A stretch of DNA of 32,000 bases from Thermosulfurimonas dismutans (GTDB lineage Bacteria; Desulfobacterota; Thermodesulfobacteria; Thermodesulfobacteriales; Thermodesulfobacteriaceae), in contig NZ_LWLG01000008.1 of NCBI RefSeq assembly GCF_001652585.1, forward strand, positions 30,001-62,000, written 5' to 3'. The notes beneath the pieces were generated by a model, which saw only the letters and a list, made by a program, of their open reading frames with translations, was not told the DNA's origin and did no database searches. The translations under genes were made by a program, and so were the position numbers. Positions 1 through 32,000 of this stretch are shown piece after piece (positions within the stretch are counted from its first letter, which is position 1; the number at the start of each line of letters is the position of its first letter).

Positions 1-301
1 TTTCTAACCAGACAGGTAAAATTTTGCTTTTGTTTTGCGTAAGTCTGGTAAAAGCAATATCTATTTCCCTTTGAACCCATTCTTGCTTGATTGAATATTT
101 AGATAATACAATTATAAAAAAATCAGCTTTTTGAGAGGCTTCATCTATTTTTCTAACAATTGAATCTCCAACTTTAATTTCCCAATCATCAACAAAAATT
201 TCTGCTATACTCTTTAAATCTTCTTTCATTTTTTTTGTAAGCTCCCAAACAAAATCATGATCTTTAGAAGTATGAGATACAAATATATAAATTTTAGACA
301 T
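1..301 (-). CDS. TIR-domain protein, N-terminal ~100 aa only (gene runs off the left edge)
   Basis: My own minus-strand translation from ATG 301..299 gives MSKIYIFVSHTSKDHDFVWELTKKMKEDLKSIAEIFVDDWEIKVGDSIVRKIDEASQKADFFIIVLSKYSIKQEWVQREIDIAF... This shows TIR hallmarks: an FVSHxxKD start, a G-D-S-I loop, the hydrophobic strand FFIIVLS, and S..W...E with the conserved Glu. GGAGG (315..311) lies 9 nt upstream of the ATG. The ORF is missing from the supplied track because it is truncated. Confidence 0.75.
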   Translation of the reverse strand, partial: MSKIYIFVSHTSKDHDFVWELTKKMKEDLKSIAEIFVDDWEIKVGDSIVRKIDEASQKADFFIIVLSKYSIKQEWVQREIDIAFTRLTQNKSKILPVWLE

Positions 302-333
302 TTCTTTTATCCTCCATGAGTCTTATTTTACAG

Positions 334-1185
334 CTAATTAAAAGCTTTATCATAAATTTCAGAAAGCAATTTAATTAAGCTTGTTTTATCTTCTACTATA
401 TATGGAATAGTTTTAAAATCTAATTCCAAAACATATCTAAAATACCTTATATTATTTTTAATATTTTCCTTGTTTTTTTCAGAAATCCCTGGTATCCAAA
501 AAACTTTTTTTCTTTTTGCATCTTCATTAAAAAATTGTGAATATATCTCCATTTCGGTTAAACTATACCCTATATATACAAAAATCATATAATTGTTGAA
601 AATTTTTTCCCAACATTCTCGAACTTTCCTAGGTGGATTATGATAAAATTTCGCGTAATCTTCTTCCGCAAATACCCATGATTCCGGTTTATCTATTCTT
701 CCATGAAGATAAATAATTTTGGAGTTAATAGAACAATTTTCAATGGGAATTATACTTATATGATCATCTGATAAATTGAGAGTATTTTGCAAACCTTTAT
801 CAATGTTAGTCGTGATTATTAAAATCTCTTGGTTTAAAAATTTTCCTATAATTTTAAATACTTCTTTATCTAACATATATTCAACTTCTTCAAAAACTTT
901 CTTCATTGTATCTATGTATAAGTATTTATGACATCCTTTAAAGCACTGCATTTTTTGAGGAAATTTAAGATAGGGATCATCTAATAATCTCAAGATATGT
1001 GGCTCCACAACTCCTCTCCATATAAAAATTTCTTTTAATTTCATTATAAGCTCTTCCCACAAAGGATAACCTGCAATTTTTGAAACGCCCGCTCCTAACC
1101 AAAAGCAACATAGTTCTTTATTGCTTTTCAAATTTTCAATTAAAGTCTCTAAATGTATTTCTTCTTCTATAGAATATATAAACAT
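334..1185 (-). CDS. Standalone SIR2-like (SIR2_2 family) NAD-utilising protein with no SLOG or other C-terminal sensor domain
   Basis: ORF 334..1200. Motifs are FWLGAGVSKIAGYPLWEELI (GAGxS dinucleotide loop), IITTNIDKGL (TTNYD-like), IYLHGRIDKPESWVFAEEDY (catalytic LHG) and VYIGYSLTE. The track start at 1200 is GTG; the ATG at 1185 (MFIYSIEEE) is the more likely start. About 283 aa is one SIR2 domain only. Confidence 0.7.
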   Translation of the reverse strand: MFIYSIEEEIHLETLIENLKSNKELCCFWLGAGVSKIAGYPLWEELIMKLKEIFIWRGVVEPHILRLLDDPYLKFPQKMQCFKGCHKYLYIDTMKKVFEEVEYMLDKEVFKIIGKFLNQEILIITTNIDKGLQNTLNLSDDHISIIPIENCSINSKIIYLHGRIDKPESWVFAEEDYAKFYHNPPRKVRECWEKIFNNYMIFVYIGYSLTEMEIYSQFFNEDAKRKKVFWIPGISEKNKENIKNNIRYFRYVLELDFKTIPYIVEDKTSLIKLLSEIYDKAFN

Positions 1186-1295
1186 CTTTTTTACACACAC
1201 TTATTGCCTTTTTTAATCTATTTTTTACTAGTTCAGCTACAGCCCAATAGACTTCTTTCTTCTTCGGTTAAACCGAGGGCGTCAAAAATAATGTG

Positions 1296-3137
1296 TCAAA
1301 TAACTTTATTACACATCCCTTTCACAATTTCAAACCAATTTTTTATTTCTTCCCATGCATTGAGTTCTTCTAAATGACTTTTAGTAATTTTCTGTGCTAC
1401 TTTTCCACAAAGAAGTTTCTTGGCATCTTTTTCTTTTATCCCCTTCTTGTTTGCAACTAACTTTGGAATATCAGCATTATCCCAATCTGAAATATTTCCA
1501 AGAATAATATTAAGCTCAGTTTCAATAAGCTTCTGGGGAATATAATTCTCTATCTCTCTTTTTTTTGTCAAAAGCCCATTTGAACCATCTTTTCGCTGTT
1601 TTACTTTTTCTATTTCATTTTTGTATTTTTCATCTTCATCTCTATCATAAAGATGAAATTCAATTGCATTAGTATTTCTAAAAATGTGACGGTCAATATG
1701 ATTTTTTAGTTGACTACCTCCCATTATATTGAAAGCTAATACCCCCGAATTAATGTAAACACTCAAATCGATTATTTCTTTTAGTTCTGGAATATTTTGA
1801 TTAATATTTATCAAAAATTTTTCGTCAGTTTCTCCCTCAACACACCAAATAACTTTTCCAATAGTTGGCATAATTCCTAAATTTTGTATAATTTTACTAA
1901 GAATATTTTCATCAAAAATTGCAACACTTACAGAGTTATTTTCCTTTTCTATATATTTAATGCTATCAGTTGGAAGTAACCTTATAAAAGAAGGGCTGTG
2001 AGTAGTAATTAACACTTGATAAATATCAGAATTTGCTAAACCTAATAAGCTGTCTAATAAAATTCTTTGTAAATCTGGATGTAAAGAAGTTTCAGGCTCT
2101 TCAATAGCATAAATAACATGAAAGGTACTTTCCTCTTTTCTTTTTTCTTTTTCAGAAATAAAGAAACTAAGAAGAACCAACCTTCTAAATCCACTCCCTC
2201 TTTTATTAAGAGGTACACCGTCATCTGTTTTAAACCCAATTCCCTTATAGACATCTTTCCATTTTAGGTCCACAGCTGAAGGAATATCTGGTTCAATTTT
2301 AGTTTCTTGTTTAGCTAATTTTTTAAATTGTTGTATAGTACTTTCAGCGATTGATTTTATCTGATTTTCAACTTTTTCGGCTATTTTAAGGAGTTGCTCT
2401 TTAATTTCCTCATCATCTTTAAATATTCTTTCAACTGCAATTTTAAGTGGATCCTGAATTTCAGCATCTTGATCAAGATTTTTGCGATCAGAGTGAAAAA
2501 GACCATATATAGGTAAATAATTTTTTAGTTTTTCCCAAATCGCCTTAGCATCTTCTGCGTCCACTTGAATTTCAATCTTTTCAAGTTTTAAATTTCCATC
2601 TTTTTGTTTATAAAATTTTCTTATTGATTCTCTTAAGATTGCATTAATATTTCTGTTGCTACATAATATAGAGTTGTCATTCACAAATTGTTGAAGCTCG
2701 CGCCGTTTCTTTCTTAAAAGGTCTTTAAGGAAATTATCATTAACTGGATGTATACAGGCAATAGTTGTTACTACCTTCAATCTGCCCGAAAATGTAAAGG
2801 TTTTCCATACTTCCAATAACTCATCCTCGTTAAGTAAAAATTCATTTTTAAGATTTGTAGGATATCTTTCATCAATTATCAACTCCTGTGGAAAATTTTT
2901 AAAAACAATACCTATTTTGAAACTATTTTTACCTTCTGCCCGCGCATGGACATTTATATCTTCATGATTCGTTTTAACCACTCCCTTTCCATCGTTAAGA
3001 AAAATATCAATAGCTTCAAGGATAGACGATTTCCCCTGATCATTTTTTCCTATAAAAGCTGTAAAATCATCCAAAGGAATTACAACTTTTCCCTTAAAAG
3101 CTCTAAAATCTTCAAGTATAACTTTCGCAATTTTCAT
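1296..3137 (-). CDS. OLD-family ATP-dependent endonuclease (ABC/AAA_15-21 ATPase plus C-terminal TOPRIM)
   Basis: 613 aa. Walker A is GKNDQGKSS, Walker B region is YAIEEPETSLHPDLQ, and ITTHSPSF follows. C-terminal TOPRIM signatures are VIWCVEGETDEKFL (Glu) and HLYDRDEDE (DxD). No UvrD-like partner is adjacent. The start overlaps the stop of the upstream 73-aa ORF by 4 nt. Confidence 0.8.
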   Translation of the reverse strand: MKIAKVILEDFRAFKGKVVIPLDDFTAFIGKNDQGKSSILEAIDIFLNDGKGVVKTNHEDINVHARAEGKNSFKIGIVFKNFPQELIIDERYPTNLKNEFLLNEDELLEVWKTFTFSGRLKVVTTIACIHPVNDNFLKDLLRKKRRELQQFVNDNSILCSNRNINAILRESIRKFYKQKDGNLKLEKIEIQVDAEDAKAIWEKLKNYLPIYGLFHSDRKNLDQDAEIQDPLKIAVERIFKDDEEIKEQLLKIAEKVENQIKSIAESTIQQFKKLAKQETKIEPDIPSAVDLKWKDVYKGIGFKTDDGVPLNKRGSGFRRLVLLSFFISEKEKRKEESTFHVIYAIEEPETSLHPDLQRILLDSLLGLANSDIYQVLITTHSPSFIRLLPTDSIKYIEKENNSVSVAIFDENILSKIIQNLGIMPTIGKVIWCVEGETDEKFLININQNIPELKEIIDLSVYINSGVLAFNIMGGSQLKNHIDRHIFRNTNAIEFHLYDRDEDEKYKNEIEKVKQRKDGSNGLLTKKREIENYIPQKLIETELNIILGNISDWDNADIPKLVANKKGIKEKDAKKLLCGKVAQKITKSHLEELNAWEEIKNWFEIVKGMCNKVI

Positions 3138-3355
3138 TCTCCTTCACCTCTTTCTAACAACTTACACTTTTGAATATTATCCTTTTTAAAACAGATGTGT
3201 TTTAAAAAAACATTTTTCTCTATTAGGCCAATTTCTTTTGGGGTTAAATTATAAAGTTTGCAAACTAAACGGTCTATTTGTTTCTCAAGGGCGGTGGTGT
3301 CGGCGGAGCAGCTGTTGGTTTGGTTTAAATAAAGAATTTTAAATTCTGCAAACAT
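3134..3355 (-). pseudogene. 73-aa ORF carrying only the C-terminal tail motif of type IIG/PglX-like methyltransferases; probable relic of a deleted or replaced gene
   Basis: The sequence ...ADTTALEKQIDRLVCKLYNLTPKEIGLIEKN... matches the terminal adt..LE..ID.LVY.LYgLT.eEI.iiE tail found at the extreme C-terminus of Eco57I/MmeI/PglX-type enzymes. No methyltransferase body precedes it. The ATG is 1 nt after the Res-like stop and the stop overlaps the OLD ATG, so it may still be translated. Confidence 0.4.
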
Positions 3356-3356
3356 T

Positions 3357-6300
3357 TTATATTATTTTTTCAAACATTTTCTCAATGTATGTCTCCTTGT
3401 CATCCTTTTGAAAAAGGACATGGCGATTTTCGAGTTCTTCTTTAGTAAGGCCCCACCATTTGATATCGCTGTAAAGAGTATAAGAAACGATAAAAGAATG
3501 GAGCTTCAACTGAGGATCACCTAATTTGCGTTCTATTTCCTTGATGCTCTGATAAAATCTCAACTTGGGATCATTAGGGCCTTCACGTTTTCGGATTCCC
3601 TTGGGATCAATAAAGGCTACATGTTGAATATCTGGTAGAAGTAGCCAAAGAATAAAATCGGGGTAAAAATTTCCGGCCTCAAAAAACCCTATTCCTCTGC
3701 GGCTACGATTGCGTAAAAGATAAAGCTCCTTATTTTGGAAAAAGTCTCTATTTTTCTTGTAGAAATTCCGCAAGTCGAATAGAAAATCCCTTTCACTTTC
3801 GGAATCTAAAATCACAGGCCTTACTTCAATAAAATCTCCTCGAATATAAAGTAAAGGTTGATATAAATGGCGCCCAAAATTGATAGCTAAAATGTTTTCA
3901 AATTCGAAATCCCGTTTAAACGTTCCAGACTGGACTAGGTTCTTTAGCTCCTCCAACTTTTTCACAATATCTTCTCGTGAAGCTTCGATATAAATACGAT
4001 ACTTTTCAAAAAAGTTCGGATCGTCTGGTCTTAGTTCGGAAACTTCGAGATATTCATTCTCCCATTCACGCTTGCAATATGAATAATGTCTATCTAAATA
4101 CTTTTTGAGAAGGGTTACCGCAATTTCCTGCCAACGACGAACTTGTTCAAAACTTTTAAATTCCATTTCTTCCCGGGGGATGTAAAGCTCGTACCACGAT
4201 TTATCGGTCAGGAGCTTTGGGATTTCGTCTCTCTCAAGCCTTACATTGTGCCAGGAACGTTCGGCTTTATATTCTTGAAGCTCAAAGTAAATTTGGTCGA
4301 TATCGAGAAAAGCAACGTGTTTTTCTTCGAAGAAACAAAGGTCTTTCTCTGCCCTTTGTTTGGAACCTATTCCAGCGCCACTTTCCAAAGCCTGAAGGCG
4401 GGGATACCAGTCTACAACTACTTTGTAACGTCTTAAGTATTCGGTTACTTCTCCAAAGTAAGGTTTCGGGCCATTGCGCTTAAAATCGATCCCTTCTTTT
4501 AAACGAACAATCTTTAATGGTCGGCTGCTGTTAAAATTTTTGACTACAGGAAGAATGAATTCAATGCGATCTTCATTGGTCGGGAGACCTTCTTCCTCAA
4601 GATATTCTTTAAATTGCCGCATGTAATCGGCTCTAACTCCGAAAACATTTAGCGTTTCCAAAATCTCAATATATTTAGGCGGTTCAATTCCTTCCAAACG
4701 GCGGCTTCGTTTGAGGCAGTAATCTTTACCTTTCAAGCGCACTCCGCGGCCGAATAGCTGAATAATTTGAGCTCCTTCTTTTTTTCCAATATTCATCAAG
4801 CCCATGGTGCTTACACGCCAGCTGTTCCAGCCCTCGGTAAACTTACGGGAGCCGATGAGAATGTTCACTGTGGAATCTTCCTCGTTGAGATTATGAAAGA
4901 GACTTCCAGAAATTACCTTTTCAGTAATAACCAGATTAGGATGGTTTTCACAAAGTTTCAGTAAATTCCCTGGATCACCTACATTGATAACACCAAAGGG
5001 TTCGTTATCTCCCACTTTAATGGCGATTTCGCCCTCAGCGTCTTTCAAATGTTCTAGATGCAGAGCGCCTGGAGCCTTGGTATTGAAAACGATTTCCAAA
5101 ATGTCGTGATAGACCTCTTCGGCTGAAAGTTTAAGAGTATTCAAATAGCGGAAAACCCCAGCAAAGAGTTCGTGGCCTTTCTTGTCCAAAAGTCCGGAAC
5201 GTCCCTGGAGAAGCTGTTCAATAATCTCTATACTTTCGGAACGATTTTTTATGAAATTTGCCAAAAAGAGCAAAATATCAAGAACGTCTGAAACTTTTCG
5301 GCCATGTTGTGTGCGTACAGCATTTACGCTGCCACCTACAAAAACCCATAAGGGCTTGGCTAAAAGGTAAGGCCGAAATTCTTCTTTTTTATCCAGGTAA
5401 AGTCTTAGTTGTTGATAGAAGGTAAGAAGCCCGGCGGTAAGATATTTTTTGCGTATGACTTCGTCGGAATCGTCTTCCAAATTGAGGATGCGATAATCCT
5501 TACCGTAACCATCTTGATAAAAATAGCGATAGGAATAGTCAAAGATGATACACTTGGCGTAAAGAGCTTCCAGTTCTTTATCGCCTTTGACGGCTTGGCC
5601 AAAAGTGGCGGAATATTCAAAGGAAAAGCCCTTCTCACAGAGTTTATCGCGCCGCGAAAGCCATGAACTTTCTTTTCCGCCGGAGGCTCCGCGGTGCCCT
5701 TCATCTACGAGGACAAGATTATTCCCTTCAAAGGTCTCTGGGGGGATGGTTTTTTCGCCGGCTTCTTCGCGAAGTTTGTGAATATCTATAATCAGGACTG
5801 TCTCCCGAGCAAAGAGCCCTCCACTTTCCTTACGGAAGATCTCCGCCGGAATGCCGGAAAGATTAAATTCTTCCAGGTGTTGAAGGGAAAGCCCTTCATT
5901 CGGCGTAAGCAAGATAATGCGGTTCAATTCTTCTGGCTTTCCATATAACCTAAGGTAGTGCAGATATTGCAGGAGGTTCACGTGCATTAAAAGTGTTTTT
6001 CCGCTTCCCGTGGCCATCCAGAAGACCAGTTTGTTGAGATCTCCCTTTTCGAAAGGTTTAAGTTCTTCCTCGGGATAATTTTCCTTGAAACGCTCAAGAT
6101 AAGCATTCAGAGAATTGAGTAGCCCCTCGAGGTTTCGAAAATAGCGGTCCAGATAAATCTCCGTGAAAAGCAAAGCCAGATATTGGAAATATTTGGGATA
6201 AAGGACATGGCCTAAACGATTACGATTTTCGGTTATTTTTCTCCAATGGCGCACAATGTTTTCATCGTAACGAAGAAGATCCTCTGGTGTTAAAGGACCA

Positions 6301-6506
6301 GTACCCTCAATTTGCTTCACCAGCTCATGATAGAATTTAGTGACATTGTTTTCGTCAAAGCCTTCGAGTTCTGGCCGCTTCAGGGCTTGAGCCAGACTAT
6401 CAAAAGAATCTTTGCCAAAAAGAGATAAAACCCAGCGATTTAATACCAGCCGCTTTTCGAAAGGCAATTTAGGTTTTGATTGATGTTTAGTTCTTTTCTT
6501 CGGCAT
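3357..6506 (-). CDS. Type III restriction Res-like SF2 helicase with C-terminal PD-(D/E)xK nuclease
   Basis: 1049 aa. Helicase motifs are WMATGSGKTLLMH (I), LVLVDEGHRG (II, DEGH), YSATFGQ (III) and QLFGRGVRL (VI). The C-terminus has GNFYPDFILWLL...VAFIDPKGIR, which matches the Y-x-PDF ... (D/E)-x-K-G pattern of Res-type endonuclease domains. Confidence 0.8.
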   Translation of the reverse strand: MPKKRTKHQSKPKLPFEKRLVLNRWVLSLFGKDSFDSLAQALKRPELEGFDENNVTKFYHELVKQIEGTGPLTPEDLLRYDENIVRHWRKITENRNRLGHVLYPKYFQYLALLFTEIYLDRYFRNLEGLLNSLNAYLERFKENYPEEELKPFEKGDLNKLVFWMATGSGKTLLMHVNLLQYLHYLRLYGKPEELNRIILLTPNEGLSLQHLEEFNLSGIPAEIFRKESGGLFARETVLIIDIHKLREEAGEKTIPPETFEGNNLVLVDEGHRGASGGKESSWLSRRDKLCEKGFSFEYSATFGQAVKGDKELEALYAKCIIFDYSYRYFYQDGYGKDYRILNLEDDSDEVIRKKYLTAGLLTFYQQLRLYLDKKEEFRPYLLAKPLWVFVGGSVNAVRTQHGRKVSDVLDILLFLANFIKNRSESIEIIEQLLQGRSGLLDKKGHELFAGVFRYLNTLKLSAEEVYHDILEIVFNTKAPGALHLEHLKDAEGEIAIKVGDNEPFGVINVGDPGNLLKLCENHPNLVITEKVISGSLFHNLNEEDSTVNILIGSRKFTEGWNSWRVSTMGLMNIGKKEGAQIIQLFGRGVRLKGKDYCLKRSRRLEGIEPPKYIEILETLNVFGVRADYMRQFKEYLEEEGLPTNEDRIEFILPVVKNFNSSRPLKIVRLKEGIDFKRNGPKPYFGEVTEYLRRYKVVVDWYPRLQALESGAGIGSKQRAEKDLCFFEEKHVAFLDIDQIYFELQEYKAERSWHNVRLERDEIPKLLTDKSWYELYIPREEMEFKSFEQVRRWQEIAVTLLKKYLDRHYSYCKREWENEYLEVSELRPDDPNFFEKYRIYIEASREDIVKKLEELKNLVQSGTFKRDFEFENILAINFGRHLYQPLLYIRGDFIEVRPVILDSESERDFLFDLRNFYKKNRDFFQNKELYLLRNRSRRGIGFFEAGNFYPDFILWLLLPDIQHVAFIDPKGIRKREGPNDPKLRFYQSIKEIERKLGDPQLKLHSFIVSYTLYSDIKWWGLTKEELENRHVLFQKDDKETYIEKMFEKII

Positions 6507-6512
6507 TCTGGC

Positions 6513-6983
6513 TTATTTTATAGCGCTCAAAAGATTCTCGGCCCGGATTTTTCTGTACTTCCTATTTCGAGGTTGCCGACCGTGTGACCCACCTGCAATT
6601 ATTACAAAAGTCCTCGAAGGATTTATTTGAAGCCCTAGATTTTCAAAAAGATAGCGGGCTCCTCTTTCTTTATTTTCAAGCTCGGCTTCTTCATGTTTCC
6701 CAAGTTCAAGCAGAAAGAATTTGACCCGGATCAACCCAGATTGTAGCTTGGCATATATCAATAATATGTCCGGCAAAGCTACAGATGAATCCAATTCAGC
6801 AAAGTGCTTCAGACATGGCATATGATGCCTTTTTATATCAATATTTACCATCAGGATAAGCTCGTCCGGTTCGATGGTGGGGAAAGAAACGGTTACTCCT
6901 TTTTCTTTAATAGAATTACCTCTTATCAGGCACTGAAAGAGGCGAAAAAGCCCTATTTCACTGCTCTCTCTTAAGAATTTCAT
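6513..6983 (-). CDS. Hypothetical 156-aa protein, partner of the upstream ATPase; no family recognised
   Basis: The ORF start overlaps the ATPase stop by 26 nt. GGGGGA lies 8 nt upstream of the ATG. The only motif-like stretch is LPDILLIY...FFLLELGKH, a weak and unproven PD...E..K-like pattern. Coding status rests on ORF length and operon context. Confidence 0.5.
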   Translation of the reverse strand: MKFLRESSEIGLFRLFQCLIRGNSIKEKGVTVSFPTIEPDELILMVNIDIKRHHMPCLKHFAELDSSVALPDILLIYAKLQSGLIRVKFFLLELGKHEEAELENKERGARYLFENLGLQINPSRTFVIIAGGSHGRQPRNRKYRKIRAENLLSAIK

Positions 6984-8436
6984 CCTGAAGTTCCCCCAGA
7001 AGACCTAGTTTTTCCCAAAGGGCTTCAGAGACTTGCGAAAATGTGCTCCAGTCAATATCAACCTCCGGGACTTCTTTAGGAATCTTCCGGATGTCTTCTA
7101 CCTGGCCGTCCGTCCGGAAAAAATAGGCCGAAAATCTGGAAGGGTCCAACAAGGCCTCCTCAGGCACCTCAAAAGGAGGGGCTTTAAGAATATTTTTTAA
7201 GCGTTCTTCTAGAGAAGAAAGACCGTTTTCTTTTATTTTTTCGCGGATTCGATAAGACCAAGCCAGAAAATTGAAGGTGTCAAGGATGTAAGGGCTGTGG
7301 GTGGTCAATAGGACTCGTAGGCCCAGGTTGACCGCCATGGCTAGGGCTATGGCCAGAATCACCTGAGCTTCAGGATGCAGATGCATTTCCGGCTCATCTA
7401 TCACCAGAAAGGCCCCTTCGGGAGCGCTTCTCAAAAACTTCTCCAGGGGAAGCAGGGCCTTAACCCCCGAACTGGCTCCGGAAATTTTTATCTCTCCTTC
7501 TCCAAAATTGAACCAAAATTCATCTTTTTTGAAATTAATTCTTCCTTTAAGTAATTTTTGCTCTAGAAGAGCTATCACTTTATCATAAACTTGAGAGACT
7601 TTTTTCCTCTCACTAAGCAAAAGAAACGTTAAAAAATCTTCAAAGACTTCCGGAAATTCGATATATTGTAAAAGAGAAAAAAGTTTTTTGCGCCATTTTT
7701 TGATAGATATATTTTCTCTCCATAATTGTGTGAGCTGATTTTTCAAGACAAACCATTGACGATAAAAAAGAAAAGACGTGCGTTCGGAAGGAATTATTAA
7801 ATTATGTCTAGGAAATCCTAAAAAATAAGCAAATTCTTCGCAAAATGTCTCTTCAAAAAAATAGTACTCAGTATCTGTATCATATTCTTCCAGATATTCT
7901 CCAAAAACATGTTCGTCTTGACTGTCATAAGGTATATAGACTTCAAAAATATTACCATCTTTTTTCAAGAAAGCAGAATAAAATAATCTACCAACTTCTG
8001 CTCCTTCCAGAGTATTTTCATCTATCTCTCCTACTATTCCAGAAATAGGAATATCACCCTCAAATTCCAATTTTTGTACCTTTTCTTCTTTTGTAATCAA
8101 GGATATTTCAAGTTTAGGTATTTTATTCTCTATACCGAAATATTTTCGCCAAAAATTGGGTAGCATCGATTCTGCAATTTCTTTTTTCCAAGCTTCTATC
8201 CATTGTTCTTTGAGTTCTTCAAAATTGAATTTGAGACGCTCATGTAAAAAAAGCTCGGAAATCTTTTCTTCGCCCAGGCCGCACTGGTCAGGATAGGTGT
8301 TCAGTAAGGCGTGTATCAGATAAGCGGTATATGTTTTTCCGGTATTGTTCGGTCCAATAAAGACCGTAAGAGGTCGCCAAACGATCCGAGAATCTTTTAC
8401 TGGCCCTAACCGTTTAATGTCAAGAATTAACTCCAT
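6958..8436 (-). CDS. ABC-type AAA_21/AAA_15 family ATPase (same superfamily as OLD N-domain, RloA, AriA and PtuA-type defense ATPases)
   Basis: 492 aa. Walker A is GPNNTGKTY, Walker B plus signature is FLVIDEPEMHLHPEAQ, and LLTTHSPYILD follows. AGGAG RBS is upstream. A long variable middle region lies between the two ATPase half-sites. Confidence 0.8.
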   Translation of the reverse strand: MELILDIKRLGPVKDSRIVWRPLTVFIGPNNTGKTYTAYLIHALLNTYPDQCGLGEEKISELFLHERLKFNFEELKEQWIEAWKKEIAESMLPNFWRKYFGIENKIPKLEISLITKEEKVQKLEFEGDIPISGIVGEIDENTLEGAEVGRLFYSAFLKKDGNIFEVYIPYDSQDEHVFGEYLEEYDTDTEYYFFEETFCEEFAYFLGFPRHNLIIPSERTSFLFYRQWFVLKNQLTQLWRENISIKKWRKKLFSLLQYIEFPEVFEDFLTFLLLSERKKVSQVYDKVIALLEQKLLKGRINFKKDEFWFNFGEGEIKISGASSGVKALLPLEKFLRSAPEGAFLVIDEPEMHLHPEAQVILAIALAMAVNLGLRVLLTTHSPYILDTFNFLAWSYRIREKIKENGLSSLEERLKNILKAPPFEVPEEALLDPSRFSAYFFRTDGQVEDIRKIPKEVPEVDIDWSTFSQVSEALWEKLGLLGELQDEILKREQ

Positions 8437-8457
8437 TATTTTTTCTCCTATTGAGTT

Positions 8458-11400
8458 TTATACATCTCTTACTTCAAACATTCTTTTCAAAAATTCTTCT
8501 TCAATAAGCCTGACTTTCCAGGTATGGTCTTCGCGGCGGAGATTTTCTAAGAAATTATCGCCGTTCACATAGATGATGTCGAACTCCTGGTCTCTGGTGT
8601 TGTACCCCTGCTTTCTAAACCATTCATTAAGCTTCTCAGCGTCCATCTCTTTAGTATTGCGCCAGAGGATAAGGACTTTCTCTCCTTGTGGATTTTCGCC
8701 GGTGATCACGCGCACGCCACGGATATGATCTACAGTCTTTACTCTCAGACCTATAAGATAGTTGAAGGTCTCCACCATATCCACTTTGACCCGGCGGGTA
8801 TCGCCCACAGTAGTGGTGGCAATTTCCATTTCGTAATTGAAAGGATCTTCAAAGCGTTCGACATTCAAAAGGCTTTCCCGAGTTTCAAACTCCAGCATGT
8901 AGCGCAGGATGTAATCCTCACGAAACTCCCGATTTTCATAAAGGAGTTTTTGTTGAATTTCGGTGCGTTTGAGTTCCAGATTGTTAAGGGTATCTTCGTA
9001 AGATTCTAGACGAATGTATTTGAGGAAGTGGCTTATGCCGTTTAGATTGCCGTCCTTATCCGGCTTGGGCTTGCCGTCCTTCCAATCACGGGAATAAATA
9101 ATCTTCTTTATACGGGGAAGGAGCACGGTGTCGAAATAATCCGCCACCTCCACCAGGATATATTTCCTTTTCCCGCCATCTTCGCGATTGAGATTGATCA
9201 CCGCATGTGCCGTGGTGCCGGAGCCGGCGAAGTAGTCGAGGATGAGGTCTGAATGGTTTGATACTGCATAAATTGCATCAGATACTGTATAAATAGACTT
9301 AGGATACAAATTTTCGTCAAATTTTAATCCTAATTCGGTTAATATACGAGTTCCATAATCTCCGGCTATATACTTCGGATCATCCCAAACAGTTTTAAAT
9401 TGTTTTTCTGTATTAGCTTTTAAAATCTGAATTTCGCCCTCACGAGTAATATGGACTTTAAGTAAATGCTTGATTTTTTCTATAGAATCTCTTGAATATC
9501 TCCATTTTCTTTCTATTCCTTGTTGATCTACTGGATAAATAGCTACTATTTGGTCATTTATGTAAATATTAGCTTTTCCTGGATGAAAATTCTCATCACA
9601 TACATCACCAAAACCTACAATGTTTTTATTTTTAATGTTTACATAAATAGGATAAAAACAATTTCTTGCTGTTTCTCTTTCGGATTCTCTGCCCCATTTT
9701 CTGAGATTCACGTATTCCCATTCTTCTTTTGGAATAGGCTTTCCATGTATTTTTGGTAATTTATGTGGAATACAAAAATAAGCAAAATCATGATTATAAG
9801 AAAAATATTTTCCCTGAATTCCTTTTTTATTGTGAATAATGGAAACGCAAATTTTTTCAAAATGATCTTCTGGAAAATGTAGTGATAGCAAACGGCCAAG
9901 TAATTCCTGTTCATTTTCATCAATAGCTATTATATGGCTTCCATCTTCTGTAGCAAAAATTCGACTTAAGGCGAGTCGATTATCTATCAATGTAAGCCAA
10001 GAGGAATGTTTATAATCATTCTTGTAAAGAATTTCCGTTGTTTTTGAATTATACGGCGGATCAATGTAAATACACTTAACCTGCCCCCTATACCGCTCGA
10101 GCAAAAGATTTAACGCCTGGAAGTTTTCGCCGTGGACGAGAAGACCGTCAAGCTCCTCGTCCAGGTTATCAAAAGAGGAAATAAGCTTGAGCTTGAACTC
10201 TTCGTCAAAATGGCGGGTGTCTATCACCAGATGGGGATGGGCTTTCAAAAATTCTATGGTCGGCGGTTCTGACCAGCCCGGCCGAACTAGATCGCCCTTT
10301 ATCTCATGGACATGGTAAAGTTTTTTCCACTCTTCGATTTGGTCCTGATTTTCAAGGATACGTTCAATGAGCCAGTTTCGTTTTTCCTCGTCCTCAATGG
10401 CAAAAATACGGTCAAGGGTTATGCAATATTGCGTCTCCCAGATAAATTTCTTTTTGAGCCAGAGTTTTTTCTGAAAGTTTTCAAGCTGGGCGAGAAAATC
10501 GATGATCTTGTGCCCGATGCGGCGGATAGCTTTAACTTTAGCGAGATATTGTTCTACCCGTGGCGCAGACTCGTTTTCTATATCGTCCAGGTGAACGACC
10601 TCATTCTTGATGTAAAAATCGAGCTCCCGGCGTAAGAATCCGCCCAGGTCTTTGTGGATGAAATAGTCAAAGGTGTTTCGGGCAGTAAAAGCGGCCAGAT
10701 GTTTCTCTAGAAGGGTTCGGTCTTTATTCTTTGGAGTAGGACGCGGCTCCTTGAGTTCTTTTTTCCAATCCTCAAAGCCATCGGTTTCCAAAAGAATAAA
10801 CTCGGCAATAGCCTTATTGATTTCTTCTTGTTTGCGGTCGTCCGGCCGGTATTCAAAACGAATAACCAGTTCGCCGGCTTCCTCCGCGATGGGATCGGCT
10901 TCGTGGAGCACAAAGCGACGTTTTTTAGAATTGGTAGTTTTTATATTGTCCCGGTCAGCCTCGGCTTGGACAACCTCGAAACGGACCCTTTTACCGGAAC
11001 GAAGTCTAAAAGCGTAATTGCGGAAATATTCGCTAGTTTTGATGTAATATTGATCGTAATTGGCCCAGTAAAGTTTTACTTCTTCACCGTTGTAAGGAAT
11101 GGCGTAAACATTTTCCTTATAGCGGCGTTTTGAAATGAAATCTCCCTCATCGTAGTAGCGACTGAAGAAGGTGTAGAGATGGGAATAGACTTCCTCTTCA
11201 AGCGCCGCTTGATCCGTCGTTCTTTGTAACTGGGCACGAAGCTCTTTGACTTTTGGAGATTGCTCAGGATCAACGCCAGCGTCTTTAAGCTGGTTTTCCA
11301 ATTTGATAAGCTCTTTTTCCAGAGCCTGCCGGCGCTCCTCGTCCATCTGGCCCAAAATTTCTTTCACTTGGGGGAGAAGATCTTCATTAAGAAAGCGAGA

Positions 11401-11514
11401 AATTTCTTCTCTCTTGGCATTCATGATGCGGTAGATGCCGAAATCAAGATCAGCGTGGTCAAATTGAAAAAGCTCGGCCAGAAGTTTTTTTAGTTTTTCA
11501 AACTGCTGGGACAT
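8458..11514 (-). CDS. Large beta-class N6-adenine/N4-cytosine DNA methyltransferase (type III Mod-like) with long N- and C-terminal extensions
   Basis: 1018 aa. Motif IV IYIDPPYN (around 10060) precedes motif I ILDYFAGSGTTAHAV (around 9240), which is beta-class order. WLTLIDNRLALSR and IIAIDENE resemble Mod-type methyltransferases. The N-terminus DLDFGIYRIMN is typical of large Mod-like enzymes as far as I recall. GGGGGAGG RBS is upstream. Confidence 0.85.
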   Translation of the reverse strand: MSQQFEKLKKLLAELFQFDHADLDFGIYRIMNAKREEISRFLNEDLLPQVKEILGQMDEERRQALEKELIKLENQLKDAGVDPEQSPKVKELRAQLQRTTDQAALEEEVYSHLYTFFSRYYDEGDFISKRRYKENVYAIPYNGEEVKLYWANYDQYYIKTSEYFRNYAFRLRSGKRVRFEVVQAEADRDNIKTTNSKKRRFVLHEADPIAEEAGELVIRFEYRPDDRKQEEINKAIAEFILLETDGFEDWKKELKEPRPTPKNKDRTLLEKHLAAFTARNTFDYFIHKDLGGFLRRELDFYIKNEVVHLDDIENESAPRVEQYLAKVKAIRRIGHKIIDFLAQLENFQKKLWLKKKFIWETQYCITLDRIFAIEDEEKRNWLIERILENQDQIEEWKKLYHVHEIKGDLVRPGWSEPPTIEFLKAHPHLVIDTRHFDEEFKLKLISSFDNLDEELDGLLVHGENFQALNLLLERYRGQVKCIYIDPPYNSKTTEILYKNDYKHSSWLTLIDNRLALSRIFATEDGSHIIAIDENEQELLGRLLSLHFPEDHFEKICVSIIHNKKGIQGKYFSYNHDFAYFCIPHKLPKIHGKPIPKEEWEYVNLRKWGRESERETARNCFYPIYVNIKNKNIVGFGDVCDENFHPGKANIYINDQIVAIYPVDQQGIERKWRYSRDSIEKIKHLLKVHITREGEIQILKANTEKQFKTVWDDPKYIAGDYGTRILTELGLKFDENLYPKSIYTVSDAIYAVSNHSDLILDYFAGSGTTAHAVINLNREDGGKRKYILVEVADYFDTVLLPRIKKIIYSRDWKDGKPKPDKDGNLNGISHFLKYIRLESYEDTLNNLELKRTEIQQKLLYENREFREDYILRYMLEFETRESLLNVERFEDPFNYEMEIATTTVGDTRRVKVDMVETFNYLIGLRVKTVDHIRGVRVITGENPQGEKVLILWRNTKEMDAEKLNEWFRKQGYNTRDQEFDIIYVNGDNFLENLRREDHTWKVRLIEEEFLKRMFEVRDV

Positions 11515-11535
11515 TTAGATCCTCCCCCTTAATTT

Positions 11536-14394
11536 TTATATAACCGACCATCTAATAGTAAAAAGAGGTTCTCGATAAGTCTTCTGTCTAAGTCTTCGCT
11601 CAAGTTGTTCGATAAGTTCATCCCGTTTGGCCAAAATTTCATCCTCGATATCAAAAATTTTTTGTCGTAAGCGGCGCTTTTTCCGTTCAAGCTCTTGAAG
11701 TTTACGCTGAATTTTGTGTTGTTCTTCAAGAGTGGCGGCCAAACGAGCCTGGCGCCTTAGGGCTTTTATCTGTTCTTTGGTTTGGTTAAGTTCCTGCTCA
11801 GCAGCCAAAATCATATCATCTGCCCATTTTTCAAGTTGTTCTCTTGCTTCCTGAAAGTAGCGGTTGTTTTCTTCAAGAGAGCGTGCAATGGTGGCCTGAA
11901 CATGACGTTCGGTCTCTGCCTCTAGGCGTTTGGCTACTTCTTGCGGAATTTGGACAGGTCCTTCCACTTCTCCACCGCAAAGGAAAAGTTTTTCGCATAT
12001 TTCCTGGTCGAGAGATTGACCCTCGTCAGTAACACCGGAAAAAAGTAAGTATTCCTCTTTTTGAAAAGATTCTATTACCAGCCTTTGTAAATGTATCCAA
12101 CCGGATTGACCTTTAAGGTTTTCAATCACAGTAATACGCGCAGGGTGGTTTGTTATATCAAAAATTACATGCATGGGAGGGGTAGGAAGCTTTTGGCCTT
12201 CGTTCAGAACATACTCTCCTAAGGGATGAGAAAAACGATAAAGAAACCGTGCTCCTATCTTTTTAGAACTTTGAGAGGTTTTCAAATAATAACGGCCGAG
12301 GGGAATTCCTTCTATCGGAGAACGATAGAGCTCAAAACTCAAAGATTTATCATCAAATTTGGCGCAATCTTTAAGAATATTCTTGGTAAGACCCCAAAAC
12401 ATACGACTTAGACGATCAAGATATTGCTCTGTTTCGCTTAAGCGGAGTTTTAGGCGTTCGTGAACTTCTTCGTCAAAATGTTCCAAAAGTTTGCGGCGGG
12501 TTTCAGCTAAAGTGCTCTTGATCTTTTCATCAAGCTCTTTTTGGAGCTTACGAAAGGCTTCATCGATTTCTTCTGGGGTACGGCAAGTTTGGTATATTTC
12601 CAAAACCCTTTTTTCGAAATCTACGCCTGATTCTATAGCTCCAAGGACTTCATCCGAAGCACCAAAAAGTCCAGTGAAAAGACGAAATTTTTCGGTCAAA
12701 AGCTCGTAAACTCTTTGATCTGCAGCGTTGCGCTGGTTTAAAAAATTGATTACCACTACATCAAACTTTTGGCCATAACGATGGCAACGACCGATACGCT
12801 GTTCGATACGCTGGGGATTCCAAGGAAGATCGTAGTTAATCACCAGAGAACAGAACTGGAGATTTATTCCTTCCGCCCCGGCTTCCGTGGCAATCAAAAT
12901 TTCGGCATAGTCTCGGAAATGTTCAATTAGAGCCGTTCTGATGTCCACTTGCTTATTACCGGTTATACGGCCGGTGCCGGCGTTAACTTCAAGCCATTTT
13001 TCATAAATGCGATGGCTTTCAGGGTCTGTATTAGTGCCACTAAAAGTGACTATGCGCCCAGCATAGCCGTTGGCTTCTAGGAAATCTTTGAGAAACTGTT
13101 GAGTACGGCGAGACTCTGTAAAAATAACGGCTTTTCGAGCCGCCCCCATTTCCTCCATTTTTTTAAAGCCAATTTCTAAAGCCTTAAGAAGAGCTCGGGC
13201 CTTACTATCTATGCCTATGCTTTTCGCCCAGCGAATGAGGGAGTCAAGCTCAGAAATTTCGGCTTCAAGTTTTTGTAAATCGATTTCTTCTGTGGAGAGT
13301 TCTTCCTCCGGCTCAGTGTCTTCTTCAATAAGTTCGCTTTCGAGCTCTTCCTCATTGAGGATGCGTTCGAGCAGGTCGCTATCATCTTTTTCTTTGAGCC
13401 CATCTCGAAGTTCGATAAGTCTGTCACGTAAAGCCTCTAGCATGGCGGCTACTGCTCTCGGAGAAGAAGCCAAAAGTTTTCTGGCAATTAGAATCATGAG
13501 ATGACGATGTCGCTTTGGAAAGGCGTAAGTATCTTCACGCTGTAGATAGGATGATATAGCTTCATAAAGGCCTTGCTCGTCATCCGAAGGAGTAAAGGGT
13601 TGGGTAATAAGACGCCTTTCAGTGTAGCGAATATATTCGGTTACCTGACGCCTAAGAGTTCGATAACAAAACTTTTGAAGCCTTTCTCGTAGCTCTAACA
13701 AATTACCGTTTCGTCCCATATATTGGGCACGGAAAGCTTTTAGATCTCCAAAAATGCGTTCGTCTATCAAAAGAGAAAGTCCATAGAGTTCGAGTAGAGA
13801 GTTTTGAAGCGGAGTGGCCGTCAAAAGAATTTTAGGACGGTCTTCTAAAGCAAATTTTATATTTTGTCCGATCCGATTCGAAGGCCGATAAAGATTTCGC
13901 AGTTTATGGGCTTCGTCTATAACTACTAGATCCCAATTAACTGCGCGAATGTAATGGGCCATCCGGCTGGCATAGTGCATAGAAGTAATAACAATTCGGT
14001 CACAATCGAAAGGATTGGGATTTCCTTGTGCCATAGATTCTTTGAAAGATTTAGCATCAAGAATAATTGTAGGCAGGAAAAATTTTTCCTCTAATTCAAG
14101 AGACCATTGTTTGCGAATAGAAGCTGGACAAATAATCAAAAGTTTACGCTTGCGTTCTGCCCAAAACTGGCATAGTACTAACCCGGCCTCGATAGTTTTT
14201 CCAAGACCTACTTCATCAGCCAAAATAACTCCTTTGGAAATAGGAGAACGCAAAGCAAAAAGAGCGGCTTCAATTTGGTGAGGATTAAGATCAACCGCGG
14301 CATCAAAAAGAGAGTGCGATAGACGGGTTAATTCTTGGCTACTACGTTGTTTAATAGCGTAAGCGTAATATTTAGCGTGATAGTCGGTAATCAT
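11536..14394 (-). CDS. SNF2/SWI2-family helicase with C-terminal extension ending in a coiled coil
   Basis: 952 aa. Motifs are LADEVGLGKTIEAG (I), LVVIDEAHKLRN (II), LLLTATPLQNSLLELYGL (III) and GAEGINLQ...DLPWNPQRIEQRIGRCHRYGQK (V-VI). It is the first gene of the co-directional array. Confidence 0.85.
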   Translation of the reverse strand: MITDYHAKYYAYAIKQRSSQELTRLSHSLFDAAVDLNPHQIEAALFALRSPISKGVILADEVGLGKTIEAGLVLCQFWAERKRKLLIICPASIRKQWSLELEEKFFLPTIILDAKSFKESMAQGNPNPFDCDRIVITSMHYASRMAHYIRAVNWDLVVIDEAHKLRNLYRPSNRIGQNIKFALEDRPKILLTATPLQNSLLELYGLSLLIDERIFGDLKAFRAQYMGRNGNLLELRERLQKFCYRTLRRQVTEYIRYTERRLITQPFTPSDDEQGLYEAISSYLQREDTYAFPKRHRHLMILIARKLLASSPRAVAAMLEALRDRLIELRDGLKEKDDSDLLERILNEEELESELIEEDTEPEEELSTEEIDLQKLEAEISELDSLIRWAKSIGIDSKARALLKALEIGFKKMEEMGAARKAVIFTESRRTQQFLKDFLEANGYAGRIVTFSGTNTDPESHRIYEKWLEVNAGTGRITGNKQVDIRTALIEHFRDYAEILIATEAGAEGINLQFCSLVINYDLPWNPQRIEQRIGRCHRYGQKFDVVVINFLNQRNAADQRVYELLTEKFRLFTGLFGASDEVLGAIESGVDFEKRVLEIYQTCRTPEEIDEAFRKLQKELDEKIKSTLAETRRKLLEHFDEEVHERLKLRLSETEQYLDRLSRMFWGLTKNILKDCAKFDDKSLSFELYRSPIEGIPLGRYYLKTSQSSKKIGARFLYRFSHPLGEYVLNEGQKLPTPPMHVIFDITNHPARITVIENLKGQSGWIHLQRLVIESFQKEEYLLFSGVTDEGQSLDQEICEKLFLCGGEVEGPVQIPQEVAKRLEAETERHVQATIARSLEENNRYFQEAREQLEKWADDMILAAEQELNQTKEQIKALRRQARLAATLEEQHKIQRKLQELERKKRRLRQKIFDIEDEILAKRDELIEQLERRLRQKTYREPLFTIRWSVI

Positions 14395-14541
14395 TCAGTA
14401 CTTCTTTATCTTCTGACTTTATCTTCTGGCTCACGACGCCGATGATCTCGCGCTCCTCGGTCATCTCGATTTCGGGATATTCGTAGTTTTTCCTAAGCCA
14501 CCCTACAAGTATTTCTTTCCCCCTTTAAAAGGTTTTTCTAC

Positions 14542-14870
14542 CTAACTTAAATTTTCTTGACAAGCTAAAGTGAGATAAGATGTGAAGGCGGAAAGCCTGG
14601 GTTTCCTGATAACAGCCTTTTTAGAAACTACATCAACCTTTACTCCTAAAATGCGTTCTAAATAATCTTTGAGGCCAACAATCTTTAAGCCGATTAGCCT
14701 TTCAAATTCCACTAAAATATCAATATCACTACCCAAGATTTCCTCCCCTGCACACAAGAATAAAAAGATTAATCTCTTTAAACCCGAAATTCTTTAGCTA
14801 ATATTGATTTGTGCTCTTGAAAAATGCGTTTTATGTCGTCTAAAGTTTCGTTCCCATAACGCCCGAGCTC
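14542..14870 (-). pseudogene. Decayed MNT-type nucleotidyltransferase (HEPN/MNT toxin-antitoxin family antitoxin)
   Basis: The C-terminal piece (ORF 14542..14757) reads ...EEILGSDIDILVEFE...GLKDYLERILGVKVDVVSKKA. It has the GS and DxD motifs but the spacer between them is lost. My translation of 14781..14870 gives the matching N-terminal piece ETLDDIKRIFQEHKSILAKEFRV. That piece ends at an in-frame TAA (14780..14778), has no start codon, and is frame-shifted relative to the rest. Confidence 0.55.
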
Positions 14871-14876
14871 CTTTTT

Positions 14877-17165
14877 CTATCCCTTCGCACTCATTACGAT
14901 TACCTGCCAGCCCTCCTTGGTAAGGGAATGCAATATCTCCATCGTCTTTTGGGTGCGGTCATGGTCAAAATAGGCGAAGGGTTCGTCAAGCAGCAAAAAG
15001 GCCTTGCGGTCGAAAAAGAGACGAATCAGGGCCAATCGGGCGGAGAGAAGGAGCTGAGAAGAGGTTCCGTCAGAAAGCTCGTTAATGGGAAAGGATCTTC
15101 CGTCCTTACGGATAGCTCTCCATTTGGTTTTAAAGGTGTCGCCGTCGAAAAAGAGGCTTTCGGTCTTGAATTTTACGCCAGTGTAATTTCCGTAGGTAAT
15201 ACGGGAGAAGAGGTCGCTTACGCTGGATTCGAACTCTCCTAAATATCGACGATTAATCTCCCCCCTCAACTCCGCAAGCACCTCAAGCCCAAACCGCAGG
15301 ACTCTTTCCATATTTAGCATGCGCCGGAGCTTCTCTTCAAGCTCTCTTTTCTGGAAAAGTAGGTCGTCAAGCTCTTTTTTATCCGGCTCTTTTTGGGTCA
15401 AGCCTTCATAAAGGCTCTTTTTCTTCTCTAGCTCCACTATTTCTTCCCGTAGTTCTTCAAGCCGCCTTTCTTTCTCTTCGATTTTGGTTTTCAAATCTTC
15501 GAGATCTAGGTGCGAACACTCTTCTTCAAACTCTTTAGCTTCCTTAAGAGTGAGGTTTTCTATCTCTTTTTCGAGGGATTTAAGCGCCTCCTCTTGACGA
15601 TCCCTCTCATCCTCAAACTTCTGTCTTTTAGGTTCAAGCTCGCTTTTCCGTTTTTGAATCTCCTCAAGCCCTTTTTCTACTTCCTCAAGCCTTCGGCTTA
15701 ACGCTTCTCTTTCTTTTTCCTTTTTTTCTATTTCTTCGTCGATATTCTCCAATTCCTTTATTTTGTCCGATAAGGCTCTGGCTTTCTCTCGCAGTCGGAC
15801 CAGATCTTCCTCGGTATCGAATCTTGTGGAAAGACGCTCCTTTTGTTCAAGTAAACTTATCAAGTCCTCCAGGGTTTCAATGCTTCCGTAAGTTTTGGCC
15901 AGTTTTTCGACTTTTTTCTTTACTTTTTCTATCTCCTGGGAGGTATAGATTTGAAGCGAAAGATCCCGGTAGCGAATAAGGGCTTCGCCTTCGAATTCGT
16001 AAGCTTCCCCCGGGCCTAATTTAGCTTGATCTCCAACCCCGACTTTGTCTTTAGCTTCCAAGACCCTGATGATGCCCCTTGACCTATGGCACAGCCTTCG
16101 ATAGGTCTCCCAATCTAAAAAATCGGATCTCAGTTCTTTGGAACTCCGGTTTTGAAACTTCCCGAGTTTCCGGTTTAGTTCTTCTATCTCTTGTAAAAAT
16201 TTAATCTTTTGGTTGGTATCTTTGAGTTCCTGTTCTGCCTTTATTAACTCAAGTTTTTTCCTGTTTAGCTGGTTGATTTTCTCGAAAACTTCATTTTCTT
16301 GCCTTTTGAGCTTTTCTTTTTCTTCTAGTTTTTCCTTCTCTTTCTGGCCGTATTCTTTCAGTTGTTTTTCAAGGTCTTCAATTTTTTTCTTCAAATCTTT
16401 TATCTTATTTTCCGTTTCCTTGAAGGTGGCATAATTCAGTAATCTTTTGTCTCTTTCAATTTCAGCCTCAAGAGCCGTCTTCGCTTTAATTTTCTCTTCA
16501 AGCTCAGCTTTCGTTTTCTCAAGCTCCTCTTTGTTCCTTCGATATTCCTCGTGTCTTTTAATGGTTTCGGTTAAGCGTTCCTCTGTGCGTTTCAGCTCTT
16601 CCTTGAGGGATTTTTCCTCTTTTCCAAAGGGCCTGCTCTTGAACCTCTGTGTGCTCCCTTTCTGGAAAATGAGTATGTCTTCTAGCAGCTTTTTCACTTC
16701 TTCGATGCTTGCCGATTTGAGGACTGTGTCAAGCAAACTCTTTAGGCCCTTTCCGGTTTCGGTGGCAAGATCCCTTTCCTTTAAGACCAGAAGGCCGTTT
16801 AAGACCGCGGGAAAGAAATGATACCCCTTTCGCTCCAGAAAATCCTCTATGGCCTTGGCTCGGCCGAGATCCGTACCATCGCTTCCCGAAAGCCGCACCG
16901 TTCCGTCCTGAGCATTAACTTTGAGGGTGTAGGTGTGCTCTCCAATCTCGAAGGTTACTTCCAAGACCGGATCTATCTCTTTTCCCTCGGTTCTCTTGGC
17001 CTTGAGTCTTTCCGGGGAAAGTGAAAAGGCGTCTTTTATGCCCTCGATGAGGGTAGATTTTCCCGTCTCATTCGGAGCCGTAAAGACAAAGGGATTGTCC
17101 TTAAACTCAAATTCCCTGTCCTCTAGGATTTTATAGTTTTTGAAGGATACCTTGAGGAGTCTCAT
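14877..17165 (-). CDS. SbcC/Rad50-like (YhaN/SbcE-like) coiled-coil ATPase without a zinc hook
   Basis: 762 aa. Walker A is APNETGKST, followed by a very long K/E-rich coiled coil. The C-terminal signature and Walker B are LSDGTSSQLLLSARLAL...FLLLDEPFAYFD. The protein has only two Cys and no CxxC. GGGGGA RBS is present, 13 nt after the SbcD-like stop. Confidence 0.8.
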   Translation of the reverse strand: MRLLKVSFKNYKILEDREFEFKDNPFVFTAPNETGKSTLIEGIKDAFSLSPERLKAKRTEGKEIDPVLEVTFEIGEHTYTLKVNAQDGTVRLSGSDGTDLGRAKAIEDFLERKGYHFFPAVLNGLLVLKERDLATETGKGLKSLLDTVLKSASIEEVKKLLEDILIFQKGSTQRFKSRPFGKEEKSLKEELKRTEERLTETIKRHEEYRRNKEELEKTKAELEEKIKAKTALEAEIERDKRLLNYATFKETENKIKDLKKKIEDLEKQLKEYGQKEKEKLEEKEKLKRQENEVFEKINQLNRKKLELIKAEQELKDTNQKIKFLQEIEELNRKLGKFQNRSSKELRSDFLDWETYRRLCHRSRGIIRVLEAKDKVGVGDQAKLGPGEAYEFEGEALIRYRDLSLQIYTSQEIEKVKKKVEKLAKTYGSIETLEDLISLLEQKERLSTRFDTEEDLVRLREKARALSDKIKELENIDEEIEKKEKEREALSRRLEEVEKGLEEIQKRKSELEPKRQKFEDERDRQEEALKSLEKEIENLTLKEAKEFEEECSHLDLEDLKTKIEEKERRLEELREEIVELEKKKSLYEGLTQKEPDKKELDDLLFQKRELEEKLRRMLNMERVLRFGLEVLAELRGEINRRYLGEFESSVSDLFSRITYGNYTGVKFKTESLFFDGDTFKTKWRAIRKDGRSFPINELSDGTSSQLLLSARLALIRLFFDRKAFLLLDEPFAYFDHDRTQKTMEILHSLTKEGWQVIVMSAKG

Positions 17166-17178
17166 AGCTGTTTCCCCC

Positions 17179-18252
17179 TTAAAGGCCGTATTTGTCCCTC
17201 AAAAACCGTTCAAAGTCCGATTTGCGAGAGCTAATCTTAAGGCCGTAAAGCAGAACTTCCTTGACCTCCTCCCGCAACTCTTCGGGGACTTTTTTCTCAA
17301 GGATTTTTTCCAGAGCCTCTACAAAGATAAGGGCCTCTCTTTTGATCTCCGCGGCCTCATCTATTCGAATTCTATCCGGGTAGCGATTCTTGATCTCCTC
17401 AAGATCGTCTCTGAAGTCCTCTAGATAACCGGTGATTTTCACATAAGAATGTTCAAAGTCCAGAGTCTTAAGCTTTTCCAGATCTTTATCAGAGAGCACC
17501 TTGAAGTAAATAAAACGAGGGGCATCCTCAAAGGCTCTATAAGCGATTTGGGGATGAGGGGAGATAGAAAGGTCAACCTCTACATAACCGCTTGCTCCCT
17601 TCCGATAAGGCAGAAATTCAAACTGGATGAAGGCCCCGCTGTAGGCGGCTTTGTTGGAAAGCATTTTGAAACGGTGATAGTGCCCGAGAGCCAGATAATC
17701 GTAAGCGAGGGCCCTTTCGTCTTTCAGAGACTTTTCCTTAAACTCCGGTCTTTCGCCAAAGGCTCCGTGCATGACCGCCACATGATACGACACGCCCTCC
17801 GCAAGTCTTGTTTTGGGGTAGTCGAAAAATCCGCCGTAGAAGGCCATGCCTTCCTCTCTGAAGACCGCCACAGGGTCTTCCGGGGTTAAGAGAAACAGGT
17901 GATCTTTGCGGTCGAAATAGGACTTAACCTCCAGTCTTCGGTAAAGGGAATTTTCGGTATAGGCATCGTGTCCGCTTACCTCCTCTCTGTGAGCGTTTCC
18001 ACCTCCGGGAAGGAGTATGAAGTTTACATCTTTGGCCTCGGAAAGGAGCTCCAGAAATTCCAGAACCAGAGAGGAGGACAGGGCGTTGGAATCGAAAATA
18101 TCTCCCGCTAGCACCACGAACTTTACATCTTCTTCTCTGGCTCGAGATATCACCTCCCGAAGTTTTCGCATCACCATCCTCTGATGACCCGCTCTTCCTA
18201 GAAACGGGGATTCAACCCCTAGGTGAAGATCAGAGAGATGGTAAAGTTTCAT
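17179..18252 (-). CDS. SbcD/Mre11-like calcineurin-fold metallophosphoesterase (DNA repair exonuclease family)
   Basis: 357 aa. Phosphoesterase motifs are LSDLHLG (DxH), LAGDIFD (GD), GGGNAHRE (variant GNH), VMHG and LGHYHRF (GHxH). It is tightly followed by the SbcC-like ATPase. Confidence 0.8.
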   Translation of the reverse strand: MKLYHLSDLHLGVESPFLGRAGHQRMVMRKLREVISRAREEDVKFVVLAGDIFDSNALSSSLVLEFLELLSEAKDVNFILLPGGGNAHREEVSGHDAYTENSLYRRLEVKSYFDRKDHLFLLTPEDPVAVFREEGMAFYGGFFDYPKTRLAEGVSYHVAVMHGAFGERPEFKEKSLKDERALAYDYLALGHYHRFKMLSNKAAYSGAFIQFEFLPYRKGASGYVEVDLSISPHPQIAYRAFEDAPRFIYFKVLSDKDLEKLKTLDFEHSYVKITGYLEDFRDDLEEIKNRYPDRIRIDEAAEIKREALIFVEALEKILEKKVPEELREEVKEVLLYGLKISSRKSDFERFLRDKYGL

Positions 18253-18299
18253 CGGTAAACTCCTTTTCTTTTGGTTTGGTCTTTATTTTATAACACCTC

Positions 18300-18322
18300 A
18301 CCGTTCAATAAGTTTGAACGGT
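18300..18322 (-). terminator. Perfect 9-bp stem hairpin immediately after the DUF2779 stop codon
   Basis: ACCGTTCAA (18300-18308), loop TAAGT, TTGAACGGT (18314-18322). The minus-strand trailing sequence is A/U-rich rather than a clean U-run. A T-run (CCTATTTTT) follows on the plus strand, so it may act bidirectionally. Confidence 0.45.
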
Positions 18323-18323
18323 C

Positions 18324-19820
18324 CTATTTTTGGGAGAAGATTCGGACCAGCTCGTAAAGGGCTTGTGTGTCAAGCCCGCAATACCGCTTGAGTTCCCTTT
18401 CAAGCTTCGGGATTTCTTCCTGAGGGATCATTCCGTAGTAAGCCTGGAGATAGGCATGTGTGGCCATGCTTCCGTGACTTATTTCCAAATCCTCGTAAGA
18501 AAATCCGGGGATGACCACTGGAGCCACGCTCTTTAAAGACCATGAGCCTTTCATGTCGGGATGGTAGTAGTGGTCGTTTAAGAGCTTGCAGAGATCCACG
18601 AGACGGGCCTTAATGCTCTCCAGGTCTTCCCTGTATTCCGGAAAATCCTGAGCAAGCTGGGAGAGGATTCTCCCCTCGAAATTCCAGTAAACAAATATGG
18701 GACCTTGGGTGCCCTTGAAGAGCGTTATAAGACTTTCGACGAACTCTCTTCGCGGATCGTTTCCGCTAAGGTCTACGTATTCCCGGTGTTCCAATACTCC
18801 GGGGGCCGTTTCTATGTGACAGGAATATTGAAAGGGAATATGTTGGTAGGGACGGGTTCTTTCCCATACCGGAACCACAAAACTTACCGTTTCAAAATCG
18901 AGATAAAAGCGGGGATAAGTGTAACTCCGGAGTTTTTCCCGCAGTGTGGGATCAAAATACTCTTTGTTTCTCACCGTACATTCCCAAACCAGCTTCTGTT
19001 TTTCGGAAAGAAGACAGGCCTCCGCTTCGGTGATGTGGCGGATGTCGTAAACGCCTTTCTTAAGGAATGACTCGTAATGTTGGTTGTTGGTAATCCGGGG
19101 GAGATTCCATATCGGAAACTCTATTCCGTGGAGGTTTTTACAGTAACTCTGAAAGGGACATTTTACCGGACTATTACAGTGCGATCCGGGAAATTGGTTT
19201 ATTTCCTCAGGCGAGGCAATGATTCGGTAAGCGTCATCTATCCATTGAGGGATCTTCTGGATTTTGGGCCGACATTTTTCGGTAACATCTTCCGTTATTA
19301 AAAGGTCACCGTAGTTTCCGTCCCCCCGATATTCGAAGTTTTCGTTTATGTAGGCTACCTTGACTTTGGTTACCGGTATACCGGAATTTTGTAAAGTAAA
19401 CCACTGTATAGCACAATCATCGAGGTAATAATCTTTTATTTTCTTGGCAGATTTTACTTCTATCAGTTCGTATTTGTTTCTTAGTCTTTTCAAAATGTCC
19501 ACTCGAACGAGGAGTCCTTGGTGAGCAAAAGCGGGTTCAAAAAATGCCGAATGTATGTTCTCATTTATCAATTGTTTGGTTTTTTCCAGAGTATGAGATA
19601 GATTTTGAGAATACTCAATCAGAATACCTCCTGGATATCGTGTTCTAGCTATTTCGTTTAATTTGTTTCCCCAGAAGATACATAACTTCAGTTCGTCTTT
19701 ATTTTCTTCCTTAAGTTCCGGCTTGTGGACTTCAAGCCATAACCTTTTCGGACATTGAAGATAAGACATGATCCGGCTTTTCGATAAACCGATGTTTTGA
19801 CTTTTAAGATTGTGTCGCAT
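18324..19820 (-). CDS. DUF2779-type protein: N-terminal Cas4/RecB-like PD-(D/E)xK nuclease with Cys cluster, plus C-terminal RNase H/DEDD-like exonuclease-fold region
   Basis: 498 aa. The N-terminus LSKSRIMSYLQCPKRLWLEV is characteristic of DUF2779 proteins as I recall them. VRVDILK...YELIEVKSAKK fits D...ExK. CNSPVKCPFQSYC together with the N-terminal Cys suggests an Fe-S cluster. FYLDFETVSF and CGLDTQAL look like exonuclease-fold acidic motifs. A strong AAGGAGGG RBS is present. Confidence 0.65.
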   Translation of the reverse strand: MRHNLKSQNIGLSKSRIMSYLQCPKRLWLEVHKPELKEENKDELKLCIFWGNKLNEIARTRYPGGILIEYSQNLSHTLEKTKQLINENIHSAFFEPAFAHQGLLVRVDILKRLRNKYELIEVKSAKKIKDYYLDDCAIQWFTLQNSGIPVTKVKVAYINENFEYRGDGNYGDLLITEDVTEKCRPKIQKIPQWIDDAYRIIASPEEINQFPGSHCNSPVKCPFQSYCKNLHGIEFPIWNLPRITNNQHYESFLKKGVYDIRHITEAEACLLSEKQKLVWECTVRNKEYFDPTLREKLRSYTYPRFYLDFETVSFVVPVWERTRPYQHIPFQYSCHIETAPGVLEHREYVDLSGNDPRREFVESLITLFKGTQGPIFVYWNFEGRILSQLAQDFPEYREDLESIKARLVDLCKLLNDHYYHPDMKGSWSLKSVAPVVIPGFSYEDLEISHGSMATHAYLQAYYGMIPQEEIPKLERELKRYCGLDTQALYELVRIFSQK

Positions 19821-19918
19821 TTTTGGCCCTCCTTATTCTTCATTGCCTCCTGAACTCCCCGAGGAGTGGCCTAGCCGGCCCCTCCCCGGGGCTAGCCATT
19901 AGCGGTTATTCCTCCTTT

Positions 19919-21001
19919 CTATTTAGAGAGGCAAAAGCCAATTCTAGAAATGACCGTAAGTCCTTTGATCTTCTTACTGCCAGTTCTTAGAAACGGAAAT
20001 CGCTCTTCAAGAAGCTCCACCTCCACCCGGTTTACCAGATACCGAAAAGTCACTTCGAGACTTTTATGCGCCGCCAAAACCTTTCGGGCCACCTTGCGGA
20101 CAGTCTCAGCAGAATACCTCTTCAAGACATTCGAAAGGTTCCTGTAAGAAAGGTTCAGGAGAACCTTCACCTTCTCCTCCGGGCTGTAAGGCGGAAACTC
20201 GATGAACTCCACCCGATCGCAAAGCTCCGGTAGCCCTTCGAACTCCCCGGTCCTATTCCCCGCAAGCATCACAAAAACCTTGTACCTCATATCATGCCTG
20301 CGACTAGGAAACATCCCGGAAACAAAGTTGTCCTCCAGAGGTTGGGCTGGATCAAGCAGTTTCACCAGGATGGGCACGATCTCTACCCCGGCCTTGTCCA
20401 CTTCATCCAGAAAGACGATCACCACCCGGTGTTTCTTCTGCGCCACAAGCTTCAAGATCTCCGAAGGATGGGCGTTGGAATAGTGAGCTTCGGTCCCGAA
20501 AAGTTTCATGTCCATCTGTTCCTTCCCTTCATCCCCCGAGGTGCAGACCACTCTCATCACGCAGGCCGAAATTCCAATTCTCTCAAGCGCATACCGAAGC
20601 GCCACGACCGCCTGGCTCTTGCCTGTTCCCGGAGGTCCCACCAGGAAAGGAGCCCGCGTGCACCGAGACCCCATCAAAAACTTTAAAAGAAACTGCACCA
20701 GAATCCTCTTAACCACCTCTTCCCTTAAAGGAAGCTCCCTTTTCATGTGCTCGAAAAGCTCAAGGACCTTTTCATCGGAAAGATTTTCTAAGACCGGACG
20801 CTGAAGTTGGGGATAGAAAAGCCGAAATTCGTCAAGACCAGCTACCAAAGCCCTTGCCCTCACCACCACGTCGTCATCTCCTTTGAAAGAGCCCTTTTCA
20901 AGCTCCTCCAAAAGCTCCTCTTTGAGACCGTAAAGATGCTTGGCGAGAAGCTCTTCCTTTAGCCTCAAAAGTTTTTGCTTCGGGCAATGACACTCTTTCA
21001 T
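19919..21001 (-). CDS. Lon-like AAA+ ATPase module without a protease domain
   Basis: Walker A is VGPPGTGKSQ and Walker B is VIVFLDEVDK. LLDPAQPLEDNF...YKVFVMLAGN...LCDRVEFIEFPPYSPEEK is collinear with the Lon AAA+ module (LDPEQN..F.D.....DLS.V.FI.TAN....L.DRME.I...GY...EK). I place the start at ATG 21001 (MKECHCPKQ), which has AAAGGAGGAG 6 nt upstream. The track ORF extends to 21172. Confidence 0.7.
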   Translation of the reverse strand: MKECHCPKQKLLRLKEELLAKHLYGLKEELLEELEKGSFKGDDDVVVRARALVAGLDEFRLFYPQLQRPVLENLSDEKVLELFEHMKRELPLREEVVKRILVQFLLKFLMGSRCTRAPFLVGPPGTGKSQAVVALRYALERIGISACVMRVVCTSGDEGKEQMDMKLFGTEAHYSNAHPSEILKLVAQKKHRVVIVFLDEVDKAGVEIVPILVKLLDPAQPLEDNFVSGMFPSRRHDMRYKVFVMLAGNRTGEFEGLPELCDRVEFIEFPPYSPEEKVKVLLNLSYRNLSNVLKRYSAETVRKVARKVLAAHKSLEVTFRYLVNRVEVELLEERFPFLRTGSKKIKGLTVISRIGFCLSK

Positions 21002-21035
21002 GGCGCTCCTCCTTTTAGGGTTTTCACCCCTGTCT

Positions 21036-21069
21036 AAAAAGAAGAAAAAAGCCCCCTCCGAAGGAGCGG
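21036..21069 (-). terminator. Candidate intrinsic terminator downstream of the Dam-like gene and its trailing gap
   Basis: The minus strand reads CCGCTCCTTCGGAGGGGGCTTTTTTCTTCTTTTT. The stem is short and interrupted (CTCC/GGAG with a UUC loop, plus 2 outer pairs) and is followed by a long U-rich run. It sits just upstream of the strong RBS/ATG at 21001. Confidence 0.35.
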
Positions 21070-21710
21070 ATGCCGCAGGCCCTAATATCCGGAAACTCCG
21101 CACAAGGAGGAGCACCACGAAAACCAACGCAACCAAGATCGCCATGAGATCCAGATCCAGACCAAGATCCATTCCCTTTCGTCCTCCCCTTCGGTGTCCT
21201 CACCTAAAGAAAGATCCGAGGAAAAGATCTTTCCGGAAGGACTCAGGAAGCTTTCAGAAGGGCCTCAAGGGGGTCTCGGGGAAGAATATATAGATCCAAT
21301 AATGATTAGTTCTTCCTGGCAGAGTCGATCCTTCCCACCAAAGAGTAGATCTTTTGCCATCTCGAATCTAAGTTCTCCCTCTACTAGGGTGGCCAGCAGG
21401 TTTCCGGCAGGTCTGAATCTCAAAATGCCCAACGGTTGTCGAAAAACACCGCCTTCTCAAATTGAAAAACGATTTTCTAAAAACTCAGTATGGCAGAAAT
21501 TCGTGGAACGGTCGTCATTTTCGAATCACTTTTTGATCTTGCGAGACTCTTCCTGGAGAAAAGATCTGGGGGAGTCCGCAGAAGAAAAGGGCTCGATCCA
21601 GAGAGGCCTCTGGCAGGCGATTTTTTTCGCAATATCCCTCTTTCGGCTGGCCTTTAAGAAGAAAAAGCCTACATTACTGCAACTTAAAGGCACCTGAGTC
21701 GGATCATTCT

Positions 21711-22808
21711 TCAGGTAAAGTCTTGATCCTCCACGAAAGGACCGTCCCTCACTCGAAGCCAATTTTTGAAAACGGGTTCGATTACGGCTACCAACCCTTC
21801 GGCAGGGTGGCGTCCTTCGGAAACATCCGGCCACCGCCAAGCGGCGACCTCCGTCTCCATCCAACCTATCCCCTCCTCAGAAGAGGAAGAGTTTTGAAAA
21901 CCATCTTTCGAAAAATCGCCCTCCGAGATCGAAAGCGAAAAGCAATTCCGAGTAAGATCCTCAAGAGGTAACCCGGGCCTCAGCTCGGCGGGAACCTCCA
22001 GGTTTCCCCAGAAGATGAACTCCCGATACTTCCCTCGCCCTTCCTTTTTAGCAGCCAAACAGCTTACCCTCTCCACCAGGGCCAGGTTTTCCCCGAAAAC
22101 CTCCCGGTACATCTCAACGAGCCCCTCGTTAAAGACATTCGTCCCTAGGATCACGGCTCCCCGCTCAAGAGCCCGCGATAGAGCCTTGAGGAGCCTCTCC
22201 TGATCCTCCCAGCCGAAGGCCTTGAGCACATAGTCCTTGAACCCTCTTTTTTCGGGAAGCGCATACGGAGGATCTATGAAGAGAAAGTCACCCTTCCCCG
22301 CCAGATCCACCAGAGCCTCAAAATCGCTCACGCGGAGATCCGCAGCTTGAAGGGCCCAGGAAACCTCCTCCCAAAATTCCGGAGGCAAAAGAGGTTTGAT
22401 CTCCTTACCCATGGGGGCGTTGAACTCACCTCGCAGGTTGTACCGACAAAGCCCATTGAAACAGGCACTGTTCAAGTAAAGAAACCATGCCGCCCGCTCG
22501 AAGATTGCTTCGGGCCTCTCCTTTCGAACTCGGGTGTAATACTCCTTTGAGTGTTTTTCGTAGTGGACCTTGAGAAGCTCGTAGACACGGCACCAGTCCT
22601 CCCGCAGTGCCTCATAGGTAAGGATCAGATCTTCGTTTATGTCTCCCAGGATCGCTTTCTCGGGAAGAAGATAGAAGAAAACCGCTGCGGAGCCCACAAA
22701 GGGCTCGATGTAGCGGTTGAACTCCCTGGGAAACATATCCCCATACCTTGCGGTAAGCCACCTCTTGCCTCCCACCCACCGCAGAAAAGGCTTCAAGCCC
22801 CTTCTCAT
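21711..22808 (-). CDS. Dam-family (D12 class, alpha-type) N6-adenine DNA methyltransferase with ~80-aa C-terminal extension
   Basis: 365 aa. The N-terminus is LKPFLRWVGGKRWL, followed by EPFVGSAAVF (AdoMet loop) and FLFIDPPYA (DPPY). Typical Dam enzymes end near aa 280; here an extra acidic/Trp-rich tail follows. No adjacent restriction endonuclease is recognisable. Confidence 0.8.
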   Translation of the reverse strand: MRRGLKPFLRWVGGKRWLTARYGDMFPREFNRYIEPFVGSAAVFFYLLPEKAILGDINEDLILTYEALREDWCRVYELLKVHYEKHSKEYYTRVRKERPEAIFERAAWFLYLNSACFNGLCRYNLRGEFNAPMGKEIKPLLPPEFWEEVSWALQAADLRVSDFEALVDLAGKGDFLFIDPPYALPEKRGFKDYVLKAFGWEDQERLLKALSRALERGAVILGTNVFNEGLVEMYREVFGENLALVERVSCLAAKKEGRGKYREFIFWGNLEVPAELRPGLPLEDLTRNCFSLSISEGDFSKDGFQNSSSSEEGIGWMETEVAAWRWPDVSEGRHPAEGLVAVIEPVFKNWLRVRDGPFVEDQDFT

Positions 22809-22922
22809 AATTCGGGTCTCTCCTCGCAGGGTGCTTTTAGTCCTTTTAAAAAAAAGAAGCCCCGAGGAAAAATCGTGCGGTGGAAGTATGTGAAGATGTT
22901 GGGCAGGCTTGGGCGAGAGACT

Positions 22923-23315
22923 TCAGATTTTCAAATACTCTCTTAAGCTCAAAATCCTGATCCCCTCAAACTGGACAAGATCCAAGATCTCCCGGTCTCC
23001 GGTAACGATGACCTCGGCTCCAGCCTCTACTGCACACTCCAGAATCCGATTGTCCGCTTCATCCGAAAGGATAGTTAGCTTCCTCTTAGGACTTACAAAT
23101 TGAGCTATTTCAGATAGCCATACCGCTAGGCGGGCAAGTTCTTCCCGGTCTTTGCTGAACTTAGTCGCTAAGACTCTCAATAGCTCGTCAAGGATCGCTT
23201 TGGAAATGAAAAGCTCGTCTTTCCCTTCAAGGACTCGATAGATGGCCTTTTCCGCAAGACCTCCGGGAAAAACCAGAGCGGAAATATAAATGTTGGTATC
23301 GAAGACAACCCGCAT
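22923..23315 (-). CDS. PIN-domain toxin (VapC-like)
   Basis: MRVVFDTNIYISAL...DEADNRILECAVEAGAEVIVTGDREIL shows the PIN acidic residues (DTN, D..D, TGD). I choose ATG 23315..23313, which overlaps the antitoxin TAA as TAATG. The track ORF starts 18 nt further upstream. Confidence 0.75.
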   Translation of the reverse strand: MRVVFDTNIYISALVFPGGLAEKAIYRVLEGKDELFISKAILDELLRVLATKFSKDREELARLAVWLSEIAQFVSPKRKLTILSDEADNRILECAVEAGAEVIVTGDREILDLVQFEGIRILSLREYLKI

Positions 23316-23551
23316 TAATCCTTGAGATAGCACTCAAGATCCTCTTCGGTGAGGATGCCCTTCTCGCGGGCCTTGCGAGACCAGTAGTCCTGGATGGACT
23401 TAAATTCCTCGGAAAGCCTTTGCCTTTTGAGAAGCCTCAAGGCCTCCTGAACCACGCCACTAAGAGTCTTTCCTTCCTCCCGGGCTATCTCCTCCGCCAC
23501 CCGGGCAAGCTCGGGCGGAAGGGAAATGGTCTTTTTAACCACCCGGGGCAT
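23315..23551 (-). CDS. Ribbon-helix-helix (CopG/VapB-like) antitoxin
   Basis: 78 aa. KKTISLPPELARVAEEIAREEGKTLSGVVQEALRLL fits a beta-strand plus two helices RHH pattern. It is translationally coupled to the PIN gene. Confidence 0.65.
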   Translation of the reverse strand: MPRVVKKTISLPPELARVAEEIAREEGKTLSGVVQEALRLLKRQRLSEEFKSIQDYWSRKAREKGILTEEDLECYLKD

Positions 23552-23662
23552 CTCATTCCCTCCTCAAGAATTGGTATGAATAAATCATACCACAAATTAC
23601 TTCTGTCTCCTAGAAGGCTTCCATTCGTTTTCTTCCTGATGGCGAAGGCACAAAAATGAAAC

Positions 23663-24934
23663 GTGAGGATTGACAGAGAGCTTCTGATGGTGCTACTGGA
23701 TCTCGAGAAGCTCGTGGCGCCTCCCGAGAGGGAGCGCAAGGGGCCTCGGGTGCGGATCAAGACCAAAGAGAAGTGCCCAAAATGCGGAAAAGCCTTCGCC
23801 GAGACCCCCGTAGGTTATCTGTGCCTCAAATGTAAGACCGTCCCACGCAGATTTTACATCTACCTGAGTTGGAAGGGCCGCAAAATCAAGATCTACTCAT
23901 TCAAAGACGGACAGCCGCTCTCCTCTTGGGAGCTTGCCAAGCGTGCGCGGGAGCTGATCCAGCATGAAATCGAGTCGGGTGTTTTCGACCCTTCTAAATG
24001 GGTAAAGGGCGAACTCAAGCAATACTTACTCCCTACCCTCATCAAGGACTACTTGGAGACGAAAAAAGATCTCAAGCCTTCCACTTACCGTGATAAACGA
24101 AACACCCTCCGCCTCATTGAGAAAGCCCTCGGCCCCATGGATGTTCGCGAAATCCAGGGCGTCCACCTCCACCGCCTTGCAATGGACTGGCAGAAAGAAG
24201 GTCTCTCCCCAAAAACCATCCGCAACCGCCTGGTGGACTTCCGGGCTTTTCTGAACTGGCTGAAGCGCCGGGGTATCCTTCAGGAGGTTCCTCCCCTCCC
24301 GGAGATTCGGGTTCCCGAGCCGGAGATCAGGTGGCTCGATCCGGAGACACAGGAGCGTATCCTCGCCGAGATACCGGAGGTCCATCGGCCCATCTTCGAG
24401 TTCATGTTCCTCACCGGGTGCCGCCCTGGTGAGGCCCGAGCGTTAATGTGGGATGCGGTCCACCTCAAAGAGGGCTTCGTCCTCATCAAGCGGACATTCA
24501 GCGCCGACCGGCTGGTGGAGGCTCCCAAGGAGGGGAAAGCCAAGGCCATTCCCATTGTGGGGAGGCTCAGGGATCTTTTCGAGGATCTTGCGCGGAACAA
24601 GGTCTCAATGTTCGTCTTCGCCCGGAAGGTGCCCGGCTACAAAGACCCAAGACCTTACTCCGCGAAGTTCCTCTCCCTTACCTTCAAAGAGGCCTGTCGC
24701 AAGGCGGGTGTGGAGGGGATAAATCTCTACCAGGCCGTCCGCCACTCTTTCGCCATGCAACTCCTACAGCTCGGCTTCACCTACGAACAGGTCGGCGCGG
24801 CCCTGGGGCACCGTAGCCCATCCACCACCCGGAAATATGGCCGCTTGAACGCCATGATGGTGGCTCCGGTCTTTGAGGCCAAGCAGAAGGTGGTCTCCCT
24901 AGAGGAGAGCCGCCGCCGGAAAAACCGGGAATAA
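23663..24934 (+). CDS. Tyrosine recombinase / phage-type integrase with N-terminal zinc ribbon
   Basis: 423 aa. CPKCG...CLKCK is a Zn ribbon. Catalytic residues are in TGCRPGEARAL (Arg), VRHSFA (HxxR), LGHRS (His) and RKYGRL (Tyr). The track start at 23663 is GTG; ATG at 23687 is an alternative. The gene is transcribed toward tRNA-Asn 179 bp away. Confidence 0.85.
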   Translation: MRIDRELLMVLLDLEKLVAPPERERKGPRVRIKTKEKCPKCGKAFAETPVGYLCLKCKTVPRRFYIYLSWKGRKIKIYSFKDGQPLSSWELAKRARELIQHEIESGVFDPSKWVKGELKQYLLPTLIKDYLETKKDLKPSTYRDKRNTLRLIEKALGPMDVREIQGVHLHRLAMDWQKEGLSPKTIRNRLVDFRAFLNWLKRRGILQEVPPLPEIRVPEPEIRWLDPETQERILAEIPEVHRPIFEFMFLTGCRPGEARALMWDAVHLKEGFVLIKRTFSADRLVEAPKEGKAKAIPIVGRLRDLFEDLARNKVSMFVFARKVPGYKDPRPYSAKFLSLTFKEACRKAGVEGINLYQAVRHSFAMQLLQLGFTYEQVGAALGHRSPSTTRKYGRLNAMMVAPVFEAKQKVVSLEESRRRKNRE

Positions 24935-25112
24935 TCACCCAAAATCAGAGCCGAACCTCTCGGGACCCCTCTTATTGAGAATGGATTGCAGCGAGTTTTC
25001 GTCGGTTTCTCGCGGACTTATAGAGCAAGTGCCCCAATGGTGCCCCAAGCACCTTATCGCAATTTGTTCTCAAGAGCGGGTGTTTTGTAAGTAGGGAACT
25101 TTCCGGGAATTT

Positions 25113-25188
25113 TTGGCTCCCCGGGCAGGACTCGAACCTGCAACCTACGGGTTAACAGCCCGCCGCTCTGCCGATTGAGCTACCGGGG
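25113..25188 (-). tRNA. tRNA-Asn (anticodon GTT), CCA encoded
   Basis: The minus strand reads TCCCCGG TA GCTC AATCGGCA GAGC G GCGGG CTGTTAA CCCGT AGGTT GCAGG TTCGAGT CCTGC CCGGGGA G CCA. This folds as a full 76-nt cloverleaf with a 7-bp acceptor stem, TTCGAGT T-loop and GTT anticodon. It closely resembles bacterial tRNA-Asn. Confidence 0.93.
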
Positions 25189-25229
25189 AACCAATCAGTT
25201 CTTAAAGTTATAAAGGGCCTACGGCCTTG

Positions 25230-28539
<3,310 letters not shown>

Positions 28540-28552
<13 letters not shown>

Positions 28553-28857
28553 TTCTCCACCAACACCCGAGCCGCTTCCTCGTGCCTAAGAGCCACGTGA
28601 TAGCCTTTCACTTCATACTCCACCGGATCCTCTAGGGGAGCATAGCGAATCACCCGGACCTTGGTTCCGGGAAGGAAACCCATTTCAAGGAGCCTCTGGC
28701 GAAAAGTTCCATTTCCCAAGACCTTGACAATGATACCTTCTTCTCCAGTTTTAAGCTCCTCAAGAGTAACTAGATTTTCAAATCTAGGGCAAGTTTTCCC
28801 CTCTTCCACCGAACATCTTCTTCTCCTTCCCCATCGGAAACGCCACCGGAACCCCAT
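28540..28857 (-). CDS. feoA: FeoA-family protein with Arg-rich N-terminal extension
   Basis: The core is LEELKTGEEGIIVKVLGNGTFRQRLLEMGFLPGTKVRV (SH3-like FeoA). ATG 28857 lies 7 nt after AGGAGG, which sits inside the fur 3' end. The gene overlaps the feoB start by 13 nt. Confidence 0.8.
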
Positions 28858-28859
28858 CT

Positions 28860-29312
28860 TTAGCCCTCCTCCTTACCCTTGCAGTTTGCGCAGTAACCCA
28901 GGATCTCGAAACGACTCATCTTCACCTCGATCCCGTATTTTTCCGCATATTCCCGGGACACCTCTTCGAGCCTCTCATCCCGAAACTCCTCAACCCTTCG
29001 ACAGGAAAGACACCGGAAATGGGCATGGGGTTCGTGCCCATAAATGTGCTCATAGTGCATGTGCCCGTCTTCGTGATAAACCTCCTGCACTAACCCACAT
29101 TCAATGAGTAGAGGAATCGTTCGATAAATGGAGGCCTTGGAGATCCGGTGCCCCTTGTTTCGGAGCCTGAGATAGAGTTCGTCCACATCGAAGTGGTCAT
29201 GAATATTGAAAATCTCTCGCAATATTATCTCCCGCTCTGGAGTATAACGTAAACCTTTCTTTTTTATAAAGTTTCTAAAAATATCTAGCTCGGAAGTTTG
29301 AAGTTTTTCCAT
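28860..29312 (-). CDS. fur: Fur-family metal-responsive transcriptional regulator
   Basis: 150 aa. The winged helix is RYTPEREIILREI...SKASIYRTIPLLIECGLV. Metal sites are HMHYEHIYGHEPHAHFRCLSC and GYCANC. It lies directly upstream of feoAB. Confidence 0.85.
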   Translation of the reverse strand: MEKLQTSELDIFRNFIKKKGLRYTPEREIILREIFNIHDHFDVDELYLRLRNKGHRISKASIYRTIPLLIECGLVQEVYHEDGHMHYEHIYGHEPHAHFRCLSCRRVEEFRDERLEEVSREYAEKYGIEVKMSRFEILGYCANCKGKEEG

Positions 29313-29397
29313 GACAACTTATTGCAATTTTTTTTCAGTAGAGTAATGAGGAATCCCGGGATGTCAAGGCATATTTCTAGGGTATATTGATAGGATC

Positions 29398-30372
29398 ATG
29401 CAAACTTTGGAAATAGCCCGAAGGGTTTTAAGAACAGAAATAGAGGGCCTTGAGGCCGTAGAAAGGAAGCTTGGGGCCTCGTTCGAGGCCGCGGTTGAGC
29501 TCATTCTTTCCACCCGCGGTCGGGTGGTGGTTACCGGGCTGGGAAAAAGCGGTCTAATCGGACGCAAAATTTCGGCCACCTTCTCCTCCACCGGAACCCC
29601 TTCCTTCTTTCTACATCCGGCCGAGGCCCTTCATGGTGACTTGGGTATGGTCACTAGAGACGACGTACTCCTAGCCCTCTCCAACTCTGGAAAGACCGAA
29701 GAGGTCAACCTCATCGCCTCGGTTCTCAAACGACGGGGCGTGAAGATCATTGCGCTCACGGGTAATCTTGCCTCTCCATTGGCCCGACTCTCGGATGTAG
29801 TTATCGATGTCGGAGTCCCCCGGGAAGCCTGTCCCCATGATCTGGCTCCCACCGCAAGTACTACCGCCACCTTAGCGGTAGGGGACGCTTTAGCGGTGGC
29901 TTTAGCTGAGGCCCGAGGTTTTGGCCCCGAGGACTTCCGCCGCAATCACCCGGGGGGATCCCTTGGAGAAAGACTCAAAGTACGGGTAGCGGAGATCATG
30001 CTTACCGGAGAACGGCTCCCACTTACTAGTGAGGGGACACCCCTTCAAGAAGCATTACTGGAAATGGATCGAAAGCGTCTGGGCTGTATATTGATCCTAG
30101 ATCCTCAAAGAAGACTCCGGGGCATAATCACCGACGGAGATCTCAGACGGGCCCTGGTAAGACACGGAAAAGTTGAAGGCCTTACCGTGGATGAGGTCAT
30201 GACCCGTGATCCCAAAAAGATAGAAAAGGACCGTTTGGCCTCCGAGGCCCTGGATCTCATGGAAAAACATCTTATCACGGTGCTCCCGGTAGTGGACGTC
30301 GAAGGGCATCTAGTAGGCATCCTCCATCTCCATGATATTCTAGGCAAGGGCAGTTTCAAGTTTACCGTCTGA
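29398..30372 (+). CDS. kdsD: Arabinose-5-phosphate isomerase (SIS domain plus two CBS domains), KdsD/GutQ family
   Basis: 324 aa. GRVVVTGLGKSGLIGRKISATFSSTGTPSFFLHPAEALHGDLGMV is the canonical KdsD SIS motif. C-terminal tandem CBS repeats follow. Confidence 0.9.
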   Translation: MQTLEIARRVLRTEIEGLEAVERKLGASFEAAVELILSTRGRVVVTGLGKSGLIGRKISATFSSTGTPSFFLHPAEALHGDLGMVTRDDVLLALSNSGKTEEVNLIASVLKRRGVKIIALTGNLASPLARLSDVVIDVGVPREACPHDLAPTASTTATLAVGDALAVALAEARGFGPEDFRRNHPGGSLGERLKVRVAEIMLTGERLPLTSEGTPLQEALLEMDRKRLGCILILDPQRRLRGIITDGDLRRALVRHGKVEGLTVDEVMTRDPKKIEKDRLASEALDLMEKHLITVLPVVDVEGHLVGILHLHDILGKGSFKFTV

Positions 30373-30374
30373 GA

Positions 30375-31064
30375 TCACTCCCGACTTTTCGCTTTTCGCA
30401 TCTCAATCTCACGCTGAATCACATAACGAATGATCTCTTCCCTGTTTTTATCGTTGATGTGAAATTTGATCCCTAAGAGCACACCGTCTGGACTATTCTG
30501 ACATCTCACCACCTCGGCTTTGGGAATCTCGATAGAACCAAACCTTCGGGTGGCAGAGAGTAGCAAATCCAAACGCCCCTCGGTTAGGATCTCTCTTTCG
30601 GGGACCTTCTGGTTGGGTTTTATAATCGCCAATCCCCCGGCACTAATATCCCTGACCTCTCCCAAAAGTTCTTCCTCTCTCCACTTGAATGAGGCCTTAG
30701 AACCCGGAGGGGTAGGCACACGATAGTACATTCTCCTTTCCAGACGATAAACGGCCTTGGGTTTAGTGGTATAAATGTACTTATCTTTCTTAGATTCTCT
30801 AATAATCTCCACCCGAAAGAAGTGTTCAATATTACTAGCATCCCGATAAATAACCCTAGCCGAGGCAAGGCCAGGTAGCCAGGGCCGGGGATAGTCAAAA
30901 ATCAATTGCTCGTCGGTAATATGTAGAAGAAGAGTGGGTCCGGACCGAAAGGTCCCGCTTACGAAGATTACCCAGTAGGCGGCCTCCTTGACCTCCTTCA
31001 AAAGAGCTTCAATATAGAGCGGATCGCGATTGACCTCGTAGCCTCCTTCCCAGGGTTCCCACAT
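30375..31064 (-). CDS. PilZ-domain c-di-GMP-binding protein (YcgR-like two-domain architecture)
   Basis: 229 aa. It has RRMYYR (RxxxR) and DISAGGLAI (D/NxSxxG). The ATG overlaps the polA stop as TAATG. Confidence 0.8.
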   Translation of the reverse strand: MWEPWEGGYEVNRDPLYIEALLKEVKEAAYWVIFVSGTFRSGPTLLLHITDEQLIFDYPRPWLPGLASARVIYRDASNIEHFFRVEIIRESKKDKYIYTTKPKAVYRLERRMYYRVPTPPGSKASFKWREEELLGEVRDISAGGLAIIKPNQKVPEREILTEGRLDLLLSATRRFGSIEIPKAEVVRCQNSPDGVLLGIKFHINDKNREEIIRYVIQREIEMRKAKSRE

Positions 31065-32000
31065 TAGGCCTTAGCCTCCGCCCAAGTTTTACCCCAAGAC
31101 AGGTTAACCTTAAGGGGCACACTTAAAGGATACACCTCCTCCATATCCTTTCGGATGATCGCCACAACCTCTTCAATCTCTTCCTCCGGGACCTCGAAAA
31201 GGAGTTCGTCGTGAACCTGAAGGATAAGCCTAGTCCTAAAGCCCCCGACCGAAAGGCTACGATCTATACGAAGCATAGCCAATTTGATTAAATCTGCGCC
31301 GGAGCCCTGTATAGGAGTATTAATGGCCGTGCGTTCGGCAAATTCCCTCACCGCTCTTTCGCGACTTCTGATGTCCGGAATGGGACGACGCCTACCGAGA
31401 AGGGTGGTCACGTAACCCTTATCCCGGGCTTCCTCGATCATCCCTTCCATATAAGCCTTGACTCCGGGATAACGCTCAAAGTAGCGATCGATAAAGGCCT
31501 GGGCTTGCTTGTAATCAATGTCGAGTTCCTTAGAAAGACCATAGGGACTCATACCATAGGCAATACCAAAGTTTATGACCTTAGCCAACCGCCTCATCTC
31601 CGGAGTCACTTCTTCTTCTCGGACACCAAAGATCTCGGCCGCAGTAGCGGCATGAATATCCCGGCCCTCCAGAAAGGCCTCCTTCAGGTTTTCGTCTCCG
31701 GAAAAATGCGCGAGCAATCTTAGTTCAATCTGTGAATAGTCAGCCGAAAGCAGTAACCAGCTCTCCTCAGCCACAAAGGCCCTTCTTATGGCCTCCCCCT
31801 CTTCACCTTTTATCGGGATATTCTGAAGGTTGGGATCGGAAGAGGAGAGACGACCGGTGGCAGTTCCCGTCTGATGAAAGGTGGTGTGCACCCTACCGGT
31901 GGCAGGATCTACTAGGCGCGGCAAGGGTTCTATATAGGTAGAAAGGAGCTTGTAAAGCGTACGATAGCGAAGAACCCTTTCTGGGAGGGGATGAAGCCTC
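31064..32000 (-). CDS. polA: DNA polymerase I, C-terminal polymerase domain (5' part lies beyond the right edge)
   Basis: TATGRLSSSDPNLQNIPI, SADYSQIELR and QVHDELLFEV are Pol I family A motifs A-C. The reading frame stays open upstream of the track's TTG start: my translation of 31925..31999 gives RLHPLPERVLRYRTLYKLLSTYIEP, which is also Pol I-like. Confidence 0.93.
   Translation of the reverse strand, partial: RLHPLPERVLRYRTLYKLLSTYIEPLPRLVDPATGRVHTTFHQTGTATGRLSSSDPNLQNIPIKGEEGEAIRRAFVAEESWLLLSADYSQIELRLLAHFSGDENLKEAFLEGRDIHAATAAEIFGVREEEVTPEMRRLAKVINFGIAYGMSPYGLSKELDIDYKQAQAFIDRYFERYPGVKAYMEGMIEEARDKGYVTTLLGRRRPIPDIRSRERAVREFAERTAINTPIQGSGADLIKLAMLRIDRSLSVGGFRTRLILQVHDELLFEVPEEEIEEVVAIIRKDMEEVYPLSVPLKVNLSWGKTWAEAKA

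What the first reader, a model, noticed from the sequence alone, without database searches (positions are those of the whole stretch)
1..1200. Standalone SIR2 followed by a TIR protein: Thoeris-like pair lacking the SLOG sensor domain
In canonical type I Thoeris, a TIR protein (ThsB) makes a cyclic-ADPR-derived signal that is sensed by the SLOG domain of ThsA and activates its SIR2 NADase. Here a TIR gene sits 32 nt downstream of a SIR2_2-family gene. That SIR2 protein is only about 283 aa, a single SIR2 domain with no SLOG, Macro or TM domain. Either signal sensing happens differently (in the SIR2 core, by direct TIR-SIR2 contact, or in the unseen C-terminal part of the TIR protein), or two NAD-consuming enzymes act together in a new arrangement. 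GC is about 28-30%, far below the flanking chromosome.
Basis: partly seen in the sequence, partly recalled or inferred. Interest (0 to 1): 0.75.

Follow-up and report, generated by a model that had tools for sequence, protein, structure and literature searches.

The report
SIR2 plus TIR-tipped DSR1-type sensor
The small SIR2 gene and the TIR gene next to it are a real, conserved anti-phage gene pair, but it is a variant of the known DSR1 sirtuin defence (split SIR2 plus a roughly 1,100-residue phage-protein sensor that carries a TIR domain at its tip), not a Thoeris signalling system.

Summary
On the minus strand a 283/288-aa single-domain SIR2 gene (1200..334) is followed after 32 nt by a TIR gene (301..1, cut by the window edge). 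GC is 27%, against 47% for the rest of the window.

The Thoeris reading does not hold. In the closest homologue (84% nt identity) and in about 20 other loci, the TIR gene encodes a 1,094-1,229-aa protein. It consists of a TIR domain, a two-helix linker and an all-alpha solenoid that matches the PADLOC Dsr1 model over positions 265-1225 (E = 1e-114).

The nearest relatives of the SIR2 among 1.8 billion representative proteins are DSR1 SIR2 domains, both fused and split. Sensors that are 78-94% identical occur without TIR and are then paired with a different, clearly DSR1-type standalone SIR2. So this is a DSR1 derivative with SIR2 on its own polypeptide and TIR fused where SIR2 sits in DSR1.

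The catalytic residues of both enzymes are invariant: SIR2 Asn/His and TIR Glu. The upstream AAA_15/OLD-like gene is not part of the system.

Most likely mechanism (inferred): the solenoid binds a phage protein, then TIR and a bound SIR2 both destroy NAD+. Signalling from TIR to SIR2 is not excluded.

Verdict: new variant of a known kind, moderate interest.

The parts
1..301 (-). First 100 codons of the TIR-sensor gene, cut by the window edge. The TIR domain has its catalytic Glu79 at codon 67..65. The full protein is inferred to be about 1,100 aa: TIR, two-helix linker and DSR1-type alpha-solenoid sensor.
   Evidence: Pfam TIR_2 4.7e-19. Window 1..1299 is 84% nt identical to L001, where the gene encodes the 1,103-aa protein P0024. 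Residues 125-1103 of P0024 match PADLOC Dsr1 at 1e-114. The Glu of the W-x-x-x-E motif is invariant in 16 of 16 sequences that reach it and aligns with the same motif in BtpA/TcpB TIR 4c7m.
302..333 (-). 32-nt intergenic spacer with a GGAGGA ribosome-binding site (complement of ccTCC at about 310-316) ahead of the TIR ATG.
   Evidence: Read directly. The same 32-nt gap occurs in L001/L002. In many other loci the two genes overlap by 4 nt.
334..1200 (-). Standalone single-domain SIR2 gene: 288 aa from GTG 1200, 283 aa from ATG 1185. In 288-aa numbering the catalytic Asn132 is at codon 807..805 and His166 at codon 705..703. The NAD-binding GAGxS motif is at residues 36-40.
   Evidence: Pfam SIR2_2 1.3e-12. 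Invariant G36, G38, S40, T131, N132, D134, H166 and G167 in 19 homologues. AF2 gives a single domain, pLDDT 89.9. Foldseek matches KomC, ThsA and DSR2 SIR2 at TM 0.60-0.67.
1201..1299 (-). Upstream non-coding leader of the cassette (presumed promoter region). Homology to the L001 locus ends here, exactly at the stop of the unrelated AAA_15 gene.
   Evidence: The blastn block of window 1..1299 against L001 2391-3722 is 84% identical. The promoter scan found nothing above chance.

Best explanation
This is a two-gene anti-phage NADase system of the DSR1 (defence-associated sirtuin 1) family.

Gene 2 encodes the receptor, a protein of about 1,100 aa. Its C-terminal roughly 930 residues are the DSR1-type alpha-solenoid sensor. 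Its N-terminus carries a catalytically competent TIR domain at the position where classical DSR1 carries SIR2. Gene 1 encodes the SIR2 NADase as a separate polypeptide. It is translated together with the receptor and probably bound to it, perhaps at the TIR domain or the conserved two-helix linker.

The proposed sequence of events is as follows. The solenoid binds a phage structural protein; for E. coli Dsr1 this is reported to be the major capsid protein. The receptor then changes conformation or oligomerises. The TIR and SIR2 active sites switch on and NAD+ is destroyed, which blocks phage replication.

Shown here: the architecture, the homology, the conserved pairing and the intact catalytic residues. 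Inferred: the SIR2-receptor complex, the trigger, NAD+ depletion and the division of labour between the two enzymes.
For: 1. The large partner is a DSR1 sensor. Residues 125-1103 of P0024 match PADLOC Dsr1 positions 265-1225 of 1227 at E = 1e-114. Bona fide fused Dsr1 proteins (P0108, P0095, P0066) fall in the same family. The AF2 model (pLDDT 90.2) shows TIR 1-125, linker helices 126-164 and then an all-alpha solenoid. No NTPase, SLOG or Macro domain was found.

2. The pairing is obligate in the sample. About 20 of 20 informative loci from distant lineages have the short SIR2 immediately upstream of TIR-sensor, either overlapping by 4 nt or within 35 nt.

3. Split DSR1 exists. Sensor-only proteins P0027, P0045, P0061 and P0076 each have an overlapping upstream SIR2 gene. 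The L026 SIR2 hits Dsr1 model positions 2-301 at 2e-78. Sensors with and without TIR are 94.5%, 86% and 78% identical, so this sensor family can drive a SIR2 supplied in trans without any TIR.

4. SIR2 placement. The family profile scores 126-133 bits on fused DSR1 SIR2 domains, against 60 for DSR2, 58 for KomC and 50 for ThsA. In an exhaustive search the next-best hits after the clade itself are Dsr1-length (about 1,200 aa) and split (about 300 aa) proteins. The clade is sister to them in an NJ tree.

5. Both active sites are invariant.

6. Function of the family from the literature. DSR1 depletes NAD+ on infection (10.1101/2021.12.14.472415). The Dsr1/Avs7 sensor is a bilobed TPR solenoid triggered by phage major capsid protein and occurs with diverse N-terminal effectors (PMC12803255). 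A standalone SIR2 controlled by a partner subunit has a precedent in KomBC (PMC13454610; structural match).
Against: - No complex was modelled or measured.
- The SIR2s that pair with TIR-sensors form their own clade. They are only about 28% identical to the split-DSR1 SIR2s even where the sensors are 94% identical. They do not hit PADLOC's Dsr1 HMM; the best hits are LmuA and ThsA. They may therefore dock or be controlled differently, through TIR.
- A second TIR type fused to the same sensor was seen without any SIR2, but in one locus only. TIR-sensor alone may therefore suffice, which leaves the role of SIR2 open.
- The trigger is extrapolated from E. coli Dsr1, whose sensor is only distantly related.
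- The T. dismutans sensor gene itself could not be recovered, so its integrity is unknown.
Confidence: 0.55

Rival explanations
1. Thoeris-like relay inside a DSR1 chassis. The solenoid senses the phage and the TIR domain converts NAD+ into a cyclic-ADPR-type or ADPR-conjugate signal. That molecule activates the SLOG-less SIR2, by binding the SIR2 core or by driving its filamentation. SIR2 then depletes NAD+ and amplifies the response.
For: The TIR-associated SIR2s are a separate monophyletic clade found only with TIR-sensors. The TIR Glu is invariant. The TIR is most similar to cADPR-isomer-producing bacterial TIRs: BtpA/TcpB, PdTIR and AbTIR. The [SIR2 + TIR] head replaces a plain SIR2 on near-identical sensors, which suggests that the two depend on each other. 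Many effector types respond to TIR signals (10.64898/2025.12.03.692087).
Against: The SIR2 has no ligand-sensing domain in either sequence or model. No effector consisting of a SIR2 domain alone turned up in the parts of the Thoeris survey I read and searched; its figures and supplementary tables were not available. Frequent 4-nt gene overlaps fit a stoichiometric complex. The same sensor family drives a SIR2 in trans without TIR.
Confidence: 0.2
2. TIR acts as adaptor and SIR2 is the only real effector. The TIR domain and linker serve mainly as a docking and oligomerisation platform that recruits this particular SIR2 clade. TIR NADase activity would be dispensable.
For: TIR domains are assembly scaffolds in many immune systems (established knowledge). 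The linker helices after the TIR are conserved across divergent members. The SIR2 gene can be exchanged while TIR-sensor stays 95-96% identical: the L012 and L013 SIR2s are 44% identical.
Against: The catalytic Glu is invariant in all 16 sequences that reach the motif, which is unexpected for a purely structural domain. A related TIR-sensor exists with no SIR2 at all.
Confidence: 0.12
3. SIR2 acts as regulator or product processor. It would restrain the TIR receptor before infection like an antitoxin, ADP-ribosylate a target, or convert the TIR product, rather than deplete NAD+ in bulk.
For: Some SIR2_2-family proteins have transferase rather than hydrolase chemistry (established knowledge). 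The SIR2 evolves and swaps faster than TIR-sensor.
Against: All experimentally studied defence SIR2s that resemble it most closely in structure and sequence (DSR1, DSR2, ThsA, KomC) are NADases. Nothing here points specifically to another chemistry.
Confidence: 0.08
4. Three-gene system that includes the upstream 613-aa AAA_15/OLD-like ATPase, or simply two unrelated defence genes lying side by side.
For: The AAA_15 gene ends 96 nt upstream on the same strand and shares the low GC.
Against: The AAA_15 protein has no homologue in any of the 25 related loci. Nucleotide homology to L001 stops exactly at its stop codon. The SIR2 + TIR-sensor pairing is conserved in about 20 loci, so the two genes are not independent.
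Confidence: 0.03

Closest known systems
DSR1 (defence-associated sirtuin 1; PADLOC/DefenseFinder Dsr1)
   Same: The C-terminal alpha-solenoid sensor is homologous (E = 1e-114 over the whole sensor). The SIR2 belongs to the sister clade of DSR1 SIR2 domains. The setting is a defence island, and the presumed output is NAD+ depletion.
   Different: DSR1 is one polypeptide, SIR2-sensor. Here SIR2 is a separate protein and a TIR domain occupies the N-terminus of the sensor. The SIR2 clade no longer matches PADLOC's Dsr1 HMM.
Split DSR1 (standalone SIR2 plus sensor-only protein; seen in L026, L029, L030, L032)
   Same: Same two-gene order, overlapping genes, and sensors up to 94.5% identical.
   Different: It has no TIR. 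Its SIR2 is the classical DSR1 type (Dsr1 HMM positions 2-301, 2e-78) and is only about 28% identical to the TIR-associated SIR2.
Type I Thoeris (ThsA SIR2-SLOG plus ThsB TIR)
   Same: It is a TIR gene next to a SIR2 gene, both NAD+-handling, and the SIR2 fold resembles the ThsA SIR2 domain (TM about 0.62-0.67).
   Different: There is no SLOG domain. The TIR protein is an 1,100-aa receptor rather than a small ThsB. The gene order is fixed, with translational coupling. The SIR2 is closer to DSR1 than to ThsA.
Kongming KomBC effector complex
   Same: A standalone SIR2 of about 270 aa with no sensor domain of its own, controlled by a partner subunit. It is the top structural match.
   Different: The partner KomB is a small dITP-binding pyrophosphatase-like protein. 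There is no TIR and no solenoid, and no KomA or KomB homologue is present here.
Avs7 and other carriers of the Dsr1/Avs7 sensor (PMC12803255)
   Same: A modular solenoid sensor with interchangeable N-terminal effectors, reported to be triggered by phage capsid protein.
   Different: Avs7 has a STAND NTPase. None is present here.

Membership tests
Type I Thoeris | The effector ThsA carries a SLOG (STALD) signal-binding domain fused to SIR2. | tested here: not met
   Pfam finds only SIR2_2. PADLOC ThsA hits are weak (E = 3.5e-7) and cover only the SIR2 part. The AF2 model is a single SIR2 domain of 288 aa. The Foldseek alignment covers only the SIR2 half of ThsA, with TMt about 0.4.
Type I Thoeris | ThsB is a small protein that senses the phage and produces a signal, essentially a TIR domain. 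| tested here: not met
   A TIR domain is present. In all complete homologues, however, the protein is 1,094-1,229 aa with a DSR1 sensor.
Type I Thoeris | A TIR-produced gcADPR signal activates the SIR2. | not testable with these tools
   This needs lysate-transfer NADase assays and LC-MS.
DSR1 | C-terminal sensor homologous to Dsr1. | tested here: met
   Residues 125-1103 of P0024 (the L001 homologue; window 1..1299 is 84% nt identical to that locus) match PDLC04166 positions 265-1225 at E = 1e-114. This part of the window's own gene lies outside the window.
DSR1 | SIR2 domain fused N-terminally to the sensor in one polypeptide. | tested here: not met
   SIR2 is a separate ORF. The N-terminus of the sensor protein is a TIR domain.
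DSR1 | SIR2 of the DSR1 lineage with catalytic Asn and His. | tested here: inconclusive
   The catalytic residues are invariant. The nearest relatives are DSR1 SIR2 domains. But the clade is distinct, and PADLOC's Dsr1 HMM does not hit it at E <= 1e-5.
DSR1 | NAD+ depletion on infection, with a phage capsid protein as trigger. | not testable with these tools
   Known only for experimentally studied DSR1 proteins.
Kongming (KomABC) | KomB pyrophosphatase-like partner and KomA deaminase next to the SIR2 KomC. | tested here: not met
   The neighbours are TIR-sensor and AAA_15. No such domains were found.
TIR-STAND / Avs (TIR-NLR) | A central STAND NTPase (P-loop) domain between effector and sensor. 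| tested here: not met
   No NTPase domain in Pfam or PADLOC for P0024. The AF2 model is an all-alpha solenoid directly after the linker.

The most novel reading that the evidence does not exclude
The TIR domain and this dedicated SLOG-less SIR2 clade form an obligate functional unit. Two versions are possible. In one, the TIR product directly switches on a bare SIR2 domain, which would be a new mode of TIR-signal perception. In the other, TIR and SIR2 co-assemble into a hetero-oligomeric NADase whose mixed products (ADPR plus cADPR isomers) resist phage NAD+-reconstitution and signal-sponge counter-defences. On either version this [SIR2 + TIR] head has repeatedly replaced the plain SIR2 head on DSR1 sensors.
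Probability: 0.25. Interest if true: 0.75.

Novelty: new variant of a known kind. Interest (0 to 1): 0.5.

Why it matters
SIR2 and TIR are the two main NAD+-cleaving immune domains, and both are shared by bacteria, plants and animals. The one well-studied case where both act in a single system is type I Thoeris, where a SLOG domain links them.

Here a conserved but rare pair puts both on one phage-protein receptor without any known signal-binding domain. It comprises about 40 clusters at 50% identity among 15 billion proteins, mostly from thermophiles and uncultured anaerobes.

Near-isogenic natural controls exist. Sensors that are 78-94% identical carry only a SIR2. This makes a clean experiment possible on what the added TIR contributes: redundancy, resistance to counter-defence, or signalling.

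It also shows that PADLOC's Dsr1 model matches these sensor proteins strongly even though they contain no SIR2 domain. Automated annotation would therefore probably label them Dsr1, and it has no model for the partner SIR2.

Tried and rejected
Searches that gave nothing:
- Exact-sequence look-ups of the window SIR2 (288 aa, 283 aa, P0001) found no contig.
- The genome scan did not return the T. dismutans contig.
- A homologue search with the 100-aa TIR fragment returned nothing.
- As a result the rest of the window's own TIR gene was not recovered, and whether the window edge is also a contig edge is unknown.
- The viral-contig scan with the sensor alignment gave no relatives.
- The promoter/terminator scan of 1..3600 found nothing above shuffled expectation.
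- The supplementary tables of the Avs7/Dsr1 preprint, which might list this architecture, are not held.

Ideas considered and rejected:
- AAA_15/OLD-like gene as a third component: absent from all related loci, and homology stops at its stop codon.
- Thoeris membership: no SLOG, and the TIR protein is not ThsB-like.
- TIR-NLR/Avs membership: no NTPase.

Corrections and limits:
- The mirror-tree test was meant to show whether SIR2 co-evolves more with TIR than with the sensor. It was not discriminating: r = 0.63 against 0.58.
- P0023 was first included in the SIR2 alignment and turned out to be a split-DSR1-type SIR2. The profile comparison was repeated without it.
- Foldseek of the receptor model against the PDB gave only generic HEAT/ARM solenoids at TM about 0.2, so no solved homologue of the sensor was found.
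Full report
**1. What is in the window**

All the genes discussed are on the minus strand.
- An ORF at 1200..334 encodes 288 aa from a GTG start, or 283 aa from the ATG at 1185.
- It is followed by a 32-nt spacer that carries a GGAGGA ribosome-binding site.
- A second ORF starts at 301 and runs off the left edge of the window. 100 codons are visible.

The first protein matches only Pfam SIR2_2 (E = 1.3e-12) and nothing in NCBIfam. The second matches TIR_2 (4.7e-19), TIR and ThsB_TIR. The SIR2 protein is identical to OAQ20638.1 / WP_068670425.1 of Thermosulfurimonas dismutans, a member of the Thermodesulfobacteriota.

GC is 26.8% over 1-1200, against 46.6% for 3357-32000 and 52.5% for the right-hand third of the window.

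**2. The unseen part of the TIR gene changes the picture**

The closest homologue of the SIR2 is P0002, at 77% identity. It lies on contig L001, which is 84% identical in nucleotide sequence to window 1..1299. There the same 32-nt gap leads into a 1,103-aa protein, P0024.
- Residues 1-125 are the TIR domain.
- Residues 125-1103 match the PADLOC Dsr1 model over positions 265-1225 of 1227, at E = 1e-114.
- The AlphaFold2 model (pLDDT 90.2) shows the TIR domain, two linker helices (126-164) and then an uninterrupted alpha-solenoid.
- Foldseek finds only generic HEAT/ARM solenoids in the PDB.
- No P-loop, SLOG or Macro domain appears in any search.

According to a January 2026 preprint, the Dsr1 sensor is a bilobed TPR solenoid shared with Avs7. 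It is triggered by phage major capsid protein and occurs with many different N-terminal effectors (PMC12803255).

**3. The pair is a conserved unit**

I built an alignment of the short SIR2 family (A1) and used it to fetch 23 loci from genomes and metagenomes.
- In every locus where DNA downstream of the SIR2 can be read, the next gene begins with this TIR. Where the gene is complete it encodes a 1,094-1,229-aa TIR-Dsr1-sensor protein.
- The two genes overlap by a few bases or lie within 35 nt.
- This amounts to 18 non-redundant loci plus the window.
- Starting from the other side, two further TIR-sensor proteins (P0037 and P0068) each have a 293-298-aa SIR2 directly upstream.

Exceptions and unknowns:
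- L003/L014 ends 115 nt after the SIR2 with no TIR start in that stretch.
- L009 carries only SIR2 fragments.

The 613-aa AAA_15/OLD-like gene upstream in the window has no counterpart in any related locus. Homology to L001 ends exactly at its stop codon. It is a neighbour, not a component.

**4. Where the SIR2 belongs**

The AF2 model is a single SIR2 domain (pLDDT 89.9). Its best PDB matches are KomC of the KomBC complex, the SIR2 half of ThsA and the SIR2 domain of DSR2, at TM 0.60-0.67.

| Target of the family profile | Score (bits) |
|---|---|
| N-terminal SIR2 domains of fused Dsr1 proteins in the sensor family | 126-133 |
| Standalone SIR2s of split DSR1 loci (three of four) | 103-114 |
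| The fourth split-DSR1 SIR2 (L032) | 63 |
| DSR2 | 60 |
| KomC | 58 |
| ThsA | 50 |

The exhaustive search of 1.84 billion representative proteins adds the following.
- About 40 representatives form the family itself, and nearly all are 281-312 aa.
- After them comes a continuum in which proteins of about 1,200 aa (fused Dsr1) and about 300-335 aa (split) are interleaved.
- In an NJ tree the TIR-associated SIR2s are one branch and the DSR1 SIR2s are the other.

One caveat applies. PADLOC's Dsr1 HMM does not hit the TIR-associated SIR2s. Their best hits are the LmuA and ThsA SIR2 regions. It does hit the split-DSR1 SIR2 of L026 at 2e-78. The clade is therefore related to DSR1 SIR2 but distinct from it.

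**5. A modular sensor with swappable heads**

The sensor family contains five architectures:
- SIR2 fused to the sensor, which is classical Dsr1;
- the sensor alone;
- TIR type 1 fused to the sensor, which is the present case;
- a second TIR type fused to the sensor;
- an uncharacterised N-terminal domain of about 160 aa fused to the sensor.

All four sensor-only proteins examined have an overlapping upstream SIR2 gene, that is, split DSR1. The one type-2 TIR-sensor and the one unknown-domain sensor examined have no SIR2.

In the sensor tree these architectures are interleaved at the tips.
- P0025 (TIR-sensor) and P0027 (sensor only) are 94.5% identical over 925 residues.
- Their partner SIR2s are only 28% identical.
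- Two other such pairs of sensors are 86% and 78% identical.

The head of the system has therefore been exchanged recently and repeatedly, and the breakpoint lies at the start of the solenoid. Even the SIR2 alone can be swapped. L012 and L013 have 95-96% identical TIR-sensors but SIR2s that are 44% identical.

**6. Catalytic competence**

In the SIR2 family the NAD-binding GAGxS motif, the TTNxD Asn and Asp, and the LHG His are invariant. These are G36/G38/S40, N132/D134 and H166 in 288-aa numbering.

In the TIR, the Glu of the W-x-x-x-E motif is present in all 16 sequences that reach that position. It is E79 in the window, at codon 67..65. It aligns with the same motif of BtpA/TcpB. That this Glu is the catalytic residue of TIR NADases is established knowledge, not something tested here.

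**7. Mechanism**

The best-supported reading is a DSR1-type receptor-effector system with two NADase modules.
- The solenoid recognises a phage protein. The capsid protein is an extrapolation from E. coli Dsr1.
- The TIR domain is fused to the receptor in cis.
- The SIR2 is supplied in trans, co-translated, and probably bound to the receptor.

Arguments for a bound SIR2:
- The same sensor family must couple physically to a standalone SIR2 in split DSR1.
- 4-nt gene overlaps are frequent.
- KomBC provides a precedent for a sensor-less SIR2 controlled by a partner subunit.

Arguments that keep a TIR-to-SIR2 relay alive:
- This SIR2 clade is found exclusively with TIR.
- It has diverged from the DSR1-type SIR2.
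- Its TIR resembles TIRs that produce cADPR isomers.

I rate the complex, dual-effector model at about 0.55 and the signalling relay at about 0.2. The TIR-as-adaptor model gets about 0.12, SIR2-as-regulator about 0.08 and an unrelated or three-gene arrangement about 0.03.

**8. Comparison with known systems and novelty**

The system is not Thoeris. It has no SLOG, its TIR protein is not ThsB-like, and its SIR2 is not of the ThsA lineage. It is also not classical DSR1, because SIR2 is not fused and TIR sits in its place. It is best described as a new variant within the DSR1 family.

The general modularity of the Dsr1/Avs7 sensor, and the existence of split forms, are already noted in the 2026 preprint. 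I found no description of the specific SIR2 + TIR-sensor pair in the following:
- that preprint's text;
- the Thoeris survey of December 2025 (types I-XI; no effector consisting of a SIR2 domain alone in the text I read and searched);
- the DSR literature searched.

Figures and supplementary tables were not available, so prior mention cannot be excluded.

**9. Limits**

- The window's own sensor gene is not visible and could not be retrieved.
- All statements about its C-terminal part rest on homologues: 84% nucleotide identity across the shared 1.3 kb, and 88 of 100 identical residues in the TIR by my own count.
- No interaction, activity or trigger was measured.
- The trees are NJ trees without support values.
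- The absence of SIR2 next to the second TIR type rests on one locus.

Noticed in passing
window 1296..3137 (-): A 613-aa AAA_15 ATPase. PADLOC gives AriA 1.6e-63 over residues 1-385, and the protein also hits Old and GajA models out to residue 605. There is a weak DUF4276/Toprim-like C-terminus. It looks like a single-gene OLD/PARIS-like defence protein. It shares the 29% GC but is absent from all related loci.
   Followed up: partly
window 3134..3355 (-); L001 3-2138; L034 1-3101; L035 125-1129; L027 1515-5270; L028 1-2492; L030 1843-3426: The 73-aa ORF is a remnant of the C-terminus of a type IIG restriction-modification enzyme (PADLOC REase_MTase_IIG 2.7e-7; 70% identical over 27 aa to the end of the L028 enzyme). 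In at least five related loci a complete MmeI/Eco57I-type enzyme lies directly upstream of the DSR1-family gene or genes, and L030 has an N6_Mtase/Eco57I methylase there. This recurrent linkage is unexplained.
   Followed up: partly
window 3357..21172 (-): A long one-strand defence island. It contains:
- a type III restriction res subunit (1,049 aa, PADLOC 3e-239);
- a 156-aa ORF;
- an AAA_15/AAA_21 protein (492 aa);
- an N6_N4 methylase (1,018 aa);
- an SNF2 helicase (952 aa);
- an AAA_15 protein (762 aa) with a Metallophos protein (357 aa);
- a DUF2779 protein (498 aa);
- an AAA+ protein (417 aa).

A Metallophos + AAA_23 pair also sits just upstream of the split DSR1 in L026.
   Followed up: partly
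P0029, P0034, P0041, P0047, P0051, P0069, P0070, P0100, P0101, P0109 (N-terminal ~160 aa); locus L028 6001-9342: Some DSR1-type sensors carry an N-terminal domain of about 160 aa with no Pfam match. It has a CxxC...C/H zinc-ribbon-like insert and a conserved 'LLAHIAREIE-GIRD ... FH-FAHRHG-W' signature. In the one locus examined no SIR2 or TIR gene is nearby, so this may be an undescribed effector domain.
   Followed up: partly
L012 7938-12216 vs L013 4146-8343: The TIR-sensor proteins are 95-96% identical, but the upstream SIR2s are only 44% identical. The SIR2 gene can therefore be replaced on its own within the TIR-associated clade.
   Followed up: partly
L027 6001-9471 (P0082) and P0049, P0059, P0077, P0085, P0088, P0094: A second TIR type (N-terminus MIKTFISHSS, with F-x-x-x-E in place of W-x-x-x-E) is fused to the same sensor through a different linker. 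The only locus examined has no SIR2 gene, which suggests that TIR-sensor alone can be a complete system.
   Followed up: no
L009 7959-8605; L003/L014 8877-8991: In L009 the SIR2 is broken into 71-aa and 144-aa fragments, followed by an opposite-strand 336-aa gene and no TIR-sensor, so this looks like a decayed copy. L003/L014 ends 115 nt after an intact SIR2 with no TIR start codon in that stretch.
   Followed up: partly
all related loci: The SIR2 + TIR-sensor cassette has 27-35% GC in every locus. In 13 of the 14 loci measured this is below the local flanks (29-46% GC), whatever the host lineage, which fits a horizontally moving AT-rich module.
   Followed up: yes

Follow-up and report, generated by a model that had tools for sequence, protein, structure and literature searches.

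A widespread SNF2-Mod-Res trio related to type III restriction-modification systems and a nested ABC-ATPase pair in a five-gene locus of Thermosulfurimonas dismutans

Introduction

A locus in the window (the whole 32,000-nt stretch of Thermosulfurimonas dismutans DNA analyzed here) encodes a SNF2-family ATPase, a type III-like Mod, an ABC-type ATPase, a 156-aa protein and a type III-like Res in a row. This arrangement raises the question of whether the five proteins form one system or more than one. In type III restriction-modification systems, an asymmetric site is hemi-methylated, and cleavage requires ATP together with a pair of unmethylated sites in inverse orientation. The initial annotation of the locus suggested a five-part self/non-self system more elaborate than a plain type III system. 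One half of this idea was upheld: the SNF2 gene is conserved beyond the plain Mod-Res pair. The other half was not: the ATPase and the small protein behave as variable cargo. Here we report that the SNF2-Mod-Res trio is widespread, that we found no name for it and that the nested pair is separate from it. We are fairly confident that the locus is composed of a type III-like SNF2-Mod-Res trio and a separate, nested pair of an ABC ATPase and a putative nuclease, probably co-transcribed.

Results

Five genes are arranged in one direction

All five open reading frames are intact and lie on the minus strand of the window at positions 3357-14394. The SNF2-family ATPase (952 aa; 11536-14394) is followed after 21 nt by Mod (1018 aa; 8458-11514) and, after another 21 nt, by the ABC-type ATPase, which belongs to the PD-T4-4_A family (492 aa; 6958-8436). 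The gene of the small protein (156 aa, from a tiny unannotated family; 6513-6983) shares its first 26 nt with the end of the ATPase gene, and a gap of 6 nt separates it from Res (1049 aa; 3357-6506). The Mod-Res junction on the minus strand is 1951 nt in length (6507-8457) and is filled by the ATPase and the small protein. When the coordinates were recomputed, the co-directional order, the gaps and the overlap described in the initial annotation were reproduced. The domain assignments made there also agreed throughout with Pfam, PADLOC, NCBIfam and motif inspection. A scan of positions 3000-15200 for promoters and terminators was uninformative, since the counts were at the level of shuffled sequence; therefore, the single operon is inferred from the gene spacing. 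The two units of the cassette are probably transcribed together. In megablast searches, positions 3000-15000 had no match among plasmids or among complete genomes of E. coli. At the protein level, the window was 100% identical to Thermosulfurimonas dismutans sequences.

Mod and Res resemble the type III enzymes

The Pfam N6_N4_Mtase domain (PF01555; 3e-17) was found at residues 479-791 of Mod, and the protein scored 774 bits against the PADLOC profile MTase_III (PDLC03646). DPPY at residue 485 precedes FAGSG (the FxGxG motif) at residue 762; this is the order of a beta-class N6-adenine methyltransferase, as in type III Mod proteins and as the initial annotation had proposed. The core of Mod matches the solved structures of Mbo45V, H. 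pylori Mod (2e-23) and EcoP15I Mod (1e-17), the best stretches lying within residues 446-854. Beyond these matches, Mod has a conserved N-terminal extension of about 450 aa, the motifs of which are invariant among homologues, and a C-terminal extension of about 160 aa. At least 8000 homologues of about 1000 aa exist; among the matches listed, 120 are 52-100% identical.

Res carries the Pfam ResIII domain (5e-10) and scored 795 bits against PADLOC REase_III (PDLC03654). As in type III Res proteins, the SF2 ATPase motifs (GSGKT and DEGH) are followed by a C-terminal PD-(D/E)xK motif (PDF...IDPK at residues 949-969). No sequence match was obtained between Res and any solved Res structure. Because Res has no solved type III match and Mod possesses large extra domains, the mechanism may differ from that of EcoP15I. 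The arrangement also departs from an adjacent two-gene mod-res system, given the 1951 nt between Mod and Res and the SNF2 gene, which 49 of 72 related loci possess.

The SNF2 protein is related to DrmD, BrxHII and RapA

The SNF2 protein contains the Pfam domains SNF2-rel_dom (1e-33) and Helicase_C (1e-20), with intact motifs (GLGKT, DEAH and QRIGRCHRYGQ). Its best PADLOC match is DrmD (PDLC02619; 700 bits, residues 26-663). The BrxHI|BrxHII profile aligned with the full length (residues 30-913) at 237 bits, and HmaA gave 183 bits, well under the DrmD score. With NCBIfam DISARM_DrmD_b (NF038318), the score was 704.7 bits, which is under the cut-off of 950; profile positions 21-653 of 868 were aligned, and the C-terminal approximately 300 aa of the protein fall outside the matched region. 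Thus, the initial remark that a SNF2 protein paired with an adenine methyltransferase recalls class 1 DISARM was sound with respect to the closest family. The nearest solved relative is RapA (4e-36). Neither a nuclease nor any other effector domain was recognized by Pfam and PADLOC. By sequence, the SNF2 protein is DrmD/BrxHII/RapA-like; its predicted role is that of a conserved accessory to Mod and Res.

The SNF2 gene is conserved with Mod and Res

A scan with a Mod alignment, in which one genome per species was used, yielded 590 relatives, and the best 80 loci were examined. These loci are distributed over Planctomycetota, Bacteroidota, Bacillota, Pseudomonadota, Cloacimonadota, Chloroflexota and one archaeon. 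A Res homologue lies downstream of Mod on the same strand in all 73 assessable loci. A SNF2 homologue was found upstream of Mod, again on the same strand and in many phyla, in 49 of the 72 assessable loci (68%), a frequency that is perhaps inflated because the loci examined were the 80 most similar to the Mod of the window itself. The spacer between SNF2 and Mod is at most 121 nt in 34 of these 49 loci, and the stop and start codons often overlap. The pairwise-identity matrices were correlated (SNF2-Res, r=0.59; SNF2-Mod, r=0.41; Mod-Res, r=0.79; Mantel p=0.001 each), and these mirror-tree correlations could partly stem from the common host phylogeny. On the Res tree, SNF2 is present in most of the main clade, and a basal clade of nine loci is devoid of it.

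A compact HTH-SNF2-Mod-Res version was found on IncF plasmids of E. coli and Klebsiella; the E. coli plasmid pEC316_2 carries one compact version, and the compact E. coli locus spans NZ_CP018955.1 29496-39248. DUF2779 was considered as a fourth core gene and was rejected, as it occurs upstream of SNF2 in just two further loci.

These data bear on the idea that the SNF2 gene is a separate single-gene defence, which often lies next to a plain two-gene type III system but is no part of it. SNF2 is missing from 23 of the 72 loci, so that it is dispensable for the persistence of Mod-Res; cargo lies between SNF2 and Mod in 15 of 49 loci; a UvrD-PDDEXK helicase-nuclease takes the place of SNF2 in three loci (L023, L061 and L041); and the SNF2 protein HmaA can defend alone (PMC11232893). 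However, HmaA needs its NOV_C nuclease domain for this, and the SNF2 protein of the window has no recognizable effector domain. Moreover, the co-occurrence across phyla on the same strand with frequent stop/start overlap, the correlation of the SNF2-Res distances and the clade-structured presence of SNF2 on the Res tree speak against this idea. We consider it improbable; if SNF2 were dispensable, it would be a passenger of an otherwise ordinary type III locus. Comparative genomics shows instead that SNF2 is co-inherited with this Mod/Res lineage, as its putative accessory. The initial annotation had proposed gene-neighbourhood conservation as the test of partnership, and the SNF2 gene behaved as a conserved partner of Mod in this test.

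Searches of the literature, the coverage of which was incomplete, found no named system of SNF2 with type III Mod and Res; SWI2/SNF2 helicases in restriction-modification systems are described in general statements only (PMC3710099).

The Mod-Res junction is a variable cargo slot

Of 73 related loci, 43 have a Mod and a Res that overlap or are separated by fewer than 300 nt, and in the other 30 the junction is filled by 0.4-3.6 kb of varied genes. HEC-01 (AAA_21 and DUF4276; 455 bits for A and 228 bits for B) occupies the junction in 8-9 loci. The further cargo comprises other AAA_15/21 ATPases with small partners of unknown family, a Ppl-like ATPase of 874 aa, YhcG/DUF1016 nuclease, AbiJ_NTD4, Fic/DOC, HTH-M78 with DUF4411 and an HNH protein. 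At least 13 of the 30 filled junctions contain ABC-type ATPases. In the sister locus L001, the pair of the window is accompanied by a Menshen-like NsnA (413 bits), an NsnB-like ATPase and a TumE pair. The ATPase and small-protein families of the window were found in none of the 80 Mod loci and were seen only in close relatives (L001-L006 and L087). Thus, by the same neighbourhood test, the ATPase and the small protein did not prove to be conserved partners: they are absent from the 80 unrelated Mod loci, the junction is variable and, as described below, they occur in other contexts. They are same-strand genes between host core genes, they vary among hosts and they also exist outside the host, as embedded cargo does.

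This result is difficult to reconcile with the five proteins being obligate partners of one integrated self/non-self machine with three NTPases. The co-directional genes with tight spacing would fit such a machine, as would the identical five-gene order in related metagenomic contigs (L002, L003 and L006). However, these contigs are close relatives, in which the small proteins are 67-84% identical to that of the window, and the pair is missing from all 80 of the more distant Mod loci. Furthermore, the remaining content of the junction is not the same in the sister loci L001 and L087, and the pair is also found away from Mod-Res. We therefore judge the integrated machine to be very improbable.

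The ATPase and the 156-aa protein resemble PD-T4-4-like pairs

The ATPase carries the Pfam domains AAA_15 (8e-23) and AAA_21 (1e-17), and its best PADLOC match is PD-T4-4_A (131 bits); its relatives in loci L089 and L088 match this profile over the full length (199 and 140 bits, respectively). The ABC motifs are present: GPNNTGKT (Walker A), FLVIDE (Walker B), SSG (signature) and TTHS (H-loop). The ATPase thus has the features of the A subunit of a PD-T4-4-like pair. Only about eight close homologues were found.

The 156-aa protein matched nothing in Pfam, NCBIfam or PADLOC, including PD-T4-4_B, and a Pfam scan of all nine members of its family at E<=10 gave nothing meaningful. Homologues are rare: four among 5.8 billion clusters and six representatives among 1.8 billion. 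A metagenome scan with the small-protein alignment added three new short contigs; L094 duplicates L003. The NCBI annotation of this gene gives only 112 aa, but residues 1-44 are conserved in the homologues, which supports the long start.

An AlphaFold model based on seven sequences had a pLDDT of 89.2 and a pTM of 0.87, whereas an earlier model from four sequences was weak (pLDDT 65.7). The predicted core is beta-beta-beta-alpha-beta with a restriction-endonuclease-like topology, in which D72 opens strand 2 and E93 closes strand 3. The structure search gave no significant fold match (best E about 0.01), and the sub-threshold matches were enriched in BamHI, PaqCI, Mrr-like and VRR-NUC folds. 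Two remote homologues, in L089 (E 9e-14 against an A3 profile built without L089) and L100 (E 2e-6), carry D...ELK. In the subfamily of the window, ELG-x-H replaces ELK and the canonical Lys is gone; the 156-aa protein may accordingly be no active nuclease. On these data, the 156-aa protein is probably a restriction-endonuclease-fold effector of the ATPase.

The pair also occurs in other contexts

A homologous ATPase with an overlapping small ORF was found in four other surroundings: beside a PLD-SNF2 protein (L088); beside DCD-like, radical-SAM and UDG genes, with no Mod upstream (L095); among housekeeping genes (L089); and within a toxin-antitoxin-rich region (L100). Where the downstream neighbour is visible, all close relatives of the pair (at least 51% identity) adjoin either a PLD-SNF2 helicase or Res; the contigs of L095, L096 and L097 stop before the gene downstream of the pair. 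Since all visible neighbours of the close relatives are such enzymes, a functional link of the pair to Res or PLD-SNF2 enzymes is possible. The small gene also lies tightly against the start of Res, with a gap of 6 nt in the window and 3 nt in L087 and an overlap of 7 nt in L006.

The pair might accordingly be a guard of the restriction system, which is silenced by Mod and Res and triggered when an anti-restriction protein of a phage disables them. The model for such a guard is PrrC of type Ic restriction-modification systems, an ABC-ATPase-type protein that is almost confined to the interiors of type I systems (10.1101/2024.01.29.577857). The contact of the small gene with Res, the neighbours of the close relatives and the frequent ABC-type ATPases in the same junction are in line with this idea. 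Nevertheless, pair relatives stand alone in housekeeping and toxin-antitoxin contexts and without an upstream Mod in L095, the cargo of the slot is very heterogeneous (Fic, AbiJ and YhcG among others) and embedded modules of the HEC-01 type were chosen for testing since they are also present outside their hosts (10.1101/2024.01.29.577857). On balance, the guard role seems unlikely.

Because SNF2 is conserved with Mod, and because the pair is absent from the 80 unrelated Mod loci, occupies a variable junction and occurs in other contexts, we favour a system of three genes in which a module of two further genes is nested.

Discussion

Proposed functions of the trio and the pair

From the knowledge of the type III family, for example EcoP15I, Mod would mark the host sites, and a Mod-Res complex would recognize unmethylated sites on incoming DNA. 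Res would use its SF2 ATPase for long-range communication along DNA, and the C-terminal PD-(D/E)xK domain would cut. The SNF2 protein is most likely a double-stranded DNA translocase, which may help the complex to load onto DNA, to scan it or to be recycled from it. A similar role has been suggested for the SNF2 proteins that accompany methyltransferases in other systems, namely class 1 DISARM, type 3 BREX and Hma. The nested pair is most likely an independent second line of defence of the PD-T4-4/WonAB class. By analogy with WonAB, a cue of infection would be perceived by the ATPase, which would then free or activate the putative nuclease; the resulting protection would be of the abortive-infection type. 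Nesting in the Mod-Res junction would give co-inheritance and co-expression with the host genes without implying functional dependence.

If the SNF2 protein works with Mod and Res, type III systems gain a common three-subunit relative. At present, annotation pipelines split the trio into a "type III RM" system and an orphan "DrmD-like" or "SNF2-related" gene. The trio would then also be a simple and tractable model for the role of SNF2 helicases beside methyltransferases in DISARM, BREX and Hma. The Mod-Res junction brings "guilt by embedding" to type III-like hosts and yields candidate defence genes, among which are the 156-aa family and several proteins of unknown family that are partnered with ABC ATPases.

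More tentatively, the SNF2-Mod-Res trio could represent a widespread restriction class of its own, as yet without a name and dependent on ATP, in which a RapA/DrmD-like SNF2 translocase serves as a subunit of a type III-like enzyme. The junction may then be a dedicated docking site of ABC-ATPase/nuclease modules, and the 156-aa protein may found a new Lys-less branch of effectors with a restriction-endonuclease fold. This is possible but doubtful. Such a class would be a bridge between classical type III enzymes and the DISARM, BREX and Hma systems. It would extend over hundreds of species and the IncF plasmids of E. coli and Klebsiella, and the 156-aa effectors would possibly be coupled to the functional state of the enzyme.

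Comparison with known systems

As the initial annotation had supposed, no named system in PADLOC, NCBIfam or Pfam covers all five genes, and core genes of DISARM and BREX are absent among the 10 neighbouring proteins at 334-19820. In this region, DrmA, DrmB and DrmC were not the best match of any of the 10 proteins, DUF1998 and PLD were not found by Pfam, and PglZ, BrxC and PglX did not appear among the best-listed PADLOC matches of the scanned proteins.

The locus resembles the type III systems EcoP15I and EcoP1I in that a beta-class Mod is followed by a Res with SF2 motifs and PD-(D/E)xK. In contrast to these systems, Mod is about 370 aa longer and has the conserved N-terminal extension of about 450 aa, a SNF2 gene is present as a third, conserved gene in 68% of the loci analyzed here and the Mod-Res junction is often split by cargo.

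Class 1 DISARM likewise has a SNF2 helicase directly upstream of an N6-adenine methyltransferase. However, its methyltransferase is the PF13659-type DrmMI, whereas that of the window is a PF01555-type type III Mod (of the 29 PADLOC matches of this Mod, the best 25 do not include DrmMI), and the restriction arm here is the Res nuclease-helicase. Class 1 DISARM was rejected, since the core triplet is absent and the DrmD_b score is under the equivalog threshold.

Type 3 BREX and Hma share with this locus a RapA-like SNF2 protein beside an N6-methyltransferase, and BREX and Hma systems also host embedded cargo (PMC12839542; 10.1101/2024.01.29.577857). They differ in that no NOV_C or HKD nuclease is fused to the SNF2 protein of the window and Mod is not PglX-like. 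BREX was rejected because PglZ, BrxC and a PglX-type methyltransferase were not seen and only the SNF2 protein resembles BrxHII. Hma was rejected because the HmaA score is low (183 bits) and NOV_C is absent, and because Mod and the ATPase have no Hma profile among their 25 best-listed PADLOC matches.

The nested pair can be compared with PD-T4-4, which is composed of an ABC ATPase and a PD-(D/E)xK nuclease (10.1101/2025.07.10.664194), and with its relatives WonAB and the "OLD-ABC ATPase + novel REase" operon, which act by abortive infection (PMC12137116). In all cases, the gene of an ABC ATPase (about 450-500 aa) precedes and overlaps a small gene, the product of which has, in the window, a predicted restriction-endonuclease-like fold. 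In contrast to PD-T4-4 and WonAB, the 156-aa protein is unmatched by PD-T4-4_B, belongs to a tiny family of its own and no longer has the canonical Lys of D...ExK, and the pair is nested within a restriction-modification system.

Finally, a same-strand module inside a methylation-based system is also the arrangement of PrrC in type Ic restriction-modification systems and of HEC-01 and Septu in Hma. The combination of ABC ATPase and nuclease is the commonest kind of embedded cargo (10.1101/2024.01.29.577857). Type III systems were not among the hosts analyzed in that study, in which the single mention of "type III" is "DRT type III". The locus of T. dismutans differs from these embedded modules in its host, which is a type III-like SNF2-Mod-Res trio.

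Gene content and setting of the cassette

The cassette at 3357–14394 consists of five intact ORFs, all on the minus strand: SNF2 (11536–14394, 952 aa), Mod, a type III-like methyltransferase (8458–11514, 1018 aa), an ATPase (6958–8436, 492 aa), a small ORF (6513–6983, 156 aa) and Res, a helicase-nuclease (3357–6506, 1049 aa). In this order, the first three genes are separated by 21 nt each, the ATPase gene and the small ORF overlap by 26 nt, and 6 nt lie between the small ORF and Res. Pfam assigned SNF2-rel_dom and Helicase_C to SNF2, N6_N4_Mtase to Mod, AAA_15 and AAA_21 to the ATPase and ResIII to Res, and motif inspection found the catalytic motifs intact across all cassette enzymes. The coordinates, spacers and domains described in the initial annotation were thus borne out. 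Annotated Thermosulfurimonas dismutans proteins are identical to those of the cassette. The public gene models of the small protein (112 aa at NCBI) and Mod (969 aa) appear to start too late: the 44 N-terminal residues omitted from the former are conserved, and the N-terminus omitted from the latter is kept in homologues.

The GC content of the cassette is about 0.39–0.42, as compared with about 0.53 in the adjoining core genes. The island that holds it is bounded by tRNA-Asn (25114–25189, minus) and a tyrosine integrase gene (23663–24934, plus); the edge region (19919–25189) also encodes a D12-class Dam-like methyltransferase (21711–22808, minus) and an AAA ATPase (19919–21172, minus). GC falls in steps, from 0.53 in the core through 0.42 to 0.27, toward the window start, where genes for an OLD/AAA_15-type ATPase (613 aa) and then a SIR2_2-domain protein (288 aa) are located (334–3137, minus). 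Their GC is very low (0.26–0.30, against 0.41 in the cassette), and they look like a distinct two-gene defence candidate that was acquired separately. Directly upstream of SNF2, a three-gene cluster (14877–19820, minus) encodes a DUF2779 RecB/Cas4-like nuclease (498 aa), an SbcD-like phosphoesterase (357 aa) and an SbcC/Rad50-like ATPase (762 aa, with weak LmuB matches). A DUF2779 homologue lies immediately 5′ of SNF2 in two unrelated loci as well (L058, 5588–7048, overlapping SNF2 by 4 nt; L059, 4740–6224). The cluster could represent a further defence module, or a fourth partner that joins the trio only occasionally. In the 482-nt spacer that precedes SNF2 lies a 71-aa nucleotidyltransferase fragment (NTP_transf_2, MNT-like; 14542–14757, minus), and a HepT-like fragment is found upstream of SNF2 in the related locus L002 (846–1031); both resemble leftovers of a HEPN/MNT toxin-antitoxin pair.

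Conservation of SNF2, Mod and Res

One genome per species was scanned with a Mod alignment, which gave 590 relatives. The best 80 loci, those most similar to this window's Mod and drawn from many phyla, were analyzed with 10-kb flanks by phmmer, using the window proteins as queries against all ORFs. Among these 80, Mod was followed by a Res homologue in all 73 loci that could be assessed and preceded by an SNF2 homologue in 49 of 72. [quoted passage not shown] The ATPase and small-protein families of the window were absent from all 80. The initial annotation had read the five genes as one operon, possibly one elaborate self/non-self system; the association of SNF2 and Res with Mod stands, whereas the five-gene order as a conserved unit does not, and a single integrated five-gene machine is highly improbable.

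Pairwise identities were correlated between Mod and Res (0.79), SNF2 and Res (0.59) and SNF2 and Mod (0.41; Mantel p = 0.001 each), which may partly reflect host phylogeny. In the Res tree, SNF2 is absent from a basal nine-locus clade, and the main clade mostly possesses SNF2, with scattered losses. From these counts, correlations and tree, the conserved unit is Mod-Res, joined by SNF2 as a third gene that is often present and co-inherited with it but dispensable. At the sequence level, the trio was shown to be conserved and co-inherited; that SNF2 is a mere neighbour, as its absence from 23 of the 72 loci might be read, is quite improbable. In an SNF2-less subclade (L023, 6428–9145; L061; L041), a 905-aa UvrD-helicase with a PDDEXK_1 nuclease occupies the SNF2 position upstream of Mod. 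This suggests that the accessory-helicase position is interchangeable.

Cargo at the Mod-Res junction

Of 73 loci, 43 have Mod and Res adjoining or overlapping, and in 30 the two genes are 0.4–3.6 kb apart. The genes that fill the occupied slots are on the same strand and diverse: an AAA_21 ATPase with DUF4276 (8–9 loci; PADLOC HEC-01, A 455 bits, B 228 bits), further AAA_15/21 ATPases whose small partners lack annotation, an ATPase with a DUF3696 tail, an 874-aa Ppl-like ATPase, a YhcG/DUF1016 nuclease, AbiJ_NTD4, Fic/DOC, HTH-M78 with DUF4411, and an 844-aa protein without annotation that precedes an HNH nuclease. An ABC-type ATPase is present in at least 13 of the 30. The SNF2-Mod junction is likewise filled in 15 of 49 loci. 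In the Bacteroidales locus L077, two different AAA_15/21 ATPase and small-protein pairs (7091–8885 and 11966–13782) are present, one in the SNF2-Mod and the other in the Mod-Res junction; their small partners (200 and 221 aa) had no family matches.

The window's closest relatives differ from it in this slot. In L001 and L002, the order SNF2-Mod-ATPase-small continues with NsnA (413 bits), an NsnB-like ATPase, a protein of 245 aa and a TumE pair before Res is reached; the NsnA/NsnB-like genes in the added cargo of L001 (4788–8524) are Menshen-type. In L087, a TumE pair (a 100-aa protein and TumE, 199–853) precedes the ATPase in the slot. Judged by gene content, the slot turns over quickly even among the window's close relatives.

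The ATPase has about eight close homologues (40–77% identity); beyond these, identity is about 30%, within a larger, mostly cyanobacterial family. A small ORF overlaps the ATPase stop codon, downstream, in every context examined. The pair occupies the Mod-Res slot in L087, adjoins a PLD-SNF2 protein in L088 and an AAA_14/DUF4143 ATPase in L098, and lies amid housekeeping genes in L089 and in a toxin-antitoxin-rich region in L100. In L095 (342–5100), a 51% identical copy is downstream of dCTP-deaminase-like (DCD-like), radical-SAM/SPASM and UDG-family genes, possibly another defence or DNA-modification cluster. These contexts showed the pair, as far as gene neighbourhoods tell, to be variable cargo that is present elsewhere too.

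The ATPase and its small partner

The ATPase possesses the full set of ABC motifs and was assigned by PADLOC to PD-T4-4_A (131 bits), a profile matched full-length by the ATPases of L089 (199 bits) and L088 (140 bits). In published work, the ABC ATPase of PD-T4-4 is paired with a PD-(D/E)xK nuclease (10.1101/2025.07.10.664194). It is grouped with WonAB, an abortive infection system, and an 'OLD-ABC ATPase + novel REase' operon (PMC12137116).

The small protein matched nothing in Pfam and PADLOC; four homologues were found in a 5.8-billion-cluster database and six representatives in an exhaustive 1.8-billion search. Its AlphaFold model, from 7 sequences, is confident (pLDDT 89.2, pTM 0.87), with a core in which three antiparallel strands are followed by a helix and then more strands. 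In this model, conserved D72 (D/N) is at the start of core strand 2 and E93 (E/D) at the end of strand 3, a predicted placement that is typical of PD-(D/E)xK enzymes. Foldseek gave no significant match in PDB and BFVD; the sub-threshold lists were rich in restriction-fold proteins (BamHI, PaqCI, BsmI, Cap4, Mrr-like, VRR-NUC and MmcB-like). The small partners of L089 (E 9e-14 against the family profile A3, built without L089) and L100 (E 2e-6 against profile A4) are remote homologues and keep the canonical D...E-L-K. The window subfamily has E/D-L-G-x-H instead of E-L-K, with invariant G95 and H97. The small protein is a Lys-less putative nuclease, and we conclude that the pair is probably a divergent member of the PD-T4-4/WonAB class. 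In such a pair, the ABC ATPase would sense an infection cue and control the small putative nuclease. A PrrC-like guard role for the pair, which is nested between Mod and Res here and occurs in other contexts as well, is rather unlikely.

Relationship to known systems

SNF2 was called DrmD by PADLOC (700 bits). Against NCBIfam DISARM_DrmD_b it scored 705 bits, below the cut-off of 950, and covered only profile positions 21–653 of 868. The PADLOC BrxHI/BrxHII profile aligned to it end to end, and its nearest solved relative is RapA. Mod was called MTase_III (774 bits), and its motif order, DPPY (485) ahead of FAGSG (762), is beta-class. Its core (residues 446–854) matches type III Mods of known structure, namely EcoP15I, H. 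pylori Mod and Mbo45V. Its family of about 1000-aa proteins gave at least 8000 matches, the 120 listed being 52–100% identical. Res was called REase_III (795 bits) and matched no solved chain by sequence.

By analogy with these families, Mod would methylate an asymmetric site, and Mod-Res would recognize unmethylated sites, communicate along DNA through the ATPase activity of Res and cleave. More speculatively, SNF2 might act as a translocase and help Mod-Res to load, scan or be recycled. For the class 1 DISARM of Serratia, deleting drmD and drmMI together reduced protection from one phage, a combined effect only (10.1101/2021.12.28.474362).

Annotated records, such as that of the E. coli plasmid pEC316_2, label the trio only as 'SNF2-related protein / DNA methyltransferase / DEAD/DEAH box helicase'. 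On this conjugative IncF plasmid (L092, NZ_CP018955.1 29496–39248), a Cro/C1-type HTH gene precedes a compact SNF2-Mod-Res without cargo, flanked by IS elements; the same element is found on Klebsiella, Raoultella and Citrobacter plasmids. The trio is present on 11 Klebsiella plasmids (PLSDB) and in 2 of 5426 complete E. coli genomes. The compact pEC316_2 element is a convenient experimental model.

We found no name for the trio in the literature searched, coverage of which was incomplete. That defence cargo can be embedded is an established concept, as are pairs of an ABC ATPase and a nuclease. A class of true three-subunit SNF2-type III enzymes, with a cargo dock dedicated to the purpose, is possible but less likely than not. 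As in class 1 DISARM, type 3 BREX and Hma, SNF2 here stands beside an adenine methyltransferase, but none of the other genes that define those systems accompanies it: DrmA/B/C, PglZ, BrxC and Hma-specific proteins were absent from the cassette neighbourhood in Pfam and PADLOC searches. Although it departs from the definition of 'two adjacent genes, no third subunit', the locus would appear to work most like a type III restriction-modification system.

Follow-up and report, generated by a model that had tools for sequence, protein, structure and literature searches.

What is the role of the two overlapping genes that separate the methylase gene from the restriction gene in a restriction-modification (RM) operon of Thermosulfurimonas dismutans, and do they belong to the restriction enzyme or form a system of their own? 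The window analyzed here is a stretch of 32,000 nt (GCF_001652585.1, NZ_LWLG01000008.1, positions 30,001-62,000), and five genes of interest are encoded on its minus strand. An SNF2/DrmD-like helicase of 952 aa (11536-14394) is followed by the type III-like DNA methyltransferase Mod of 1018 aa (8458-11514), an ABC-type ATPase of 492 aa (6958-8436), a small partner of 156 aa (6513-6983), and the type III-like restriction subunit Res of 1049 aa (3357-6506), which consists of a helicase and a C-terminal region. The original prediction that the ATPase and the overlapping 156-aa ORF interrupt a Mod-Res pair is correct, as both ORFs, each starting with ATG, are found at exactly these positions and share 26 nt. 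Since the intergenic gaps amount to only 21 nt between mod and the ATPase gene and 6 nt between the small ORF and res, the five genes can be regarded as one operon.

The nature of the host operon is clear from its domains. Mod matches Pfam N6_N4_Mtase (2.8e-17) and PADLOC MTase_III (4e-233), Res matches Pfam ResIII (5e-10) and PADLOC REase_III (3e-239), and the SNF2 protein matches Pfam SNF2-rel_dom (1e-33) and Helicase_C (1e-20) as well as PADLOC DrmD (1e-210). Thus, an N6_N4 methylase and a ResIII helicase-nuclease are present in synteny with an SNF2 gene, which is located upstream of mod as the first gene of a conserved SNF2-Mod-Res triad. We collected 80 homologous Res loci from diverse phyla, and the synteny is kept in most of them. 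In T. dismutans the operon is located in a low-GC island. DISARM was rejected as host system, as only the SNF2 protein is DrmD-like and none of the neighbors matches DrmA, DrmB or DrmC in PADLOC; against the NCBIfam model DISARM_DrmD_b the SNF2 protein reaches 705 bits, which is under the cut-off of 950 bits. The resemblance to Hma is likewise confined to the helicase, and Hma was rejected as well.

One could assume that the SNF2-Mod-Res enzyme of this lineage includes the two proteins as integral accessory subunits, e.g. as a loader or a regulator, and that they do not form an independent module. The tight packing in the same orientation, with junctions of 6-26 nt, would fit to that, and so would the GC content of the pair (0.39-0.40 compared to 0.41-0.42 in the flanking RM genes), its matching GC3 and the fact that four of the genomic contexts of its clade lie within the SNF2-Mod-Res RM family. 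As the composition resembles that of the flanking genes, it also gives no signal for a recent separate acquisition of the pair. However, out of the 60 related operons that contain both Mod and Res on the fetched locus not a single one harbors the ATPase-partner pair (0/60), Mod and Res being directly adjacent in 30 of them, and in 17 (28%) the two genes are separated by other cargo of 1 kb or more. Therefore, the pair is cargo and not part of the core, which supports the original view that it behaves as an inserted module. Unrelated defence cargo is present at the same junction in locus L040, namely another ABC ATPase together with a DUF4276 partner (1.5e-48). Furthermore, the Res protein of locus L007 is 94% identical to that of the window, but the ATPase only 67% and the partner 53%, which indicates separate histories or evolutionary rates. 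As to whether the pair occurs elsewhere, a point already raised in the original prediction, the window clade is also found in other contexts of the RM family and next to other large defence genes (PLD-SNF2, HEPN_Swt1-DUF499), and the wider pair family stands alone in chromosomes among housekeeping genes, on 4.8-kb plasmids and in a P2-like phage. A role of the two proteins as subunits of the host enzyme is thus very unlikely. The Mod-Res and SNF2-Mod junctions of this widespread operon are insertion hot spots with a high turnover of cargo.

The larger protein of the pair is an ABC ATPase. It matches Pfam AAA_15 (8e-23) and AAA_21 (1e-17) and no other Pfam domain, and its Walker A (GPNNTGKT), signature (SGASSG), Walker B (IDEPE) and H-loop (TTHSP) motifs are intact, with the respective residues being invariant in the family alignment. 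The PADLOC matches place it in the ABC ATPase group of OLD, PARIS and Septu, as had been proposed. Within PADLOC the best of 118 matches is PD-T4-4_A (1.4e-38; PDLC04033), followed by PDC-M47A (3e-29), and PD-T4-4_A is also the top PADLOC match of four more distant ATPase relatives that were scanned. For comparison, the reference PD-T4-4_A from an Escherichia albertii plasmid reaches 7.8e-261 on the sister model PDLC04032 and 3.1e-90 on PDLC04033. With respect to the PADLOC definition of PD-T4-4, which comprises components A and B, the window ATPase therefore qualifies as component A. Among close relatives the residues 41-320 are hypervariable or mosaic, whereas the core and the C-terminus are conserved, and the ATPase is predicted to be the sensor and regulator of the pair. 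Almost all related ATPases, i.e. those of the window clade, distant relatives and approximately 75 out of 80 metagenome loci, are followed by a second ORF that overlaps with them or is tightly coupled; at the metagenome loci this ORF mostly has 160-210 aa.

That the small ORF is a genuine gene is shown by its nine homologs with 38-86% identity, all of which overlap the 3' end of a homologous ATPase gene. Since the N-terminal 44 residues are conserved, the 112-aa protein annotated by NCBI has a truncated start. Relatives are rare, with only six clusters at 50% identity among 1.84 billion proteins. No match was obtained for the small protein in Pfam, PADLOC or NCBIfam, Pfam and PADLOC being empty even at E ≤ 10; a match to blaTEM at E = 0.2 in the profile scans is meaningless. 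Neither its close nor its distant relatives match a PADLOC family at E ≤ 1, the models PD-T4-4_B and PDC-M47B both miss the protein itself at E ≤ 10, and a profile search with the family alignment against the PDB sequences gave nothing at E ≤ 10. As assumed before from the sequence, TOPRIM, DUF4435 and HNH motifs are missing: at E ≤ 10 Pfam detects neither a TOPRIM-type domain (DUF4435, DUF4276; as in OLD, Gabija GajA, PARIS AriB, RloB) nor HNH (as in Septu PtuB). TOPRIM was also rejected because there is no E…DxD pattern, and HEPN because the protein contains strands besides helices and an RxxxxH motif is missing.

The AlphaFold2 model of the small protein (pLDDT 88.4) has the order helix-strand-strand-strand-helix-strand, with D72 starting strand 2 and E93 ending strand 3. 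A helix, three strands, a helix and a strand in this succession would also be expected for a restriction-endonuclease fold. A structure search as envisaged in the original prediction did not place the protein: Foldseek against PDB and BFVD gave nothing better than E = 0.004 with TM ≤ 0.39, and against PDB neither a poor first model (pLDDT 65.7) nor the good one had a significant match. ADF-H/gelsolin domains stand alongside BamHI and PaqCI at the top of the PDB list (TM ≤ 0.3), and the named BFVD matches, all of them weak with E ≥ 0.004, are PD-(D/E)XK, Mrr-like, VRR-NUC, MmcB-like and DUF2726.

Kinship of the partner became visible via intermediates. An iterative HMM that was started from the window family and run through the partners of the 80 related ATPases reaches the PD-T4-4_B proteins of E. 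albertii and E. coli plasmids (L096, L097, L098) with 1e-12 to 1e-14, and the PDC-M47B models match the PD-T4-4_B-like partner at L096. None of 840 shuffled sequences scored at E ≤ 10, and among 568 other ORFs only eight did, all of them ATPase-adjacent partners, so that truly unrelated ORFs were not detected at E ≤ 10. Moreover, the partner of a Vibrio phage, which was outside the training set, matches the final HMM at 3.6e-6. In hhalign, the window family aligns with the L011 partner, a protein with canonical D…ELK motif, at a probability of 94.8% (E 5.6e-8), and the L012-type partner aligns with PD-T4-4_B collinearly over about 140 columns (P = 1.3e-4). Compared directly, the window family and PD-T4-4_B give a weak alignment (P = 0.002, probability 14%) that is collinear under a more global setting; default settings produced a spurious local alignment, which was discarded. 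In Anabaena the partner is split by an in-frame stop, with the motif spanning the break; hhalign against the second ORF (197 aa) gave no match. Taken together, the transitive profile search with its specificity controls suggests that the small partner is a divergent PD-(D/E)xK-like protein of the PD-T4-4_B superfamily. The idea of a new effector fold is therefore not supported, as PD-T4-4 has been classed as a PD-(D/E)xK nuclease together with a P-loop NTPase (bioRxiv 10.1101/2025.07.10.664194). Instead, the protein essentially belongs to a known partner family that had escaped recognition, which is PD-T4-4_B and not RloB, DUF4276, DUF4435 or HNH.

The partner superfamily shares the motif D…D…(E/D)xK…Q, and in the window protein the corresponding residues are D49, D72, E93, G95 at the position of the lysine, H97, E101 and K105. 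The LPD…ELGK pattern noticed originally is hence a real trace, although as a degenerate remnant of the PD…(E/D)xK motif. The catalytic-motif lysine is a glycine in nine out of nine members of the window clade, whereas 80 out of 82 other members have K. H97, E101 and K105 are invariant in the nine-member clade, D49, D72 and E/D93 near-invariant, and K105 lies in the next helix, close to where other superfamily members have their conserved Gln. The nine members form a hydrothermal-vent clade. The oddity of this branch is mainly the loss of the usual catalytic lysine.

It could therefore be asked whether the partner is catalytically dead, with the pair serving as sensor or adaptor to control the large NTPase-nuclease of the next gene downstream, without itself cutting nucleic acid. 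The loss of the lysine in the whole clade argues for this, as the equivalent exchange K71A inactivates WonB, the partner protein of the WonAB system, which in contrast to the window partner keeps this essential lysine (PMC12137116). Since the residue is absent in all nine clade members, nuclease activity of the partner is not assured. In addition, the pair lies directly 5' of a gene for a helicase/ATPase-nuclease of 1050-1115 aa in three contexts, which are Res (window, L006, L007), PLD-SNF2 (L008) and HEPN_Swt1-DUF499 (L179-181). However, other cassettes stand between the pair and Res in L001, and L182-184 have no large gene 3' of the pair within the contig. The near-invariant acidic residues together with the three new invariant ones rather point to a remodeled than to a decayed site, and the lysine is also substituted in active PD-(D/E)xK enzymes, e.g. 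BamHI and BglII. We therefore consider a dead partner unlikely. In a broader version, for which the chance is small as well but not negligible, the clade may have converted the PD-(D/E)xK nuclease, either into an enzyme whose catalytic residues are new or have moved (D49/D72/E93 plus H97/E101/K105, with no lysine in strand 3) and whose substrate or chemistry is different, or into a non-catalytic adaptor that couples the ATPase to the downstream helicase-nuclease (Res, PLD-SNF2, HEPN-DUF499). If the adaptor case were true, it would represent a PrrC-like functional coupling of an embedded sensor to the host restriction enzyme. In any case, the clade has lost the lysine and gained three invariant residues, which makes it a natural experiment that may show how the active site of a restriction-endonuclease fold can be rebuilt or retired.

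Probably, the pair is an autonomous nuclease-NTPase anti-phage cassette of the PD-T4-4 or WonAB kind, which was inserted earlier at the Mod-Res junction and is therefore co-transcribed and co-transferred with the SNF2-Mod-Res operon. By analogy to these systems, the ABC ATPase would dimerize and its variable insert (approximately residues 41-320) would sense a phage cue, whereas the conserved C-terminal part would hold the small partner. ATP binding or hydrolysis might then license the partner to cut nucleic acid. Its substrate would be DNA of the phage or else, following the proposal for WonB, an RNA on which translation in the host depends, so that the infection would be aborted. Judged from the sequences of this clade, H97 and/or K105 may have taken over from the (E/D)xK lysine that is replaced by glycine. 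Alternatively, the pair could be an addiction module like a toxin-antitoxin (TA) system, which would mainly stabilize the island instead of sensing phages; the small protein would be the toxin, and the ATPase would counteract it. Pfam labels AAA_21 as "putative AbiEii toxin, type IV TA" domain, the junction is shared with TumE-type TA pairs in L001, L007 and L182, and small ColE1-like plasmids carry the PD-T4-4 pair as their sole cargo. Yet the toxicity of WonB requires the presence of active WonA, so that a simple antitoxin model was excluded experimentally for WonAB (PMC12137116), and PD-T4-4 of E. coli was isolated through selection for phage resistance (Vassallo et al., 2022; PMC9519451). 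An addiction module is accordingly highly improbable. Provided that the cassette is indeed a defence system, it extends the PD-T4-4/WonAB type of defence to thermophilic Thermodesulfobacteria. As the partner clade is invisible to the current Pfam, PADLOC and NCBIfam models, defence-finder tools will miss the pair.

Compared to known systems, the pair resembles PrrC in the EcoprrI hsd locus and RloC or the rlo genes in that an ABC-ATPase module is lodged among RM genes. This analogy, drawn in the original prediction, holds for the position but not beyond it. PrrC is a single polypeptide, in which the ATPase is fused to an anticodon nuclease, and it is kept latent by the RM enzyme of a type I locus, whereas the pair consists of two proteins with a probably different effector fold in a type III-like/SNF2 host, and coupling to the RM enzyme is not indicated. 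A fusion of the PrrC/RloC type was rejected also because no PrrC or RloC model is among the 25 best PADLOC matches listed. Another parallel is provided by defence cassettes embedded in other defence operons, which have been documented for HEC-01/02/03 and the PDC systems (Payne et al., 2024; 10.1101/2024.01.29.577857). There as well a cassette of ABC ATPase and nuclease is found in the same orientation inside a larger helicase/methylase system, and PDC-M47A as second-best match of the ATPase provides a link to PDC. Unlike in the published cases, the host is an SNF2-Mod-Res triad and the partner clade is unmatched by PADLOC v2, and thus a type III-like host is added to the published picture of "guilt by embedding." With PD-T4-4 the pair shares two tightly coupled genes for an ABC ATPase and then a small nuclease-type protein, the best PADLOC match of the ATPase, and the motif order D…D…(E/D)x[K]…helix of the partner. 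It differs in the size of the partner (156 aa instead of about 200 aa), in Gly instead of the catalytic Lys and in H, E and K instead of the Q-x-E helix motif of PD-T4-4_B, and in its location, which is the RM operon of a thermophile instead of an ICE or plasmid. WonAB of the Vibrio cholerae WASA-1 prophage consists of an ABC ATPase and a 16-kDa PD-(D/E)xK variant and acts via abortive infection (PMC12137116). The pair is similar in combining an ABC ATPase with a protein of about 16-18 kDa, a likeness that rests on architecture and on that study, whose operons of an "OLD-ABC ATPase + novel REase" are akin to the pair as well, but WonAB is prophage-borne and not RM-embedded. Nevertheless, the mechanism of the T. 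dismutans pair is at present best modeled on that published for WonAB, in which activation depends on the ATPase, infection is aborted and the target is probably RNA (PMC12137116).

The restriction-modification (RM) operon consists of five minus-strand genes packed head to tail, which encode an SNF2/DrmD-like helicase (11536-14394), the 1018-aa N6_N4 methylase Mod (8458-11514; PADLOC MTase_III, 4e-233), a 492-aa ATPase (6958-8436; Pfam AAA_15/AAA_21), a small protein of 156 aa (6513-6983) and the 1049-aa ResIII protein Res (3357-6506; PADLOC REase_III, 3e-239). Mod and Res are type III-like according to both Pfam and PADLOC. The ATPase gene is separated from Mod by 21 nt, the small ORF overlaps the ATPase stop by 26 nt and is followed by Res after 6 nt, which bears out the original prediction that an ATPase and an overlapping 156-aa ORF, both exactly where they had been read, lie between Mod and Res. 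The operon is part of a low-GC island (0.39-0.42 for the RM genes and the pair vs 0.53-0.54 for serS and feoB), which ends near a tyrosine integrase (23663-24934) and a tRNA-Asn (25114-25189). The likely island boundary is the stretch 19919-25189, which also holds an AAA_5-type ATPase (19919-21172) and an orphan D12-class Dam methylase (21711-22808); beyond it, serS and feoB have the GC of the host (about 0.53). Just downstream of Res is a minus-strand gene pair of very low GC (334-3137; 0.26-0.30) encoding a 613-aa OLD/GajA-like ATPase (AAA_15, 2e-72; C-terminus weakly DUF4276-like) and a 288-aa SIR2_2 protein, which may be a separately acquired OLD-SIR2 two-gene defence system; between it and Res lies a 73-aa ORF (3134-3355) without hits. 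Upstream of the SNF2 gene (14877-19820, minus strand), a 762-aa SbcC/LmuB-like SMC ATPase, a 357-aa SbcD-like metallophosphoesterase and a 498-aa DUF2779/Cas4-like protein may represent a further defence or repair module of this island.

The small ORF is a real gene. Its homologs (38-86% identity) always directly follow a homologous ATPase, so the doubt whether it has homologs beside related ATPases is settled, and the overlap of 23-26 nt is kept in all full-length homologs. In the public annotation, this gene is P0002, a "hypothetical protein" of 112 aa that begins at Met45 of the ORF. Since the 44 upstream residues and the overlap are conserved, the 112-aa NCBI/GenBank model appears too short, with a start that is probably wrong in GenBank. 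The family is tiny: when 1.84 billion representative proteins were scanned exhaustively with HMMER, it gave six clusters at 50% identity, nearly all of them from metagenomes of hydrothermal vents.

The best PADLOC match of the ATPase is PD-T4-4_A (1.4e-38), followed by PDC-M47A (3e-29), and PD-T4-4_A ranks ahead of AriA, HEC-02A, Old, GajA and PtuA, as it also does in the scans of four more distant relatives. All ABC motifs are intact, and they do not vary within the family. Compared with the homolog in L006 (741-2276), identity is 75-97% over residues 1-40 and 321-492 and drops to 30-52% over residues 41-320, which suggests recombination or diversifying selection in this insert region, the putative sensor. 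The mosaic fits an ATPase with a variable sensor insert within a conserved core and a partner-facing C-terminus.

The small protein matched nothing in Pfam, PADLOC, NCBIfam or the PDB sequences, and Foldseek of its model against PDB and BFVD gave no significant match. Its placement comes from three other lines of evidence. First, in ATPase relatives with ~25-35% identity, the gene is almost always closely coupled to a downstream ORF, which usually has 160-210 aa. The partner in L011 has a textbook D…E-L-K motif and, by hhalign, shows homology to the window family (probability 94.8%, E 5.6e-8); for the L012-type partner (D…ELK…Q), the alignment with PD-T4-4_B is collinear (P = 1.3e-4). Second, an iterative profile search seeded with the window family, run against the partners, 840 shuffled sequences and 568 other ORFs of the same loci, converged on 83 of the 84 partners and recovered genuine PD-T4-4_B proteins (E 1e-12 to 1e-14; the identity of the E. 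albertii plasmid copy was verified by PADLOC, 6e-108). None of the 840 shuffled sequences scored at E <= 10, the eight other ORFs that scored (8/568) are all directly downstream of their locus's ATPase, and the partner from a Vibrio P2-like phage, which was never in training, matches the final model (3.6e-6). Third, the confident AF2 model (13-sequence alignment; pLDDT 88.4, pTM 0.86) has a helix followed by three strands, a second helix and a further strand, the order of the restriction-endonuclease fold; strand 2 begins with D72 and strand 3 ends with E93. The named BFVD matches, individually weak, are PD-(D/E)XK, Mrr-like, VRR-NUC (twice), MmcB-like and DUF2726. PD-T4-4 has been classed as a PD-(D/E)xK nuclease with a P-loop NTPase (bioRxiv 10.1101/2025.07.10.664194) and has been related to WonAB and to "OLD-ABC ATPase + novel REase" operons (PMC12137116). 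Therefore, the proposed new effector fold is not supported. Through intermediates the partner is a remote homolog of PD-T4-4_B, and the LPD…ELGK pattern is a remnant of PD…(E/D)xK and not a hint of a new fold. That the pair is a toxin-antitoxin-like stabiliser is the least probable of the readings considered.

Cyanobacterial partners are longer (about 300 aa), and in Anabaena sp. PCC 7108 (L014, 7439-8329) an in-frame TAA splits the partner gene between the PD and E-M-K motifs (…PDYMSLYID, stop, …IIEMKGK…), probably a pseudogene or sequencing error. PD-T4-4-like pairs also occur between the CI repressor and integrase of the P2-like Vibrio phage 1.202.O (L185, 1535-3566) and as essentially the sole cargo of small plasmids of E. 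coli and Klebsiella that are non-mobilisable, for example a 4.8-kb E. coli ColE1-type plasmid (L097).

A scan with the Res protein, taking one genome per species, gave 80 loci from many phyla (L016-L095). In 60 of them the fetched stretch contains Mod as well as Res, usually with an SNF2 gene ahead; this triad occurs widely across phyla, some archaeal MAGs among them. Neither the ATPase nor the small protein of the window is present in any of these 60 loci. Despite its tight packing between Mod and Res, the pair is thus very unlikely to be a core accessory of the RM system. The Mod-to-Res gap is <= 110 bp in 30 loci, 280-770 bp in 13 and at least 1 kb in 17, and the large gaps hold differing cargo: an AAA_21 ATPase with DUF4276 (L040), an AAA_15 ATPase with a 245-aa protein (L001), AIPR (L016), RhuM (L033) or GmrSD_N proteins (L026). 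The SNF2-Mod junction is likewise variable (HTH-M78 protein in L016, GmrSD_N protein in L030; gap of at least 0.5 kb in about 16 loci), and both junctions are cargo hot spots. Among the vent relatives, the Mod-Res array differs between contigs, with the pair, then GmrSD_N, a second ATPase pair and a TumE toxin-antitoxin pair in L001, and the TumE pair followed by the ATPase pair in L007, where Res is 94%, the ATPase 67% and the partner 53% identical to the window. A 100-aa protein with a TumE-domain protein, toxin-antitoxin-like, is a recurrent companion on either side of the ATPase pair in the Mod-Res gap of vent lineages (L001, 7807-8524; L007, 199-853; L182, 152-505). Pairs of the window clade are also found upstream of a PLD-SNF2 protein (L008) or a HEPN_Swt1-DUF499 protein (L179-181), after an AAA_14/DUF4143 gene (L009), and after a TumE pair on contigs without a large gene downstream (L182-184). 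Absence from the 60 operons, variable arrays and these other settings therefore identify the pair as a mobile cassette that settles within large helicase/methylase defence operons or next to them, and the idea of an embedded module was right. Such lodging was termed "embedding" by Payne et al. (bioRxiv 10.1101/2024.01.29.577857).

In the superfamily alignment, the nine-member window clade was compared with 82 other family members (window numbering). Asp49 (72/82 others, 9/9 clade), Asp72 (81/82; 8/9, with one Asn) and Glu or Asp at 93 (80/82; 9/9) are retained. The strand-3 Lys95 of 80/82 others is Gly in 9/9, the variable position 97 is His in 9/9, and Glu101 and Lys105 (9/9) stand where most others have Gln at one of the two columns; 78/82 others carry a Gln 5-20 residues after the Lys. 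The lost lysine could mean an inactive partner, with the pair gating the neighbouring large nuclease-helicase, which we consider unlikely, since the kept acidic residues and three new invariant residues favour a remodelled site over a dead one. We therefore prefer a putatively remodelled site, in which H97 or K105 may substitute for the lysine. This lysine is also lacking in the active enzymes BamHI (Glu) and BglII (Gln). In the related WonB, K71A shows that the lysine matters (PMC12137116).

By analogy with WonAB and PD-T4-4, an ATPase dimer would sense infection via its variable insert and, in an ATP-dependent step, license the bound nuclease, which would then cut phage DNA or host RNA and halt infection. 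The analysis itself shows to which family the ATPase belongs, the remote homology and the motif structure of the partner, the coupling within the operon and the behaviour as a cassette; complex formation, trigger, substrate and the catalytic competence of the partner are presumed here, as would be any PrrC-like cross-talk with the RM enzyme. The cassette would be of greater interest only if the remodelled site had a new activity or the pair were coupled to the host restriction enzyme; it belongs to a known nuclease-NTPase defence family, as a divergent variant without the lysine, and its position is also of a known kind.
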